DNA of 63,721 bases from an uncultured Clostridia bacterium (GTDB taxonomy: Bacteria > Bacillota > Clostridia > Christensenellales > CAG-138). The notes under the pieces are model-generated. The model did no database searches. It was not told the origin of the DNA and saw nothing but the letters and a program-made list of their open reading frames with translations. How positions within the stretch are numbered: position 1 is the stretch's first letter; every line of letters begins with the position of its first letter. The position numbers and the translations under genes were made by a program. Shown one piece after another: positions 1-63,721 of the stretch. The stretch covers positions 1 through 63,721 of the forward strand of contig CAJOKM010000001.1 in NCBI GenBank assembly GCA_905235205.1, written 5' to 3'.

Positions 1-708
1 TATAAGGAGAATGTGAAGGCGGGTACCGCGTACATCTTCATCACGTTCCCGAACAAGGACTACAAGGACTGCAGAACGTGGTTCAAGATCTATCTGCCGC
101 CAACGACTTCGACGAAGGTCGAGAACGTAGAGAACGGCATCAAGATCAGCTGGACGAAGGTGGAAGGCGCCGCGGGCTACGTGGTCTACCGCCGCGCATG
201 GAACCTGAAGGATGCGGGCTGGACAACGTTCGAGCGCTGGAACAACACGACGGGAACGTCGTGGGTCGACACGAAGGTCTACGCGGGCACGCGGTACCAG
301 TACGGCGTGAAGGCATACTTTGCAAGACGTGCGGATGCAGTGACGGGCGCGATGATCGGCGGCAACGTAGGCGACAACTACAACCTGGGTCTGGTCGGAC
401 CGCTGAAGACGACGGTACGCATCACGACGCGCGTGCTGAACAGCGTCACGCCGGGCAGCAAGAAGCTGACGGTGAAGTGGACGGGATCGAGCCTGTTCAC
501 GGGCTACCAGATACAGGTCGCAACGGATGCGAAGTTCACGCAGGATCTGAAGACGGTGACGGTCGACAACGCGAAGACGTACGAGAAAGCGGTCACGGGT
601 CTGAAGGCGAAGACGACGTACTATGTACGCGTGCGTTCGTACCACATCTTCGAAGGCATGACCTACTACGGCCAGTGGTCGAACGTTTTGAACGGCAAGA
701 CGAAGTAA
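1..708 (+). CDS. C-terminal fragment of a secreted/cell-surface protein with fibronectin-III-like repeats (5' end outside window)
   Basis: Frame is open from nt 1 (YKEN precedes the GTG listed at 13); stop TAA at 706-708. Two Fn3-like units (GIKISWTKVEGAAGYVVYRR; LTVKWTGSSLFTGYQIQVA...TTYYVRVRSY). Family call from motif memory only. Confidence 0.7.
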   Translation, partial: YKENVKAGTAYIFITFPNKDYKDCRTWFKIYLPPTTSTKVENVENGIKISWTKVEGAAGYVVYRRAWNLKDAGWTTFERWNNTTGTSWVDTKVYAGTRYQYGVKAYFARRADAVTGAMIGGNVGDNYNLGLVGPLKTTVRITTRVLNSVTPGSKKLTVKWTGSSLFTGYQIQVATDAKFTQDLKTVTVDNAKTYEKAVTGLKAKTTYYVRVRSYHIFEGMTYYGQWSNVLNGKTK

Positions 709-824
709 CGTCCTGAAAACAAAAGGCTCAATGTCAATAGTTGGGGTTGAGCTTGCAGAAAGAAATGAAACAGGGAACGAATCCACCGCCCTCGGGGCGG
801 TGGATTCGCCGCGTTTGAGGGGGT

Positions 825-908
825 GTTGAAAGATAAAAGGATGCGCTGCCGAAAGTTGGTAAAGTTACGGTACCCGAACGCGATCCGCTTCAGCACCTTG
901 ATCGAGCC
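825..908 (-). mobile_element. Scar of an ISL3-family transposase gene (last ~28 codons only)
   Basis: Minus-strand translation GSIKVLKRIAFGYRNFTNFRQRILLSFN resembles the conserved C-terminal end of ISL3 (DDE_Tnp_ISL3) transposases as I remember it (..KIK..KR.a.G(F/Y)RNF.NFR.RIL). No transposase body upstream in any frame. Confidence 0.4.
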
Positions 909-1056
909 TGTGAAATAAAGTCTGTAAATAGATACAATAGGAGGCCTTAGAAAATGGCAACAGTATCTCATAAAACCGCCTGCATTGCAAGCATGCTTTT
1001 ATCTCGGGACCCGTCGGAATACGCCGACTGACAGTATGTTTCGGGTACGAATGCGG

Positions 1057-2049
1057 TCAGTTGAAAGAACGCTCCAGATACGCTTCCGCGGCACGCACGG
1101 TCCGGACGAGATACCGGATCGCGGCAACAGGATACGCGCCGGTTGCCGTTTCACCGGTCAGCATCACGGACGCGGCGCCGTCGAGAACGGCGTTGAAGAT
1201 ATCGCATACCTCGGCGCGGGTCGGAATCGGGCGCCGGATCATGGAATCGAGCATCTGCGTCACGATCGTAAAGTCCCGCTCGGCGGCGCGGCAGGCTGCC
1301 GCGATGCGCTTCTGCACGGCAGGCAGCTCCCAAAGCGGCACGGCGTTACCGAGATCGCCGCGCGCGATCACGATCTCATCGCAATACGGGATCAGCTCCG
1401 AAAGCGCGTCAACGCCTTCCGTGCTTTCGATCTTCGCAAACAGGCGAATCTCCTTGCCGCCGGCGCGATCCAGAGCGCTGTGCACCTCAATCAGATCTTC
1501 CTTTCTGCGCACGAACGGCTGCATCACGGCGGTCACGCCGTAAGCCGCCGCAAGGCGGATATGCCGTCGATCCGTTTCCGTCATCGCGGGCGTATCAAAC
1601 GAACGCCCCGGCAGAGCGACGCTTTTTCTGCTTTCCAGTACGCCGCCGCGCGTCACCAGAAGACGATCGGACTCCTTAATCTTGAGCAGGATCTTTCCGT
1701 CGTCCAGGAGGATCTCCTGTCCGTGAGGACAGTCTGAAAGAACGGACAAAACCGCATCGGGAAACGGGATCGCGTCGATACAAACGGTTTCACCCGCGTT
1801 CAGACAAACGGGCTTTCCAAGACCGCCGATGCGAAGCTCGGGTCCCTGCATGTCGATCAGAAGCTGCGGTTTTTTTCCGCACGTCATTGCCGCATTCCGA
1901 TACGCGTCGATCAGATCCGAAGCGTCTTCCAAAGCGGCGTGCGACAGGTTCAGCCGCATGCCGTCCAGTCCTTCCGAGATCATCTGTTTTAAGGTGTCCG
2001 GTTCCCGGCATGCGGGCCCGAGCGTTCCGTATACGGTTACATGTTTCAT
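1057..2049 (-). CDS. Pyruvate kinase-like protein, barrel domains only (330 aa)
   Basis: Ordered pyruvate-kinase motifs GTLGPA, MRLNLSH, DMQGPELR, VIARGDLG, TQMLDSM. SD GGAAGGAG lies upstream of the ATG at 2049. The protein ends well before the usual C-terminal regulatory domain. Confidence 0.85.
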   Translation of the reverse strand: MKHVTVYGTLGPACREPDTLKQMISEGLDGMRLNLSHAALEDASDLIDAYRNAAMTCGKKPQLLIDMQGPELRIGGLGKPVCLNAGETVCIDAIPFPDAVLSVLSDCPHGQEILLDDGKILLKIKESDRLLVTRGGVLESRKSVALPGRSFDTPAMTETDRRHIRLAAAYGVTAVMQPFVRRKEDLIEVHSALDRAGGKEIRLFAKIESTEGVDALSELIPYCDEIVIARGDLGNAVPLWELPAVQKRIAAACRAAERDFTIVTQMLDSMIRRPIPTRAEVCDIFNAVLDGAASVMLTGETATGAYPVAAIRYLVRTVRAAEAYLERSFN

Positions 2050-2153
2050 ATCCGTGCTCCTTCCGGTTTGTCCTCAGTATAGCACATCCGGACCGCGCCG
2101 AAAAGATACGATCGAATGGCGGCGCCCGTTCCGGGTAATCTTTACTTTCTGCT

Positions 2154-2181
2154 TGAAGAAACACCGGGTTTCCGATATAAT
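2154..2181 (+). promoter_or_regulatory. Candidate sigma70-type promoter for the flavoprotein cluster
   Basis: TTGAAG (2154-2159), 16-nt spacer, TATAAT (2176-2181). It sits ~30 nt upstream of the ATG at 2210. Confidence 0.45.
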
Positions 2182-2209
2182 AGCAGTATCGAAAATCAAG
2201 GAGCGAAGA

Positions 2210-2836
2210 ATGGCAAACGTACTTTTACTCAACGGCAGTCCGCGCGCAAACGGCTGTACGGCGACGGCACTGCAGGAGATGATCGGCGTATTCCAAGCGG
2301 AGGGCGTCGAGACCGAACTGATCCACGTCGGAAACAGGGAGATTCGCGGGTGCATCGCCTGCAACCGGTGCGAACAATTGCAGCGGTGCGTGTTTGACGA
2401 CATCGTCAACGAGGTCGCGAAAAAGTTCGAAGCGGCGGACGGTCTGGTCGTGGGCAGCCCGGTTTATTACAGCTCGCCCAACGGCACGTTGCTGGCGTTT
2501 TTGGACCGGCTGTTTTACAGCACGCCGTTTTCCAAACACATGAAGGTCGGCGCAGCGGTCGTTTCATGCCGCAGGGGCGGGAACACCGCGTCGTTTGACG
2601 TGCTGAATAAGTATTTCACCATCAGCGGCATGCCGGTCGCGTCGTCGACATACTGGAACCAGGTGCACGGCTTTACGGCCGAGGACGTCAGAAAGGACCT
2701 GGAGGGACTTGAGACCATGCGAAATCTTGCCCGCAACATGGCGTTTCTGATCAAAGCGATTGCGGACGCGAAGCAGACCTACGGGCTGCCCGTACAGGAG
2801 CGCAAACAGTTCACCAGCTTCCCGGACGGCAAATAA
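2210..2836 (+). CDS. Flavodoxin-fold NAD(P)H-dependent FMN reductase / iron-sulfur flavoprotein family
   Basis: Internal start MANVLLLNGSPRANGCT preceded by SD AAGGAG (2197-2202). The upstream part of the listed ORF (1829-2209) overlaps the pyruvate kinase gene. Cys cluster CIACNRCEQLQRC is typical of this family. Confidence 0.8.
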   Translation: MANVLLLNGSPRANGCTATALQEMIGVFQAEGVETELIHVGNREIRGCIACNRCEQLQRCVFDDIVNEVAKKFEAADGLVVGSPVYYSSPNGTLLAFLDRLFYSTPFSKHMKVGAAVVSCRRGGNTASFDVLNKYFTISGMPVASSTYWNQVHGFTAEDVRKDLEGLETMRNLARNMAFLIKAIADAKQTYGLPVQERKQFTSFPDGK

Positions 2837-2865
2837 CAGGCAAAAAACCATACGGAGGTACTATC

Positions 2866-3429
2866 ATGAAACAGCAAATCAAAACCACAGAAGCTATTTT
2901 CCCGATGCCGGTCCTGCTCATCTCGACCTTCAATCCGGACGGAACCGTCGACGTCATGAACGCGGCGTGGGGTACCATGGTCGATCGCAACACGGTCGCG
3001 CTGAACCTGAGCGAGAGGCATCGGACCGTGCAGAACATCAAGGCGCGCAAGGGCTTTGTCGTGCATATCGCAGACGCGAAGCATGTGATCGAGGCGGACT
3101 GGTTCGGCGTTGTCAGCGGCAATCAGGAGCCGGAGAAGTTCCAAAAGACCGGCATGACCTATGTGACGTCCGAGCTCGTGGACGCGCCGGTCATCAACGA
3201 ACTGCCCATCGCGCTCGAATGCGAGTTTGTTGAATACCAGGACGGCGCGACGGGTCTCGGCGTCATCGGCAAAGTGCTGCGCACGTCGGTCGAGGAAGCC
3301 CATCTGAAGGATGGCAAGGTCGATATCGATTCGCTCGAAGCGATCGCGTTCGATCCGTATACGCACGGCTACTATAAGGTCGGCGGCAGAGTCGGCGACG
3401 CGTTCAAAGACGGTTTGAAGCTGAAATAA
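2866..3429 (+). CDS. Flavin reductase-like (FMN-binding split-barrel) protein
   Basis: PMPVLLISTFNPDGTVDVMNAAWG is the characteristic N-terminal pattern of flavin reductase-like domain proteins. SD GGAGG lies upstream. Confidence 0.75.
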   Translation: MKQQIKTTEAIFPMPVLLISTFNPDGTVDVMNAAWGTMVDRNTVALNLSERHRTVQNIKARKGFVVHIADAKHVIEADWFGVVSGNQEPEKFQKTGMTYVTSELVDAPVINELPIALECEFVEYQDGATGLGVIGKVLRTSVEEAHLKDGKVDIDSLEAIAFDPYTHGYYKVGGRVGDAFKDGLKLK

Positions 3430-3438
3430 GAGGCGCGT

Positions 3439-3981
3439 ATGAGCAACGTACTGGTCATTTCCACAAGCCTGCGCGGCAAGAGCAATTCCGATCTGTTTGC
3501 GGAGCGGGTGATCGCGGGCGCAGCGGACGCGGGACATACGGTCGAGCATATCAGCCTGAAGGGGAAGGAGATCCGGTTCTGCATCGGCTGTCTTGCCTGT
3601 CAGAGGACGCAGAAATGCATTCAAAAGGACGACGCCGTTTGGATCGCGGAGAAGGTCAAAGACGCGGATACCCTGGTCTTTGCAACGCCGATCTATTACT
3701 ATGAGATGAGCGGGCAGATGAAGACGCTGCTGGATCGACTGAACCCGCTGTTTCCGTCGGATTACCGGTTCCGCAACGTCTACCTGCTTGCGACGGCGGC
3801 GGAGGACGAAGCGGAAACGCCCGAGAAGGCGATAAACGGGCTAAAGGGTTGGATCGACTGCTTTGATAAAGCGGAATTATCCGGCACGCTGTTTCTCGGC
3901 GGCGTCAACGCTCCCGGAGAAGCCGCAAAACTGCCGGAGAAGCTGGAAAAAGCATATGCGTTCGGGAAAGCGCTTTTGTAA
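3439..3981 (+). CDS. NAD(P)H-dependent FMN reductase / iron-sulfur flavoprotein family
   Basis: MSNVLVISTSLRGKSNS...CIGCLACQRTQKCIQKDD...FATPIYYYEMSGQMK. Paralogous in style to the gene at 2210-2836. Confidence 0.8.
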   Translation: MSNVLVISTSLRGKSNSDLFAERVIAGAADAGHTVEHISLKGKEIRFCIGCLACQRTQKCIQKDDAVWIAEKVKDADTLVFATPIYYYEMSGQMKTLLDRLNPLFPSDYRFRNVYLLATAAEDEAETPEKAINGLKGWIDCFDKAELSGTLFLGGVNAPGEAAKLPEKLEKAYAFGKALL

Positions 3982-4528
3982 GCTTGCCATAGCGCTGCTT
4001 GCGCTTTTCGTGCTCGGCTGCGGGAGCTTGCCCGAGCCGGTCATGCCGGAAGCCGAAAAGGCGGACACGCCGCAAAACAGCGCCGCAGCAACAGCACGCG
4101 CGACACAGATCCCGACGGTCTCCGAACCGGACGCGAATGAGGACACAGAGGAGACAGACCGGATGATCTACGCGCATGTGAACGGCAGAACGCTTTCGAT
4201 CCTCCCGGAACAGAACACGTCCGCGGAGGCGTTAATCGAATTGCTTGAAGCCCAGGACGTGACGGTCGATATGCACGATTACGGTGCGTTCGAAAAGGTC
4301 GGCGCGCTCGGCGCGACGCTTGTGCGCAACGACGAGCAGATCACGACCGCGCCCGGCGACGTGATTCTGTATCAGGGCGATCAGATCACGATCTATTACG
4401 ACGTGAACAGCTGGAACTTCACGCGGCTCGGGAAGGTGCAGGGACTCACCCAATCGGAGCTCCGCGAGATTTTAGGCGACGGAGATGTAACGGTCACGTT
4501 TTCCCTCTCGACAGCGCCGCCCGCGTAA
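3956..4528 (+). CDS. Lipoprotein with cyclophilin-like (non-PPIase) C-terminal domain
   Basis: Internal ATG at 3956 gives MRSGKRFCKLAIALLALFVLGCGS (basic n-region, hydrophobic core, lipobox VLGC). The C-terminal part (HVNGRTLSILPEQNTSA...DVILYQGDQITIYY) resembles the cyclophilin-like fold family often found next to flavodoxins (from memory). Confidence 0.6.
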   Translation: MRSGKRFCKLAIALLALFVLGCGSLPEPVMPEAEKADTPQNSAAATARATQIPTVSEPDANEDTEETDRMIYAHVNGRTLSILPEQNTSAEALIELLEAQDVTVDMHDYGAFEKVGALGATLVRNDEQITTAPGDVILYQGDQITIYYDVNSWNFTRLGKVQGLTQSELREILGDGDVTVTFSLSTAPPA

Positions 4529-4542
4529 GGGATTCGAACAAT

Positions 4543-4567
4543 GATCCCCCGGCAAAGCCGGGGGATC
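4543..4567. terminator. Hairpin between convergent genes (bidirectional terminator candidate)
   Basis: GATCCCCCGGC-AAA-GCCGGGGGATC, a perfect 11-bp stem, followed by CTTGCTTTCTG. Confidence 0.5.
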
Positions 4568-4586
4568 CTTGCTTTCTGTCGGGCGC

Positions 4587-5822
4587 TCAGACGTGCAGCA
4601 GAGCGACGGCAACGTCATTGACGTTTGTGCCGGTCGGTCCGGTCAGAATGAGCCCGTTTGTCTTTTGCAGCGCGTGATACGCGTCGTTATTGCCGAGCAC
4701 CGCGTCCACGGTAAGACCGGCCGCGGCAAGTTCTTTTACGGTATCGGCGTCGACATAGCCGCCTGCGGCGTCGGTCGGTCCGTCGGTCCCGTCGCTGCCG
4801 ACCGAGAACACGGCGGCGTTCGGCATGTCCGAAATCCCCGCAGCGGCGGCAAGCGCCAGCTCCTGATTGCGTCCGCCGAGTCCCTTTCCGACCAGCTTGA
4901 CGACCGTTTCACCCCCGGCGATAAACGCAAGCGACTGTCCGTCAGACGCGTGTGTTTTGAGGACCGAGGCAAGGAAGCTTCCGGCTTCCTTCGCCTGACA
5001 GCAGAGCTGATCGGTCAGAAGCACGGGCGTATAGCCGAGCCGCGCGCAGGTGTTCGCCGCGGCGGCGCACAGCTCACGCACGCTGCCGTTGATCTGCGAA
5101 CGCACGTTGCTGAGGATCTTCGGCGTTTCGACGGCGAGCAGCGCGCGCGCCGCGTCGCTCATTTTAAGATCGTATTTTTTCGCGATGCGCTGCGCGTCCT
5201 CGGTCGTAGAGGAGTCCGGACATGCCGGACCGGACGCGATCATATCCAGCGGATCGCCGAGAATATCCGAGAGAATCACGGCTTCGACCTTCGCGGGCCA
5301 GACAATCTCGGCAAACCGACCGCCCTTGACGGCGGACAGGCGTTTGCGGATTGTGTTGATCTCCGTGATGTCGGCGCCGCAGGCAAGAAGCTGTCCGGTG
5401 ATATCCTGCAGCTCCCAAGCCGGGATCAGCGGCTTTTCAAACAGCGCGCTGCCGCCGCCGGAGAGCAGAAACAGCACCGTATCCTGTTCGGAGAGATCCG
5501 AAACCAGATCCAAAGCCGCCTGCGTGCCCCGAAACGAGTTTTCATCGGGAATCGGATGCCCGGCTTCGAAACAGTCGAAGTTCGCGATCGGACCTAAGAC
5601 GTGACCGTATTTTGTGACGACAACGCCCTTTTCAATGCGGCTTTTCAGCGCATCGGACGCTGCTTTTGCCATCTGCCAGGCGGCTTTACCCGCGGCAACG
5701 AGCAGGACCCGTCCGGGGAAGACCATCTTTTGGAGCGCACGCTGCACGGCGGCGTCCGGCTGCACGGCGGCGATCGCCTCCTTTACGATTTGATCCGCAT
5801 GGGAACGTAAGAGTTGATTCAT
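4587..5822 (-). CDS. Glycerate 2-kinase / hydroxypyruvate reductase family (DUF4147 + MOFRL)
   Basis: Start MNQLLRSHADQIV at 5822, overlapping the stop of the upstream gene as ATGA. Motifs LLVAAGKAA, GHPIPDENS, LFLLSGGGSAL, GGETVV, GLGGRNQELALAAA. Confidence 0.85.
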   Translation of the reverse strand: MNQLLRSHADQIVKEAIAAVQPDAAVQRALQKMVFPGRVLLVAAGKAAWQMAKAASDALKSRIEKGVVVTKYGHVLGPIANFDCFEAGHPIPDENSFRGTQAALDLVSDLSEQDTVLFLLSGGGSALFEKPLIPAWELQDITGQLLACGADITEINTIRKRLSAVKGGRFAEIVWPAKVEAVILSDILGDPLDMIASGPACPDSSTTEDAQRIAKKYDLKMSDAARALLAVETPKILSNVRSQINGSVRELCAAAANTCARLGYTPVLLTDQLCCQAKEAGSFLASVLKTHASDGQSLAFIAGGETVVKLVGKGLGGRNQELALAAAAGISDMPNAAVFSVGSDGTDGPTDAAGGYVDADTVKELAAAGLTVDAVLGNNDAYHALQKTNGLILTGPTGTNVNDVAVALLHV

Positions 5823-6100
5823 ATTAAAAACAATGTTTCTACCGCACGCCTCAGGTTTTGCTTGATGGCGGCGTAGTCGTGGGACGGACTGCATTCATAC
5901 AGCTTTTGCGTTCCTAAAAACACGCTCGGCACGCGGTAATAGTCGTATCGATCTGCAATCTCCGCGTTGCGCCGTTCCTCGATCCATTCGATCCGGTCGG
6001 CGGAAAAAGCCGGCAGCTCGGCCTCCAGCTCCCGAAAAGCGCGTTCGGCGTTGCGGCAATAGGGGCAGCCCTTTAGGTAAAAGACGGTCAGTTTATTCAT
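5819..6100 (-). CDS. Glutaredoxin/NrdH-like small thioredoxin-fold protein
   Basis: Internal start MNKLTVFYLKGCPYCRNAE (CPYC active site) at 6100 with SD GGAGGG. The upstream part of the listed ORF is Arg/Gly-rich and lacks an SD. Confidence 0.75.
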   Translation of the reverse strand: MNKLTVFYLKGCPYCRNAERAFRELEAELPAFSADRIEWIEERRNAEIADRYDYYRVPSVFLGTQKLYECSPSHDYAAIKQNLRRAVETLFLI

Positions 6101-6147
6101 AATAGCCCTCCGTACCAGTTCATGTACCGGTTCACGGTTTGGATTCC

Positions 6148-6729
6148 TTATGGCGCGATCCTGCGGATCAGTTCCTTTTGTCGAATTAGCTGATCCCGGA
6201 TGCTGCAAAACACATCCGCTTCGGTTGTTTCCGCTTCTCGGGAAGCCGGCATCGATCTGCTCCGGGCGATCGCGTCCGTATACGCCGCGATGCCTCTTTG
6301 CAAGGCACAAAGGGTTTCTTTGTCCAGGATCAACAGCTTTCCGTCCTGATAGTAGGCATGCATTTTTTCTGCTGTATCGATCAGCTCGTCAAGCGCTTCT
6401 TCTCTGATGATCCCGTCCTGTGCCGACTGAAGATACTCCAACAGCATCTCTTCCAGCGCAGCGCAGGTATTGTTGATCCGCACGGCTTCCTTTTCCGCGC
6501 GAAAGTCTTCCGCCGTTTTCCCCCGGTTTTTGAACTTCTTTCTGATCCACATGACGAAAGCGGTCAGAATGCCGAGAGAAATGCCGTAGGTAGCGGCTTC
6601 CAAAACAGCATCTCCGTCGATCCGGTTCTCGGAACCGTCGTCATGGACAGCACGACAAAGCGTTTTTCCCGAGCTGAGGCTCGAGAGCAAATCCGGGTGG
6701 ATTTCCGGATTCACACCGACTTCGATCAT
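6148..6729 (-). CDS. Hypothetical single-TM protein
   Basis: Start MIEVGVNPE at 6729 with SD GGGAGG. One hydrophobic helix (ATYGISLGILTAFVMWI) followed by a helical, acidic C-terminal half. No family recognised. Confidence 0.5.
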   Translation of the reverse strand: MIEVGVNPEIHPDLLSSLSSGKTLCRAVHDDGSENRIDGDAVLEAATYGISLGILTAFVMWIRKKFKNRGKTAEDFRAEKEAVRINNTCAALEEMLLEYLQSAQDGIIREEALDELIDTAEKMHAYYQDGKLLILDKETLCALQRGIAAYTDAIARSRSMPASREAETTEADVFCSIRDQLIRQKELIRRIAP

Positions 6730-6880
6730 CTTCAACGTTCCTCCCGACTTATCGAAAGCATTGTAGCATGAAAACCGCTGTAAAATCAACAGATATGCGA
6801 AAACGGACAGGAACCGCGGCGGAGCAAGGCGAAGCGATGATTCTTCGCATGTTTCTTGGGCATCAGAAAAAGATGCTTGG

Positions 6881-6905
6881 AGGCGCAGATACGCGCCTTT
6901 TTCTT
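6881..6905 (+). terminator. Orphan intrinsic-terminator-like hairpin
   Basis: AGGCGC-agatac-GCGCCT followed by TTTTCTT. No annotated plus-strand gene lies upstream. Confidence 0.3.
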
Positions 6906-6987
6906 ATGCTGGTTGAGGACCGTTCTCGGGGAATTGAAAGATGCGGAACCGCCGGAACGGAAATTGAGCGGAATGTGTGGCGTCGGG

Positions 6988-7020
6988 CCCGAAGGATTGT
7001 ATCACTTCGGGCAATTTTTT
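6988..7020 (+). terminator. Intrinsic-terminator-like hairpin just upstream of the TIR operon promoter
   Basis: CCCGAAG-gattgtatca-CTTCGGG followed by CAATTTTTT. Confidence 0.5.
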
Positions 7021-7028
7021 ATTTGGGA

Positions 7029-7057
7029 TTGACGGAAACAGCGGGCACGTATACAAT
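7029..7057 (+). promoter_or_regulatory. Sigma70-type promoter of the five-gene TIR operon
   Basis: TTGACG (7029-7034), 17-nt spacer, TACAAT (7052-7057). SD GGAGGA at 7097-7102; ATG at 7108. Confidence 0.6.
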
Positions 7058-7107
7058 ATATAATTGGAATAACAGAAGCGACAGCGAAGCGCACGGGGAG
7101 GATACGG

Positions 7108-7917
7108 ATGGTGAGGTTTTCGGAGCTTTTTCCGCCGTATGGGGGCGAACAGCCGTATCTGTATTTTTGCTTTTCAGACGCGGATGCGAGGCGACTGCGG
7201 TCGCTGTTTCGGCGGCTGTATGAACGCGGCTGCCGCATCTGGTACCCCATAGGGCACGGCAGCACCGCTTTAGAGCGGGAACTGCGCGATGCGCGTATGC
7301 GCAAGGCACGGCTTGTGGTCCTGTATCAGACCAAACGTGCGCGTATGGATCAGGCGGTAAAGAGCGCGGTGCTCGTTTGTCAGGAGAAGAGCATCCCGAT
7401 CATCAGCCTCGACGCGGACGACGCGGAAAGCACGCTGTCCATGGGGCTGGATTCACGCGCGGTCCATCTCAAAATGCGCAGCGTCGATGCGACGGAAACC
7501 GCATTGCTCCATGCGAACGGCTTTTCACAGGAGTTGATCGGTCCATCGTTGCCCGTTCGCAAAAAGCCGGTTCTTGCGATTGCAACCGCAATTTTCGCCG
7601 CTGTGTTTCTGATGATCGGCGCAGCGGCTCTGGTTCGGCGCCTTCGTCCGCCCCCGACGGAACAGCCCGGCGATACGGTTTTCTTTTCCGATCCCGTCCT
7701 GACCGCGGCGGTGCGGGACGCGCTTGGCGGCGAACCGATCACCGAAGAATCGCTTGAGACGGTTACGACGCTTCGTTTCGATGCGCTGCCCGAACATACG
7801 GATGAGCTTGCTTTGCTTTCCAATCTTTCCCGCATCAAATTGAATCAGGCGAATGCGGACGACGCCGCTTCGCTTCTCGAACGGTATGAAATCGTGCTGA
7901 CGGGAGGCGGGCTATGA
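7108..7917 (+). CDS. TIR-like domain / single TM / short LRR-cap protein (paralogue 1, degenerate TIR)
   Basis: The N-terminus LFPPYGGEQPYLYFCFSDAD...RIWYP...LVVLYQ parallels the gene-2 TIR core. TM helix at aa 154-176 (PVLAIATAIFAAVFLMIGAAALV). The C-terminus FFSDPVLTAAVRDALGGEPITEESLETVTTL is an internalin-type LRR N-cap. The stop overlaps the next start (ATGA). Confidence 0.8.
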   Translation: MVRFSELFPPYGGEQPYLYFCFSDADARRLRSLFRRLYERGCRIWYPIGHGSTALERELRDARMRKARLVVLYQTKRARMDQAVKSAVLVCQEKSIPIISLDADDAESTLSMGLDSRAVHLKMRSVDATETALLHANGFSQELIGPSLPVRKKPVLAIATAIFAAVFLMIGAAALVRRLRPPPTEQPGDTVFFSDPVLTAAVRDALGGEPITEESLETVTTLRFDALPEHTDELALLSNLSRIKLNQANADDAASLLERYEIVLTGGGL

Positions 7918-9089
7918 GCGTCTACTTTAAGCCGTACGAGGGCAACCGCCCCTACCTTTTCATCAGCTATTCGCACCGCGATTCCGAGGCGGTTCTCAAA
8001 ACCATCACGCTGCTGCACAATCGCAAGCTGCGGCTATGGTACGACGAGGGCATTCCGGCGGGCAGCGATTGGCCGAAAAATATCGAAGAGCATATGCAAA
8101 GCTGCTCGATGGTGCTGTTCTTTGTCTCCGAAGCCGCGTTGGATTCTCCCAACTGTCTGAGCGAGATCGAAGCCGCGCTTGCGCTGAAAAAGCCCGTTCT
8201 GCTGCTGCCGCTTTCGGATACGACGCCAAACGCAAAATGGAACGAGCTGCTTCCGCAATGTACAAGGCTTTCGTCCGGTTCCGATGCTTCTGCGCGTACC
8301 GAAACGGTTCTTTCCTGCAAACGGGTTACGCGTGCGTACTATCGCAGACCGCTTGAAAACCTGCGGTTCGATCGACTGATGCTTGTGTTCGCGCTGTTGC
8401 TGCTTGTTGCCGCCGCGACAGGACTGTATGCGCTGATAACGGGGCGGTTGGACCGCTACCTCCTTCCGCCGTCGACGCCCGTACCGACCGCGCGTCCGAC
8501 ACCGAGCGCTATGCCCGTGCCGACCGAAACGTCCGAACCGACGGCGACGCCGTACGTTCCCGGCATGGAAACGGTCACATTCCCGGATGTAAAGCAGGAA
8601 ACGGCGGTACGCAGCGCGCTGGGCGTTCCCGACGGCGATATAACGCTTTCCGATCTCGGCGGCGTGACGGAGCTGCATTTTTGCGGAACGATGGTGCTCA
8701 ACGATTTATCTGACGTCGCTTTCACAGAAGGCGCCTATGCCGTAAACGGCGCAAAACCGCTGACCGGTCCTGTCAAGGATCTCTCCGTGATCGGGCGGAT
8801 GCCGTATCTTGGGAGGCTTTCGCTGATCATGCAGCCGGTACAGTCGCTTGCCGCGCTCGATCGGCTCATGCTTCTGAACGAATTGAGCCTTGCGGGCTGC
8901 GAAAGCGTGGATCTTTCGACGCTGCCGGTGCTGCCGAGCCTCAATACGCTGCACCTTGAACACAGCAATGTGCGCGATCTTTCCGCGCTGAACACACAGC
9001 CCTCGCTTGAGACCGTGACTGTAAGTATCGATATGCTGCCGCTGACGTTTGCGGACGATGCGGCGTTTGACGTTGTTTTAGTACCGTAA
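7914..9089 (+). CDS. TIR domain / single TM / Pro-Thr linker / LRR protein (paralogue 2, canonical TIR)
   Basis: PYEGNRPYLFISYSHRDS...LWYDEGIPAGSDW...VLFFVSEAALDSPNCLSEIEAAL...PVLLLPL is a textbook bacterial TIR_2 pattern. TM at aa 155-177. Linker PPSTPVPTARPTPSAMPVPTETSEPTATP. Then LRRs (LSDLGGVTELHF, LSVIGRMPYLGRLSL, LAALDRLMLLNELSL...). Confidence 0.9.
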   Translation: MSVYFKPYEGNRPYLFISYSHRDSEAVLKTITLLHNRKLRLWYDEGIPAGSDWPKNIEEHMQSCSMVLFFVSEAALDSPNCLSEIEAALALKKPVLLLPLSDTTPNAKWNELLPQCTRLSSGSDASARTETVLSCKRVTRAYYRRPLENLRFDRLMLVFALLLLVAAATGLYALITGRLDRYLLPPSTPVPTARPTPSAMPVPTETSEPTATPYVPGMETVTFPDVKQETAVRSALGVPDGDITLSDLGGVTELHFCGTMVLNDLSDVAFTEGAYAVNGAKPLTGPVKDLSVIGRMPYLGRLSLIMQPVQSLAALDRLMLLNELSLAGCESVDLSTLPVLPSLNTLHLEHSNVRDLSALNTQPSLETVTVSIDMLPLTFADDAAFDVVLVP

Positions 9090-9119
9090 CCATTCGAACA
9101 CAGATGAAGGAGGCCTCTC

Positions 9120-12100
9120 ATGGTCAAGATTACGTACCGAAAAAAGAAGCTGTTCCCGCTGTATGCCAAGGCCGACGAGGAGAAGGTCATGCCGATCCTC
9201 GAAGCGTTGAAGGCAAAGGGATTTCCGATCGCAGACGAAAGTGATACGCCGAACAAGCGCTGCGTGATGCTGCTGTTCACGTCAGAACGGCTGAACGAAA
9301 CCCCTGCGCTTTCGGAAACGTTCTTCGCCAATGACGCGAAGGGGGTGGGGACGGTGCCGGTGAACCTCGACGGATCGATGCCGCCGGAGCTGCTGAAAAA
9401 CGCGCTCTATTCGCGCAACACGATCTTTGCCGAGCGCTACTCCGTAGACGAGCTTGCGGAACGCATAGCGACCGCAAAGCCGTTCGAAGTGTCGAAAAAG
9501 CCGCTTCCGATCATCCTTACGGCTGCCGCTGCCGTTCTCGTGATCGCCGGAGGCATTTTCTTTGCGACAAAGCTGCTGCCCGCAAAGGAAGCGGTCGCAC
9601 CTGAACCGACGGCGGAGCCGATCATTCCCACCGAAGCGGGGCTTACCGCGGCGGACCTTGAAAACGTCTATGAGCTGATCATCATCGGCGATGAATTGCA
9701 CTATTTCACCGGAACCGAAGGGATCGCGGAGAAAAACGGCTGGGCGCGCATCGGCGCCGAGTACTTTGCCAACCGCACCGAGGAGGATCTGCTCGTGCAC
9801 TGGTACAGCAAGGAGGACGGGCACGAGATCGGGCTTGCCGCATGGAACGACCTCGACTTTTTGCGGTACATGAAGAATGTGAAATTCATTACGCTTGTGC
9901 GTGTGGCGGGAGAACTTCCGGATCTTTCGGGTCTTGAAAGGCTCGACAATGTGGAACTGCTGGATTGCGACGTCACGAGCCTCGACGGACTGAAAAACGC
10001 CCGGATCGTCAATTTCGACTATTCCGGCAATACGCTGACGGACTTTTCGCCGCTGTCCGACTGCGAACGGCTTCGCTCTGCGTATCTGACGCTGTTCGAC
10101 CCGATCCCCGCCGATCTGACGTCCTTTGGGCCGCCGAGTTTGACCGAGCTTTACCTCGACACCGACAGCTCGGCAAGGACGATCGACCTTTCCGGCTTGC
10201 AGAACTGTCCCGATCTTTCGACTGTCAGGCTCGACAGCCTGCCTCTGACCGATCTTTCCTGCCTTTCCGCATGCAAAAAGCTGCACGAGCTGGAGCTTGT
10301 GACCATGCCGGAGCTTCGAAGCCTTGACGGATTACAGGATCATCAATATCTGTTTCGGCTCAGAGTCGATGAATGGAGCGAGGACCTGCGCGACTGCTCG
10401 GCGCTTTCGGACAACATAAGCCTCCATTACGTCGATCTGCATAACGGCGCATTAAACGATCTTTCGTGGCTTTCGAACGCAAAGAATCTCGAAGAGCTTG
10501 ATCTTTGGGGCATGAACGGCATGCGAAGCCTGCGTGGTCTCGAGGAGCATACAAGCTTACGGCGCGTGCATATCGAGGGGCTGGAACACCTCACCGACAT
10601 CTCTGCGCTCGAAAGCTGTACGGGACTTTTAGAGATCCATTTGAGCAGCGTCTTCGACCTTTCGGACGTCTCCCCCGTCGTGAAGCTTCCGAATCTCAAA
10701 AGTTTTGAAATCTACGGCTCGCAGCTTCGAGACGTCGGCTTCCTTTCGGATATCGTCAACAAGAACGGCTTCTCCTTCGGTATCGCGGAGGTTGACGACT
10801 GGTCGGGGCTGGAGGCGATTAAAAACTACGACTATCTGAACGTCACCGACCGCACCGGAAGCGCCCTGCCCTATCTCAGGGACGCAAAGATCCACACCTT
10901 CGAACTTTGGTGCCGCAGCGACTACAGCAATTGGAGCCGGGAGCCGCTCGACTGGTCGCAGTTCCCGAACGTCACGCAGAATCTGACGCTGCACGGGGTC
11001 GTGTCTTTGGAAGGCATGCCACAGCTTCCGATCACGGGGCTGTTCATCGACGATTCGCAGACGCTGACGTCGTTGGAGGGCATTCAGAATCTGTCAAATG
11101 CGAAAAACGGCATGCTGTGGCTGAATGTCAAGGGCTGTCCGCGTTTGACGGACTGGTCGGCGCTCGGCGGAATGAAGCTTGCCGAAATCTGCTGTGAAAA
11201 TACGTTCACGCTGCCGGACTTTGCGGCGATCGATACAAGTTCTATCGAGCTGATGGAGCCGGTCGATCTCTTCGACTTGCACTGTTTCGACGGCATGGAT
11301 CCGGATCGCAGCGTCTCCATCGAGCTGTTCCAGACGATGGACGTTACCGATCTAAAGCCGCTGTACGGAATCAAAAACGGCTACCTGCTGAAGGTCCCCG
11401 CGCATCTCGGGGAGCAGGCGCAGCTGCTGGTGGAAAGCGGCAATTTCCGCGATTACGAGATCGTCTATCCGGACGAGTGGTGGGAGCCCGCCGAGTTTCA
11501 TGTGGAGCTCCTGTCGTTCAACGAGCTCGACACGCTGCCGAGCGCGGTGTTAAGCCGTGTGAAGGATCTGAACGCGGTCGGCGATGTGATCTTTTCCTGG
11601 GAGGAGTATCGGCCGGATCAGCAATGGGACGGCGATCAGCCGACCTTTGTGCTGCAGTCGAACGACGGCGACGAAAGCCACGACATCGTGATCGAGCATC
11701 CCGGCACGCTGACCGATTTTTCCAAGCTGTCCAAACTGACCGGACTCGAACAGCTGAACCTGATCTGTCAGTCCTTTACATCGGTCGACGGCATTCAGAG
11801 TTTGCAGGAGCTTCGGGATCTTGAACTCTCCTTCACGCCGACGCTGACCGACGCGTCTCCTGCGTTCACGCTGCAGCAGCTCGAAGACCTGCACCTGCAG
11901 TATACCGGCGTGACAAGCATACAGGGCGTTCAGAATCTGCAGAATCTGCGCTGGATGGATCTGAACGGATTGAAGCTCGACGATCTCACCCCGCTCGGCG
12001 GCATACCGGAGGACTGCGGTTTCACGTTCGACTTCCCGCTGATGACGGTCGATGAATTCCTTGCGCTGCCGGACAGCGTGCTGTCTCGCATCCGCGAGAT

Positions 12101-12956
12101 CGGATTTTTCGGAAAATACGTGACAAAGGACCCGTGGGGCGATCTGTGGCTGGAGGAGGACTGGGACGGCGGCGACAGGCCGGAGCTGTATCTGCACGAC
12201 AATGCAACCGGCGAACGCTTCCCGATCGGGGAGGGACCGATTGCCGATCTTGGGCTTTTGACCCGCTTGCCGAATCTCGAAACGCTGTATTTGTACGGAC
12301 AGCCGATCGAATCGCTCGGCGGCATCGAAGCAGCCGGAAATCTCCGTCGGTTCGATTCGCGCTGGACAAATCTTTCCGATCTTTCGCCGCTGTATGATCT
12401 CCCGCAGATACAGGTCGTCTGTATCGAGAACACGGAAACGGTCACCTCGATCGAGGGCGTACAGAAGCTTCCGCATCTGACCGATCTGAACATCGGCGGC
12501 GACAACCTGACGGACATAAGCGCGATCGCAGAGATTAACTATTCGTTCTGCATGACGCCGGACGGGGACGGCAATGTGCCGTACTTCGTCCTCGGCGTGG
12601 ACAACCTGCAGGGGAAAATCCCGGATGAGCAGTATGCGGTTCTGTCCGCCGTGCCGGAGTATCAGAGCCTGAACGTGTTCAACACGGACTGCGCGCTGTG
12701 GATGGATGCTGTGAAGGATGTGAAAATCCATGAGATCCACGCGGGCAACTGCCGCTTTACCAACGAATCGTTCCGGCAGTTTATCGAACAGCACCCCGAG
12801 CTCGAATACATCAAGGTGTCGTGGACGCCGGAACTCACCGATATTTCGCCGCTTTTGACGCTTCCGAATCTGCGCGCGGCGTGCGTGTCGAACAATATGC
12901 AGCCCGCGATCCGGAGCCTGGGCGACGGATACGGGTTTGATCTCGAGATCGAATAA
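9120..12956 (+). CDS. Divergent TIR-like domain / single TM / very large LRR ectodomain protein (paralogue 3, 1278 aa)
   Basis: SD GAAGGAGG. The N-terminal ~120 aa (KKLFPLYAKADEEKVMPILEALKAKGFPI...VMLLFTSERLNETPALSETFF) is a diverged copy of the TIR core. TM at aa 129-150. More than 1,100 aa of 22-residue internalin-type LRRs follow (LTDFSPLSDCERL, LTDLSCLSACKKLHELEL, LNDLSWLSNAKNLEELDL...). Confidence 0.85.
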   Translation: MVKITYRKKKLFPLYAKADEEKVMPILEALKAKGFPIADESDTPNKRCVMLLFTSERLNETPALSETFFANDAKGVGTVPVNLDGSMPPELLKNALYSRNTIFAERYSVDELAERIATAKPFEVSKKPLPIILTAAAAVLVIAGGIFFATKLLPAKEAVAPEPTAEPIIPTEAGLTAADLENVYELIIIGDELHYFTGTEGIAEKNGWARIGAEYFANRTEEDLLVHWYSKEDGHEIGLAAWNDLDFLRYMKNVKFITLVRVAGELPDLSGLERLDNVELLDCDVTSLDGLKNARIVNFDYSGNTLTDFSPLSDCERLRSAYLTLFDPIPADLTSFGPPSLTELYLDTDSSARTIDLSGLQNCPDLSTVRLDSLPLTDLSCLSACKKLHELELVTMPELRSLDGLQDHQYLFRLRVDEWSEDLRDCSALSDNISLHYVDLHNGALNDLSWLSNAKNLEELDLWGMNGMRSLRGLEEHTSLRRVHIEGLEHLTDISALESCTGLLEIHLSSVFDLSDVSPVVKLPNLKSFEIYGSQLRDVGFLSDIVNKNGFSFGIAEVDDWSGLEAIKNYDYLNVTDRTGSALPYLRDAKIHTFELWCRSDYSNWSREPLDWSQFPNVTQNLTLHGVVSLEGMPQLPITGLFIDDSQTLTSLEGIQNLSNAKNGMLWLNVKGCPRLTDWSALGGMKLAEICCENTFTLPDFAAIDTSSIELMEPVDLFDLHCFDGMDPDRSVSIELFQTMDVTDLKPLYGIKNGYLLKVPAHLGEQAQLLVESGNFRDYEIVYPDEWWEPAEFHVELLSFNELDTLPSAVLSRVKDLNAVGDVIFSWEEYRPDQQWDGDQPTFVLQSNDGDESHDIVIEHPGTLTDFSKLSKLTGLEQLNLICQSFTSVDGIQSLQELRDLELSFTPTLTDASPAFTLQQLEDLHLQYTGVTSIQGVQNLQNLRWMDLNGLKLDDLTPLGGIPEDCGFTFDFPLMTVDEFLALPDSVLSRIREIGFFGKYVTKDPWGDLWLEEDWDGGDRPELYLHDNATGERFPIGEGPIADLGLLTRLPNLETLYLYGQPIESLGGIEAAGNLRRFDSRWTNLSDLSPLYDLPQIQVVCIENTETVTSIEGVQKLPHLTDLNIGGDNLTDISAIAEINYSFCMTPDGDGNVPYFVLGVDNLQGKIPDEQYAVLSAVPEYQSLNVFNTDCALWMDAVKDVKIHEIHAGNCRFTNESFRQFIEQHPELEYIKVSWTPELTDISPLLTLPNLRAACVSNNMQPAIRSLGDGYGFDLEIE

Positions 12957-12968
12957 GGAGGAAGAACC

Positions 12969-14999
12969 ATGGCATACACCGCTTTGGAGCAGATGCGAAC
13001 GGTCAACAGAGAGCGCTTCGGCGCGGATGTCGGACCGTTTGAACCGGCGCTGTACGGCGCGGGCAGAACGGGCAGCGATTTGAAATCCGCCGCGCTGCGG
13101 TTTTTGCACGAGCGCTGCGAGGGACTGCGCTTCTCGCCCGAAAAGGCGCAAAAGGAGAAACAGACCGGACAATATCTCGGCACGAGTTTCCGACCGAATC
13201 AGATTCCGTACAACATGCAGATGGATCTCGACCGACTTTGTCTTGAACGCGAACTGGAGAGCTTTATCGACTCCGGCGTCGCCGAGGACGCGTACACGGT
13301 CTATTACAGCTTTTTGAAGATGTTCCTCGGCGCCTACGGACGCTCGAGCAAGATGATCGAGCTTTTATCGGAGTTTGAATCGAACGCCAGCTCCCTTCTG
13401 ATGAAGCATCGCGATCACTATTCCCACTCGGTTTATGTGTTCGCGCTGGGGCTCGCGATCTACGAAACGAACGAGCGGTTCCGCACGACGTTTCAAAGAT
13501 TCTACGGCTTCACGTCCGATCGGGACGAGCATTCCGCCGCGGCGTTCTTCCTGGAATACTGGGGGCTGACCTCGCTGTTCCACGACATCGGCTACCCGTT
13601 TGAGATCCCGTTTGAACAGGTGCTCGCCTACTTCGAGGTCGACCGCAAAAAACGCGGCAACGGCAGCCTGTACCTTGCCTATCGCGACCTTGACTGCCTG
13701 TCCGGTCTGGACGAAATAACAAGCGCGCATCTTGCAGCGCTGTTCGGGAGACCGTTCGACACCGTGGAGGAGCTGCTCGCTTACGGAATCGGGAAACGGC
13801 TCGGCGCAGCATACGATGTGACGGAAGAATACCTGCTCGATACGATCCGCCGGAAACCCGTCGAACCGAACCGATTCGGATACTTCATGGATCACGCGTA
13901 TTTTTCCGCGACGCGGCTCTGTCAGGAGCTTTGCGAGGTGCTCGGCGAACAGGCGCTGACCGAAGCGCACGTCGACGCGCTGACCGCGATCATGCTGCAC
14001 AACAGCCTTTATAAGTTCGCGATCGCGTTTTATAAGGATCCGGACAGGCGAAAGCCGCCGCTCAAAGCCGAGCTGCATCCGCTTGCGTACCTTTTGATGC
14101 TGTGCGACGAGCTGCAATGCTGGGACCGTACCGCGTACGGCAGGAATTCTCGCACCGAGCTGCATCCGATGGACGCCGAGTTCGATTTCGGCAGGGGCAT
14201 GATCCACGCGCTCTACTGTTTCGACGCCGAGGAATCCGAAAAGATCGGCGAGTACGAAGCGCGCTACCGCGCGTGGGAACAGGGCGGCAAGCAGGATGCG
14301 CCCCCGCGCTTGAAGGCGTACAGCGACATGGCGGAAACCGAACAGCGCTTCCGCACGGACATCGAAAAGATCGTCGATCTAAGTGACTATCCGCTGTTTA
14401 TCACGACGTTTATGCGCACCGCGGACCGCAAGAGCAAGCATACCTATCTGTCCGGCAGCAGCTTTCTGCACATGTACGATTTTGCCGTGGCGATCAACGG
14501 ACGCTATCAGTATGAGGGCAGGGAGCAGGAAGTTTCCGTGGAGCAGCTCGAACGCGATTTTGATACGATGTCGCTCGAGTATCAGCTGAGCAACATCAAC
14601 CAGGTCAAGAGCTTCTCGAAGTACCTGAACGCGATCGGCTGCTTCTACACGGACCGCCCGGTCGATTTTGAAATGCTGCGCGCGTTTACCGCGGAACAGA
14701 CAGCCGTGTTCGCGCCGATGGAGCACGCCCGCTGGGTGCGGTCACATCGCGCGATGGACTGGACTGCCGGAAATCTCTATGAAACGGTTGCAGCGGACGG
14801 AGAAACGAACCGCTTTGTGCTGCGCGAGCAGATGCGGCAGCACAAGCTGTGCATGAACGGCGATTTCGGAGAGCTCGAGATCGCGCGGCACTATCTCAAC
14901 CTGTCCGAGGCGGATCAAGGCAAGGACTGGAAACCGTTCAATTCCATGTTGAAGCTGATCCGCAAGTTCGACGGACTGCGAATCTACAAACTCGGTTGA
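12969..14999 (+). CDS. HD-domain phosphohydrolase (SAMHD1/dGTPase-style motifs) with C-terminal RyR-type repeats
   Basis: SD AAGGAGG, 12 nt after the previous stop. HD motifs RDHYSHSVYV, LFHDIGYPFE, MLHNS, LCDELQCWDR. C-terminus MEHARWVRSHRAMDWTAGN...RQHKLCM...LSEADQGKDW...MLKLIRKFDG compares with the RyR repeat pattern (HE.W..GWTYG..K..HPCLV..LPE.EK...LKTLLALG). A degenerate first repeat is FAVAINGRY...LSNINQVKSFSKYLNAIGC. Confidence 0.85.
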   Translation: MAYTALEQMRTVNRERFGADVGPFEPALYGAGRTGSDLKSAALRFLHERCEGLRFSPEKAQKEKQTGQYLGTSFRPNQIPYNMQMDLDRLCLERELESFIDSGVAEDAYTVYYSFLKMFLGAYGRSSKMIELLSEFESNASSLLMKHRDHYSHSVYVFALGLAIYETNERFRTTFQRFYGFTSDRDEHSAAAFFLEYWGLTSLFHDIGYPFEIPFEQVLAYFEVDRKKRGNGSLYLAYRDLDCLSGLDEITSAHLAALFGRPFDTVEELLAYGIGKRLGAAYDVTEEYLLDTIRRKPVEPNRFGYFMDHAYFSATRLCQELCEVLGEQALTEAHVDALTAIMLHNSLYKFAIAFYKDPDRRKPPLKAELHPLAYLLMLCDELQCWDRTAYGRNSRTELHPMDAEFDFGRGMIHALYCFDAEESEKIGEYEARYRAWEQGGKQDAPPRLKAYSDMAETEQRFRTDIEKIVDLSDYPLFITTFMRTADRKSKHTYLSGSSFLHMYDFAVAINGRYQYEGREQEVSVEQLERDFDTMSLEYQLSNINQVKSFSKYLNAIGCFYTDRPVDFEMLRAFTAEQTAVFAPMEHARWVRSHRAMDWTAGNLYETVAADGETNRFVLREQMRQHKLCMNGDFGELEIARHYLNLSEADQGKDWKPFNSMLKLIRKFDGLRIYKLG

Positions 15000-15012
15000 A
15001 AAAGGAGAGCGT

Positions 15013-16602
15013 ATGGCAAAGCATGATACGATCCCGATCGTCGTCGGCGTGACCGGGCATCGGGATCTTCGCCCCGAGGATCGGAACGTTTTATCCGATG
15101 CCGTCAAACAGGAACTGACCGCGCTGCAGAAAAAGTGTCCTCATTCCGAGATTGTCTTGATGAGCAGTCTTGCCGCGGGCGCGGATCAGCTTTGTGCCGA
15201 GGCTGCGCGGGATTGTTCCGTTCCGCTGATTGCCGTTTTGCCGATGGAGCAGCCGGAATATGAACAGGATTTTTCGGGGGAGGAGCTTGTCGCGTTCCGC
15301 TCCATTTTGAGCGCTGCCGCGGATTGCTTTGTCGCACCTCGCACGGAGCAGGCACCGACCGCGCCGGATCGGGACTTTGCGTACCGGCAGGCGGGCATCT
15401 ATGTCGCTTCGCACGCGCACGTACTGCTTGCGCTTTGGGACGGAACCGAATCGCCCGCTTCCGGCTGCGGAACTGCGGCAACAGTGCATTTTGCGTTGGA
15501 CGGCGCATATATACCGGAGCATTCCATCCCGCTCGGCGGCGGCTGTCCCGTGCTGCAGATCCAAACGCCGCGCAACGGCACCGATGCAGTCAACGCCGGA
15601 GACGTGCGTTTTCTCGGCGATCGCGCCGCATTTGAGGAGATTTTGTCGCGAACCGACGAGTTCAACCGCCTTGCCGCAAAAACGTCCTCGTCCGGATCGG
15701 AGCTTTTGCCCGCGGACCGGGAACCGGACGCGCAGCTCGACCGGTTGGAAACGCTGTATGAAAAGGCGGACGCATTGAGCGTTCGCTTTGCAAAACAGTA
15801 CCGGAGGATTCTTGCCGCGCTCGCGGTCGTCAGCACGATCATCACGATCGCATTCCTTCTGTATGATGAAGCCGAACTGCATTGGATGATTCTCGTTTGC
15901 GGTTTTATGCTGCTGTCCGCGTGGCTGATTCAGTACAGCGGAAAACGGATCGCCTGCCATAGACGGTATCTGGAATACCGGACGCTTGCGGAAAGCATGC
16001 GCGTGCAGGCATTTCTGCGGTATGCAGGGAGCAGACTGCCCGTTTCCGGGATCCTGCCGTGGTCGGCGCGTTCGGAGACCGGATGGGTCGCCGCAGCGCT
16101 GAAGACCGGCGCCGTCAGCACGCCGTATCCCATGCACAGCATCCGTGCGCCGTGGGTGGAACAACAGAGGGATTATCACGTCCGCGCCGCGCAAAAGACG
16201 AAGCGCGCGCTGTTCTTCAGCGAGCGCATCGTCAAAGCCGCCCTTTGGATCAGTGTCGCTTTGTATCTGGGCGTTCTGGTATTCGAACTCGTTTGGGGCG
16301 ACCTGCTGCCGTTCGGCACGCATATTGCCGGTGCCGACCGCTATCGAACGCTGTCCAAACTGCTTCTCGGCGGCGTATCCGCGGCAACGCTGTTCATTTC
16401 CAATTATTTCGGGCGGCTGTCTCTCTCCCGCGCCGTTTCGGATCACAACAAAATGAAGCGGTTCTACAGCGCCGTGCTGAATCGACTCGATCGGTACGGT
16501 CAAACGGACGAACTGCTGCGGCAGCTTGCAAGGGAGGAACTGATCGAAAACGGCAGCTGGTGCTCCTACCGGCGCGACAATTCCGCCGAGTTCAGTTTGT
16601 GA
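15013..16602 (+). CDS. SLOG-like (DprA/LOG/YpsA-type Rossmann) domain fused to four TM helices (two SLATT/DUF4231-like 2-TM modules)
   Basis: SD AGGAGAG, 13 nt after the previous stop. N-domain: IPIVVGVTGHRDL, IVLMSSLAAGADQLCAEAA, PLIAVLP, VLLALWDGTESPASGCGTAATV. C-half: ILAALAVVSTIITIAFLLY / WMILVCGFMLLSAWLIQY followed by HRRYLEYRTLAESMRVQAFL. Then AALWISVALYLGVLVFELVW / LLLGGVSAATLFISNYF. Domain names from motif memory. Confidence 0.85.
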   Translation: MAKHDTIPIVVGVTGHRDLRPEDRNVLSDAVKQELTALQKKCPHSEIVLMSSLAAGADQLCAEAARDCSVPLIAVLPMEQPEYEQDFSGEELVAFRSILSAAADCFVAPRTEQAPTAPDRDFAYRQAGIYVASHAHVLLALWDGTESPASGCGTAATVHFALDGAYIPEHSIPLGGGCPVLQIQTPRNGTDAVNAGDVRFLGDRAAFEEILSRTDEFNRLAAKTSSSGSELLPADREPDAQLDRLETLYEKADALSVRFAKQYRRILAALAVVSTIITIAFLLYDEAELHWMILVCGFMLLSAWLIQYSGKRIACHRRYLEYRTLAESMRVQAFLRYAGSRLPVSGILPWSARSETGWVAAALKTGAVSTPYPMHSIRAPWVEQQRDYHVRAAQKTKRALFFSERIVKAALWISVALYLGVLVFELVWGDLLPFGTHIAGADRYRTLSKLLLGGVSAATLFISNYFGRLSLSRAVSDHNKMKRFYSAVLNRLDRYGQTDELLRQLAREELIENGSWCSYRRDNSAEFSL

Positions 16603-16815
16603 AAAAGATTCATACGCCGACGATACCGCGCTGAATGCTGCCGCACCGCTGACAAACGACGAGAAAACGGTCTGATCGATCTTTCTGTTGGAGCGATGCA
16701 TGAAGGAAAAGCTCTGCATACGTTTTCGGGACTGCGTCTGCACACGTCGTACGGATTCGTTTTTTTTACATTGTTTCGGAGATCATTTATCTGTTTTGGC
16801 TTTGGCATATAAACA

Positions 16816-16860
16816 CACCCCATTTGTCAGTGTTACGCCATAGGGCTGACAAATGGGGTG
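16816..16860. terminator. Hairpin between the convergent TIR operon and amylase gene
   Basis: CACCCCATTTGTCAG, 15-nt loop, CTGACAAATGGGGTG (15-bp perfect stem). On the minus strand it is followed by TGTTTATATG. Confidence 0.5.
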
Positions 16861-16903
16861 CAGTTCACAGTTGCGGCAATCCCGTATTTTCTCAGAAAGC
16901 CGG

Positions 16904-19900
16904 TTACGGCTGAAGCGGAAGCGAATCGATCAGCGCAATGACATAGCGCAGGATTGCCGCCGCATCGCCTGCAGTGACCTGTGTGTCACAGTCAACATCT
17001 GCGTTGAGCATGCCGAGCGGCGTGAGCGTCGAGAGCCCGACAATCGAGCGCAGGACCATCGCCGCGTCCGCGGAAGTGATCTTTCCGTCGCAGTTCGCAT
17101 CGCCGTACACGATCGGGATCATCGGAAGCACGACGTCCTTCGTCTGGGCCGTAAACGGCTCCTTCGTGAATACGGCGGTGTAGCGTCCGAGACCGTCCGC
17201 GCCGGGGGAGGGCTCGGTCACGACTTCATAGGTTACCGTACCCGTTTCTGTGACGATATGGCTTTCGTCATTTCTGCAGACGGCGGATGCTTCAACCGTA
17301 TAGCCCGTATCGGTCTCTGCCCATACATAGACGGGTTCGCCGTAATCGTGTCCCGTTGCGCCGAGCGTTTCGGCGACCGTATTTGTAAAGGCCTTTTCGT
17401 GGAAGACGACCGTCGCCGTATGTTTGCGCTCGCCTTCTGTCGTGCAGCCCGGATGAACCGTGATCTCGGTTTCGATCGCGTCGCCCGCGGCTGCAACATC
17501 GATCTTGAACGTTGCGTCATCCTTTGCGGTGAACGTCGCAGTTGCGGACGAATAATCTTCCGCCCACTGCCAGGTCGGCTCATTGTACAGCCGCGCAGAC
17601 TGCGTGTACGTCGCAGTGTAAACGGCGTTTCCGACGGCAGGACTCAACTGAGGGGTCCAACCGCTGAACGTGTAGAGATATGCTTCCGTCGGCGCCTTAA
17701 CCGGAGTTTCTCCGGTGTATACGGGCGTCTCTCCATGCTCCGTTTCCACGCGCAGCAGTTCGGTGCCGTCTTCATTTTGGAAGATGATCACGTAGACAGC
17801 CTTTTTAAACGTTGCGGAAACGGTGACATTGCCTTTCGGCATAACGAACGAAGCAGTGTTGTCATCGTTCAGTGTGACCTCAACCGTGTTCGATCCCTGT
17901 GTGACCGTGACCGTGTCGAGCACATAGCCGGTTTCCGGCTCGAAGGTCAGTGTGACGGTCTCGTTTTCTTCGGCGTAGGGCTTATCCGCCGAGACCGTGC
18001 CGTTCCCGGTTCCGGCGGAAACGGTGACCTGATACATCCGCGCTACCTTGATGTAGTTTGCAAACCATTCGCTTCCGGTGCCCTTGTGCGGGCGGAAGTA
18101 GACGCGATAGCGGCCGCTTGCGGTGATCTCGCCGTGTTCGCCGTAGTTGTTGCCCATGCCGGTCGGGTACCAGGTCGTTGTTGCCGAGCCGTTGGCAGAA
18201 TACACAACCTTGAACTGGCTGGACGTTGTCAGGTTGATTTCATGCTTGTATTCCTCGGGATCGACGCCGATCTTCGTCATCTTATATGCGGAGTTGACGC
18301 TCCAGCCGGTCATGCTGCCGACCAAATAATATCCGGACGCTGCCAGCGGAGAATTCGGATCCACATAGAGACAGTTCTTGAACCAGTCGTCGGGTCCGTC
18401 GTAGCCCGGACGGAAATAGACGCGGTAAACGCCGCCTTCGGTGATCTCGCCGTTCTCGCCGTAGTTCTCCGACGGATCGGGGTACCAGACCGTTTTCTCC
18501 ACGCCGTCATCGGAGTACACGACCTTGAACTGGTCGTTCGTCATCAGTTCAACGTCGAGATAGTATTCGTTCGTGCTGGCGAACTCGTTCTTCGTCAGCA
18601 TGTATTCCGGCTTGAGGCTCCAGCCGTTCATGGTGCCGACGAGGTAGTATCCTTCCGCCTCGATGGGTGTCGCCTCGATCAGTTCAATGTAAATGCAGTT
18701 TTTATACCAGTCGTCCCCGCCGGAATAATCCGGGCGGAAATAGACGTGATAGGTGCCGCGTACGGTAATCTGATCGTCTACGCCGAAGTTGTCCGCCGGA
18801 TCGGGGAACCACTTTGTTTTGGTCTCGCCGTCCGCAGAGTATACGACCTTGAACTCGTCGCCCGTCTTCAGTTCGAGGTCGATGACGTATTCGTTCGCAG
18901 CGGTTCCCTCGTTCTCGGACAGCTTGTAGGCCGGATTGATATTCCAGTCGCTCATCGTACCGACCAGATAATATCCCTCGCCGCCGACAGCGGTCTTTTC
19001 ATACCAGCTCCAGGTGCCGCTTCCGTTCCAGTCGTCTTCCGTGACCGTGAAACAGTTGGTGCCGTTATCCGGATACAGATCGGCCGTCTGGTTCCACCTG
19101 GCGTCCCAGTTGTTCTCGGCGGCGTCCGGATCCATTCGGCAGAAAATCACCTTATTCCATTCGCCCTCGGGAAGTTCCGCTTCATAGACGCCGTCCCCGT
19201 CCTCGTCGGTCATGCCGACCCATTGCTCGTCGAGGCCGGTGTTATAGACGTACATTGCAAAACGGGCGCCGTCCTGTTTCCAGGTTTCGCTCGGTATCAG
19301 ATACAGAGGGGAAACATTGAGACTGTCCGTCGGAGCGTTTTCCGGCGTGTAGATGACGGCAACGCCGCTTGCGCCGACGGTGCCGCTGATGACGCCCTGC
19401 GATACGGTGAACGTGTTCTTCGTGACCTGATCCGTGTAGACGCCGTCCTTCATCCGGTATACAGGCAAACTGACCGCGCCCGCGCCGTTGAGATTTGAAA
19501 TCACGATTCCGTTCGTGCCGCGCTCAATGTATGCAACGTTGCCCGAGGAGGAAAGGTATTCGCTGGTTCCGTCAAAGTGATTCTTGAACTTGTTGATCTC
19601 CGCGACCGAAGGATCCTTCCACGTTTCATCGGTACTCGCCATACCCATCGTCTCGTTCGGTCTTGCCAGGAACAGCGAGGTGGAATCCGCTCTCGCGCCG
19701 ACGATCGCCCATGTCCTGACGATCACTGCGTCGGAGATGCCGGACGAATTATTGTGCATATAGGTGTCGTGCGATTCCGCCCAGAGCACACAGTCCCGCG
19801 GGATCGCTTTTTTCTGATACTGGAAGCTTGCAAGTCCGGAGGCGTTTTTGCTGTTCGCGTTCGAGCGCGCGCTGTCGCCGGTGTCGTTGTCGGTCACGGC

Positions 19901-20749
19901 CATCAGGTCGGTGTAGTTCGAGATCTTCGTACCCGCGCCGCTGAGAACTTCGCCGTAGAAAAACAGCGGATCGCCGCCTTTTTGCGCATTGTACGCGCTG
20001 GCACCGTCAAGTACGTACGGCCAGAAATCGCTGGCGAAGCTTGCGTCGTCTGTAGGAAGCTCGATGTGCTTCGCCGCATCGAAGCGGAAGCCGTCGACGC
20101 CGCAGTCGACGCATTCCTTGAGCAGGTTCAGAACCTGCTGCTGAATATATGCGTTGCCGGTGTTCAGATCGGGCATACCCATATGATACTGCGTCATATT
20201 GAACCGGCTGCTGTCGTTGATGCTCTGCGTGTAAGGATGATAGTATTCCTCGACCTTGAGATCCTCGTCGACCGCTTCGCTCAAATGTGCAAAGGTGCCG
20301 CCCTCGGTATCGTTCGCGAGATGGTTGGCAACGATGTCGACAATGACCTTGATGCCGTATTGATCCGCTTCGGCGCAGAGCGCGGCCAATTCCGCTTTGG
20401 TGCCGAGCCACGACGTGGCGTTCTGCTCTGCGTCAGTCGGCGCAATGCGCAGACCGAGCGGCTGATACATTTTCCACCACTGACCGTCGAGATCCGTCCA
20501 CTCCGGAGAGTAGTCCTTCGGCTGCTGTGCGGGAGAGGTCTGTACGGCGGTATAGCCCGCAGCGGCGATCTCCGGCAAAGCGGCTTTGATCGAACTGTAG
20601 GACCAGTTGAAACAGTGCAGGATCGCACTGCCCTGAATAGTATCCTGCGCATAAGTCGTTGGGGTCGTTTCTGCAGACACGGCGATAGGAAGCAACGCCA
20701 GAAGCATACATAACGCCAGTAAAACGGAAACGCATTTTTTGAATCGCAT
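16904..20749 (-). CDS. Secreted GH13 alpha-amylase with tandem binding-module repeats, Ig-like/Listeria-Bacteroides repeats and a C-terminal type-I dockerin
   Basis: Signal peptide MRFKKCVSVLLALCMLLALLPIAVSA. GH13 motifs DIVANH, GFRFDAAKH, FYGEVL, WAESHD. Three GYYLVG.M..W modules. Dockerin GDANCDGKITSADAAMVLR...NADVDCDTQVTAGDAAAILR. Confidence 0.92.
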   Translation of the reverse strand: MRFKKCVSVLLALCMLLALLPIAVSAETTPTTYAQDTIQGSAILHCFNWSYSSIKAALPEIAAAGYTAVQTSPAQQPKDYSPEWTDLDGQWWKMYQPLGLRIAPTDAEQNATSWLGTKAELAALCAEADQYGIKVIVDIVANHLANDTEGGTFAHLSEAVDEDLKVEEYYHPYTQSINDSSRFNMTQYHMGMPDLNTGNAYIQQQVLNLLKECVDCGVDGFRFDAAKHIELPTDDASFASDFWPYVLDGASAYNAQKGGDPLFFYGEVLSGAGTKISNYTDLMAVTDNDTGDSARSNANSKNASGLASFQYQKKAIPRDCVLWAESHDTYMHNNSSGISDAVIVRTWAIVGARADSTSLFLARPNETMGMASTDETWKDPSVAEINKFKNHFDGTSEYLSSSGNVAYIERGTNGIVISNLNGAGAVSLPVYRMKDGVYTDQVTKNTFTVSQGVISGTVGASGVAVIYTPENAPTDSLNVSPLYLIPSETWKQDGARFAMYVYNTGLDEQWVGMTDEDGDGVYEAELPEGEWNKVIFCRMDPDAAENNWDARWNQTADLYPDNGTNCFTVTEDDWNGSGTWSWYEKTAVGGEGYYLVGTMSDWNINPAYKLSENEGTAANEYVIDLELKTGDEFKVVYSADGETKTKWFPDPADNFGVDDQITVRGTYHVYFRPDYSGGDDWYKNCIYIELIEATPIEAEGYYLVGTMNGWSLKPEYMLTKNEFASTNEYYLDVELMTNDQFKVVYSDDGVEKTVWYPDPSENYGENGEITEGGVYRVYFRPGYDGPDDWFKNCLYVDPNSPLAASGYYLVGSMTGWSVNSAYKMTKIGVDPEEYKHEINLTTSSQFKVVYSANGSATTTWYPTGMGNNYGEHGEITASGRYRVYFRPHKGTGSEWFANYIKVARMYQVTVSAGTGNGTVSADKPYAEENETVTLTFEPETGYVLDTVTVTQGSNTVEVTLNDDNTASFVMPKGNVTVSATFKKAVYVIIFQNEDGTELLRVETEHGETPVYTGETPVKAPTEAYLYTFSGWTPQLSPAVGNAVYTATYTQSARLYNEPTWQWAEDYSSATATFTAKDDATFKIDVAAAGDAIETEITVHPGCTTEGERKHTATVVFHEKAFTNTVAETLGATGHDYGEPVYVWAETDTGYTVEASAVCRNDESHIVTETGTVTYEVVTEPSPGADGLGRYTAVFTKEPFTAQTKDVVLPMIPIVYGDANCDGKITSADAAMVLRSIVGLSTLTPLGMLNADVDCDTQVTAGDAAAILRYVIALIDSLPLQP
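18040..18985 (-). repeat. Three tandem ~105-110-codon modules inside the amylase gene (putative starch-binding beta-sandwich repeats)
   Basis: Each unit starts (E/S)GYYLVG(T/S)M..W. The first two end DDW(Y/F)KNC(I/L)Y(I/V) and the third ends SEWFANYIKV. Boundaries are approximate. Confidence 0.6.
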
Positions 20750-20822
20750 ATGTTTTCCTCCCTGAATCGATTTCCGAAGGATGATCGGCCGCTTGCAAAA
20801 CGACCTCTCTGCCTAACTATAT

Positions 20823-20851
20823 AGTTTAGTATATTTGGTTTCGAATTACAA
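20823..20851 (-). promoter_or_regulatory. Candidate amylase promoter
   Basis: Minus strand: TTGTAA (20851-20846), 17-nt spacer, TAAACT (20828-20823), ~75 nt upstream of the ATG at 20749. Confidence 0.35.
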
Positions 20852-21034
20852 GAGTTTTCACATCTTTGGAGGAAATCTGTTCGGCGTTTATACGCCAAAT
20901 CGCGCATAACGGGCTGTTGTATTCTGTTGTTTGATCATCCGCTGGAAAAGCGTTAGTGGGAGGAAGAGACAGTAAAACAAAGCGTCGCAAAACGTATCTG
21001 TCCAATAAAAGATGCTGAAAAAAACGAAATAATA

Positions 21035-21043
21035 TGTTATACT
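21035..21043 (+). promoter_or_regulatory. Extended -10 element (TGTTATACT), candidate distal cas9 promoter
   Basis: TG-T-TATACT on the plus strand. A transcript from here would run antisense through the whole tracrRNA gene into cas9. Confidence 0.3.
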
Positions 21044-21138
21044 GTATTTACAGGCAAAGAAAAAAGCGGATTCGGAATACTCCGGGTTACCGCCATACCC
21101 TACGGCATAAAGCCTTATCTCAGGTCTCTGATGGATGT

Positions 21139-21147
21139 TGATAAACT
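21139..21147 (+). promoter_or_regulatory. Repeat-derived extended -10 element (TGATAAACT), candidate proximal cas9 promoter
   Basis: Same TG-n-TAAACT element as in every CRISPR repeat. It lies on the plus strand, ~100 nt upstream of the cas9 ATG. Confidence 0.25.
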
Positions 21148-21164
21148 GATAAGTCAACATTGAT

Positions 21165-21190
21165 TGGTTTGATGGATGTTGATAAACCGA
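21165..21190 (-). repeat. Second, degenerate anti-repeat-like copy upstream (5') of the functional anti-repeat
   Basis: 21170-21187 (TGATGGATGTTGATAAAC) is identical to repeat positions 13-30. The flanks are diverged and it lacks the part complementary to the repeat 5' end. Confidence 0.8.
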
Positions 21191-21212
21191 CATCATCCCT
21201 GAGCACAGAATC

Positions 21213-21241
21213 ACTATACCACAGAAACAGTAAGGAGTCAA
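21213..21241 (-). promoter_or_regulatory. Strong sigma70-type promoter for tracrRNA, overlapping the cas9 SD
   Basis: Minus strand: TTGACT (21241-21236), 17-nt spacer, TATAGT (21218-21213), with an upstream TG (extended -10 TGGTATAGT). The -35 overlaps the cas9 SD AAGGAG (21232-21237). Confidence 0.65.
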
Positions 21242-21243
21242 GT

Positions 21244-24200
21244 ATGGAACAGAAACTGAATTATGTGATCGGATTGGACATTGGCATCGGATCGGTCGGC
21301 TGGGCGGCAATCAATCTGGATAAACGCCGCATAGAGGATTTCGGCGTTCGCCTGTTTGACTCAGGAGAAGATACAAGGCAGAAAGAGCGAAAAAGCCAAC
21401 AACGCCGCGGATATCGCTCTGCGCGTCGGCTCGTCCGCCGCCGTGCGCACAGGACCGTACGCTTAAGGCAACTGTTCGACAAAATAGGGCTTGTGTCCGC
21501 AGATGTGCTTGATCGGTATTATCAGAACCCGACAGCAAATCCTTTGGAACTGCGCGTACGAGGGCTGACGGATAAGCTTTCGCCTGCAGAGCTCGCCGCT
21601 GCGCTGTTGCACATTGGAAAGCATCGCGGCTTTAATGAATTCTATTCTTTGCATGATGAGGAAAAGAAATTGCTCTCGAAAGACGAAAAAAATGATCTCA
21701 CCAGAGCGGAAGCATACGAAACGCTTAAGAAGTCTATGCCCGATATGACTCCGGCGCAGCTGTATCTTTCTCACCCGATGTTTATGTCGGAGTTCGGCGT
21801 ACGGTATCGCAACACAAAGAAGCAGGATGAAAGCAAAAAGGTGCTTGTCCCGAGATCGGAAATCGAGAAGGAAACGCACCGCATCTGCGAAAAGCAGGCG
21901 GCATTTTATCCGTGTCTTACGGAACAGAATCGTGAAAAGATCTATGAAATTCTGTTCCGCCAACGTGATTTTGAAGATGGTCCGGGCGATCCGAATGATG
22001 AAACGAGGCCGTACAAGGGCTTTTTGGAAACGATCGGAAACTGTCGGTTTTATCCGGAGCTGAAGCGCGGCGCAAGGCAATCCGTACTCGGCGATCTGTT
22101 TGTATTGATCAATCGTCTGTCACAGAATCGTTATTTTAACGCGGAAACCGGAGAGGTCGTTGATTCCGCCGACGCGTATCGTGAAATCATCGAGAAGGCG
22201 TTGCTGAGCGGATCGCTGGAAATAAAGGAAGCAGAAAAGATCCTGAAGCGCTATGGGACCGAAATGCTGAATACAAACGACAAGTCGGCGGATTCTCCGA
22301 ATCGCTGCCTTGCGTTTATACGAATGATCAAGCCGATTCTTGAGAAAAACGGATTTATCTGGGAGGATATCATCCGTGCTGAGTATCCGTTCGCGCCGTA
22401 CCGTGAGGATTCTTTTTTGAATCAGGTCGGAAAGATTCTTTCTGAAAACCGCACACCGCAGAGACGGGTTAATCTGCTGAAACAAGCGGGGATATCGGAC
22501 GCTGTTGCTAAAGCGCTTGCAAATCGCAAAACGAGCGGAACGGTCAGCGTCAGCAATCGATACATGCTCGAAGCGGTTGAAGCGTTTATGAACGGGGAAC
22601 TGTTCGGCGCTTATAATGCCCGCAGAGAAAAGGAACTGCTTGCCGAGACGCGCGCTGCAAAGAAGTATAAAAAGCTGCCGCCGATCGAGGAAGGCGATTA
22701 TATCGATAACCCTGTCGTGTTCCGCAGCATCAATGAAACGCGCAAAGTCCTTAACGCTGTTATAGAGAAATATGGTTCGCCGAATGCGATCAACATCGAG
22801 ATTGCAGCGGAATTATCCCGGACGTTTGATGAACGGGATCGCATGAACCGCGAAAAAACAAGGAATGAGAAAGAGAACAAGCGGCTGCAGGAACAGATCG
22901 CAGAGTTGCTTCATACAAAGGACGAGATCATGCCGACGCAGGTCGAACGCTATCGTCTCGGAGAATCACAGGGATGGAAGTGCCCATACTGCGGCGCGTC
23001 GATTGTGATGGAAACTGCGATCCGGAGGGATGATCATTCCTATGAGATCGATCATATCATTCCGTATTCGTTGATCCTCGACAATACGCTGCATAACAAG
23101 GTTCTTGTCCATCACGGCTGCAATCAGGCGAAGGGGCAGCGAACGCCGTTGATGTATCTCGGAAATGACGCGGCAAAGAAGGCCGATTTTGTGAAATGGG
23201 TGAATGCTGCATTCAATAAAGATTGCGTTTCCAAACGAAAACGCGAGTATCTTCTGCAGCCTGATTTGAATGATGAACGGATGCATGATTGGAAAACGCG
23301 CAATCTGAACGATACACGGTATATCGCAAAATATCTTGTCCGCTATCTGAACGAGAATCTGTTGTTCGATTCCGAGGAAAAGACCAATGTGTACGCCGTG
23401 AAAGGCGCGATCACCTCGCAGCTGCGCCGCGTGTGGCTGAACAAGGAAACATGGGGCTGCGAGGACAAGACGGGTCTTCGTAAGGAAAGCAATCTGCACC
23501 ACGCGGTCGACGCGGTTGTAATTGCAAATTGCATGCCGGGTTATATCGAACTTGCCGAAGAAGCGCTGCGGCTGCGGAGAATGTATCACGAGGAGGGAAA
23601 GCGCGAAACGGAGAAATGGACTGCCGTGCTGAACAACGCTGTTGACCGACTGTATCGGTATTATTGCATGCCGAAGGTGTATGCGGAACAGATGCTGCGC
23701 AATATCAAGCGGATCCCGTCGTTCATTCCGAACCTGCGCGAGGAGGTCGACACCCGGTTCTGCGGTTGCGGGCTTGAAAACGAAGCGGGTTACCGCTCCA
23801 AAATCCGCACATTCTATCGTGATGATCCTGCGTTTGCAGCTCAGATTCGCATGCCGCTTGTTTCATACAAGCCGAACAGGAAAGCAACCGGAAAGGTCAC
23901 GGCCGATAAAGCGGTGAAAAAAGGTGCATCGCAGGGCTTGCTGGTTAAGAAGATCGCGGAAGACAATACGACAACGTTGGATGATGCAAGCTACTACTGC
24001 ACGGAAGTGTATCGCAGAAAGGACGGAACGCTCGGCCTTCGCGGAATCCGGTATTCAATGCTGAAAAAGATGCAGGGTAAAATAGTCCTTGCAGATACGC
24101 TGCAGGAAGATTATGCAACGCATGAAGTGTATCTGTTCAAGAACGATTATATTAGGATTTACGATAAAAATAATAAGATCAAGTTTGAAGGTTATTATTT

Positions 24201-24384
24201 GTCCGTCTATGATATGAAAGCGCAGAGAATATACACGGCAGATCGAACCAAGGGCCGAAATGAAAAATCCATGGGCATCTTAAAAAACGATCGGGTGGAA
24301 AAACTGGACGTGTCGATCCTCGGTGATCTCGGAGGAATTGTGCCATGTGGAAAACCATTCTTGTCGGAAATGACGCGATCCTGA
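21244..24384 (+). CDS. cas9: Cas9, compact type II-C-like (1046 aa)
   Basis: ATG at 21244 with SD AAGGAG. RuvC-I IGLDIGIGSVGWA. Arg-rich bridge helix RRGYRSARRLVRRRAHR. HNH YEIDHIIPYS...LHNKVLV...CNQAKGQRTP. RuvC-III NLHHAVDAVVIAN. Only cas1 and cas2 follow (no csn2 or cas4). Confidence 0.97.
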   Translation: MEQKLNYVIGLDIGIGSVGWAAINLDKRRIEDFGVRLFDSGEDTRQKERKSQQRRGYRSARRLVRRRAHRTVRLRQLFDKIGLVSADVLDRYYQNPTANPLELRVRGLTDKLSPAELAAALLHIGKHRGFNEFYSLHDEEKKLLSKDEKNDLTRAEAYETLKKSMPDMTPAQLYLSHPMFMSEFGVRYRNTKKQDESKKVLVPRSEIEKETHRICEKQAAFYPCLTEQNREKIYEILFRQRDFEDGPGDPNDETRPYKGFLETIGNCRFYPELKRGARQSVLGDLFVLINRLSQNRYFNAETGEVVDSADAYREIIEKALLSGSLEIKEAEKILKRYGTEMLNTNDKSADSPNRCLAFIRMIKPILEKNGFIWEDIIRAEYPFAPYREDSFLNQVGKILSENRTPQRRVNLLKQAGISDAVAKALANRKTSGTVSVSNRYMLEAVEAFMNGELFGAYNARREKELLAETRAAKKYKKLPPIEEGDYIDNPVVFRSINETRKVLNAVIEKYGSPNAINIEIAAELSRTFDERDRMNREKTRNEKENKRLQEQIAELLHTKDEIMPTQVERYRLGESQGWKCPYCGASIVMETAIRRDDHSYEIDHIIPYSLILDNTLHNKVLVHHGCNQAKGQRTPLMYLGNDAAKKADFVKWVNAAFNKDCVSKRKREYLLQPDLNDERMHDWKTRNLNDTRYIAKYLVRYLNENLLFDSEEKTNVYAVKGAITSQLRRVWLNKETWGCEDKTGLRKESNLHHAVDAVVIANCMPGYIELAEEALRLRRMYHEEGKRETEKWTAVLNNAVDRLYRYYCMPKVYAEQMLRNIKRIPSFIPNLREEVDTRFCGCGLENEAGYRSKIRTFYRDDPAFAAQIRMPLVSYKPNRKATGKVTADKAVKKGASQGLLVKKIAEDNTTTLDDASYYCTEVYRRKDGTLGLRGIRYSMLKKMQGKIVLADTLQEDYATHEVYLFKNDYIRIYDKNNKIKFEGYYLSVYDMKAQRIYTADRTKGRNEKSMGILKNDRVEKLDVSILGDLGGIVPCGKPFLSEMTRS

Positions 24385-25262
24385 CGGTCGAAACCGGCTG
24401 GCTCTGCGTCAGCCGGCCGGACAAGCTGACGCGGATTCCGATCGAGGACGTGTATTCCGTTGTGATCGACGATCCGCGCTGCAGGATCAGCGCGGCAAGC
24501 ATGAATGCTCTTACGCAAAGCGGAGCGCATATCATCCTTTGCGACGAGAAGCATCTTCCGGCGACGCTGGTGCTTCCTCTTGCACGGCATTATAGGGCGG
24601 ATGCGGTTTTGAAAGAGCAGATTGCGCTCCCGGAAAACGTCAGGGACGAACTTTGGGCTGCTGTCGTTCGGGCAAAAATCAAAAATCAGATCACGGTACT
24701 AAAGCTTTGCGGTGTTCCTGCTGAAAGATGGAGCGATATCCCGCAATATGCGGATATCGTCCTTTCCGGTGATAAAAGAAATGCGGAAGCAACAGTTGCA
24801 AGAAAGTATTTCCGCGCGCTGTTCGGTTCGGTGTTTCGCCGTACAGACGAGGACGTTACAAACGCCGCTTTGAATTACGGATATGCGATCATGCGCTCTG
24901 CGATGGCGAAATCGCTGGCAGCATACGGTCTGAACTGCGCCCTGGGGATCCACCATACGGGAGAAGGGAATGCATTTCATCTTGCGGACGACCTGATGGA
25001 ACCGCTGCGCCCCTTGGTTGATTACTGGACGGATTCACATATAGATGAGCTGTTTGATACTCTGACGGCTTCCAATCGCAGGAATCTGATCGATCTTGTG
25101 AATCGTACGGTTCTGTTCGACGGAAAAAGAATGCGTGTTCGCTACGCGATCGATCTGTACGCATCTTCGCTTGCAAGGGCAATACGCGAACAGAAAGAGG
25201 AGTGCCTGAAGTTTCCCGAACTCCTGGCATTGGATGTGCCTCCGGAGGACGAGGGAGAATGA
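24345..25262 (+). CDS. cas1: Cas1 integrase
   Basis: SD GGAGGA at 24331-24336. Overlaps the cas9 3' end by 40 nt. Motifs NYGYAIMRS, GIHHTGEGNAFHLADDLMEPLRP. Confidence 0.95.
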   Translation: MWKTILVGNDAILTVETGWLCVSRPDKLTRIPIEDVYSVVIDDPRCRISAASMNALTQSGAHIILCDEKHLPATLVLPLARHYRADAVLKEQIALPENVRDELWAAVVRAKIKNQITVLKLCGVPAERWSDIPQYADIVLSGDKRNAEATVARKYFRALFGSVFRRTDEDVTNAALNYGYAIMRSAMAKSLAAYGLNCALGIHHTGEGNAFHLADDLMEPLRPLVDYWTDSHIDELFDTLTASNRRNLIDLVNRTVLFDGKRMRVRYAIDLYASSLARAIREQKEECLKFPELLALDVPPEDEGE

Positions 25263-25582
25263 TAAATCGATTTATGCGGGTGATGGTTTTTTTCGATTTG
25301 CCGGTGAATACGGCAAAGAAACGAAGGGAGTATACGCAGTTTCGACGTTATCTGATTCAGGACGGTTATTTCATGCTCCAGTATTCGGTATACGCCCGAA
25401 CGGTGCGAAACAGGGATGACGCAGAAAGTCACATCGCAAAACTGAAATCGGCGCTGCCGCCGGAAGGATCGGTTCGTGCTTTGCTTGTAACCGAGAAACA
25501 GTACGAAAACATGCGTGTTTTATTGGGAGATCGCTATGCGGAAGAAGCATATCTTGACTCAACCGATTTACTGGAGTTATAA
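25259..25582 (+). CDS. cas2: Cas2
   Basis: ATGA overlap with the cas1 stop. MRVMVFFDLPVNTAKKRREYTQFRRYLIQDGYFMLQYSVYAR is the typical Cas2 beta1-alpha1-beta2 pattern. Confidence 0.93.
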   Translation: MINRFMRVMVFFDLPVNTAKKRREYTQFRRYLIQDGYFMLQYSVYARTVRNRDDAESHIAKLKSALPPEGSVRALLVTEKQYENMRVLLGDRYAEEAYLDSTDLLEL

Positions 25583-25616
25583 TACTTGTGGCAGAAGGCC
25601 GGGAAATACCAAAAAA

Positions 25617-25636
25617 CCGCAAGATGTTGCGGTTTT
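25617..25636. terminator. Small bidirectional hairpin between cas2 and the first repeat
   Basis: AAAAAA-CCGCAA-gatg-TTGCGG-TTTT. The 3' G and the U-tract belong to repeat 1. On the minus strand the hairpin is followed by U6. Confidence 0.35.
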
Positions 25637-26918
25637 GGGCCTCTGATGGATGTTGATAAACTGATACCAATTTAGGGAGGTTTCGGATCAATGCGCGTTT
25701 TGGGCCTCTGATGGATGTTGATAAACTGATACCAAGCACAGACGAGACCGTCGTCGTCCGCGGTTTTGGGCCTCTGATGGATGTTGATAAACTGATACTG
25801 TTGGTACGAAAACATACCCGTGCCTAATGTTTTGGGCCTCTGATGGATGTTGATAAACTGATACAACCGTTGCAGTGTTTCGTCATCGTCCATGGTTTTG
25901 GGCCTCTGATGGATGTTGATAAACTGATACGTGCCAGCCTGTGCGGTGCCGACCTGTGCGGTTTTGGGCCTCTGATGGATGTTGATAAACTGATACACAT
26001 TAGATACATGCCGTATTCCGTGTCAAGTTTTGGGCCTCTGATGGATGTTGATAAACTGATACAGTATTCGTCCTCTCCTTCTTCTTCCATCAGTTTTGGG
26101 CCTCTGATGGATGTTGATAAACTGATACACTTGTACAGAATCCGGTCATAGTCTTTGGTTTTGGGCCTCTGATGGATGTTGATAAACTGATACACGGTTG
26201 ACGGACAGAATATCAACGTGTTTGTTTTGGGCCTCTGATGGATGTTGATAAACTGATACCGACCAATGCGTCCGTCGTTGTTACATACTGTTTTGGGCCT
26301 CTGATGGATGTTGATAAACTGATACATCAAGCGCAAGATTGCCGTTTTGCAATTTGTTTTGGGCCTCTGATGGATGTTGATAAACTGATACCAGCAAAGC
26401 CGGAACCTTTGCTTTCGGCTCGTTTTGGGCCTCTGATGGATGTTGATAAACTGATACTGTATTTCACGATTAGAGTCGTTGTGATTAGTTTTGGGCCTCT
26501 GATGGATGTTGATAAACTGATACTGCGACAATTGCAGACGAATTGTTCTCTCGTTTTGGGCCTCTGATGGATGTTGATAAACTGATACGCAGGTCTTCGC
26601 ATCCCGGAAAACATGACCGTTTTGGGCCTCTGATGGATGTTGATAAACTGATACTCAAAGCGCTAAGGGTCAAGTCTCACGACTGTTTTGGGCCTCTGAT
26701 GGATGTTGATAAACTGATACTACAACTTAGTCGGCACTACAGTTCGACCAGTTTTGGGCCTCTGATGGATGTTGATAAACTGATACTCATGAACTTGAAA
26801 CCCTCTTTGATCGCGTGTTTTGGGCCTCTGATGGATGTTGATAAACTGATACTGGTGCTGTCATTTGCTTGTCCATCTCGTCGTTTTGGGCCTCTGATGG
26901 ATGTTGATAAACTGATAC
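25632..26918 (+). CRISPR. CRISPR array, 20 identical 36-nt repeats, 19 spacers (29-30 nt)
   Basis: Repeat GTTTTGGGCCTCTGATGGATGTTGATAAACTGATAC starts at 25632, 25697, 25763, 25829, 25895, 25961, 26027, 26093, 26158, 26224, 26290, 26356, 26422, 26488, 26553, 26619, 26685, 26751, 26817 and 26883. The plus orientation follows from the GTTTT 5' end and from complementarity to the minus-strand tracrRNA. Confidence 0.98.
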
Positions 26919-27021
26919 CGGCGCAATGAACGAATTCTTGCGCACCTGCTCGATACGCCTTCTTGCGTCATCCAGGACCGCTGTGGAATAGCGAATCATA
27001 AAACCCTCCGTCGACTCGATG

Positions 27022-27035
27022 CGTAATCGTTTACC
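27022..27035. promoter_or_regulatory. Candidate LacI/GalR-type operator (near-palindrome of GGTAAACGTTTACC)
   Basis: CGTAATCGTTTACC: perfect right half-site, 5/7 left half-site, central CG. Confidence 0.35.
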
Positions 27036-27077
27036 TATGTTGTACCGCATCTCGGAAAACTGTCAAGCATCTGTTTG

Positions 27078-27091
27078 GGTAAACGATTGAC
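27078..27091. promoter_or_regulatory. Candidate LacI/GalR-type operator overlapping the -35
   Basis: GGTAAACGATTGAC: perfect left half-site. Overlaps TTGACT at 27087-27092. Confidence 0.35.
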
Positions 27092-27115
27092 TTTCCGGCG
27101 GCGGTGTGCTACCAT
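27087..27115 (+). promoter_or_regulatory. Candidate promoter of the YgjV-like/YesL-like genes
   Basis: TTGACT, 17-nt spacer, TACCAT. ATG at 27140 with SD GGAGGAAG. Confidence 0.45.
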
Positions 27116-27139
27116 CCAACCGAAGCGGAGGAAGTTTAC

Positions 27140-27679
27140 ATGCGGATTGCGGCACAGATCATCGGATATATTGCAGTTGCGGAAAACGTGCTGATCTACA
27201 TCAGCAACCGCAGGGAACGGATTCTGCTGTTCAAGTTTATCTCCGATGCGATGTGGCTCGTAAACTACCTTCTGATGGGAGGCTTCACCGGCGCGGCGCT
27301 CAACGGCGCCGCCATGACGCGCGAAGCCGTCTTTTCGGTGCGCGATCGATACCGCTGAGCGGGGGCGAAGTGGATCCCGGCGCTGTTCCTTTTGCTGACG
27401 TGGATCTCGCCTGTGCTGGAATGGGTGAGAGCCGGCGCGTTCAGTTGGCAGCCGCTGCTGCCGGCATTCGGAAGCATGATCTTTGTGCTCGGCTTTTATG
27501 CGCGAAGGACCATGCTCACAAAGGTAACTTCGCTGTTCGGGAACGCGCTTTGGCTGACCTATGCCCTGCTGCTGTCGAACTGGGCGGGCGCGGTCGGAAA
27601 CATTCTGATGCTGATCTCCGCCGGAATCGGGATCGTGCGCAAGCGCATGCCGAAGGCGCAGAAGGAGGGCGAGGCATGA
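27140..27679 (+). pseudogene. YgjV-like inner-membrane protein gene interrupted by one in-frame TGA (27356-27358), or two half-size genes
   Basis: ORFs 27140-27358 and 27392-27679 are in the same frame, and the intervening codons (AGAKWIPALFLL) are hydrophobic and continuous. Both halves look like 3-TM units of the YgjV family (from memory). Confidence 0.45.
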
Positions 27680-28302
27680 AACTGCCGAAAAAACGCATGT
27701 CCGAAAAACGCATCCGCCTGATGGCGCTGCTGCAGAAGATCACGGATTTTCTTCTGATCGGGCTGATCAGTCTGGTCTGCTCGCTGCCGATTGTCACGCT
27801 CGGCGCTGCCGCCGCTGCATTCTATACGGTCGGCGTCGCGATGCTCCGCGGGGAAGAGGGCTCAGTCTACAAGGACTATTTTGCTGGATTCAAGGCGCAG
27901 TTTCGGCATGTGACTCCGACGTGGCTGGTGCTTTTGCTGCTGCAAATCCTTGTGGCGGCCAACGCGGTTTTCTATTTTTATCTGGCGTCAAACGGTGCGG
28001 CATGGGCGCAGTTCGGGCTCGGCGTTTGCGTGATCGCGGCGCTGGCGCTGTCGTTTTCCGGCGCTTTTGTATTTCCGATTATGGCAAAGAACGATGATCT
28101 GAGAGGGATCGATGCCGTAAAGGTCTCCTGTTTTCTCGCAGGGAAGCAGTTTGGTTGGTGGCTTCTGAAGACCGTCGTTCAGGCGGCACTGTTTGCTTTG
28201 ATCTGGTTTTTCCCGTTTCTGATTATTCTTGTGCCCGGCATATTGCTGTTTACGAACAGCTATTGCTATAATCGCGCGTTTTTGCGGCAGTTTCCAAAAT
28301 AA
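27676..28302 (+). CDS. YesL/DUF624-family membrane protein
   Basis: Internal ATG at 27676 (ATGA overlap with the upstream stop). The N-terminal MKLPKKRMSEKRIRLMALLQKITDFLLIGLISLVCSLPIVTLGAA pattern is that of DUF624 proteins usually linked to sugar ABC loci. Confidence 0.75.
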   Translation: MKLPKKRMSEKRIRLMALLQKITDFLLIGLISLVCSLPIVTLGAAAAAFYTVGVAMLRGEEGSVYKDYFAGFKAQFRHVTPTWLVLLLLQILVAANAVFYFYLASNGAAWAQFGLGVCVIAALALSFSGAFVFPIMAKNDDLRGIDAVKVSCFLAGKQFGWWLLKTVVQAALFALIWFFPFLIILVPGILLFTNSYCYNRAFLRQFPK

Positions 28303-28326
28303 TCTGCCGGAAGCTGCAAATACCAT

Positions 28327-28355
28327 TTGACACATTGCCTGTTGTTGCGTAAAAT
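28327..28355 (+). promoter_or_regulatory. Strong sigma70-type promoter of the first ABC operon
   Basis: TTGACA (28327-28332), 17-nt spacer, TAAAAT (28350-28355). Confidence 0.55.
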
Positions 28356-28363
28356 ATACGTAA

Positions 28364-28377
28364 AGAAAACGTTTACC
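28364..28377. promoter_or_regulatory. Candidate LacI/GalR-type operator just downstream of the predicted TSS
   Basis: AGAAAACGTTTACC (AAACGTTT perfect core palindrome), followed by a second partial site TAAACGAT at 28378-28385. Confidence 0.4.
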
Positions 28378-28398
28378 TAAACGATAGAGAAGGTGCTT

Positions 28399-31317
28399 AT
28401 GAAAGGGAAACGAGCAATAGCATGGCTGCTGATCTGTCTGTTGATGAGCACCGTCGGGGGATTCCCTGCATTTACGGCATCGGCGGATGATGTTCCGCTT
28501 ACGGAGGAGCTGCCCGAGGCGCCGCAAACCGCCTACGGCACATATCTGCTGACACACGGCGATCCCGCCGCGCGGACGCCGGATGCGAGCATTACGCTTT
28601 TGCCGCAGGACGTCATGGAAAACGATGCGTTTTTGACCGATTATATGGGACAAAGCGGCGTGCTGATCATGGATGTGCCGGGACAAACGCATTCCTGGCG
28701 CTTTACGGTCACGCAGGCAGGATATTACAATCTTGCCCTGACCTATGCGGGCGTTGCCGCCAAGAATTACGACATCGCGCTCGATGTGCTGATCGACGGA
28801 GCGATTCCGTACGCCAACACGCAGGGCGTAAAGCTGCACCGACAGTTTCTGGATGAAACATACGTCGGAATGAACGATAATGTATTTCGGCAGAACATCA
28901 AGGGCGATGAGATCATGCCCTCGCTGATCGAGCAATATCTTTGGCAGAGACAGCTGCTGTATGATTCCCAGTCGATGTATCCCGCGCCGCTTTTGTACTG
29001 GCTGGACGCGGGCGAGCACACTTTTTCGCTTCGGCTCAAAGAGGAATCATTCGCGCTTGCGTCTGCCGTTTTTTGTCATTCGACGGAAGCGGACAGTTAC
29101 GCGAATGTGCTTGCCGTGCATGCCGGGGCAAAGGACACCAGCAGCGTTCTGAACGTCTATGAGGCGGAGAAGGGCTATCTCAAAAACGACGTTACCCTGT
29201 TTGCGACCTATGACACGGCGTACAGCCATGTAACGCCTGCAAGCGCCGAAAACATCCTGTATAACACGATCGGCAAGAACACATGGAAAAAGATTGGACA
29301 GGAGATCACGTGGGAGATCGAAGCGCCGCAGGACGGATTCTATGAGCTGGCATTCAAGGTCAAGCAGTACGACAAGAGTAACGCATACGTTACTCGCATG
29401 ATCACGATCGACGGCAGCGAAATCTGCCGTGAGGCAAACGCTGTGAAGTTCGTCTATAAAACCGGCTGGTATGTGCAGCGCCTGGCGACCGAAACGGGCG
29501 AGCCGATCAAGGTCTATCTGACCGCGGGGCGGCATGTTCTCGGCATGCGCGCGGTGATGGACGAGGAGCTTGCCGAGATCCTGCGCGGGACCATCCAAAC
29601 AATGGAGCGGCTGCAGGAATGGTATCGCGAGATCATCAAGATCACCGGTTTCAACGCGGACGCGGAACGCATCACCATCGACGCGAACCGTGATTTCCAG
29701 CTTGAAAAGAACGTGCCGGGACTGATTGACGGGCTTCAGCAATGCAAGAATGAGCTTGACGGTTATTATCGCCGCATCGATGAGATCAACGGCATCTCCG
29801 CGTCGAGCGCGTCGATCCTGTCGGAAACCTCCTCGCTTTTAGACAAGCTCATCAAGCGTCCGAAACGCATCGTCCCGCAGATCGAGACGCTCCGGGCAGA
29901 CATTTCGAGCCTTGCGACGTGGGCAATCGATATGCAGACGCAGCCGCTGCAGATGGATAAGTTTTTCCTGCTTTCGCCGGATGTGCCGACGCCCAAAACC
30001 GGCGAGCAGTTTTTCGAACAGTTCGGGTACCGGCTTCGGATGTTTTTCCATTCCTTCTCCGGATCGACGACGTCGGTCGCCGGAACGGTTGAAACCGATG
30101 CGTCCGCAAAAACGATCCGTGTGTGGATCTCCACCGCCGACATTACGACGACCGGCGCGTCCTCCGGCCGCGATCAGGCGATCATTCTAAAGCGGCTCAT
30201 TGACGAATCCTTTACGGCGCAGACGGGAATCAATGTGGAGGTGAGCCTTGTTTCCGGCTCGGATACTCTTGTGCAGGCGGTTCTGGCGGGCGAGGGACCC
30301 GACGTTGCGCTGTTTACCTCCACGGATACGCCGGTCAACCTTGCGATGCGCGGCGCGGTGCTGGATCTGAGCGAGTTTGATGGGTTTTCTGAAATCGTCT
30401 CGCAGTTTACCGAAAGCGCCGTAACGCCATTCTGGTATCGGGGCGGATGCTACGCGTTCCCGGAAACGCAGAATTTCAACGTGCTGTTCTACCGCACCGA
30501 CATCTATCGTGAGCTCGGTCTAAAACCGCCGAAAACATGGCAGGAGTTCTACGAGCAGGTCATCTTCCTTTCCAACAACAACTATATGGTCGGCGTTCCG
30601 CAAAATCAGAACATTTTCGAAACGTTCCTGTATCAGTCCGGCAGCAAGTTCTATACCGACGATTTTTCCGCCTCCACGTTCGACACCGAGCCGGCGCTGA
30701 ACGCGTTCGGAAGCTGGACGGGGCTGTACACAAAATACAGTCTGTCGCTGATTTTTGACTTCTTCAACCGGTTTCGCAGCGGCGAAATGGCGCTGGCGAT
30801 CGAGCCATACAATCAGGTCAATTATCTGTATTCGGCGGCGCCCGAGCTTGACGGGCTTTGGGACATCGCAGAGATCCCCGCGACCGTGCGCGAGGACGGG
30901 ACCAAAAGCGCTGTGGTGACGTGCTCGTCGACCGGATGCATCGCCCTTAAGAACACCGCGTATCCCGAGGAGGCGTATCGTTTTCTGTCATGGTGGGTCA
31001 GCGGGAAGACGCAGGGCGAGTTCGGCGTGCAGGTCGAGCAGACGCTCGGCGTGGCGGCGCGCTACGGGACGGCTAACCTGGAGGCGTTCGAGCGCATCCC
31101 GTGGAATGCCGAGCAGGCGGAGATTATCCGGAAACAGAGAGCTAACACGATTGCGGTCGAGCAGATCCCCGGCAACTACTACATCGCGAGAAACCTTGCG
31201 TTCGCCTTCCGTGCGGTTGTATACAACAAGGCAAACCTAAGGGAAACGCTCTATAGGTATAACATCGAGATCAACAAAGAGCTTGCGCGCAAGCAGAAGG
31301 AATTCGGCTATCGGTAA
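28399..31317 (+). CDS. Large extracellular solute-binding protein (N-terminal carbohydrate-binding-like region + family-1 SBP)
   Basis: Signal peptide MKGKRAIAWLLICLLMSTVGGFPAFTASA. The C-terminal ~450 aa resemble a sugar SBP. Two MalF/MalG-type permeases follow directly. Confidence 0.8.
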   Translation: MKGKRAIAWLLICLLMSTVGGFPAFTASADDVPLTEELPEAPQTAYGTYLLTHGDPAARTPDASITLLPQDVMENDAFLTDYMGQSGVLIMDVPGQTHSWRFTVTQAGYYNLALTYAGVAAKNYDIALDVLIDGAIPYANTQGVKLHRQFLDETYVGMNDNVFRQNIKGDEIMPSLIEQYLWQRQLLYDSQSMYPAPLLYWLDAGEHTFSLRLKEESFALASAVFCHSTEADSYANVLAVHAGAKDTSSVLNVYEAEKGYLKNDVTLFATYDTAYSHVTPASAENILYNTIGKNTWKKIGQEITWEIEAPQDGFYELAFKVKQYDKSNAYVTRMITIDGSEICREANAVKFVYKTGWYVQRLATETGEPIKVYLTAGRHVLGMRAVMDEELAEILRGTIQTMERLQEWYREIIKITGFNADAERITIDANRDFQLEKNVPGLIDGLQQCKNELDGYYRRIDEINGISASSASILSETSSLLDKLIKRPKRIVPQIETLRADISSLATWAIDMQTQPLQMDKFFLLSPDVPTPKTGEQFFEQFGYRLRMFFHSFSGSTTSVAGTVETDASAKTIRVWISTADITTTGASSGRDQAIILKRLIDESFTAQTGINVEVSLVSGSDTLVQAVLAGEGPDVALFTSTDTPVNLAMRGAVLDLSEFDGFSEIVSQFTESAVTPFWYRGGCYAFPETQNFNVLFYRTDIYRELGLKPPKTWQEFYEQVIFLSNNNYMVGVPQNQNIFETFLYQSGSKFYTDDFSASTFDTEPALNAFGSWTGLYTKYSLSLIFDFFNRFRSGEMALAIEPYNQVNYLYSAAPELDGLWDIAEIPATVREDGTKSAVVTCSSTGCIALKNTAYPEEAYRFLSWWVSGKTQGEFGVQVEQTLGVAARYGTANLEAFERIPWNAEQAEIIRKQRANTIAVEQIPGNYYIARNLAFAFRAVVYNKANLRETLYRYNIEINKELARKQKEFGYR

Positions 31318-31326
31318 GGAGGAGTT

Positions 31327-32241
31327 ATGGAAACCGCACCAATCGTACAAAAAACAAAAAAGCGCGGCAAGCTAAAAAAACAGCTCCCGAGCATCCTCTT
31401 TTTATCGCCGTTTACCGTTTTCTTCCTGATGTTCACGATCGTGCCGATCCTTTCGGCAATCGTGCTGAGCTTCACGTATTTCAACATGGTCAGCGTACCG
31501 ACGTTCGTCGGGTTCGACAACTATATCCGGCTGTTCTTCAACGACGATGTATTTTTGACCGCATTGAAGAACACGGCGATCTTCGCGATGATCACGGGAC
31601 CGATCAGCTATGTGCTGTCGTTCTTCGTCGCCTGGCTGATCAACGAATTCAACCACACGGTCCGCACGATCTTGACGCTGATCTTTTATCTGCCGTCGCT
31701 TGCCGGAAATGTGTATTTTGTATGGACGTACATTTTTTCGGGCGACAGCTACGGCTTTTTGAACAGCATTCTTCTGCGGCTCGGCGTAGTGTTCGGGCCG
31801 GTGCAGTGGCTGACCGATACGAAATACATGATGGCGGTCGTCATCGTCGTGATCCTGTGGCTTTCGCTCGGCACAGGATTTCTTTCGTTTGTGGCCGGTC
31901 TACAGTCCCTGAACCGCGAGTTGTATGAGTCCGCGGCGATCGACGGCATTCCGAACCGCTTCGCAGAGCTCTGGTACATCACGCTGCCGCAGATGGGGCC
32001 GCAGCTTCTGTTCGGCGCCGTCATGCAGATTTCCGCGTCGTTTGCGATCGGCTATGAGTGTATGAACCTGACGGGGTTCCCAAGCACGGACTATGCGACG
32101 CAGACGCTGGTACTGCATATTTTGGACTTCGGACAGGTCCGCTTTGAAATGGGCTATGCCTGCGCCATCGCGGTCGTGTTGTTCGGCATCATGCTGCTGA
32201 TGTGGAAGGTCGTCAACAAGGTCCTTTCCAAGTGGCTCTAA
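31327..32241 (+). CDS. Sugar ABC transporter permease (MalF-type)
   Basis: Six hydrophobic segments. EAA loop YESAAIDGIPNRFAELWYITLP. Confidence 0.88.
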   Translation: METAPIVQKTKKRGKLKKQLPSILFLSPFTVFFLMFTIVPILSAIVLSFTYFNMVSVPTFVGFDNYIRLFFNDDVFLTALKNTAIFAMITGPISYVLSFFVAWLINEFNHTVRTILTLIFYLPSLAGNVYFVWTYIFSGDSYGFLNSILLRLGVVFGPVQWLTDTKYMMAVVIVVILWLSLGTGFLSFVAGLQSLNRELYESAAIDGIPNRFAELWYITLPQMGPQLLFGAVMQISASFAIGYECMNLTGFPSTDYATQTLVLHILDFGQVRFEMGYACAIAVVLFGIMLLMWKVVNKVLSKWL

Positions 32242-32254
32242 GGGGGGTGAAGCG

Positions 32255-33145
32255 ATGGGAACAATGGTTCGTAAAACGCCCAAACGGGATAAAAAATACC
32301 GCCGCGTCGTGCTTTCCCGATCGAAGGGCGGCACGGTGCTGATCTTAGCGTTCCTTACGCTGATCGGCGCGTTCATGGTGCTGCCGCTGGTTTATGTGCT
32401 TGTCACCGCCTTCAAGCCGCTGAATGAGATTCTGACCTATCCGCCGAAGTTCTTTGTGCAGCATCCGACGCTGTCCAACTTCCGCGATCTGATCGAGATC
32501 ACACAGGAAACGTGGGTGCCGTTCGAACGCTCGCTGTTCAACTCTCTGATGCTTGCGATCCTCGGAACCTTTGTATACATAATCATCGCGTCGCTGGCGG
32601 CATATCCGCTGGCGAAGAACCGCAGCAAATGGGTCTATGTGTATTACCAGATTGTCGTGCTCGCGATCCTGTTCCGCCCCGAAGTCACGCGGACGCCTCT
32701 GTATATCATCATTTCTCGGCTGGGGCTGATCAACACCTACTGGTCGCTGCTGCTACCCGTGCTCGCGGGCAGCTTCGGCGTGTTCCTGATGCGCCAGTTT
32801 ATGATGACGATCCCGGATGAAATGATCGAAGCGGCGCGCATCGACGGCGCAAATGAGTTCGTGATCTTCTGGAAGTTCATTATGCCGTCGGTCAAGCCCG
32901 CATGGATGACGTTGATGATCTTCACATTCAAGGATCTTTGGAACACAGGCGAATCGCAGTACATCTACGAAGAAACGCTGAAAACGCTGACCGCCGTGAT
33001 GCAGTCCATCTCGTCGGCGGGCATCGCACGCGCAGGCGCAGGCGCGGTCGTCGCGCTGATCATGATGATCCCGCCGGTCGTCGTATTCATCATCTCTCAG
33101 TCATCCGTGATCGAAACGATGGCGACCTCAGGCATCAAGGGATAG
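32255..33145 (+). CDS. Sugar ABC transporter permease (MalG-type)
   Basis: EAA loop IEAARIDGANEFVIFWKFIMP. Multiple TM segments. Confidence 0.88.
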   Translation: MGTMVRKTPKRDKKYRRVVLSRSKGGTVLILAFLTLIGAFMVLPLVYVLVTAFKPLNEILTYPPKFFVQHPTLSNFRDLIEITQETWVPFERSLFNSLMLAILGTFVYIIIASLAAYPLAKNRSKWVYVYYQIVVLAILFRPEVTRTPLYIIISRLGLINTYWSLLLPVLAGSFGVFLMRQFMMTIPDEMIEAARIDGANEFVIFWKFIMPSVKPAWMTLMIFTFKDLWNTGESQYIYEETLKTLTAVMQSISSAGIARAGAGAVVALIMMIPPVVVFIISQSSVIETMATSGIKG

Positions 33146-33156
33146 GGGGCGGCGAT

Positions 33157-34596
33157 ATGAAGAAGCTGAAAACCGTTGCGATCCTGCTCCTTGCCGTTGT
33201 GCTGCTCGTACCTTTGACCGTGCACGCGGAGGATTCCGAAGTGCCGTATCAGACTTATACATACGACAGATGGGGCAACCCGACGCCGACGCCGAACGCC
33301 TATCTGCCGACCCGCAGCATCGGCGGCGCGCAGATCGGCTGCGGAAACTTCAACGCCGCGCAGGACCTATTTTACAGCGAAGCGCGGCATGAGATCTACG
33401 TTGTCGATTCCGGCAATGCGCGCGTGCTGGTGCTGGATGAGAGCTTTGCCCTGCTGCGCGAGCTGACCGGCTTTTCGGGAGCGGACGAGGCGTTCGAGTT
33501 CTCGAACCCGCAGGGGATTTTCGTACAGGACGACGGCAGAATGTTCCTTTGCGACATGGGCAGGCAGCAGGTTGCCGAAGCGGACGCGGAGGGAAATCTA
33601 ATCCGGATTCTGCCGACGCCGGAATCGTCGTTGCTGCCGGACAACTTCAATTACCTGCCGACAAAGGTCGTCGTCGACGCGAACGACCGCATCTATATCC
33701 TTTCGCGCGGGGTCTATCAGGGACTGATTTATCTCGAACCGGACGGCACGTTCATCAAGTTTTTCGGCGCCAACGAGGTCGAGATGACGTTCGGACGACG
33801 CATTCAAAAACTTTGGAAATCGATCCTGTCAGACAAAGCCGCAGCTTCCATGCAGTCGTTCAACCCGATCGAGTACAGCAACATCTTCATGAGCGATGAG
33901 GGCTACATCTTTGCCACCGCTGCAGGCAGCGAAAACGGCGCAAGGGTTCTGACACAGCTGAATCCGCTCGGCATCAACGTGCTGAGCTGGACGGGCGGCA
34001 GCGAAACGCTGCTTTACTCAGACGTCACGGAGCGGGACGGCATCCTCATGCTGCTTGACACCAACGGCGGATATCTGATCCAGACGACCGTACAGTACGA
34101 TAGGGGCATATCGATGCAGATCACCTTCGGCGGCATCGGCGACCAGCTCGGCTTGTTCCGCAAGCCGGTTTCGCTCATGGAGGTCGGTGACAACCTGTAT
34201 GTGCTCGACGCCGAGAAGAACACGATCACCGAGTTTGTGCTGACTGATTTCGGCAGGGAGATCCATTCGGCGATCAAATATTATAATCAGGGACTGTACA
34301 CCGAGAGCATCGAGCCTTGGGAACAGGTCATTCATCACAATACCAACTACCTGCCCGCGTATACGGGCCTCGGCAAGGCGTACTACCAGCTGTACTATTA
34401 CGAAACCGCGATGTACTACTTCAAGCTCGCGGGTGACCGCCAGAACTACTCGCTGGCGTTCAAGGAACACTCGCTCACCGTCATGCGCGAAGCGTTCCCG
34501 TATATCGCAACGGCGATCATCGTTCTGGTGATCGGAGGGCTGATCCTCGCCCGCATCCTGAAAAAAAGAAAGAAGGCGCGCCATGGAAAGAAGTAA
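33157..34596 (+). CDS. Secreted beta-propeller (NHL-like) + TPR-like protein with C-terminal TM anchor
   Basis: Internal ATG at 33157. Signal peptide MKKLKTVAILLLAVVLLVPLTVHA. Repeated blades IYVVDSGNARVLVLD, MFLCDMGRQQVAEAD, IYILSRGVYQGLIYL, LYVLDAEKNTITEF. C-terminus YIATAIIVLVIGGLILARIL-KKRKKARHGKK. Confidence 0.7.
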   Translation: MKKLKTVAILLLAVVLLVPLTVHAEDSEVPYQTYTYDRWGNPTPTPNAYLPTRSIGGAQIGCGNFNAAQDLFYSEARHEIYVVDSGNARVLVLDESFALLRELTGFSGADEAFEFSNPQGIFVQDDGRMFLCDMGRQQVAEADAEGNLIRILPTPESSLLPDNFNYLPTKVVVDANDRIYILSRGVYQGLIYLEPDGTFIKFFGANEVEMTFGRRIQKLWKSILSDKAAASMQSFNPIEYSNIFMSDEGYIFATAAGSENGARVLTQLNPLGINVLSWTGGSETLLYSDVTERDGILMLLDTNGGYLIQTTVQYDRGISMQITFGGIGDQLGLFRKPVSLMEVGDNLYVLDAEKNTITEFVLTDFGREIHSAIKYYNQGLYTESIEPWEQVIHHNTNYLPAYTGLGKAYYQLYYYETAMYYFKLAGDRQNYSLAFKEHSLTVMREAFPYIATAIIVLVIGGLILARILKKRKKARHGKK

Positions 34597-35233
34597 GCTG
34601 TTCCGCAAAGAGGATATCGGCGCGGGGTTCAGACACATCTTTTACACGATGTTCCATCCGTTCAACGGCTTCGACCAGGTCAAATGGGAAGACAAGGGAA
34701 GCGTTGTCGCATGCATCGTGATCCTGCTCGTATTTTTCCTGACCAACGTGTTCGAGCAGGTGCTGACCGGCTTCATCTTCAACACGTTCAATCCGGACAA
34801 GGTTTCCGTTCCGTCGATCTTTCTGATCACGATGGGCGGGTTCGCCATCGTATATATCGCCAACTGGGCGGCAGGCTCGCTGCAGTTCTCGGAGGGCGAG
34901 AACCGGGACGTTTTCATCACGCTCTGCTACACGCTGGTGCCGAGCACCTTCTTCAAACTGGTGCAGATCCTGCTGACGAACTTTGCCAATGCCGAGCTGA
35001 ACGCATTCCTGGTCGCGCTTATGGTGATCGGATATATCTGGAGCGGCATGATCCTCGTTGTGGGGCTGTACTACGTCCACCAGTTCAGCTTCGGTGGGTT
35101 GCTTCTGAACCTGCTGTTGACGGTCATCGGCGTTGCGATCATCCTGTTTCTGCTGCTGCTCGGCTATTCGCTCGTGCAGCAGATCATCACATTCGTCGTC
35201 ACGATCTATAACGAGATCGTGTTCCGACTGTAA
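34583..35233 (+). CDS. Yip1-domain multi-pass membrane protein
   Basis: Five hydrophobic helices. The N-terminus FYTMFHPFNGFDQVKWEDKGS is typical of Yip1-family proteins in such loci (from memory). Confidence 0.65.
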   Translation: MERSKLFRKEDIGAGFRHIFYTMFHPFNGFDQVKWEDKGSVVACIVILLVFFLTNVFEQVLTGFIFNTFNPDKVSVPSIFLITMGGFAIVYIANWAAGSLQFSEGENRDVFITLCYTLVPSTFFKLVQILLTNFANAELNAFLVALMVIGYIWSGMILVVGLYYVHQFSFGGLLLNLLLTVIGVAIILFLLLLGYSLVQQIITFVVTIYNEIVFRL

Positions 35234-35245
35234 GGAGGGATCGGC

Positions 35246-37555
35246 ATGAAACGAATGACAAAACGGTTGCTGCCGCTTCTGCTCCTGTGTGCGCTGCTCC
35301 TTCTTGGGTGCGCCTCGAATCGTCCGCAGATTCCCGCAAGAAGTGTTCATGTGGACGCTACGCAGGGCTTCAGCCCCGCCGAAAAGGAAAACGAGTTCGT
35401 TCCGATCTCCGAGAACGGACGGCTTGCGCTTTCGGCGAATCTGAAGACCGGTGAAGCGGCTGTGACCGATCTCAGAGCCGGTGTGACCTGGTATACGAAT
35501 CCCGTCGACAAGTTCGACGATACGCTTGCGAGCGGGTACCACAAAAATGCGCTGCTCTCTGCGATCACGGTCGTTTATACGACGGCACAGAGCGTGGAAA
35601 TGACATGCGGCGGATACTTGCAGAGCGTCCAGAAGGACGGGCTGTATTATCGCATCGAGCCGGACGGATCGGTTTTGTTTCTCTTTGATTTTCCGAACGA
35701 ACAGTTCCGCGTGCCGATCCGTTACGCGATCGAGAACGATCATTTCAACGCTTCGATCCTCACCGACGGTATCCTCGAATACGGTACGAACAAGATCAAA
35801 TCGATCGAGTTTCTGCCGTACTTCGGCGCAGGCAGCGCCGACGAGGACGGATATCTCTTCGTGCCGGACGGCTGCGGCGCGCTGATCTATTTCAACAACG
35901 AACGCCTGACCGCACGCACCTATTCACAGAGCCTGTACGGGTTCGACAACGGTACGAACGACAAAACGATGGGCGGATTTGCGCTGTCCGGTTACTTCAC
36001 ACTGTCGCAGAACGCGTACATGCCGGTGTTCGGCATTCATAAGGGCGACGACGGATTTCTCGCCGTCGTTTCGGAAGGCGCTGCCCGCGCAACGGTAAAC
36101 GCGAACGTTTCGGGCAAGTACAGCAATTATAATTCGGTCTGGACGACCTATTCCTACCGCACGATCGGCACGGTCCGCCAGACGCAGAAGGACGGAACCG
36201 ATCAGGTCGTTTCGATCGGCGAAAAGAACATCGAAACATACCGTGACTATACCGTTTCGTATTATCCCCTTGAAACCGGTGCATCGGGCTACAGCGAAAT
36301 GGCGGCGCGGTATCGGGACTATCTCATTGCGAACGAAGGACTCGAAGTCCGCACGACAGAAGCGGAGAGCATTCCGCTGTATCTCGACGTATACGGACAT
36401 ATCGAAAGGACCAAGTCCGTTATGGGCATCCCGGTCGACGTGAAAATCACGACCGCTTCCGTGAAGGATGTCGGCAAAATGCTCGACGCGCTTTCGGAGA
36501 AGGGGCTCGAGCGCGTGGTGGTGAAATACAACTACTGGTCGGAAAGCAGCTTTTACCGCAAGGTCCCGACGGGTGCAAAGCCGGACGGCAAGGTCGGCTC
36601 GAAATCCGAACTGCTTGATCTTCAGCAGCGTCTGATCGACGCGGGCGGCGAACTGTACCTCGGAGCGGATCTTCTGAACATCTACCGATCCGGACGCGGC
36701 GTGAACCAGTACCGCGACGCGCTGCAGTCGGTGGCAAACACTGTGCAGCGGCAGTATGTGTTCCGCCTTGATTCGGCAATGGTCGATTCGCGCTACGATC
36801 CGTGGTACCTTCTGAGACTCGGTTCCGTGCAGCGCATTTTCGCGCAGTACGCGCAAAATCTCAGCAAGGCGGGCTTCTCGGGCGCAGCGCTCGATACCGT
36901 GGGCGAAAAGCTCTATTCCGAACTCGGAACAAACGGAACGGGACGCAACCAGGCGCGCGAGATCATGGCAAACGCGGTGCGGACCGCAAAGGACACGGCA
37001 GGAAGCGTGCTGCTGACAGGCGCGAACGAGTATGCGGCAAACTACGCGTCGCATATCCTCGTCACGCCGGCGCGCGCAAGCGGCTACGACCTCGAGGATG
37101 TTTCGATCCCGTTTTATCAGATGGTGTATCACGGATGTGTTTCCTACTCGCTGCGTGCCTCAAACCTGTCCAGCAATCCGAAAAAACTGATGCTGAGCTG
37201 CATCGAATACGGCGCATACCCGATGTTCTCCCTGATCTATGAGAATGCCGACGAGCTGATCGGCTCGCGGCTGAACGGAATCTATTCCGCGGATTTCAAA
37301 AACTGGGAGCAGGACATCTTAATGCAGTATGCTATGATAAACGACGTGCTTGCCCCGGTGCAGACCGCGCATGCGGAGCAGCATGTGATTGTTTCGGACG
37401 ATGTGCGCTGCACGGTATATGACAACAGCGTAATGATCTGGGTCAATTACGGGGAGGAAGCGTATCAGGCGGAGGGTATCACCGTTCCGGCGCTCGGTTT
37501 CACCGCGACACAAAACGGACAGGTTTACGCAAGCGCGCAGCCGATCGGAAACTGA
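35246..37555 (+). CDS. Large lipoprotein of unknown function (DUF5696-like by memory)
   Basis: SD AAGGAGGG. MKRMTKRLLPLLLLCALLLLGCAS lipobox. 769 aa with no catalytic motif recognised. Confidence 0.7.
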   Translation: MKRMTKRLLPLLLLCALLLLGCASNRPQIPARSVHVDATQGFSPAEKENEFVPISENGRLALSANLKTGEAAVTDLRAGVTWYTNPVDKFDDTLASGYHKNALLSAITVVYTTAQSVEMTCGGYLQSVQKDGLYYRIEPDGSVLFLFDFPNEQFRVPIRYAIENDHFNASILTDGILEYGTNKIKSIEFLPYFGAGSADEDGYLFVPDGCGALIYFNNERLTARTYSQSLYGFDNGTNDKTMGGFALSGYFTLSQNAYMPVFGIHKGDDGFLAVVSEGAARATVNANVSGKYSNYNSVWTTYSYRTIGTVRQTQKDGTDQVVSIGEKNIETYRDYTVSYYPLETGASGYSEMAARYRDYLIANEGLEVRTTEAESIPLYLDVYGHIERTKSVMGIPVDVKITTASVKDVGKMLDALSEKGLERVVVKYNYWSESSFYRKVPTGAKPDGKVGSKSELLDLQQRLIDAGGELYLGADLLNIYRSGRGVNQYRDALQSVANTVQRQYVFRLDSAMVDSRYDPWYLLRLGSVQRIFAQYAQNLSKAGFSGAALDTVGEKLYSELGTNGTGRNQAREIMANAVRTAKDTAGSVLLTGANEYAANYASHILVTPARASGYDLEDVSIPFYQMVYHGCVSYSLRASNLSSNPKKLMLSCIEYGAYPMFSLIYENADELIGSRLNGIYSADFKNWEQDILMQYAMINDVLAPVQTAHAEQHVIVSDDVRCTVYDNSVMIWVNYGEEAYQAEGITVPALGFTATQNGQVYASAQPIGN

Positions 37556-37567
37556 CAGGAGGCGGCA

Positions 37568-38485
37568 ATGGCAAAGAAAAGAAAGCAGTATTCGCTAATC
37601 AAAAAACAGAACCGTGCAGGCTGGCTGTTTGTACTGCCGTTTGTGATCGGATTTGTCATCTTCTTTCTGAAACCGATGGTGGAAAGCTTCTGGTATACGT
37701 TCAACGACGTAACGATGGGGCAGAACGGATTGGAAACGAAATTCGTCGGGCTTCAAAATTTCCGTTATCTGCTTTTAGAGGACAGTAACTTTTTGAGAAA
37801 CCTCTGGACGGTCACGGGATCGATGCTCGCGCAGGTCGCGATCTGCACGATTCTGAGCCTGTTCATCGCGATTGTTTTGGTGCAGAATTTCCGCGGACGC
37901 ACGATCTACCGCGCGATCTTCTTCCTGCCGATCATTATGACCAGCGGCGTTGTGTATTCGATGGTCAGCTCGGTCGTCGGCTCATCCGGGCTGTCCGGTA
38001 CCGGCAACGCGTACATCTATTCCTCGACGTCGATGACGACGCTGATGCAGCAGGGCGGACTTCCGACCGCGTTCATCAACATCCTTACACAGATCATCGA
38101 CGCGATCTTCTCGATGGTCGTGAACTGCGGCGTGCCGATCCTGCTGTATATTTCGGGATTGCAGAAGATCCCGCAAAGCGCATATGAGGCGGCGCGCATC
38201 GAAGGCGCAAGCACGTGGGATATCTTCTGGCGCATCACGATTCCGAAAATTTCGCCGATCATCTTCCTGAATGTCGTCTATTGCGTGATCGACGCTTCGA
38301 CCGCGTACGGCAGCACGGCGGGCGGAAACATCATGATGGCGGCGATCCAGCAGATGGGCTTCGGCAAGACGATGAAGTTCGGCATGAGCGCCGCGATGGC
38401 ATGGATGTACTTCCTTGTGATCGCGGTATTCCTCGGACTTGCCTATCTCACGATCGGCAGACGCGCTGCCAAGATCGAGAACTGA
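37568..38485 (+). CDS. Sugar ABC transporter permease (MalF-type), second system
   Basis: EAA loop YEAARIEGASTWDIFWRITIP. Confidence 0.88.
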   Translation: MAKKRKQYSLIKKQNRAGWLFVLPFVIGFVIFFLKPMVESFWYTFNDVTMGQNGLETKFVGLQNFRYLLLEDSNFLRNLWTVTGSMLAQVAICTILSLFIAIVLVQNFRGRTIYRAIFFLPIIMTSGVVYSMVSSVVGSSGLSGTGNAYIYSSTSMTTLMQQGGLPTAFINILTQIIDAIFSMVVNCGVPILLYISGLQKIPQSAYEAARIEGASTWDIFWRITIPKISPIIFLNVVYCVIDASTAYGSTAGGNIMMAAIQQMGFGKTMKFGMSAAMAWMYFLVIAVFLGLAYLTIGRRAAKIEN

Positions 38486-38499
38486 GAGGAGGGAGCCGT

Positions 38500-39492
38500 A
38501 TGAAACGTAAAAAGACCGGTTTCAAACAAAAGCAGGTCAACGCGCTTGTTCGCAAACGGAAGATCATCGGTATCATTCTTGCGATCCTTCGGCACGTGTT
38601 CCTGATCGGGCTGTGCTATGTGGTACTCTATCCGGTGCTGTACATGATCAGCAACGCGTTCAAACCGATCTCACAGTACTACGATCCGTCGGTCGTGTGG
38701 ATTCCGCGCAGCCTGACGCTGGACAACTTCTTCATCGTGTTCAAGGTCATGGACGTGGGCAAGGTGTTCCTGAATACGCTTGTGATCGAGATCCTGCCGG
38801 CGTTCATCTCCACATTCATCGCGATGTTTGTGGGCTACGGGCTGGCGAGATTCCGCTTCCGCGGGCGCGGACTGATCCTTGCGTGCGTGATCCTCACCAT
38901 TATCGTTCCGCCGCAGACGATTTCTACCTCGCTTTATTCCAGCTACAGGTACTTTGATTTTCTCGGGATTCTGTCGCTGCTGCATCGGGTTTTCCCGTCG
39001 ATCGGGCCGATCAATCTGATCGGCACGCCGTGGGTGACGATTTTGCCTGCGATCTTCGGCGTCGGACTCAAAAACGGCATCTTTATCTTTATCTTCATGC
39101 AGTTTTTCACCGGGATTCCGAAGGAGCTGCAGGAAGCGGCCGCGATCGACGGCTGCGGACCGCTGCGTACATTTTTGAAAATCATCCTGCCGACGGCAAA
39201 GAACATCATCATCGCGGTGCTGCTCCTTGCGGTTGTCTGGAACTGGAACGATTATTATACGCCCGCCATGTACATCCGCACCACAGACACGATGGCAACG
39301 GCAATGGCGTCGTTCCAGGCGAACCTTGAAAACCTGCACAATATGGGAACCGGATTGGAAAACATTCAAACGGCAAACACGCAGATTCAGGCGGCGGCGC
39401 TGATCGCGATCCTGCCGTTGGTGATCCTGTATGTGTTCCTGCAGAAACGTTTCTCGGAGGGCATCGAAGACTCCGGTTTAACAGGCATTTAA
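38500..39492 (+). CDS. Sugar ABC transporter permease (MalG-type), second system
   Basis: Internal ATG at 38500 with SD GAGGAGGGAG. EAA loop QEAAAIDGCGPLRTFLKIILP. Confidence 0.85.
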   Translation: MKRKKTGFKQKQVNALVRKRKIIGIILAILRHVFLIGLCYVVLYPVLYMISNAFKPISQYYDPSVVWIPRSLTLDNFFIVFKVMDVGKVFLNTLVIEILPAFISTFIAMFVGYGLARFRFRGRGLILACVILTIIVPPQTISTSLYSSYRYFDFLGILSLLHRVFPSIGPINLIGTPWVTILPAIFGVGLKNGIFIFIFMQFFTGIPKELQEAAAIDGCGPLRTFLKIILPTAKNIIIAVLLLAVVWNWNDYYTPAMYIRTTDTMATAMASFQANLENLHNMGTGLENIQTANTQIQAAALIAILPLVILYVFLQKRFSEGIEDSGLTGI

Positions 39493-39520
39493 CAGCATTT
39501 CTTTCAGGAGGGAAATCAAC

Positions 39521-40933
39521 ATGAAAAAAGCAGCTATCAAATTCGTCGGTATGGCGCTTGCACTTATCATGTGCCTTGCGCTCTTTGCGGCGTGCACGAG
39601 CGAACTGAACCAGGGCGGCTCCGATACGCCTTCGAATCCCGCGGGCAATGTCACGGATCCAACCGGCGGCAATCCCGCGACCGACGACGAGCCGCAGAAC
39701 GGCGAAGTTGCAGGTGAGATCGTAACCGGCGGCGGCGCCGAAGTCGGGTTCCTCGACAACGTCGAAGGCCTTCCGGAAACGCTTGAAAACCCGAACATCA
39801 CGATCGTGTACTGGTACAACCCGAAGCAGTACGCGGTCGACATCCGCAAGCAGGCGGATGTTTACGATCCGATCCTCGAAGCAATCCCGTACTATGAAGA
39901 AAAATACGGCGGCAAGGTCACGGTCATCTACTCCGCATGGGGCGACATGCTCGAAACCGTTACGTCGCTTCAGAACGCAGACGATGCTCCCGATCTCTTT
40001 GAGGTCTACGACGAAACACTGTACAGCGTGATCCTGTCCGGCGTCGCACAGAACCTTGACGCGTATACGACCGATCTCGATTACGGCTACTACAAGATCA
40101 ACCGGGAGACCTTCCAATGGAAGGGCAGCAACTACGCGATTCCGCTGAAGCCGTACGCGTTCTACATCATGTACAACAAAGATCTGTTTGACCTCGAAGG
40201 CCTTGACGATCCCGCAACGCTGTATCAGCAGGGCAAGTGGAACTGGACGACCTTCCGCGACGTCTGCAAGCGCCTTACCAAGACCACGGACGGCGAGCTT
40301 TCGCAGGTCGCATACGGTTCGTGGGAGGACACGATCCTTTCGTTCATGTACGCGAACGGGGGGTCGCTTCTCAACATCGATACCAAGACCGGCGAAGTCA
40401 GCTCGAACCTCGGTTCCGTAAAAACACAGAACACGATCAACTATCTCATCGAGCTCAAGGACTGCTTCATCTACGGCAACGATATGTGGGGTTGGTTTGA
40501 CAACGGCGCAATGGCGATGATCCGCGGCAAGGAATATCCGGTCGACGTTCCGTTTGATACCGGCATGGTACCGTTCCCGACCGGCGACGATTACGAGGGC
40601 AAGAACCTCGTCGTTTATCCGCAGGGCATGGCGGTTCCGACCGGCGCAAAGAACCCCGAGGGCGCGGTGGCGTTTATGCGGATCGTCAACGAACTGCAGC
40701 AGAACGTCGGCAACCAGAAGGAAGCAAACCGCATCGGGCAGGAAAACTACGACATGATCTATGCGGACGACGTGAACCTCGTCTATCAGTACGACAAAGG
40801 ACTGAACGATATCGCCACGATCATCGCTTCGATCGTAAACTACATCAACGACGGCGTTCCGGCGGCAACGATCAACGCGAACCTCGAAACGCAGATCCAG
40901 TCCGAGATCAATCTGATGTACAACGACAGATAA
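39521..40933 (+). CDS. ABC transporter substrate-binding lipoprotein, second system
   Basis: MKKAAIKFVGMALALIMCLALFAAC lipobox. Family-1 SBP-like body. Confidence 0.85.
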   Translation: MKKAAIKFVGMALALIMCLALFAACTSELNQGGSDTPSNPAGNVTDPTGGNPATDDEPQNGEVAGEIVTGGGAEVGFLDNVEGLPETLENPNITIVYWYNPKQYAVDIRKQADVYDPILEAIPYYEEKYGGKVTVIYSAWGDMLETVTSLQNADDAPDLFEVYDETLYSVILSGVAQNLDAYTTDLDYGYYKINRETFQWKGSNYAIPLKPYAFYIMYNKDLFDLEGLDDPATLYQQGKWNWTTFRDVCKRLTKTTDGELSQVAYGSWEDTILSFMYANGGSLLNIDTKTGEVSSNLGSVKTQNTINYLIELKDCFIYGNDMWGWFDNGAMAMIRGKEYPVDVPFDTGMVPFPTGDDYEGKNLVVYPQGMAVPTGAKNPEGAVAFMRIVNELQQNVGNQKEANRIGQENYDMIYADDVNLVYQYDKGLNDIATIIASIVNYINDGVPAATINANLETQIQSEINLMYNDR

Positions 40934-40951
40934 CGACCGCGAGGAAAACCT

Positions 40952-43129
40952 GTGGAAAGAGGCATATACTTTGACGGGTGGTATCATGACAATCACTGCT
41001 ACCACCCCGGTCTTCCTTTTCGCTCCATGCAGATGGTGGAGGATCTGGAACGCTACCGCGCAACGATCCTTGTGTGGTCGGTGATGGGTGGCGGTTCGAT
41101 TTCGCTGCCGTATCTCGAAAATGAAGCGTTCGGCGAACTGGATCCCAGGCTGCGTTTTTACGGCTTCATGAACGATTCCGAGTTCATCGCCGAATGCAAC
41201 AAACGCGGCATTCGCGCCATGGGCATCGTCTTTGAGGTGCAGGGCTGGGAATTTCCGGTTGAGGTCAGCGAAGACGGCAGACATATGAAGGCGTTCAACG
41301 TCATGCGGGAAGGTCCGTCCGACCGCGCGGCGCAGTATTACGGACTGAACGAGTTCTCATCCGGCAAGTTCGACGGGCTGTTTCGCACTTCCTTAAAGGA
41401 TTATTATCCGGAAGGCATCGTCAACAGCGACGGCGAACGCGTGACAATGCTTCAGGAAGAGGTCGCGGCGCGTACGTTCCGCGGCGAGCCCGTGCATGCC
41501 GGGTGGGTCGAGGTGAAGAATCATTCCAGAACCTGCTACCAGACCTGCCGCAACAACCCTGTGTGGCGTAATTATCTCAAAAAGATCATGGAACTGCAGA
41601 TCGATGCCGGCGTCATGGGCATTCAGCTCGACGAGGCGGAGCTTCCGATCACGTCGATGGGCGCGGGCGGCTGTTTCTGCAAGGACTGCGTCAAGCAGTT
41701 CCGCGCCTATCTTTTGGAAAAACGCGCAAACGGCACGCTGCCGAAGGGATACGAGTCGTTCGATCTCGACACGTTCGACATCGGGCAGTATCTGCGCGAC
41801 TGCAACGTCGGGCATCCCACGGAATCCTGGACGTACCGCGACGTTTATGAGTTTCAGATGCGCGCGGTCAAAAAGCATTTCACGGAGCTGGTCGACCATG
41901 CGCGCGCCTATGCAAAGGAGAAGTACGAGCGTGACATCTGGATGAGCGGGAATTTCTTCACCTGCATGCCTGTCTACTATCCGTTCGAGAATACCGTCGA
42001 TTGCGTGATCACCGAAATGGATCACACGCTGTTCCGTCAGCCGCATTGGTACCGCTACATCTCCGGCTTTTCGGGAAACAAGCCCGTCATCGTTGCGGAA
42101 AACCCGTACGGCGGCATCATTCCGCAGCTGCTCGATGAGCTGAATCACGGCAGGGGATACGACCTCTATCGGCTGCTGCTGCTGGAGGCGGCGGTTTACG
42201 GCTGCAACATGAGCGTGCCCTACGGCGGATGGATGGGCAATACGATCAAGACGGGATTCTGGCCGCCGCGCGATGTGACCGAGCAGGTACAGTCGTTCCT
42301 TGCGGATCACGACAGACTGTTCAGCAAAAACAGCGGCGCACAGATCATGGTTGCGTATTCGTTCCCGAGCAATTACTGGCGCGAGGTCACGAAAAAGGGC
42401 GGCGACCAGTTTACGGACGTCGATTCGATCCTGTTTTATCGTTCCGTCGAGGAGCAGAACGAACACGCGTCGCGCCTGCCTTTTTGGGAAGTCATTCAGC
42501 GCATGAGCGAGGAGCAGGCGGTCTATGACGTACGCATGTTCGGTGACGACGAGCTGCGCCCGGATCGCGTTTCGGCAAACGACTGGAAACAGTATAAGCT
42601 GATCGTTCTGCCCGAATGCACGGTGCTTACCGCGAACCAGCGCGAGGAGCTCGAACGTTATGCAAAGAATGGCGGCAAGGTGCTGCTGTTCGGCAGAACG
42701 GCGGAGGATCATCCCGAATGGGCTCTGCATATGGCGGCGATCCCCACCGTGACGTCCGTCGAAAACCCGGATTCGCTGCGCGACGCAATGCGCGCGTTTT
42801 CCGAAGCATTCCGCGAGGCGGTGAAAGGAGAGGAGCAGCTCTGTATCGAGACCGCGCGCAGGGAGGACAGCGCGTTTATCGGCGCGCATCTGCACACGGG
42901 CGAACAGACGAAAAGCCTGCAGATTCTGAACTACCGCTATGACAAAGAGACCGACCGCGTGCTGCCGATCGAACAGGTCACCATACGGCTCAGGGACGCA
43001 TCGGCAGCCGGAGCAAAGGCGATCGATCTGAACGGAGATCCCGTTCATGCCGACGTAAAGGCGGAGGACGGCGTTCTGACAGTGATGTTTCCGTCGCTGC
43101 CGCTGTACACGGCAATTGAACTATTCTGA
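40952..43129 (+). CDS. Cytoplasmic TIM-barrel glycoside-hydrolase-like protein, family unassigned (GH42-like Cys cluster)
   Basis: GTG start. No signal peptide. CYQTCRNNP...GGCFCKDC Cys cluster and alpha/beta pattern. 725 aa. Confidence 0.6.
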   Translation: MERGIYFDGWYHDNHCYHPGLPFRSMQMVEDLERYRATILVWSVMGGGSISLPYLENEAFGELDPRLRFYGFMNDSEFIAECNKRGIRAMGIVFEVQGWEFPVEVSEDGRHMKAFNVMREGPSDRAAQYYGLNEFSSGKFDGLFRTSLKDYYPEGIVNSDGERVTMLQEEVAARTFRGEPVHAGWVEVKNHSRTCYQTCRNNPVWRNYLKKIMELQIDAGVMGIQLDEAELPITSMGAGGCFCKDCVKQFRAYLLEKRANGTLPKGYESFDLDTFDIGQYLRDCNVGHPTESWTYRDVYEFQMRAVKKHFTELVDHARAYAKEKYERDIWMSGNFFTCMPVYYPFENTVDCVITEMDHTLFRQPHWYRYISGFSGNKPVIVAENPYGGIIPQLLDELNHGRGYDLYRLLLLEAAVYGCNMSVPYGGWMGNTIKTGFWPPRDVTEQVQSFLADHDRLFSKNSGAQIMVAYSFPSNYWREVTKKGGDQFTDVDSILFYRSVEEQNEHASRLPFWEVIQRMSEEQAVYDVRMFGDDELRPDRVSANDWKQYKLIVLPECTVLTANQREELERYAKNGGKVLLFGRTAEDHPEWALHMAAIPTVTSVENPDSLRDAMRAFSEAFREAVKGEEQLCIETARREDSAFIGAHLHTGEQTKSLQILNYRYDKETDRVLPIEQVTIRLRDASAAGAKAIDLNGDPVHADVKAEDGVLTVMFPSLPLYTAIELF

Positions 43130-43146
43130 AGAAAAGGAAACAGTTT

Positions 43147-46100
43147 ATGGAAGAAAACATTCTTGTCACCGGAGAACCGCTCAGCAGAGCAAAGTTCAAG
43201 AATCCGAGCGTGGAGTTCGGCATCATGCCGTTCTGGTTCTGGAACGGCGAAATGTCCTACGACGAGATCGCCTATCAGATTCGGGAATACAAAGCAAAGG
43301 GCTGCCCTGGCTTTTATATCCATGCGCGTTTCGGCGTGCGCGAAGAGCTTGGATATATGAACGAGGACTGGCTGGACCGGGTGAAGTTCACCATCGAAAC
43401 GGCGCAGGCGGAGGGGCTGCAGATCTGGATCTACGACGAGTACAACTGGCCGAGCGGGACCTGCGGACAGACGCTCATGAAGGACCATCCCGAAATGACG
43501 AACGTCTATCTCGAACTGGTCGAGGGAAATCTGCCGGGGCAGTTCTTTACGTTCATGGAAGGCACGGACTCGCGGTACAATGACCTTGAACAGTCCGAGC
43601 CGGTCTATGCCTGCGCAATCAAGCTTGCCGATCTCGAATCCGGCAACTATGAGATCGTCGATCTGATGCCCTCGCTGTCGTTCGACAAGGTTATCACGTG
43701 GGAAGCGCCGAAAGGACCGTGGAAGCTCTTTTATTTCATCGAGCGGAAGAGCACCTGGTATGCGGACGTGCTGAATCCCGAAACGACAAAGAAGTTTATC
43801 GAATACACGCACGACCGCTACAAGGCGTATCTCGAAGGCGACTTTGCAAAGCAGGTCAAGGGCTTCTTCACCGACGAGCCGGCAATGCATTATTTCGAGA
43901 CCGGACGCGACAACTTCATCGTTCCGTGGACGCACGGCATGTTCAAGATCTTCCGCGAGCACAACGGCTACGATCTCAAGAAAAATCTGCCGAAGCTGTT
44001 CTTCGACTGCGGCGGCGACACCGAACAGGTTCGCTACGATTTCTGGAGCACGCTGACCGATCAGTACGAAAAATCGTACTTCAAGCAGCTCGAAGACTGG
44101 TGCGCGGATCACGACGTGATCTCCACCGGACACCTGCTGTACGAGGAATCGCTCCGCATGCATGCACGCGTCGACGGCAATCTTTTCAAACATTTGCAGC
44201 ATTTCCATATGACGGGCGTCGATCACCTGTATCCGCGCATCGGAACGCGTGAAATGGAAAACGAGCACGTCGCTCTGAAGATCGCGTCGAGCGCGGCGCA
44301 TCAGAACGGCAGCGCGCGCCTTGTGTGCGAATCGATGGGCGGCTCGTATTGGGACTGCACCATGGAACGCATGAAATGGATCGGCGACTGGGAGTACGTG
44401 CTCGGCGTCAACCAGTTCATTCCGCATGGGTTCCACTATACCATCGAGGGCGAGCGCAAGCGCGACTGGCCCCCGTCCATGTTCTGTCAGTTTACGTGGT
44501 GGGAGCAGTACGGACAGTTCAACGAATACATGACGCGTCTCGGCTATACGCTGTCGGGCGGCGATCATGTGGCGAAGATCGCGGTGCTGTATCCGATGAA
44601 CTCGATCTGGGCGAACTATATGCCCAATCAGAGAACCAAGATCTCCGAATGCATCGAGCGCGAATTCAACTACATGGCGGACCGCATGCTGCGGCTGCAC
44701 ATCGACTATGACTACATCGACGAGGATGTTCTGAACAAGCGTACCGAGATCAGGGACGGTAAGCTCTGCATCGCGGGGGAGCGGTACGAAATGCTGCTTT
44801 TGCCGCCGTGCACGCATATCAAGGCGGACACGCTCAAAACGATGGAAGCTTTCGTCAATGCGGGCGGCAAGCTCGGCGGTGACGCGCTGCTGCCGTACAG
44901 GTGTGTCGAAGGCGAGGCAACTGATTTTGAAAAGCGCATCGAAGCGCTGTTCGGCGTCGATCCTGCGGCATTGCGCGAGGCGTTTCTTACAAAGGAAGAC
45001 TGCGCACAGCAGATGTGCGAGCGCAGCGTCGGCGACGGCAAAGTCGTATTTGTTTCCGGAGAGGGATTCAAGCGCAATCCGAATGAAGCGGAAGGACTCG
45101 GACTGCTTGATCGCATGCTTCGCGCGTGCGTCACGCCGGAAATCGAGATCGACAGCGAAGAGGTCTTTTATCTCCATCGCGTCAAGGACGGTATGGATCT
45201 GTTCTTCCTGATCAATCCCGTCAATGAGCCGGCGGACATCACGATCCGTTTCCTCGGCGAGCACACGCCGGAACTGTGGGATCTCGAAACCGGCGACATC
45301 CGCGTTGCGCCTGTATACGCGTTCGAAAGCGGCTATACGGCGCTGAAAACGCATCTGGAACCGTTCGGATCCGCCATGTTCTCGTTTGCGAAGAAGGTCG
45401 AACCGGCGCACATTTCGGCGTCGGACATCACGGTCGAATCGTTCGACCCCGAAACGCGTACCGCGAAGGGCTTTGCAAGGCTTCAGAAGAACGGCTCGAT
45501 CACCCTGACCGAAGAAAACGGCGTCGCGACGGAACGGCGCATCCTGGCGGCGCATCCCGAAGAGCCGATCGTGCTTTCCGGACCGTTTGCCTTTGCGGCG
45601 GACAAACCGAACAGCATCAATACCGACGCATGGAAGATGACCTATGCTTCGGAAAGCGACGACGTTAAAACGATCACAACCGGAAGGGCGGACATGTCCG
45701 GCTGGTTTGATATGCGCATGGGCGCATGGGAAATGCAGCTGCCCGTTGAGCGTGACGAGGAGACATATCCGGTTACGCTGTGGTACGTCACAAAGATCTG
45801 TGCGGCGTTCGTGCCGGATGATCTGAAGCTGATGATCGACGGGTTCAAGGGCAAGTGCCATACGCTGTACGTGAACGGCAGGGAAGTCACGGAAACGCCG
45901 GAACGCAGCTATCTGGATGCCGAGATCCGGACCGTTCCGATGAAGCCGTACTTTGTGATCGGCGAGAACACCGTTGCGGTGAAGCTTACGGTCACCAAAA
46001 AGAGCGACGGCATGACCGACCTTCTCAAGATCATCGGAAGCTTTGCGGTCGAGACGCGCGACGGCGTTGAAACGATCGTCGAGCCAAAAGCTGAACTTCC

Positions 46101-46440
46101 GCTCGGCGACTGGAACGCATACGGCTATCCGTACTATTCCGGCACGGGACTGTATACCGCAAAGGTCGTTCTTTCAAAGGAACAGCTTGAAAAGAAACTC
46201 CTTCTGCGCGCCGATATCGGACGCGACGTGCTGACCGTTTCGGTAAACGGCATCCCTGTCAGGACCTGCCTGTGGCGTCCGTATGAAGCCGATCTTACGC
46301 CGTACCTGCACGCAGGCGAAAACGAGATCACGCTCGGCGTCGTCAACACGCTGATGAACCTGCTCGAATCGACGCACAACCCATCCGGTCTGTTCGCAGC
46401 GGAGATCGTGCCGTTCGACCGCTACAGCGTGCAATTCTGA
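43147..46440 (+). CDS. Large cytoplasmic glycoside-hydrolase-like protein (PFWFWNG N-terminal motif; GH2-type sugar-binding-like C-terminus)
   Basis: GIMPFWFWNGEMSYDEIAYQIREYKAKGCPGFYIHARFG. The C-terminus ends LTVSVNGIPV...PYEADLTPYL..GENEITLGV. 1097 aa; family uncertain. Confidence 0.65.
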   Translation: MEENILVTGEPLSRAKFKNPSVEFGIMPFWFWNGEMSYDEIAYQIREYKAKGCPGFYIHARFGVREELGYMNEDWLDRVKFTIETAQAEGLQIWIYDEYNWPSGTCGQTLMKDHPEMTNVYLELVEGNLPGQFFTFMEGTDSRYNDLEQSEPVYACAIKLADLESGNYEIVDLMPSLSFDKVITWEAPKGPWKLFYFIERKSTWYADVLNPETTKKFIEYTHDRYKAYLEGDFAKQVKGFFTDEPAMHYFETGRDNFIVPWTHGMFKIFREHNGYDLKKNLPKLFFDCGGDTEQVRYDFWSTLTDQYEKSYFKQLEDWCADHDVISTGHLLYEESLRMHARVDGNLFKHLQHFHMTGVDHLYPRIGTREMENEHVALKIASSAAHQNGSARLVCESMGGSYWDCTMERMKWIGDWEYVLGVNQFIPHGFHYTIEGERKRDWPPSMFCQFTWWEQYGQFNEYMTRLGYTLSGGDHVAKIAVLYPMNSIWANYMPNQRTKISECIEREFNYMADRMLRLHIDYDYIDEDVLNKRTEIRDGKLCIAGERYEMLLLPPCTHIKADTLKTMEAFVNAGGKLGGDALLPYRCVEGEATDFEKRIEALFGVDPAALREAFLTKEDCAQQMCERSVGDGKVVFVSGEGFKRNPNEAEGLGLLDRMLRACVTPEIEIDSEEVFYLHRVKDGMDLFFLINPVNEPADITIRFLGEHTPELWDLETGDIRVAPVYAFESGYTALKTHLEPFGSAMFSFAKKVEPAHISASDITVESFDPETRTAKGFARLQKNGSITLTEENGVATERRILAAHPEEPIVLSGPFAFAADKPNSINTDAWKMTYASESDDVKTITTGRADMSGWFDMRMGAWEMQLPVERDEETYPVTLWYVTKICAAFVPDDLKLMIDGFKGKCHTLYVNGREVTETPERSYLDAEIRTVPMKPYFVIGENTVAVKLTVTKKSDGMTDLLKIIGSFAVETRDGVETIVEPKAELPLGDWNAYGYPYYSGTGLYTAKVVLSKEQLEKKLLLRADIGRDVLTVSVNGIPVRTCLWRPYEADLTPYLHAGENEITLGVVNTLMNLLESTHNPSGLFAAEIVPFDRYSVQF

Positions 46441-46445
46441 ATCGT

Positions 46446-47315
46446 ATGGAACACTATCGCATTCTGATCGATACCGACATCGGCGGCGACGTGGACGATG
46501 CGCTTGCGCTTGCCATGGCGCTGAACACGGAAAATGTCGAGATCGTCGGCATCACGAACGTATACCTTGCGAACGCATGGCGCGCGGGAGTTACAAAAGA
46601 ACTCCTGCGCGTGTACAGGCGCGAGGATATTCCGGTCTCAACCGGCGCGGAGAAGCCTCTGATCGGCTGGTGGGACGAGTCCCGCATTCCGAACAGTTCG
46701 CCGGATTACGGCGCGTATCGCGGCGAAAAACTGCCGCATGCATCGGATTTCATCATCAAAAAGGCAGAGGAGATCGACGATCTGATCCTGCTTGCGATCG
46801 GACCGCTGACGAACGTCGGCATCGCGCTTGCAAAAGCGCCGCATATCGCAAAGCGGCTGCGCATCTTCTTAATGGGCGGTCAGCTCAACAAGGCGCATCC
46901 GGAATGGAACATCTACTGTGACCCGGAAGCGGCGCGCATCGTCTTTGAAAGCGGTGCGGACATAACGATGGTGGGACGTGACGTCACCCTGCGCTGTCAG
47001 TTCACGCGCGAAGAGGTCGACGAGGTGAAAAACGCCGGCAATCCGCGTGCAGAACGTCTCGGACAGATGATGGAGCAGTTCATCACAAATTTCGGATACC
47101 TGCCGATCCTGCACGACCCGTTGGCGCTTGCCGCGCTGCTGTGGCCGGAGTTTCTGAAGCTCGAACACAAGCGGATCCTGATCGAAACGCGCGGTGCGCA
47201 TACGCGCGGCGTGACGGTCGACTGTGACTGGGGCGAAGGACAGGAAGTGCTGGCAGCAACGGATGTTGATGCCGAAGGCTTCAAACGGCGACTTATCGAG
47301 GTGTTGAAACGGTAA
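46446..47315 (+). CDS. Inosine/uridine-preferring nucleoside hydrolase family protein
   Basis: ILIDTDIGGDVDDALALAMAL (DxDxxxDD signature). Confidence 0.88.
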   Translation: MEHYRILIDTDIGGDVDDALALAMALNTENVEIVGITNVYLANAWRAGVTKELLRVYRREDIPVSTGAEKPLIGWWDESRIPNSSPDYGAYRGEKLPHASDFIIKKAEEIDDLILLAIGPLTNVGIALAKAPHIAKRLRIFLMGGQLNKAHPEWNIYCDPEAARIVFESGADITMVGRDVTLRCQFTREEVDEVKNAGNPRAERLGQMMEQFITNFGYLPILHDPLALAALLWPEFLKLEHKRILIETRGAHTRGVTVDCDWGEGQEVLAATDVDAEGFKRRLIEVLKR

Positions 47316-48733
47316 TGGCAAAGAAACTGGCTCTGATCGGCGGCGGCAGCGTCCGGACGTATTACTTCATCGAATCGCTTCTGAAGTTCTACCGCGAGAT
47401 GGACATCGGCGAAGTATCCGTGATGGACGTTGATGCGGAGAAGCTTGCGTACTTCGGCGGGATCGCAAAGCATCTCGTTACGCGGGCGAAGGAGGATCTG
47501 CGCGTCACGCTGACGGATGACGCAGAAACAGCGCTTTCGGATGCGGATTACGTTGTCACAACGGTGCGCGTCGGCGGCGACGCCGTGCGCACGCGGGACG
47601 AGCGCATCGCGCTTTCTTTGGGCGTCATCGGACAGGAAACGACGGGAGCGGGGGGATTTTCCTATGCGATCCGAACGATCCCGGTCATGCTGGACTATAT
47701 GCGCATGATTCGTGCATACGCAAAGCCGGACGCGACGGTATTCAACTTCACAAATCCGTCCGGATTGGTCACGCAGGCGCTTTACGATGCGGGCTATGAC
47801 AACATCATCGGCATCTGCGACAACGCGACCGGCATCAAAACGGACGTTGCGGGCGCGCTGGGCGTCAACGCAAGCGACGTTCTGGTCAAGGTATACGGAC
47901 TGAACCATCTTTCCTGGGCAAATCGCATCGAGATCGGCGGCGTCGACATTCTGCCGAAGCTGCTCGAAAACGATGCGTTCGTGCAGAATTTCCACCAGTT
48001 TCTGTACTTCGACCGCGATCTTGTGCGGCGGCTCGGCTGCATCCCGAACGGTTATCTGTACTACTACTATCACCGCGAGCGCGCGCTTGCAAATCTGCAG
48101 CGTGCGCCGGAAACACGCGGCGAGTTCATTCTGCGCAACAACACGGCAATGATGGAAGCGCTGCGTGCGCACAGCATCGAAACGGAGCCGGAAACCTGTC
48201 TTGGGATCTATCGCGATTATATGCATCGGCGCGAGAGCAGCTATATGTCGATCGAGCTCGGCGGCGAAACGCTGCATCCGGAACGCATCGATCCCAAATC
48301 GCTCGGCATCGACGAACTGCTCGGACAAAAGCCGGTCACGGAAATCTACGAAGGCTATGCGGGCGTTGTGTTCAATTACATCGACAGTCGCAAAAACAAC
48401 AAAAATATCGATCTTGCCGTCAGCGTTCCCAATTGCGGCGCGGTGCCCGGCATGGCGGATGACGACATTCTGGAGATCACCTGCCTTGTGGGCAGAGACG
48501 GCGCGCAGCCGATGCGCTTTGGTGACGCCGAGATTGACGAAACGAACCTTGCGCTGATGAAAACGATCAAGCGTTACGAAAAGCTGACCGTGGAAGCAGT
48601 GCGGACGCGGTCGAAAGCGGCCGCGCGGGAGGCACTGATGCAGCATCCGCTCGTCGGAGATTATGCGCTTGCAAAAGCGCTTGTCGAACAATACGCATCA
48701 TTGAATGCGCCGTGGATCGGAGAATGGAAATGA
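47315..48733 (+). CDS. Glycoside hydrolase family 4 (NAD+/Mn2+-dependent glycosidase)
   Basis: KLALIGGGSVRT Rossmann start. FNFTNPSGLVTQAL. ICDNATG. YGLNHLSW. Confidence 0.85.
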   Translation: MAKKLALIGGGSVRTYYFIESLLKFYREMDIGEVSVMDVDAEKLAYFGGIAKHLVTRAKEDLRVTLTDDAETALSDADYVVTTVRVGGDAVRTRDERIALSLGVIGQETTGAGGFSYAIRTIPVMLDYMRMIRAYAKPDATVFNFTNPSGLVTQALYDAGYDNIIGICDNATGIKTDVAGALGVNASDVLVKVYGLNHLSWANRIEIGGVDILPKLLENDAFVQNFHQFLYFDRDLVRRLGCIPNGYLYYYYHRERALANLQRAPETRGEFILRNNTAMMEALRAHSIETEPETCLGIYRDYMHRRESSYMSIELGGETLHPERIDPKSLGIDELLGQKPVTEIYEGYAGVVFNYIDSRKNNKNIDLAVSVPNCGAVPGMADDDILEITCLVGRDGAQPMRFGDAEIDETNLALMKTIKRYEKLTVEAVRTRSKAAAREALMQHPLVGDYALAKALVEQYASLNAPWIGEWK

Positions 48734-49608
48734 AACGCGTTCTGTGCATTGCCGAAAGCTGCTGCGACCTGGTGTTCGGCGGGCTGTCGAAATTGCCCGC
48801 CCCGGGCGAGGAGATCTTCGGCTCACATTTTTCCGTGCAGCCCGGCGGCGGCGCAAACACCGCTGTTCTGCTTGCAAGAAGCGGCGTGCCGACTGCGTTC
48901 TGGACGCTGCTTGCCGACGACTTTGCAGGTCGGATGGTGCGGTCTGCATTACAGCGGTACGGCGTACAGCTTGCCGCGCATGGGCAAAAAACGGAACGCA
49001 CGCCGGTTTCCGCCGTTCTCAGCACGAAAGAGGATCGCGCGTTTGCCTCGCTTTCAAGCACCGCGGAACTGATCGGCGATCTCGACGTGCTCGACCGCGC
49101 AATCGGCGAAACGGAGATCGTGCATACATATCTCGGATACTGCGACGCTTATCCGATCGCCGCGCTTTGTGCGCGTCACGGTTCGCTGCTGTCCGTGGAC
49201 ACGTCCTTTTGCGATGCAAGAACGACGCTTTTCGAAACGGTTCTGCCGCACGTGGACTGGTGGAAGGGAAATGAATCGGAAGCGATGCGGCTGACCGGTG
49301 CGAGCAACGCGGAGGATGCGCTCGATGCGATTGCAAATCGCGTTCGCAGGGGTGCGGTCGTCACATGCGGCGCGCGCGGAAGCATCGGAAAAGAACGCGG
49401 CGGGACGATCCTAAAACAGGCGGCGATCCCGTCCGGACCGTTTCTGGACGCATGCGGCGCGGGCGACGCGTTTGCGGCGGGATTCCTGCACGCCCTTGCG
49501 CGCGGCGAATCGCTTGAACGGGGAATGCTGCGCGGCGCGCTGCTTTCCGGACGCGTTGTCGCGGCATACGGAGGGTGTCCGCCGGAGATCGATGTTCCGG
49601 TTGAGTAA
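48730..49608 (+). CDS. PfkB/ribokinase-family carbohydrate kinase
   Basis: ATG at 48730 (ATGA overlap with the GH4 stop). GGGANTAV...DACGAGDAFAAGFLHAL. Confidence 0.85.
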   Translation: MKRVLCIAESCCDLVFGGLSKLPAPGEEIFGSHFSVQPGGGANTAVLLARSGVPTAFWTLLADDFAGRMVRSALQRYGVQLAAHGQKTERTPVSAVLSTKEDRAFASLSSTAELIGDLDVLDRAIGETEIVHTYLGYCDAYPIAALCARHGSLLSVDTSFCDARTTLFETVLPHVDWWKGNESEAMRLTGASNAEDALDAIANRVRRGAVVTCGARGSIGKERGGTILKQAAIPSGPFLDACGAGDAFAAGFLHALARGESLERGMLRGALLSGRVVAAYGGCPPEIDVPVE

Positions 49609-49617
49609 ACGATTACG
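49604..49617. promoter_or_regulatory. Candidate LacI/GalR-type operator upstream of the -35
   Basis: AGTAAACGATTACG (6/7 + 5/7 match to GGTAAAC/GTTTACC). Confidence 0.35.
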
Positions 49618-49636
49618 TTATTTTTCCGAAAAATGC

Positions 49637-49665
49637 TTGCAAGCAAAACAGTTCTGTGCTATGAT
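49637..49665 (+). promoter_or_regulatory. Sigma70-type promoter of the three-module lipoprotein gene
   Basis: TTGCAA, 17-nt spacer, TATGAT, with upstream TG (TGCTATGAT). Confidence 0.5.
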
Positions 49666-49673
49666 GCAATTGG

Positions 49674-49687
49674 GGAAAAGGTTTACC
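49674..49687. promoter_or_regulatory. Candidate LacI/GalR-type operator just downstream of the predicted TSS
   Basis: GGAAAAGGTTTACC (perfect right half-site). Confidence 0.3.
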
Positions 49688-49736
49688 CAATTTTTACAAA
49701 CAAGGACAAAAATCAAACACAATCATGGGAGGACGT

Positions 49737-51557
49737 ATGAAGAAACTATCATTGATTTTGGCAGTTTTGATGCTGTTCGTTGCGTTCGGCTGCTCGGGCA
49801 ATCAGCCTGCACCGGCAACGCCGAGCGAAGCTCCCGCGGAACCGACCGCGGAACCGGCAGCGGAGCCCGAACCGGCAATGGAACCGGCTGTGTACAACAG
49901 CGTGGAAGGCTTCCACACCGACAGCGCAACCGAAGGCGAGTGGCAGTACTACTTCAGCATTGACGACGGCGCGAGCGTCACCGATCCGTGCGAAGACATG
50001 ACCGATTACGGCACGTACGGCGGATGGCATCCGTGGGAAGGCGCCTATACGGGCGTCGGCTTCAATCATGACGTTGAAGGGTATCTGGAATTCAACACCG
50101 ACATGCGCGGCGGCATCATGGGCGTCCTTGTGTTTGTCGCACCGGCAACCGGCAAGTACGTTGTAACCGCACAGCTTTGGAATCCCTGGGGTCAGGATCT
50201 GGACAACTTCACGGTCAAGACCGATACAGGCGTTGTCGTGGAACGACCCATGGATGATCTCGTCGACGTATACGGCTTCCTTACGCCGACCGACGTCGAG
50301 CTGAAAGAGGGCGATCGCCTGTACTTCATGTGCAACTCCATGGGCGAGTCCTGGGCAAGCGCATACTCCAACGTCACGATTTACTTCGAGCCGCAGGATG
50401 ATTCCGTGTATGACATTCCCGAGGTCGTGATGCCCGAGAAGGAAGTGCTCGGCGTCGATCCGGATTGGACGCAGGAAGCAAAGTGGAACGCGGTGAAGGA
50501 CTTTGACCGCACCGCAGCGGACGGCAGCAACACGCCTTGGGTCTACGCAACGACCGTTGCTTGGGGCGAGTTCGCGACCAATAAGAAATACGACGAGCCG
50601 GATTGGGACGGCGACGGCGCAGCGGATGCAAACCAGTGGTATTCCGCAGACGGCACCGGCATGGGCTTCAACCTCAACGAAGCGTATGAGGGCAACTATC
50701 TCGAGCTGAACACGACCGATTACGGCGCGACCGTATCCGCGCTCGGCTTCAAGGCACCGGCAGCCGGCAACTATGCGTTCAACGGCTACGTCAGAAACAT
50801 CTGGGGCGCAAGCGCAGGCATGCTCCGCGTCTATAAGGGCAGCGAATCCTTCAAGGAATTCGACGTGAAGGACTATAAGGAAAAGCCCAACGAGTTCTCG
50901 TTCACCGTCGCGCTTGATGAGGGCGAAGTGATCTGGCTGTTTGTCGATTCCGAAGGCGGCTGGGTATCCTCCGCGCTTGCCGTATTCGTCAACGAAGCGG
51001 AAGAGACTCCCGCAGCGGAAGTCAATCTGCTCCAGGATGCGCAGTGGGCTGCGTTCCGTGATTTCGACCGCACCTCGGCAGACGGCAGCAACACGCCGTG
51101 GATCTACGCAACGACCGTTGAATGGGGCACGTTTGCAACCAACGTCAAGTATGACGAACCCGATTGGGACAGCGACGGCACACCAGATGCGAACCAGTGG
51201 TATTCCGAAGACGGAACAGGAATGGGCGTTTCGTTCTCCTATGACGAGGGCTATCTCGAGCTGAACACGACCGATTACGGCGCGACCGTCTCCTGCCTCG
51301 GCTTCAAAGCCCCGGCGGCAGGCACCTATGTGTTCAACGGTTATGTGCGCAATCCGTGGGAGCAGGATATGAACATGCTGCGCGTTTATAAGAATGCGGA
51401 GTACTTCATGGACTTCCCGGCAGGCGAATTCATCGACGCGCCGAATGCGTTCGAGTTCGAAGTTGAGCTTGCGGAAGGCGAAATCGTTTGGGTGTTCGTC
51501 GATTCCAACGGTGGCTGGGTCAGCGCGGCGCTCGCACTGTTCGTAAACCAGAAATAA
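49737..51557 (+). CDS. Lipoprotein built from three ~180-aa homologous modules, function unknown
   Basis: MKKLSLILAVLMLFVAFGCSG lipobox. Pro/Ala/Glu linker. Modules share ...LE(F/L)NT....G....L.F.AP..G.Y......N.W. The last two are nearly identical in long stretches (DFDRT.ADGSNTPW.YATTV.WG.FATN.KYDEPDWD). Confidence 0.8.
   Translation: MKKLSLILAVLMLFVAFGCSGNQPAPATPSEAPAEPTAEPAAEPEPAMEPAVYNSVEGFHTDSATEGEWQYYFSIDDGASVTDPCEDMTDYGTYGGWHPWEGAYTGVGFNHDVEGYLEFNTDMRGGIMGVLVFVAPATGKYVVTAQLWNPWGQDLDNFTVKTDTGVVVERPMDDLVDVYGFLTPTDVELKEGDRLYFMCNSMGESWASAYSNVTIYFEPQDDSVYDIPEVVMPEKEVLGVDPDWTQEAKWNAVKDFDRTAADGSNTPWVYATTVAWGEFATNKKYDEPDWDGDGAADANQWYSADGTGMGFNLNEAYEGNYLELNTTDYGATVSALGFKAPAAGNYAFNGYVRNIWGASAGMLRVYKGSESFKEFDVKDYKEKPNEFSFTVALDEGEVIWLFVDSEGGWVSSALAVFVNEAEETPAAEVNLLQDAQWAAFRDFDRTSADGSNTPWIYATTVEWGTFATNVKYDEPDWDSDGTPDANQWYSEDGTGMGVSFSYDEGYLELNTTDYGATVSCLGFKAPAAGTYVFNGYVRNPWEQDMNMLRVYKNAEYFMDFPAGEFIDAPNAFEFEVELAEGEIVWVFVDSNGGWVSAALALFVNQK
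50458..51554 (+). repeat. Tandem duplication (~560 nt period) inside the lipoprotein gene
   Basis: Module 2 (from ~50458) and module 3 (from ~51018) align along their whole length at protein level. Confidence 0.7.
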
Positions 51558-51586
51558 TCCTTACATCGAAACGTACAGCGAATCTC

Positions 51587-51631
51587 GCAGGAGGTCCGGT
51601 GGAGAAATGCCTCCGCCGACCTCCTGCTTTT
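51587..51631 (+). terminator. Strong intrinsic terminator
   Basis: GCAGGAGGTC(C)GGTGGAG-aaatgc-CTCCGCCGACCTCCTGC (17 bp, one bulge) followed by TTTT. Confidence 0.8.
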
Positions 51632-51650
51632 GAACCGCACGGAGGGGCAG

Positions 51651-54600
51651 ATGGAACCGTTTCGCAGAAAAGAACAGCATTTTACGCATATCCGCACGCT
51701 TCTGGAACGCGGCGTCTATCATGCGGCGCAGCCGCTTTCGATGCATGCACGCATCACAAAGGATCCCGTTCCCTATGAGGACCGTGCAGAGGGCGCGCTC
51801 GTCCCGCTCACGCCCGGCATGCATTGGGGCGATCTGTTCGACTGCGCATGGGTGCATTTCGAGGGGGAGATTCCGGATGCGTATCCGGACGAAGCTGCCC
51901 CGTGCAGCCGGAAGCATCATGCGGTGCTCGTCGACCTTTCCGCGGAAGGGCTTGTGTACAACGCCGGCGGCGAACCGGTGCAGGGATTGACGAGCGCAAC
52001 CTCTCGCAATGAATTCCCGCTCGGACTATGGGGCAAGCGCACTGTTGAGCTCAGGGACTGCGTACAGAACGGACGCATCGATTTCTGGGCGGATTTCACC
52101 TGCTGCGACGTCGAGGGACAGTATCGCAACGGCGGTCGCGTCAAGGAAGCCTGTCTTGCGTGGGTAGACGATCTGTGCCGCGATACGTTCTACGACTGGG
52201 TCATCTGTCAAAGCCTGTTTGTCGGGCTGATGGAAAACGGCGATGCATACGGCGAAACGGTCGGCGCGTTCCTCGAACGGGCGGCGCGCGAGTTTGAATC
52301 GGCGCATGGGCTGACCTATTCCGAAACAAGCGGCGCGATGCAGGGCGATCCGGCGTTTTTGAAGCGAGACGCATACTTTGCGCCCGACAGCGACAGCGCC
52401 GTCGAACAGGCGGGGGAACGCATATCGATCCTGCCGGACGCCGAAACAGAGCCTACGCGAAAGACGCAGCTTGTTCTCGACGGGGATGCGCTGCAGCGCA
52501 TCCGCGACATTCTCGACGAGATCCTGTCCGAACCGAACAGAAATCCATCGATGGTCTATTCGTCGATCGGACACAGCCATCTCGATCTGCTGTTTCTCTG
52601 GACCGAACGCGAGACGTACCGCAAATGTGCGAGGACGCTCGCTAACGTGCTTCGGATCATGGATATCGATCCGACATATAAGTTTACCATGAGCCAGGCA
52701 CCGGTCTACGCATGGCTCAAAGAACGGTACCCGTCGCTGTACGCGCGGATGCTGCGCCGCATCGAAGAAGGACGGTTCGAGATCATCGGCTCGCTGTATA
52801 TCGAGTGCGATACCAATCTGCCCTGCGGCGAATCGCTTGTGCGTCAGCTCCTGTACGGAAAACGCTTTTTCCGCAGGGAGTTCGGGCGCGACATGCGCGT
52901 CTGCTTTCTGCCGGACGTGTTCGGCTATACGGCGGCGCTTCCGCAGCTTCTGAAACTGGCGGACGTACCGTACTTTACGACCAACAAACTTTCCATGAAC
53001 GACACGAACCGCTTCCCGCGCTACACGTTCTGGTGGTACGGGCTCGACGGCTCGCGCGTTCTGACACATATGCTTCCCGAAAACAGCTATACAAGCGCCG
53101 TCGTGCCGCAAATGGCAATCTACGGCGAGCATCATTACACCGACCGGGATCTTTGTCCGCGCGGACTGGAGCTGTTCGGGCTCGGCGACGGCGGAGGAGG
53201 TCCGGGATATGAGCACGTCGAACGCCGCAAACGCATGCGAAACCTGAAGGGCTGTCCCACATTGGAAGACGAGGGCGTCGAAGACTTTTTCGACCGCATC
53301 GCAAAAGGCGCGGAGCGGTATCGCGCATGGCACGGCGAGCTGTATTTCGAGCGGCATCAGGGAACCTATACATCGATTGCAAAGCAAAAGCAATGGAACC
53401 GTACGCTGGAACAGGATCTGCACGCTCTTGAGTTCTGCGCGGCGCTTGCAAACGGAACCGACGGCTACGCGTATCCGTCCGAGTGGCTTCAAAAGGCTTG
53501 GGAGGACGTGCTGCTGTATCAGTTCCACGACTGCCTGCCGGGCAGCGCGATCCGTGAGGTATACGAACAGACGCAGGAGCGCTATGCGCAGCTGCACGAA
53601 ACGGCGCGGGTGCTGACGTTGGAAGCGATGCGAACGCTCGGCAATGGCATGGGCGAAAGCGGCGCGAAGGGCGCGCTGATTCTGAACGCGTCGCCGTTTG
53701 CGCAAAACGGAGAAAACGGCATGCTGCCGCCGTATTCGATCGTTTTCGAACAGGATGCGCCGCGCGATGCGGAAAGAATACCGCTTACCGCGAACGTTTT
53801 CGAAAACGACGCCATTCGCATTCGGATCGAACCGGACGGCACGCTTTCGGAGATTTTCGACCGGCATGCGAATCGCTCACTGTTAAAACCCGGAATGCAC
53901 GGCAATGTGCTGACGCTGTATCCGGATGAACTGACGCACTGGGACATCAACAAGGCTTATCTGACAGAGCCGGGCGAACGCGCCGTGTGCACGGAGCAGA
54001 CGTTCTATCGGCAGGGAAGCAAACAGATCGTGTTATGCGCGTTTCGCGTCGGCGCGGCATCGACGATCCGGCAGCGCATCGTGTTGGAGGATCAAAGCGC
54101 TGCGGTCCGGTTCGAAACGGAGGTCGACTGGCAGGAGGAATACCAAATGCTGCGCGTCGCGTTTCCGACGGACATCGTTTCGGATCATGCATCGTGCGGT
54201 ATTCAGTTCGGGCATATCGAACGGCCGACGCACCACAATACAAGCTGGGACGAAGCGAAGTTCGAGGTGTGCGCGCATAAGTGGGTCGACATGGCGGACG
54301 CTGCGGGCGGGCTTGCGCTGCTGTCGGATTACAAATACGGATATAAGATCTGGGACAATGTACTCGACCTGTGCCTGCTGCGCAGCCAGAACTGCCCCGC
54401 GGAACACGGCGATCGCGGGACGCATGCATTCGCATACGCGATCCTGCCGCACAGCGGCGACGCGTGGGAGGGCGGCGTGATCGCGGAAGGGTATCGGATG
54501 ACCGTTCCGATCATCGCAGAACCGTGGGTTGGCGCGGGCGGCACATCGCGGCATGTGCCGTTTGCCGTGACGGAAGGGACGGCGATTCTTGAAACCGTCA

Positions 54601-54827
54601 AAAAGGCGGAGGACAGCGACGACCTGCTGCTGCGTCTATACGAAGCGCGCGGCGGGGCAACGGTTTCGCGGCTCAGACTCGTCGGCTATGATGCGGTTGC
54701 GCTTTGCAATTTGCTGGAGGAAACGCTTGATGAACCGCTTGAAACGGACGGCGACACGGTCGTACTGCCGTTTCATGCGTTTGAAATCAAAACCGTTCGG
54801 ATTCGAAAGAAGGGAGAAACAAGATGA
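51651..54827 (+). CDS. GH38 alpha-mannosidase (cytoplasmic, 1058 aa)
   Basis: ATG at 51651 with SD GGAGGGG. GHSHLDLLFLW N-terminal metal-site motif. The size and domain order are typical of bacterial GH38. Confidence 0.88.
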   Translation: MEPFRRKEQHFTHIRTLLERGVYHAAQPLSMHARITKDPVPYEDRAEGALVPLTPGMHWGDLFDCAWVHFEGEIPDAYPDEAAPCSRKHHAVLVDLSAEGLVYNAGGEPVQGLTSATSRNEFPLGLWGKRTVELRDCVQNGRIDFWADFTCCDVEGQYRNGGRVKEACLAWVDDLCRDTFYDWVICQSLFVGLMENGDAYGETVGAFLERAAREFESAHGLTYSETSGAMQGDPAFLKRDAYFAPDSDSAVEQAGERISILPDAETEPTRKTQLVLDGDALQRIRDILDEILSEPNRNPSMVYSSIGHSHLDLLFLWTERETYRKCARTLANVLRIMDIDPTYKFTMSQAPVYAWLKERYPSLYARMLRRIEEGRFEIIGSLYIECDTNLPCGESLVRQLLYGKRFFRREFGRDMRVCFLPDVFGYTAALPQLLKLADVPYFTTNKLSMNDTNRFPRYTFWWYGLDGSRVLTHMLPENSYTSAVVPQMAIYGEHHYTDRDLCPRGLELFGLGDGGGGPGYEHVERRKRMRNLKGCPTLEDEGVEDFFDRIAKGAERYRAWHGELYFERHQGTYTSIAKQKQWNRTLEQDLHALEFCAALANGTDGYAYPSEWLQKAWEDVLLYQFHDCLPGSAIREVYEQTQERYAQLHETARVLTLEAMRTLGNGMGESGAKGALILNASPFAQNGENGMLPPYSIVFEQDAPRDAERIPLTANVFENDAIRIRIEPDGTLSEIFDRHANRSLLKPGMHGNVLTLYPDELTHWDINKAYLTEPGERAVCTEQTFYRQGSKQIVLCAFRVGAASTIRQRIVLEDQSAAVRFETEVDWQEEYQMLRVAFPTDIVSDHASCGIQFGHIERPTHHNTSWDEAKFEVCAHKWVDMADAAGGLALLSDYKYGYKIWDNVLDLCLLRSQNCPAEHGDRGTHAFAYAILPHSGDAWEGGVIAEGYRMTVPIIAEPWVGAGGTSRHVPFAVTEGTAILETVKKAEDSDDLLLRLYEARGGATVSRLRLVGYDAVALCNLLEETLDEPLETDGDTVVLPFHAFEIKTVRIRKKGETR

Positions 54828-55513
54828 AACGTTCGGAAATCAACCGGATCATCCGGGAAACCGAAGCACTTTTGAAGGCGCATCAAATCGAGCTTCCGCC
54901 GTTCTTCGGCTGGACGCCGGAGGAATGGACACAAAAAGGACACGAATGCGATGAGATCCGGGACAATGCGCTCGGCTGGGACGTCACGGACTTCGGCGCC
55001 GGACAGTTCGCGTCGATCGGATTGACGGCGCTGACCATCCGCAACGGCAACGCTTCAAACCCGAAGCAGTATCCGAAGCCTTATGCGGAGAAGATCCTGA
55101 TCGCAAAAGAAGGACAGGTCACCCCGCTGCACTTCCATTGGTACAAGATGGAGGACATCATCAATCGCGGCGGCGGCATTCTGAAGATGCAGCTGTTCAA
55201 CGCGACCGAAAACGAAGAACTCGATCTTGTCAATCCGGTCGAGATCGTTTCGGACGGGGTCAGGATGACGATCCCCGCAGGCGGTTTTCTCGAACTGAAG
55301 CCGGGGCAGAGCGTGACCTATACGCAGTACCTGTATCATAAATTCTGGGGCAAAGAGGGGTGCGGCGACGTGATCATAGGTGAAGTTTCGATGTGCAACG
55401 ACGATAATACGGACAACCGGTTCCTCGACGTGCCGGGCAGATTTCCCGCAATCGACGAGGATGAACCGCCGTATCGCCTGCTGTGCAACGAATATCCGTC
55501 GACAAAGGCATGA
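54824..55513 (+). CDS. D-lyxose/D-mannose ketol-isomerase (cupin)
   Basis: ATGA overlap with the GH38 stop. KPYAEKILIAKEGQVTPLHFHWYKMEDIINRGGG cupin motif. Confidence 0.75.
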   Translation: MKRSEINRIIRETEALLKAHQIELPPFFGWTPEEWTQKGHECDEIRDNALGWDVTDFGAGQFASIGLTALTIRNGNASNPKQYPKPYAEKILIAKEGQVTPLHFHWYKMEDIINRGGGILKMQLFNATENEELDLVNPVEIVSDGVRMTIPAGGFLELKPGQSVTYTQYLYHKFWGKEGCGDVIIGEVSMCNDDNTDNRFLDVPGRFPAIDEDEPPYRLLCNEYPSTKA

Positions 55514-56568
55514 GCTGCTGGATCGACGCGCACGTACACGCCTTCGGGGAGACGGATTCGCTTGAGATGCTTCAAAGCATCGAACGGCATTTCGGATACG
55601 ACACGGCGAATTTCCTCAGCGTGGAGGGCATGGGTGACGCGGCGCAGAACGCGCTCGCGATCGGTTGGAAGCTGCTCGACGGGCGCCATTACGCGTTCGG
55701 CGGACTGCACCACAGGTTTGCGTACGATTACGCGGAAGAGATGCGAACGCTTTATGCGATCGGGCTCGACGGCATGAAGATGATTGAAAACAAGCCGACG
55801 GAGCGAAAGCGTCTCGGGATCGCGCAAAACGACCCGTCGCTCGACGCGATGTATGCCGCAGCGGAGGAGATAGGCATTCCGTTCCTCATTCATGTGAACG
55901 ATCCGAAGGAGTTCTGGGACAACGCGGCGATCCCGGATTGGGCAAGAAATGCCGGATACTTTTACGGCGCGGACGGCTTTACGGGCTACGAACAGATCCT
56001 TTCGGAATCGCTTGCAATGTGCGAAAAGCATCCGAAGCTTCGCGTCTGCTTTGCACATTTTCTGTTTCTTTCGGACGATCACGATCGGCTCAGGCGGATC
56101 ATGGACGCGCACGAAAACCTGATGCTGGACGTAACGGCGGGAACGGAAATGTATCCGAACTTCTCGCGGAATGTTCCGCTGTGGCGGCGGTTCTTCGCCG
56201 ATTATGCCGACCGCATCCTGTACGGCACGGACAACTGCGCGCCGATGCGGGGCGAGGACGTGCATATCGCGGAGGTGCTGAATGGGCTTGAACGCGCCTT
56301 CTTCGGAAGCGACGGGGCGATCCCGCTTTGGGACGGTACGGTTTTCGGGCTCGGACTTCCGGAAGCCGCGGTGCAAAAGCTGACGCATGACAACTTCCGG
56401 CGCTTCGCGGGCGATACGCCGCGAGCGATCGACTGCGCGGCGGCAGCGGCATATCTTGAAAAACGGCTGTCGGATCCGCGCTATCGCCTGACCGAAGCGG
56501 AGCGCGCGGTAACGGCAAATATACAAAAAGAGTGCTTGCGAAGGAGCAGTGCTTCCAGTATACTATAA
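55510..56568 (+). CDS. Amidohydrolase-superfamily (TIM-barrel metal hydrolase) protein
   Basis: ATG at 55510 (ATGA overlap). CWIDAHVHAF metal-binding start, with later H/D motifs. Confidence 0.7.
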   Translation: MSCWIDAHVHAFGETDSLEMLQSIERHFGYDTANFLSVEGMGDAAQNALAIGWKLLDGRHYAFGGLHHRFAYDYAEEMRTLYAIGLDGMKMIENKPTERKRLGIAQNDPSLDAMYAAAEEIGIPFLIHVNDPKEFWDNAAIPDWARNAGYFYGADGFTGYEQILSESLAMCEKHPKLRVCFAHFLFLSDDHDRLRRIMDAHENLMLDVTAGTEMYPNFSRNVPLWRRFFADYADRILYGTDNCAPMRGEDVHIAEVLNGLERAFFGSDGAIPLWDGTVFGLGLPEAAVQKLTHDNFRRFAGDTPRAIDCAAAAAYLEKRLSDPRYRLTEAERAVTANIQKECLRRSSASSIL

Positions 56569-56600
56569 ATGGATTCATCATACAGAAAAGGAGCTTTGCT

Positions 56601-57596
56601 ATGGAGAAGCATATCTCGATCAGGGAGATTTCCGAACAGGCGGGGGTTTCCATCGCCACGGTGTCTCGCGTGCTGAACAAGAACGGCCGCTACTCAAAGG
56701 AAACGGAGGAGCGGGTTCTGCGTATTGTTGCCGAGAACAACTACCAGCCGAATCTGATCGCCAAAGGACTTCGCGTGCAGAGCATGAAAAACATCGGTAT
56801 TCTGGTACCGGACATAAACAACGAGTTCTTTACCAAACTGATCTATGAGATCGAACGGCATCTGTTCGCGGCGGGATATGAAACCTTTGTCTGCAATACC
56901 GACGAAGACGAAACGATCGAAAAGACGCATGTTGAGATGATGCAGATGCAGCGCGTCTGCGGGCTTGTGTTTATCTCCGGCACCCCGCACGAACTGACCG
57001 CACAGATCCCGACCGTGTTTATCGACCGTATTTCGGTCGAACCGGACTCGATCGGGTGCATGATTACGAGTGACAATGTAGCGGGCGGTTATCTTGCGAC
57101 GAAGGAACTTTTGGAGCAGGGCGCAAGGCGCATCCTGTTTATGACGAGCCAAAAACGCGTCTCGGCATACGAAGAACGTTTTATGGGCTACTGCAAGGCG
57201 CTGGAGGAATTCGGACTGCCCGAATCGGAACGCCGCGTCGCCGCGCTTAACAGCCTGCATTACGAGGGCGCAAAGGGAAAAATGAGCGAGCTTCTGGATG
57301 CGGGACTGGACATCGACGGCGTGTTCGCCGGATCCGACTGGCTGGCGCTCGGCTGCTACAAGGCGCTTTGCGAACACGGAAAACGGATCCCGGAGGATGT
57401 CAGACTTGCGGGATACGACGATATTTCCATCACGTCGTTCAACGCAATTCCGATTACGACCGTGCATCAGAATGTAGACGAAATGGGGCGTATTGCTGCG
57501 GAGCGGCTGATCGGCGCAATGGCCGGAAAATCAATGGAAACAAGCACCGTTCGGGTTCCCGTGTATCTTGTCCCGCGCGCATCGACCCGCGGATAA
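56601..57596 (+). CDS. LacI-family transcriptional regulator
   Basis: ATG at 56601 with SD AAAGGAG. HTH ISIREISEQAGVSIATVSRVLNKN. Periplasmic-binding-protein-like sugar domain. Confidence 0.9.
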   Translation: MEKHISIREISEQAGVSIATVSRVLNKNGRYSKETEERVLRIVAENNYQPNLIAKGLRVQSMKNIGILVPDINNEFFTKLIYEIERHLFAAGYETFVCNTDEDETIEKTHVEMMQMQRVCGLVFISGTPHELTAQIPTVFIDRISVEPDSIGCMITSDNVAGGYLATKELLEQGARRILFMTSQKRVSAYEERFMGYCKALEEFGLPESERRVAALNSLHYEGAKGKMSELLDAGLDIDGVFAGSDWLALGCYKALCEHGKRIPEDVRLAGYDDISITSFNAIPITTVHQNVDEMGRIAAERLIGAMAGKSMETSTVRVPVYLVPRASTRG

Positions 57597-57637
57597 GCCG
57601 TTCGACCGTCGGACGGCGGATCATCATCGGAGGAACT

Positions 57638-58549
57638 ATGGATCAGACAGAAGTCATGCTCTGCATGGATATCGGAGGAACCAACTGCCGCATCGGCTTA
57701 TGCGACAGATCTTTTGCGCTGCACGAAAAGGAGATCGTATCAACGGAGCGCATGACGGAGAACGGGTTTTCGTCTGCGCTTGTGACGCTGCTCAGAACAT
57801 TTTTGTCGCGTTGCAAAGAAAGGTACTCGGTTCGCGGGATTTCTCTGGGGTTTCCTGCGACGATCGACAAAGCGCGCCGCACCGTTTTGCAGGCGCCGGC
57901 GATTCCGGGCGTGGATAATCTTGCGGTATGCGACCTTTTGGAACGTGAATTTCACCTGCCGGTCTGGCTTGAAAAGGACGTCAACCTGCTGTTTCAGTAT
58001 GATCTGCAGTTTTTGGGACTTCCGAGCGAAGGGCTTCTGATCGGTATTTATTTCGGAACGGGGATCGGCAATGCGATCTTCTTCGACGGCAAGCCGTTTA
58101 TGGGACGCAACGGCGTTGCGGGAGAGCTCGGACACATCCCACAGCTGGGCAACGAACGGGAGTGCGCTTGCGGAAACGTCGGCTGCCTCGAACCGTTCGG
58201 CGGCGGAAAACGGCTCAACGAGCTGTGCAGAAACGTCTTTTCGGAGGACAGTATCCGCACCATTTACCGCGATCATCGCGAGACAGAGCAGGTGCGCGCG
58301 CAGATCGACGCGATGGCGATTGCGGTCGCGACCGAGGTGAACATCCTCGATCCGGAGTATGTCGTGCTCGGCGGGGGACTGCTCCAGATGGAAGGGTTCC
58401 CGACGGAAACGTTTGAAGAACGCATCCGCAGGTATGTGCGCAAGCCGTATCCGGAACGGAACCTGCGCCTCGTGTATTCAAGGCCCAATCAGGAAAACGG
58501 AATCATCGGCGCAGGCATCTACGGATGGGCGCAGATCGACCGGAAGTAA
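57638..58549 (+). CDS. ROK-family sugar kinase
   Basis: ATG at 57638 with SD GGAGGAA. MDIGGTNCRIG ATP motif. Zn motif CACGNVGCLE. Confidence 0.85.
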   Translation: MDQTEVMLCMDIGGTNCRIGLCDRSFALHEKEIVSTERMTENGFSSALVTLLRTFLSRCKERYSVRGISLGFPATIDKARRTVLQAPAIPGVDNLAVCDLLEREFHLPVWLEKDVNLLFQYDLQFLGLPSEGLLIGIYFGTGIGNAIFFDGKPFMGRNGVAGELGHIPQLGNERECACGNVGCLEPFGGGKRLNELCRNVFSEDSIRTIYRDHRETEQVRAQIDAMAIAVATEVNILDPEYVVLGGGLLQMEGFPTETFEERIRRYVRKPYPERNLRLVYSRPNQENGIIGAGIYGWAQIDRK

Positions 58550-58557
58550 CGCGGCGC

Positions 58558-59442
58558 TCAACGCGAAAGCGCATCCCTGAGCCAGCCGTTCCAAAGATCG
58601 ATTTGTTCCGGGGAGGCGGCGGGCAGCGCTGCCAGCGGCGTTTGCGAGCCGATGCCGGTCCACTTGCTGTTGCCGATCGTGTGATACGGGAGCAGCTCGA
58701 TGTTTTGAATACAGGCGTACCGACGGGCAAGCTCCGCGGCAAATGCGATATGCGCCTCGGTATCGTTGAACGTGGGGATGATCGGCAGACGCAGCCATAC
58801 CTTGCCGCCGCTGCGCTCGATCGTGTCCAGCGTGTTCTGCCAGCGCGCAAAGTCGCCGTCGGTCCATAAACGAAGCGTTTGCGCATCATCTGCTTTGAGG
58901 TCGAGCAGAAACAGATCGGTCGCCGGCAGGATCGCAAGAAGCGTCTCCGCCGTTATGCAGCCGTTGGTTTCGATCGCGGTATGGATGCCGGCACCGCGGC
59001 ACTTTTCGAGCAGCTCAAGAAGAAACGCCGCCTGCAGGGTCGGTTCGCCGCCTGTGAAGGTCACGCCGCCGCCGCTTGCTTCATAATAGGCGCGATCACG
59101 AAGGACAATGGAAAGCACCTCGTCGGAGGACATCTCTTTGCCCGCGATTTTCAGCGCGTGTGAGGGGCAGACGTTCAGGCATGCGCCGCATGCGACGCAC
59201 GCGGAAGAGGACAGCAGATGCATTCCGTTCTCGATGCGGTGTACGCCTTTTTGGCAGACGTTTTGACACGCGCCGCAAAGCACGCAGAGTTTTGGCGCAA
59301 GCTCAATCTGTGGGCGCGGCGCAATCGATTCCGGGTTGTGACACCACGGACAATGCAGATTGCAGCCCTTCAGAAAGACCGCGGTGCGAATGCCCGGACC
59401 GTCATGATAGGAACAGCGTTGAATGTCAAAAACGATCCCCAT
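58558..59442 (-). CDS. Glycyl-radical enzyme activating protein (radical SAM, two extra 4Fe-4S motifs)
   Basis: Start MGIVFDIQRCSYHDGPGIRT at 59442 with SD GGAGGG. CNLHCPWC radical-SAM cluster. CVLCGACQNVC and CVACGACLNVCP ferredoxin motifs. Confidence 0.9.
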   Translation of the reverse strand: MGIVFDIQRCSYHDGPGIRTAVFLKGCNLHCPWCHNPESIAPRPQIELAPKLCVLCGACQNVCQKGVHRIENGMHLLSSSACVACGACLNVCPSHALKIAGKEMSSDEVLSIVLRDRAYYEASGGGVTFTGGEPTLQAAFLLELLEKCRGAGIHTAIETNGCITAETLLAILPATDLFLLDLKADDAQTLRLWTDGDFARWQNTLDTIERSGGKVWLRLPIIPTFNDTEAHIAFAAELARRYACIQNIELLPYHTIGNSKWTGIGSQTPLAALPAASPEQIDLWNGWLRDALSR

Positions 59443-59519
59443 CGGAACCCTCCTGCAACGGTTTTTCCCATTATAGCAAAGTTTATCGACCGTGTCCATA
59501 TCACGGAAAAGAGGCGCAT

Positions 59520-61706
59520 ATGACTTTCTATCAATATCTCAAAGCGTTCACGAAAACATACAAGACACATGAAAACGACGACGTATCGCTTCGCGAAGCG
59601 TATTGCATTCAGGTGCAGAGCCGCTACGCTTTTTTGCCGATGCAAAACGGAGAACAGCTTGCGGGGCGCATGCGCGTCCTGCCTGTAGGCTTCTCCAACG
59701 AACCGCTGCTCGGCAGAAGCGTAAGCTGGTTTTACGACGTTCCGCGCGCTTTGCAGGCGCTGGAAGCGGACGGCGCAACAGAAGCGGAGATCGCGGAAGC
59801 AAAGGAAATGCTTGCGTTCTGGGAAACGCAGGAAACGCGCAAAAACCTGCGCGCCGCGTATCCGGAGGACGTCGCTGAAGCGCTGCCCGAGGACATCTAT
59901 TGGGAGCACAGCGAGGTCGCGTTTCCGCTGTACCGCGTGGTCGGCGCGTATATGGATTATGAGAAGCTGATGCAGCTCGGTATCGGCGGTTTGAAAGCCG
60001 AGGTCGAAGCATGCCGCGCGCGTATGCCGCAGGAATGCGACGGTTTCTATCGCGGGTGTCTGATCGCTCTGGACGCGCTCTCTGATGTTGCCCGGCGCTA
60101 TGCGGAAAACGCGCGGACACTGAAAAACGAGACGCTTGCCGACGCGCTGGAACGGATCGCGACGGATCGCCCGGAAACGTTTCTCGAGGCAATCCAGCTT
60201 GCATGGCTGTACAGCCTGATTTCCGGCGTTCTGAACTACGGACGTATGGACGATTATCTCGGCGGCTTCCTTGCGCGCGATCTCGACGAAAAGAGGATCG
60301 AAGAGGAACAGGCTCTGGACATTCTCTGCTGTCTGTGGCGGCTCATCGACGAGCGCAAGACCGTGTTCCACGGGCGCGTCATCATCGGCGGACGGGGACG
60401 AAAGAACGAAGCGGATGCGGATCGGTTTGCGATGCTTGCGATGGAAGCATCGCGCATCGTGGCGGAGGCGGAGCCGCAGCTTTCCCTGCGCTTCTATGAG
60501 GGGCAGGATCCCGCGCTGATGCAGAAGGCGCTCGACGTGATCGGCGAGGGCAAGGTCTACCCGATGCTCTACAACGACGACGTTAACATCCCCTCCGTGG
60601 AAAAAGCGTTCTGCGTTCCCTATGCGGAAGCAGAGGAGTATTGCTTCTTCGGCTGCGGTGAATACGTGATCAATCACAAGAGCATCGGATCGCCGAACGG
60701 CATCATCAACCTTTTGAAAGCACTGGAAGTCACGCTCTTTAATGGAACCGACATGCTGTACGGGAAACCCTGCGGACTGAAAAAAGGAGATTTCAAGTCG
60801 TTTGAAACGTTCGAGGACTTCTACGCCGCCTACCGCGAACAGCTTGCATACTATATCGGAATCTTAGCGAGGCAGGAACGGCAGGAGTACGCGTACTGCG
60901 CGGAGGTCGGCTCGTTCCTGTTCATCTCCATGCTGATGGACGATTGCCTTGCGCGCGGCAAGTCGCTCCTGAACGGCGGGGTCAAGTATCTCGGCGGAAC
61001 GCTGGAAACCTACGGAAACATCAATACGGCGAACAGCCTGTATGCAATCAAAACGCTTGTGTTCGAGCAGCGGCAAATCGAAAAGCAAACGCTTCTGGAT
61101 GCGCTTCGCGCGAATTTTGAGGGCTATGAAGCGGAGCGCGAGCTGCTGCTGAACGCCGAAAAATACGGCAACGATCAGGACGGCGTGGATGCGCTTGCGG
61201 TCGAGCTGCACGAATATGTCTGCAACACGGTACGCAATCAGAAGGTGGGACTGCATTCGTATATGGTCGTCATCATCAACAATGAGGCAAACACGGTGCT
61301 CGGACGCTTCACCGGTGCGTCTGCGGACGGACGCAAAGCGCGCGAGCCGATGGCGAACGCGAACAATCCGGCGGGAGGCACCGACCGAAACGGTGTAACC
61401 GCCATGCTGAACTCACTCGTGAAGCTGAAAACCGATATCCACGCCGGGGCGGTACAGAACATGACGTTTTCGCCTGAGCTGTTCAATGAGAACCGCCCGA
61501 TCCTGGAAGCGCTCTTAAAAACATATTTCCGTAACGGAGGACAGCAGTGCATGATCAACGTGCTGCGGCGCGGCGATTTAGAGGACGCGATCGCACATCC
61601 GGAACGGCACCAAAGCCTTTTGGTGCGCGTAGGCGGGTTCTCCGCACGGTTTGTGACGCTGTCGCCGGACGTGCAGCGCGAGATCGCTTCACGCACCCTA
61701 TATTGA
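59520..61706 (+). CDS. Glycyl radical enzyme, short (728 aa), dehydratase/lyase-like Cys loop
   Basis: ATG at 59520. C-terminal glycine-radical motif RVGGFSARF. Cys loop FFGCGEY (GCxE type rather than the PFL CC type). Divergent from its activase. Confidence 0.9.
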   Translation: MTFYQYLKAFTKTYKTHENDDVSLREAYCIQVQSRYAFLPMQNGEQLAGRMRVLPVGFSNEPLLGRSVSWFYDVPRALQALEADGATEAEIAEAKEMLAFWETQETRKNLRAAYPEDVAEALPEDIYWEHSEVAFPLYRVVGAYMDYEKLMQLGIGGLKAEVEACRARMPQECDGFYRGCLIALDALSDVARRYAENARTLKNETLADALERIATDRPETFLEAIQLAWLYSLISGVLNYGRMDDYLGGFLARDLDEKRIEEEQALDILCCLWRLIDERKTVFHGRVIIGGRGRKNEADADRFAMLAMEASRIVAEAEPQLSLRFYEGQDPALMQKALDVIGEGKVYPMLYNDDVNIPSVEKAFCVPYAEAEEYCFFGCGEYVINHKSIGSPNGIINLLKALEVTLFNGTDMLYGKPCGLKKGDFKSFETFEDFYAAYREQLAYYIGILARQERQEYAYCAEVGSFLFISMLMDDCLARGKSLLNGGVKYLGGTLETYGNINTANSLYAIKTLVFEQRQIEKQTLLDALRANFEGYEAERELLLNAEKYGNDQDGVDALAVELHEYVCNTVRNQKVGLHSYMVVIINNEANTVLGRFTGASADGRKAREPMANANNPAGGTDRNGVTAMLNSLVKLKTDIHAGAVQNMTFSPELFNENRPILEALLKTYFRNGGQQCMINVLRRGDLEDAIAHPERHQSLLVRVGGFSARFVTLSPDVQREIASRTLY

Positions 61707-61715
61707 GGAGAAACT

Positions 61716-63467
61716 ATGATTGATCGAAGTGATTATCCGCGCCCGCAGCTTCGGCGGGACGCATGGACGAGCCTGAATGGAGAATGGGACTTTGCGTTCG
61801 ACGACGCCGATACGGGACTGCATGAAGGATGGCAGAACGGCTTTTTGCCGACGCACCGTATCCGCGTGCCGTTTTCGTATGAAACGAAAGCGAGCGGCGT
61901 CGGCGATACGTCCGCGCATCGGACCGTCTGGTATCAGAAACGCCTCGAAACGGACGATATTATGCCGAATGAAACGATGCTCGTGCATTTCGAAGGCTGT
62001 GACTACCGCACCGACGTTTATGCAAACGGGGTTCTGCTTTGTTCGCATATCGGCGGCTATGAGCGGTTCTCGGTCGATCTGGCGCCGGTATTGCCGACGG
62101 AAGCTGTGCTGCTGGTTCTGCGTGTCACAGACTCGCTTTCCGAAGAACAGCCGCGCGGGAAGCAGCGCTTTAAGCCCGAAAGCTGGGGCTGCTGGTATGT
62201 GCAGACGACCGGAATCTGGAAAACGGTCTGGGCGGAGCGCGTGCGCAGAGAGCATATCGACGCGCTGCATGTGAATCCTGACCCCGCGCATGGCATGGTT
62301 GCCGTGTCCGCCGCTTCATCCCGCATGGATTGCTTTTCGGATCGCACCCTGCGCGTAACCGTATTTGACGGAGAAAAGCCGATCGCGACGATCACGGATC
62401 AAAGCGGCGATAAGGGGCGCTGGCTATGCGAAGCAGCGATCCCCTCACCGCATCTCTGGTCGCCGGAGGATCCGCATCTTTATGACGTCAAGATCGAGCT
62501 GCTTTTCGGCGAAACGGTGCTCGACACGGTCTGGTCATATTTCGGATTCCGCACCGTTTCGTGGGATCGGAACGGGCTTTATCTGAACGGCAGACGCACC
62601 TTCCTGCGGCTCGTGCTCGATCAGGGGTACTGGCCGGAATCGGGACTGACGCCGCCGGACCTTGCGGCGCTCGAAACCGATCTCGACGCGGTCGTGCGCT
62701 ACGGCTACAACGGTGTCAGAAAGCATCAGAAGATCGAGGACGAACGGTTCCTGTATCTGTGCGACGTGCGCGGGATACTGGTCTTTTCCGAAATGGCGGC
62801 GGCATATTCGTATTCGGAAGCGGTGGCACGCGCATTCCTTTCGGAGTGGGGGACGATCGTGGAGCAGAACAAGCAGCATCCGTGCATCGTTGCATGGGTG
62901 CCGTTCAACGAGTCGTGGGGCGTCGGAAGCATTGCGAACGACAAGGCACAGCAAGCGTTTATCGAGCAGGCGTACCGTTTGACAAAGTCGCTCGATCCGA
63001 CGCGTCCGGTGATCTCCAACGACGGATGGGAGCATACCGTATCCGACCTTGTAACGATTCATGACTATCGCGAAACCGGAGAGGAGCTGCTTGCCTTGCA
63101 CGGCGACGGGGACGTGGCGGTCCTTCGCGGCGAACGAAGCTATTCCTGGTACGGACAAAAGCTGTTTGCAAACGGGTACGGCTACAACGGTCAGCCGCTG
63201 CTTTTGAGCGAGTACGGCGGGATCGCGTTCCGCACCGAAGAAGGATGGGGATACGGCGAACAGGTTGCGGACGAGCAGGCGTTTTTGCGGCGCTTCCTTT
63301 CGCAAAATGACGCGATAAAAGCCATGCCGCAGTTTTCCGGGTTTTGCTACACCCAGCTCACGGACGTGGAACAGGAAAAAAACGGTCTGCTGACCGCAGA
63401 CCGCAAGGATAAGCTGAGCGAGGCGGGCATCGAAGCCGTCCGCAATTCCAACCGCTCATTTAATTAA
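61716..63467 (+). CDS. Glycoside hydrolase family 2 enzyme (583 aa)
   Basis: N-terminal sugar-binding domain pattern MLVHFEGCDYRTDVYANGVLLCSHIGGYERFSVDL. Catalytic-region motif WVPFNESWG. Confidence 0.85.
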   Translation: MIDRSDYPRPQLRRDAWTSLNGEWDFAFDDADTGLHEGWQNGFLPTHRIRVPFSYETKASGVGDTSAHRTVWYQKRLETDDIMPNETMLVHFEGCDYRTDVYANGVLLCSHIGGYERFSVDLAPVLPTEAVLLVLRVTDSLSEEQPRGKQRFKPESWGCWYVQTTGIWKTVWAERVRREHIDALHVNPDPAHGMVAVSAASSRMDCFSDRTLRVTVFDGEKPIATITDQSGDKGRWLCEAAIPSPHLWSPEDPHLYDVKIELLFGETVLDTVWSYFGFRTVSWDRNGLYLNGRRTFLRLVLDQGYWPESGLTPPDLAALETDLDAVVRYGYNGVRKHQKIEDERFLYLCDVRGILVFSEMAAAYSYSEAVARAFLSEWGTIVEQNKQHPCIVAWVPFNESWGVGSIANDKAQQAFIEQAYRLTKSLDPTRPVISNDGWEHTVSDLVTIHDYRETGEELLALHGDGDVAVLRGERSYSWYGQKLFANGYGYNGQPLLLSEYGGIAFRTEEGWGYGEQVADEQAFLRRFLSQNDAIKAMPQFSGFCYTQLTDVEQEKNGLLTADRKDKLSEAGIEAVRNSNRSFN

Positions 63468-63721
63468 GATCCAGAATCACACCGGCATAGGGCGCAAGCT
63501 CCGTGCCGGTTTCGTTTACCGTGACGTTCCCGACAGCGCACAGCATCGTGCCCGTTGCGGCATAGGTTTCGGCATGATCGGAAAGATTGACCAGCACAAG
63601 CCGGTTCGTGTTTGCATCGAAGCGGCGGCAGGCAAAGATGCCGGTGCCGCTGTACAGGTATTCGGTGTCGAGCGTGTTCGGCACATATGCGCGTTTGTCC
63701 GCAATCAGTTCTTTGAAAAAC
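63460..63721 (-). CDS. C-terminal fragment of a glycoside-hydrolase-like protein (5' part outside window)
   Basis: The minus-strand frame stays open to the window edge (..FFKELIADKRAYVPNTLD..). The tail RLVLVNLSDHAETY...LAPYAGVILDL looks like the C-terminal beta-sandwich of GH13-type enzymes. Confidence 0.5.
   Translation of the reverse strand, partial: FFKELIADKRAYVPNTLDTEYLYSGTGIFACRRFDANTNRLVLVNLSDHAETYAATGTMLCAVGNVTVNETGTELAPYAGVILDLN

Follow-up and report, generated by a model that had tools for sequence, protein, structure and literature searches.

A SLOG-4TM protein as the probable membrane effector of a Thoeris-type TIR operon in an uncultured Clostridia bacterium

The last gene of a five-gene operon in an uncultured Clostridia bacterium, g5, encodes a protein that joins a SLOG head to four membrane helices. 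Genes of this SLOG-4TM type adjoin TIR genes in many bacteria, and hence the protein is probably a membrane effector that is opened by a signal. From this context we think it reasonably probable, though far from certain, that g5 is the membrane effector of a Thoeris-type TIR nucleotide-signalling operon. The window, by which we mean the whole stretch of 63,721 nucleotides that was analysed, contains the operon with intergenic gaps of -4 to 30 nt. Its features are as follows.

7029..7057, + strand: site resembling a promoter, TTGACG-17-TACAAT, which lies 50 nt before g1 (consensus match; the regional count of such sites is not above the shuffled expectation)
7108..7917, + strand: g1, one TM helix between a divergent TIR-like N-domain and a short C-terminal tail (iterative searches, conservation, hydropathy)
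7914..9089, + strand: g2, TIR domain (residues 1-145), one TM helix (~155-177), Pro/Thr linker and LRR-like C-terminal domain (Pfam TIR_2, hydropathy)
9120..12956, + strand: g3, degenerate N-domain (~125 aa), one TM helix (~130-152) and ~1100 aa of leucine-rich repeats after the TM helix (Pfam, NCBIfam, hydropathy)
12969..14999, + strand: g4, conserved partner of 676 aa with no family name (invariant motifs, weak Pfam matches)
15013..16602, + strand: g5, SLOG-4TM protein of 529 aa, the last gene of the operon (5/5; ATG-start ORF with RBS)

The reading frame of g5, taken from a preliminary description of this DNA, is real. It starts with ATG, an RBS-like GGAG lies 5-9 nt before the start codon, 13 nt separate it from the preceding gene g4, and more than 820 homologs match it at full length. 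Because these homologs support the protein on the + strand, a longer antisense ORF (15091-16743, - strand) is best seen as an artefact of GC-rich coding DNA. The sequence motifs quoted in the preliminary description were all found in the protein: GVTGHRD at residues 12-18, SSLAAGADQLCAEAA at 51-65, IAVLP at 73-77 and ALWDG...SGCGTAATV at 140-158. Within them, G12, G15, H16, D58, C61, W142, D143, G144, C152 and G153 are invariant among 17 homologs (51-70% identity), and the same residues are mostly at least 90% conserved among 77 homologs. Hence, these motifs are not a product of chance.

The motifs fall into the N-terminal part of the protein.

15013..15615, + strand: g5 residues 1-201, cytoplasmic SLOG domain, YpsA/DprA-like (Foldseek, Pfam YAcAr, conservation)

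The AlphaFold model of g5 is confident (pLDDT 84.5, pTM 0.83), and in residues 9-201 strands and helices alternate, so that the N-domain is Rossmann-like. A Foldseek comparison with the PDB places YpsA first (2nx2, E 7.7e-5, TM-score 0.63 on the target), followed by DprA, ShosA and LOG-like proteins, all with a probability of 1.00 and about 155-170 aligned columns. Every credible fold match among the 50 matches listed is a SLOG protein, which bears out the SLOG fold proposed from the sequence. The conserved loops of the domain are G12-x-x-G15-H16, G56-A-D58, W142-D-G144 and C152-G-T154. In the SLOG fold, the glycine-rich loop after strand 1 and the G-x-G-T-type loop after strand 4 line the nucleotide pocket; in g5 these loops correspond to G12-V-T-G15-H16 and C152-G153-T154, where conservation is complete or at least 90%. 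The more specific comparison that had been suggested, with DprA, ThsA and TRPM, held in part. DprA was matched, but no ThsA entry was found among the 50 PDB matches listed, and the sole TRPM entry among them, TRPM8 (9zcn), is insignificant (E 0.14, probability 0.15). Since the SLOG domain of g5 is nearest to YpsA and DprA and no ThsA is listed, homology does not imply that it binds a cADPR isomer.

It was by fold comparison only that the N-domain could be identified; sequence searches against the PDB, with the single sequence as well as with a 61-sequence profile, returned nothing meaningful. Pfam YAcAr (PF10686), a SLOG family related to YspA/cpYpsA, matches g5 at E 2e-5 to 4e-5 (23.9-24.8 bits, 57 of 66 profile positions), a score under the Pfam gathering cut-off of 28.2 bits, and 28 of 61 homologs are matched as well (E < 0.01). 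Judged by these scores, g5 is a remote relative of YAcAr and not a curated member.

The C-terminal part of g5 consists of two membrane modules.

15730..16032, + strand: g5 residues 240-340, first membrane module, remotely DUF4231/SLATT-clan (Pfam, NCBIfam, hydropathy, AlphaFold helices)
15802-15870, + strand: TM1, residues 264-286 (hydropathy)
15880-15945, + strand: TM2, residues 290-311 (hydropathy)
16144..16599, + strand: g5 residues 378-529, second membrane module (AlphaFold helices, hydropathy)
16225-16296, + strand: TM3, residues 405-428, with the conserved E425 (hydropathy)
16345-16410, + strand: TM4, residues 445-466 (AlphaFold helix H441-466; hydropathy marginal)

Four TM helices in a 2+2 layout had been predicted, and both hydropathy and the AlphaFold helices agree with this. 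Hydropathy is clear for the segments at about 264-286, 290-311 and 405-428. TM4 (~445-466) is marginal, with a Kyte-Doolittle mean of about 1.15 that stays under the threshold of 1.3; the segment forms a helix in the AlphaFold model (H441-466) and is clearly hydrophobic in distant homologs. In the first module a long pre-TM helix is followed by TM1, TM2 and a highly conserved post-TM helix. The second module is made of a pre-TM helix, TM3, TM4 and two C-terminal helices.

The preliminary description took both helix pairs for SLATT/DUF4231 modules. For the first pair this reading finds support in the profiles; for the second they do not establish it. DUF4231 is recognised in 48 of 61 homologs, the best of them with E 3e-7, and scores 24.0-24.3 bits against g5 itself, for a cut-off of 24.7; PF14015 is carried by many homologs according to precomputed annotation. 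NCBIfam SLATT_3 matches 60 and SLATT_1 44 of the 61 homologs, with SLATT_3 scores of 21-23 bits, far under the cut-off of 45. On these profile matches we regard the first TM pair as a remote module of the DUF4231/SLATT clan. Segments of the second module, by contrast, are without a match to the SLATT/DUF4231 profiles in 59 of 60 homologs, the exception being one weak SLATT_1 match. When the two modules were compared with hhalign, the probability was 5% for close homologs and 47% for 107 diverse representatives (P 2e-4), which is barely above the compositional control, module 1 against its own reverse (P 1e-3). In the model the second hairpin shares the helix/TM/TM/helix layout of the first module; to call it a SLATT copy is a matter of interpretation. 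No solved SLATT-like structure was among the Foldseek matches in the PDB for comparison with the membrane half. That g5 lies just under the Pfam cut-offs of both YAcAr and DUF4231 is an observation that speaks against an effector role.

The membrane helices are strongly conserved. The frequency of the most common residue among homologs is 0.74-0.80 in the TM and juxtamembrane helices and 0.66 in the SLOG core. Conserved polar residues lie in or at the membrane (Y284-D285-E286 and E425, the latter at least 90% conserved), which argues against a simple membrane anchor. The second 2-TM hairpin is kept across the whole g5 family.

The second line of evidence is the genomic neighbourhood of g5. We surveyed 48 well-covered loci from different species of rumen and gut Clostridia. 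TIR ORFs are present in 40 of the 48 loci and g4 in 36, and 97 of 106 TIR ORFs have the same orientation as g5. In 8 of the 48 loci the fetched flanks are without a TIR gene, and in 3 they are without TIR and g4; the neighbours there are of the housekeeping type, which speaks against the effector reading. Outside the surveyed Clostridia, distant full-length relatives of g5 adjoin TIR genes in Rhodoferax and on two metagenomic contigs, and on a Caballeronia plasmid the gene order is DUF4231 protein, TIR protein, WD40 protein. The linkage between g5 and TIR genes is both tight and wide. The TIR partners differ in their sensor part, which can be TM-LRR, TM-WD40, Sel1/TPR or DUF4062-NACHT, while g5 is constant. 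This pattern fits one effector with interchangeable sensors. In one locus outside Clostridia the 528-aa gene between the TIR and SLOG-4TM genes is unrelated to g4.

In the operon described here the sensor side consists of three proteins. As in a Thoeris-type operon, a TIR with a catalytic-type glutamate shares the operon with g5: g2 matches Pfam TIR_2 (E 4.6e-17) and the PADLOC ThsB models (E 1e-5), and its Glu84, part of an NC..E motif, is at least 90% conserved among 36 orthologs. In an alignment with the Cat1 TIR the motif falls on the segment ...C..ELE. Iterative searches tie g1 to g2-type and bona fide TIR_2 domains; the conserved TIR Glu is missing from g1. The N-domain of g3 is weakly related to the TIRs of g1 and g2, and its repeats match Pfam LRR_4 (E 3e-26), LRR_EndoS (E 5e-15) and an NCBIfam internalin-like family (E 1e-26). 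Judged by its motif, g2 is likely the catalytic TIR of the triad. All three proteins have a TIR-like N-domain, then one TM helix, then LRRs (in g1 a short tail), and none has a signal peptide. Positive charges are more numerous before the TM helix than after it in g2 and g3; in g1 the distribution is ambiguous. Because of this domain order, the missing signal peptide, the charge bias and the Pro/Thr linker of g2, the LRRs of g2 and g3 are probably outside the cell, in the layout of a Toll-like receptor. To our knowledge, validated Thoeris sensors are cytoplasmic.

The fourth protein, g4, has an HD-type metal-binding motif of invariant residues (H150/H153 ... H205-D206 ... D380); towards its C-terminus an RyR-like motif follows (E585-H-x-R-W589 ... 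W598). It has more than 2176 homologs with 64-90% identity, all annotated as 'hypothetical'. Pfam finds RyR in 7 of 17 members (best E 4e-4) and HD in 6 of 17 (best E 0.0096), so that the putative HD and RyR-like assignment comes from invariant motifs together with weak Pfam matches in a minority of homologs. The AlphaFold model of g4 is poor (pLDDT 58.6) and Foldseek gave no credible match for it, the best being an exopolyphosphatase (E 0.2). The simplest guess is that g4 could act on the messenger as a phosphohydrolase, processing or removing it.

How could such an effector work? Neighbouring TIR proteins would be activated, in our operon the g1-g2-g3 triad with the catalytic glutamate of g2. 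The TIR would turn NAD+ into a messenger derived from ADP-ribose, and this messenger would bind to the cytoplasmic SLOG domain of g5. For activation of g5 by a TIR-made nucleotide the one indication is its SLOG domain, a domain that acts as receiver in ThsA. Binding may then alter the assembly or conformation of the four-helix part, that is, of the DUF4231/SLATT-type hairpin and the second hairpin, and the membrane could become permeable through a pore or channel. Ions would then leak, the membrane would depolarise and the cell would stop growing or die, an outcome that may be defensive.

The closest published architecture is listed as 'SLOG and 4TM', a putative, unverified Thoeris effector (Yirmiya et al. 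2025, Tables S1-S2, bioRxiv 10.64898/2025.12.03.692087). Like g5 it has a SLOG domain and four TM helices, is adjacent to TIR genes and has been proposed to respond to a TIR signal. Its layout of two or three genes is exactly that of proteobacterial members of the g5 family. By architecture and context, the sequences being unaligned, the published 'SLOG and 4TM' proteins (IMG genes 2862473379 and 2691454910), which come from Streptomyces sp. GKU 895 and Ca. Nitrospira nitrosa, would belong to the g5 family. When we looked for the published locus with the TIR sequence of Table S1, we found only TIRs with 55-64% identity, on short contigs and with no SLOG neighbour. In E. coli, two 'SLOG and 4TM' operons gave no phage defence (Yirmiya et al. 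2025, bioRxiv 10.64898/2025.12.03.692087), which speaks against the effector reading. These operons consist of a TIR and an effector, whereas the g5 operon has three membrane-anchored TIR-like proteins with LRRs, and g4. Hence, what is unusual here is not the architecture of g5 but the sensor side, with membrane-anchored TIRs whose LRRs are probably outside, and the HD/RyR-like partner.

Other Thoeris types share single features with the g5 operon. Type VII combines a TIR with the SLATT effector ThsH, and its signal is canonical cADPR. As in the g5 operon, a TIR signal generator is paired with a SLATT-clan membrane effector that is thought to breach the membrane upon ligand binding. ThsH, as published, combines its SLATT domain with no SLOG, and its ligand pocket has been modelled between SLATT protomers, whereas in g5 the SLOG forms a head of its own and a second TM pair is added. 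Moreover, g5 is far under the NCBIfam SLATT cut-offs (21-23 bits, for 45). In type I, the SLOG domain of ThsA (SIR2-SLOG) binds 3'cADPR. A SLOG that receives a TIR-made messenger, as proposed for g5, has thus been shown experimentally for type I; the output of ThsA is SIR2, that of g5 a membrane module. Type III resembles the g5 operon in having several TIR genes and one SLOG effector, which is of the DprA type. Against the NCBIfam type III model ThcB4, g2 scores 15.3 bits, for a cut-off of 220. No Thoeris model is among the NCBIfam matches of g5 or among the 25 of 27 families listed for the 61 homologs, in a collection that may lack a model for the type III effector.

Proteins with SLATT/DUF4231 2-TM modules reportedly serve as effectors in CBASS and in conflict systems related to it (Burroughs et al. 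2015; Duncan-Lowey et al. 2021). Already in its name, SLATT reflects an association with SLOG domains. These effectors and g5 have in common a module of helix, 2-TM hairpin and helix that is predicted to form nucleotide-regulated pores; g5 differs in that this module is fused to the SLOG domain in one polypeptide and that a second, family-specific hairpin is added. TRPM2 fuses an ADPR-binding MHR1/2 region of SLOG fold to a cation channel. Both proteins carry a SLOG-fold ligand head on a membrane protein, which conducts ions in TRPM2, and the likeness is an analogy only. TRPM2 is a tetrameric channel with 6 TM helices, the four of g5 form two hairpins, and the transmembrane parts are unrelated.

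If the LRRs of g2 and g3 are outside, one could picture the operon as a surface-receptor pathway of Toll-like layout, in which a three-protein LRR/TM/TIR complex responds to something outside and makes an NAD-derived messenger that opens the g5 channel, and g4 shapes or ends the signal. We put this forward tentatively, as a picture that is more apt to be wrong than right. If it were true, LRR-TM-TIR proteins, a (c)ADPR-type messenger, a SLOG-gated conductance and an RyR-type domain would already form one module in Clostridia, and in bacteria, too, TIR signalling could start at the cell surface, as it does with the Toll-like receptors of animals. The operon bears on the origin of eukaryotic TIR, cADPR and SLOG-channel signalling.

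A related explanation goes further and makes g5 a channel that does not kill. The triad would sense a phage, a cell, a polymer or envelope damage from the surface, the TIR product would gate g5 as a non-lethal channel and g4 would switch the signal off, a bacterial counterpart to the logic that leads from TLR to cADPR/ADPR to TRPM2. The topology of the triad described above fits this explanation, and in other loci a TIR-TM-WD40 variant takes the same position. Abundance in rumen Clostridia and the high conservation of g4 suit a housekeeping-like signalling module, and the invariant HD motif of g4 is consistent with signal turnover. However, the topology is drawn from sequence only, and the other partners of g5 (cytoplasmic TIR-TPR, TIR with STAND-WD40, DUF4062-NACHT) are of kinds that conflict systems typically have. 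Abortive defence is what the SLATT effectors characterised to date take part in, and in the window there is a type II CRISPR-Cas locus 4.5 kb downstream. We consider this explanation rather unlikely, although it deserves to be kept in mind.

Still less probable, in our opinion, is that the SLOG domain is an enzyme. Then g5 would be a membrane-tethered LOG-like nucleotide/ADPR N-glycosidase that makes or destroys the messenger, and the effector would be g4 or another protein. The superfamily does include LOG enzymes, LOG-like structures are among the fold matches of g5, the invariant polar residues H16, D58, D143, R125 and Q126 could form an active site, and g4 is conserved even more than g5. 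But the catalytic Glu of the LOG motif PGGxGTxxE has no fixed counterpart in g5, where the stretch reads C-G-T-A-[E/A]-x-V with Ala at position 156. The membrane helices are no less conserved than the SLOG core, a degree of conservation that is not required of a tether. Furthermore, outside Clostridia the g5-type gene occurs with TIR and without g4, and hence it is the only effector candidate there.

That g5 is a DNA- or division-related membrane protein like DprA or YpsA, functionally unrelated to the TIR genes, is very improbable: YpsA and DprA are the best fold matches, neither TIR nor g4 is found near g5 in a few loci and 15 of 61 homologs have weak matches to the NCBIfam divisome families SepX/GlpR, but these matches lie on hydrophobic helices and far under any cut-off, DprA-specific accessory domains are not present, and the TIR linkage in 40 of 48 loci and in other phyla led us to reject a DprA-like DNA-binding role.

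The preferred reading, a membrane effector opened by a TIR signal, would concern a large group of proteins. Clustered at 50% identity, the g5 family comes to about 8,700 clusters, and it is unnamed; in the samples examined, source names and Pfam annotate its members as 'hypothetical' or 'DUF4231' only, apart from a few weak partial matches. What can now be said of the family is that a SLOG head is joined to four conserved membrane helices and that TIR is its consistent partner. Among phage genomes there was one weak match to the N-domain, a DprA-like protein of a Streptomyces phage, and no sign that the family is phage-borne. At least 581 of about 599 pattern-matched genome stretches encode a g5 relative, which makes it a very frequent family in rumen Clostridia. 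Such abundance, like sensors that probably face outward, is unusual for phage defence and speaks against an effector role. If the effector role is right, the g5 family would be among the most widespread Thoeris-like effectors.

The gene for g5, the SLOG-4TM protein under study, is the last of five + strand genes (g1 to g5) that form an operon with intergenic gaps of −4 to 30 nt and a promoter-like site 50 nt 5' of g1.

7108–7917, + strand: g1, TIR-like domain and one TM helix
7914–9089, + strand: g2, TIR_2 domain (E 4.6e-17), one TM helix, Pro/Thr linker and LRR-like domain
9120–12956, + strand: g3, degenerate N-domain, one TM helix and about 1100 aa of LRRs
12969–14999, + strand: g4, 676 aa, without a family name
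15013–16602, + strand: g5, SLOG-4TM protein, ORF with ATG start, 529 aa

What the preliminary description had observed in g5 is confirmed: the ORF is real, and all the motifs quoted from it are present where they had been placed and are conserved. It begins 13 nt past the stop of g4, with a ribosome-binding-type GGAG 5–9 nt upstream. Motif residues G12, G15, H16, D58, C61, W142, D143, G144, C152 and G153 are invariant among 17 homologs (51–70% identity), and most of them are still at least 90% conserved among 77; the motifs are under selection. An antisense ORF (15091–16743) that is longer than g5 is an artefact of the GC-rich coding sequence; the + strand product has more than 820 full-length homologs (about 530 aa each).

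From 17 sequences, AlphaFold2 models g5 with confidence (mean pLDDT 84.5, pTM 0.83), and strands and helices alternate in residues 9–201. The credible Foldseek matches of this N-domain in the PDB are exclusively SLOG-superfamily proteins, each with a probability of 1.00 over about 155–170 aligned columns. The best one is YpsA (2nx2, E 7.7e-5, TM-score 0.63 on the target); others are ShosA and LOG-like proteins. Of the three folds proposed earlier for comparison, DprA is matched by several structures, but ThsA is absent from the 50 matches listed and the sole TRPM entry is insignificant. Hence, the domain is a SLOG of the YpsA/DprA type. To sequence methods this identity is barely visible: Pfam YAcAr matches g5 under its curated cut-off (E 3.6e-5) and 28 of 61 homologs, and PDB sequence searches returned nothing meaningful.

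In the membrane half of the model, a linker after the SLOG leads into a 48-residue helix that ends as TM1 (264–286), followed by a very short loop, TM2 (290–311), a conserved amphipathic helix (315–337) and about 40 residues of lower conservation. A 51-residue helix then ends as TM3 (405–428), and a 12-residue loop leads to TM4 (about 445–466), after which two C-terminal helices close the protein. The hydrophobicity of TM4 is marginal in g5 and clear in distant relatives, and all distant relatives compared retain the 2+2 TM spacing. Read from the sequence, the charge distribution puts the SLOG domain, the stretch between the two hairpins and the C-terminus on the cytoplasmic side.

The earlier interpretation holds for the SLOG domain, the 2+2 TM helices and the TIR linkage, and only in part for the two SLATT/DUF4231-like modules it had proposed. 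The first hairpin is probably a remote member of the DUF4231/SLATT clan: DUF4231 scores 24.0 bits on g5 (cut-off 24.7) and matches 48 of 61 homologs, and NCBIfam SLATT_3 matches 60 of 61. This 2-TM module owes the name SLATT to its association with SLOG. The second hairpin cannot be recognised as SLATT: of 60 homologs, a single one gives a weak match. When the two membrane modules are compared profile against profile over 107 diverse representatives, 70 columns align in register with a probability of 47% and P 2e-4, against P 1e-3 for the first module and its own reversed sequence. An internal duplication is plausible, if unproven. The membrane helices seem to be more than a mere anchor, because TM1, the post-TM helix and TM4 are better conserved (top-residue frequency 0.74–0.80) than the SLOG core (0.66), and because polar residues in or at the membrane are kept at 90% or more (Y284-D285-E286, E425 in TM3, R445 and K449).

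The family is large. With an E-value limit of 1e-3, an exhaustive profile search yields 8,743 clusters (50% identity); with a limit of 1e-30 it yields 1,574. Full-length matches lie in proteins of 560–600 aa. Among about 599 genome stretches matched by pattern, at least 581 encode a relative. The close relatives belong to Clostridia of the rumen and gut, the distant ones to Rhodoferax, Symbiobacteriaceae and Caballeronia. Members sampled are named "hypothetical protein" or "DUF4231 domain-containing protein" in their sources, and eight of ten distant members scanned have no Pfam match. Some distant members, P0331 (836 aa) and P0370 (811 aa) among them, carry an additional 225–265 residues N-terminal to the SLOG, without Pfam match; this extension may be a fused domain for sensing or for signal generation.

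We fetched 80 loci of different species, 48 of them well covered (with 7.5 kb or more upstream and 2 kb or more downstream). TIR ORFs occur in 40 of the 48 (exactly three in 25), a g4 homolog in 36, both in 31 and neither in 3; 97 of 106 TIR ORFs share the orientation of g5. The gene set is stable and its order variable (g1-g2-g3-g4-g5 or g4-g1-g2-g3-g5). Where the LRR triad is missing, TIR-TM-WD40, TIR-Sel1/TPR or DUF4062-NACHT (STAND) genes take its place beside the g5 homolog, as in three loci of other species:

L012, 25–2859: alternative sensor gene
L032, 1673–4009: alternative sensor gene
L057, 4223–8092: alternative sensor gene

The sensor part appears to be exchangeable. Distant relatives have similar company: the order is SLOG-4TM, TIR protein, nSTAND1-WD40 in Rhodoferax, and TIR-TPR proteins lie on two metagenomic contigs. 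On Caballeronia plasmid pSBC2-4 a DUF4231 protein, whose SLOG is homologous to that of g5 (probability 98.8%), precedes a TIR protein and a WD40 protein. Bacillus subtilis plasmid pBS72 (L089, 4629–6483) has an operon in which genes for a TIR protein and a caspase-family protein are accompanied by one for a standalone SLOG of 162 aa, which shares the subtype of the g5 N-domain (32% identity, E 3e-10); the operon looks like a type IV Thoeris-like system with an extra small SLOG protein. A similar SLOG adjoins a caspase-family gene on Rhizobium plasmids. In the three loci with neither partner within 10 kb (L025, L026 and L034, about 10001–11600), either the partners are encoded elsewhere or the g5 homolog functions independently of them; its neighbours there are housekeeping-type genes (a clostripain-family peptidase and others).

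The products of g1, g2 and g3 share one domain order: N-domain, single TM helix, C-terminal repeats. The g2-type TIR retains the motifs F-x-S-Y-x-H, W-Y-D-E-G-I and N-C-x-x-E, and E84 of g2, at least 90% conserved among 36 orthologs, lines up with the matching motif, also with a Glu, in the NADase Cat1. Domains of the g1 type are TIR-related without an equivalent of E84, and N-domains of the g3 type have a weak link to TIR; g2 alone has a catalytic-type Glu. This would suggest a hetero-oligomeric receptor in which a catalytic subunit is joined by two degenerate TIR-like ones. The LRRs, which in g3 give internalin-like matches, are probably extracellular, given the order around the TM helix, the absence of a signal peptide from all three and an excess of positive charge before the helix in g2 and g3 (ambiguous in g1). 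The predicted layout, LRR outside and TIR inside, is that of a Toll-like receptor, here in a bacterium. A literature search found no description of such a triad.

For the remaining partner, g4, more than 2,176 homologs exist, none of them named, and at 64–90% identity it is better conserved than g5. HD-type metal-site residues (H150, H153, H205-D206, D380) and a C-terminal RyR-domain-like motif (EHxRW...W: E585-H586-x-R588-W589...W598) are invariant; Pfam finds RyR weakly in 7 and HD in 6 of 17 members, and AlphaFold gave no usable structure. Because the four distant loci examined and the Caballeronia plasmid locus lack g4, it is accessory, and it appears to be specific to Clostridial systems. 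Our guess is that it is most simply a messenger-processing phosphohydrolase.

One unchanging SLOG-membrane protein combined with swappable TIR sensors is what marks an effector that responds to a TIR product. Starting from the folds, topology pattern, conservation and linkage that we observe, we infer ligand, gating and outcome as follows. Once active, the TIR would produce an NAD-derived messenger; the SLOG pocket of g5 would take it up, the four-helix membrane part would shift its assembly or gating, and the membrane would become permeable. This is the best-supported model, and we think it rather probable. Known systems offer precedents: the SLOG domain of ThsA binds 3'cADPR, type VII Thoeris has a SLATT effector responsive to canonical cADPR, and type III has several TIRs beside a DprA-type SLOG effector. 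That g5 is instead a non-lethal channel for outside-in signalling seems unlikely to us. An enzymatic SLOG is less credible still, since the catalytic Glu of LOG has no fixed counterpart in the family and g5 has Ala156 in its place. A DprA/YpsA-like role without relation to TIR we regard as very improbable.

The effector idea for SLOG-4TM proteins is already known, since "SLOG and 4TM" or "4TM SLOG" proteins are listed among unverified Thoeris effectors, and two operons of this kind conferred no defence on E. coli (Yirmiya et al., bioRxiv 10.64898/2025.12.03.692087). Architecture and context, rather than alignment, make it likely that g5 belongs to the same family. New for SLOG-4TM proteins are the established fold, the conserved second hairpin and the finding of how large and widespread the family is; new in Clostridia are the membrane-anchored TIR-LRR triad and its HD/RyR-like partner g4.

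Downstream of g5 lie a convergent gene and a type II CRISPR-Cas locus, where the GC content falls to 46–50%.

16904–20749, − strand: secreted protein, 1281 aa, read by eye
21160–26919: type II CRISPR-Cas locus, beginning 4.5 kb downstream of g5
21160–24384, + strand: Cas9-like ORF, 1074 aa, read from its own sequence without a library scan
24345–25262: 305-aa ORF overlapping the Cas9-like ORF
25625–26919: CRISPR array, 20 repeats of 36 nt (GTTTTGGGCCTCTGATGGATGTTGATAAACTGATAC), spacing 65–66 nt

The secreted protein looks like a putative alpha-amylase with repeated carbohydrate-binding-type modules, and by eye its C-terminus is dockerin-like (DANCDGKITSADAA...DVDCDTQVTAGDAA).
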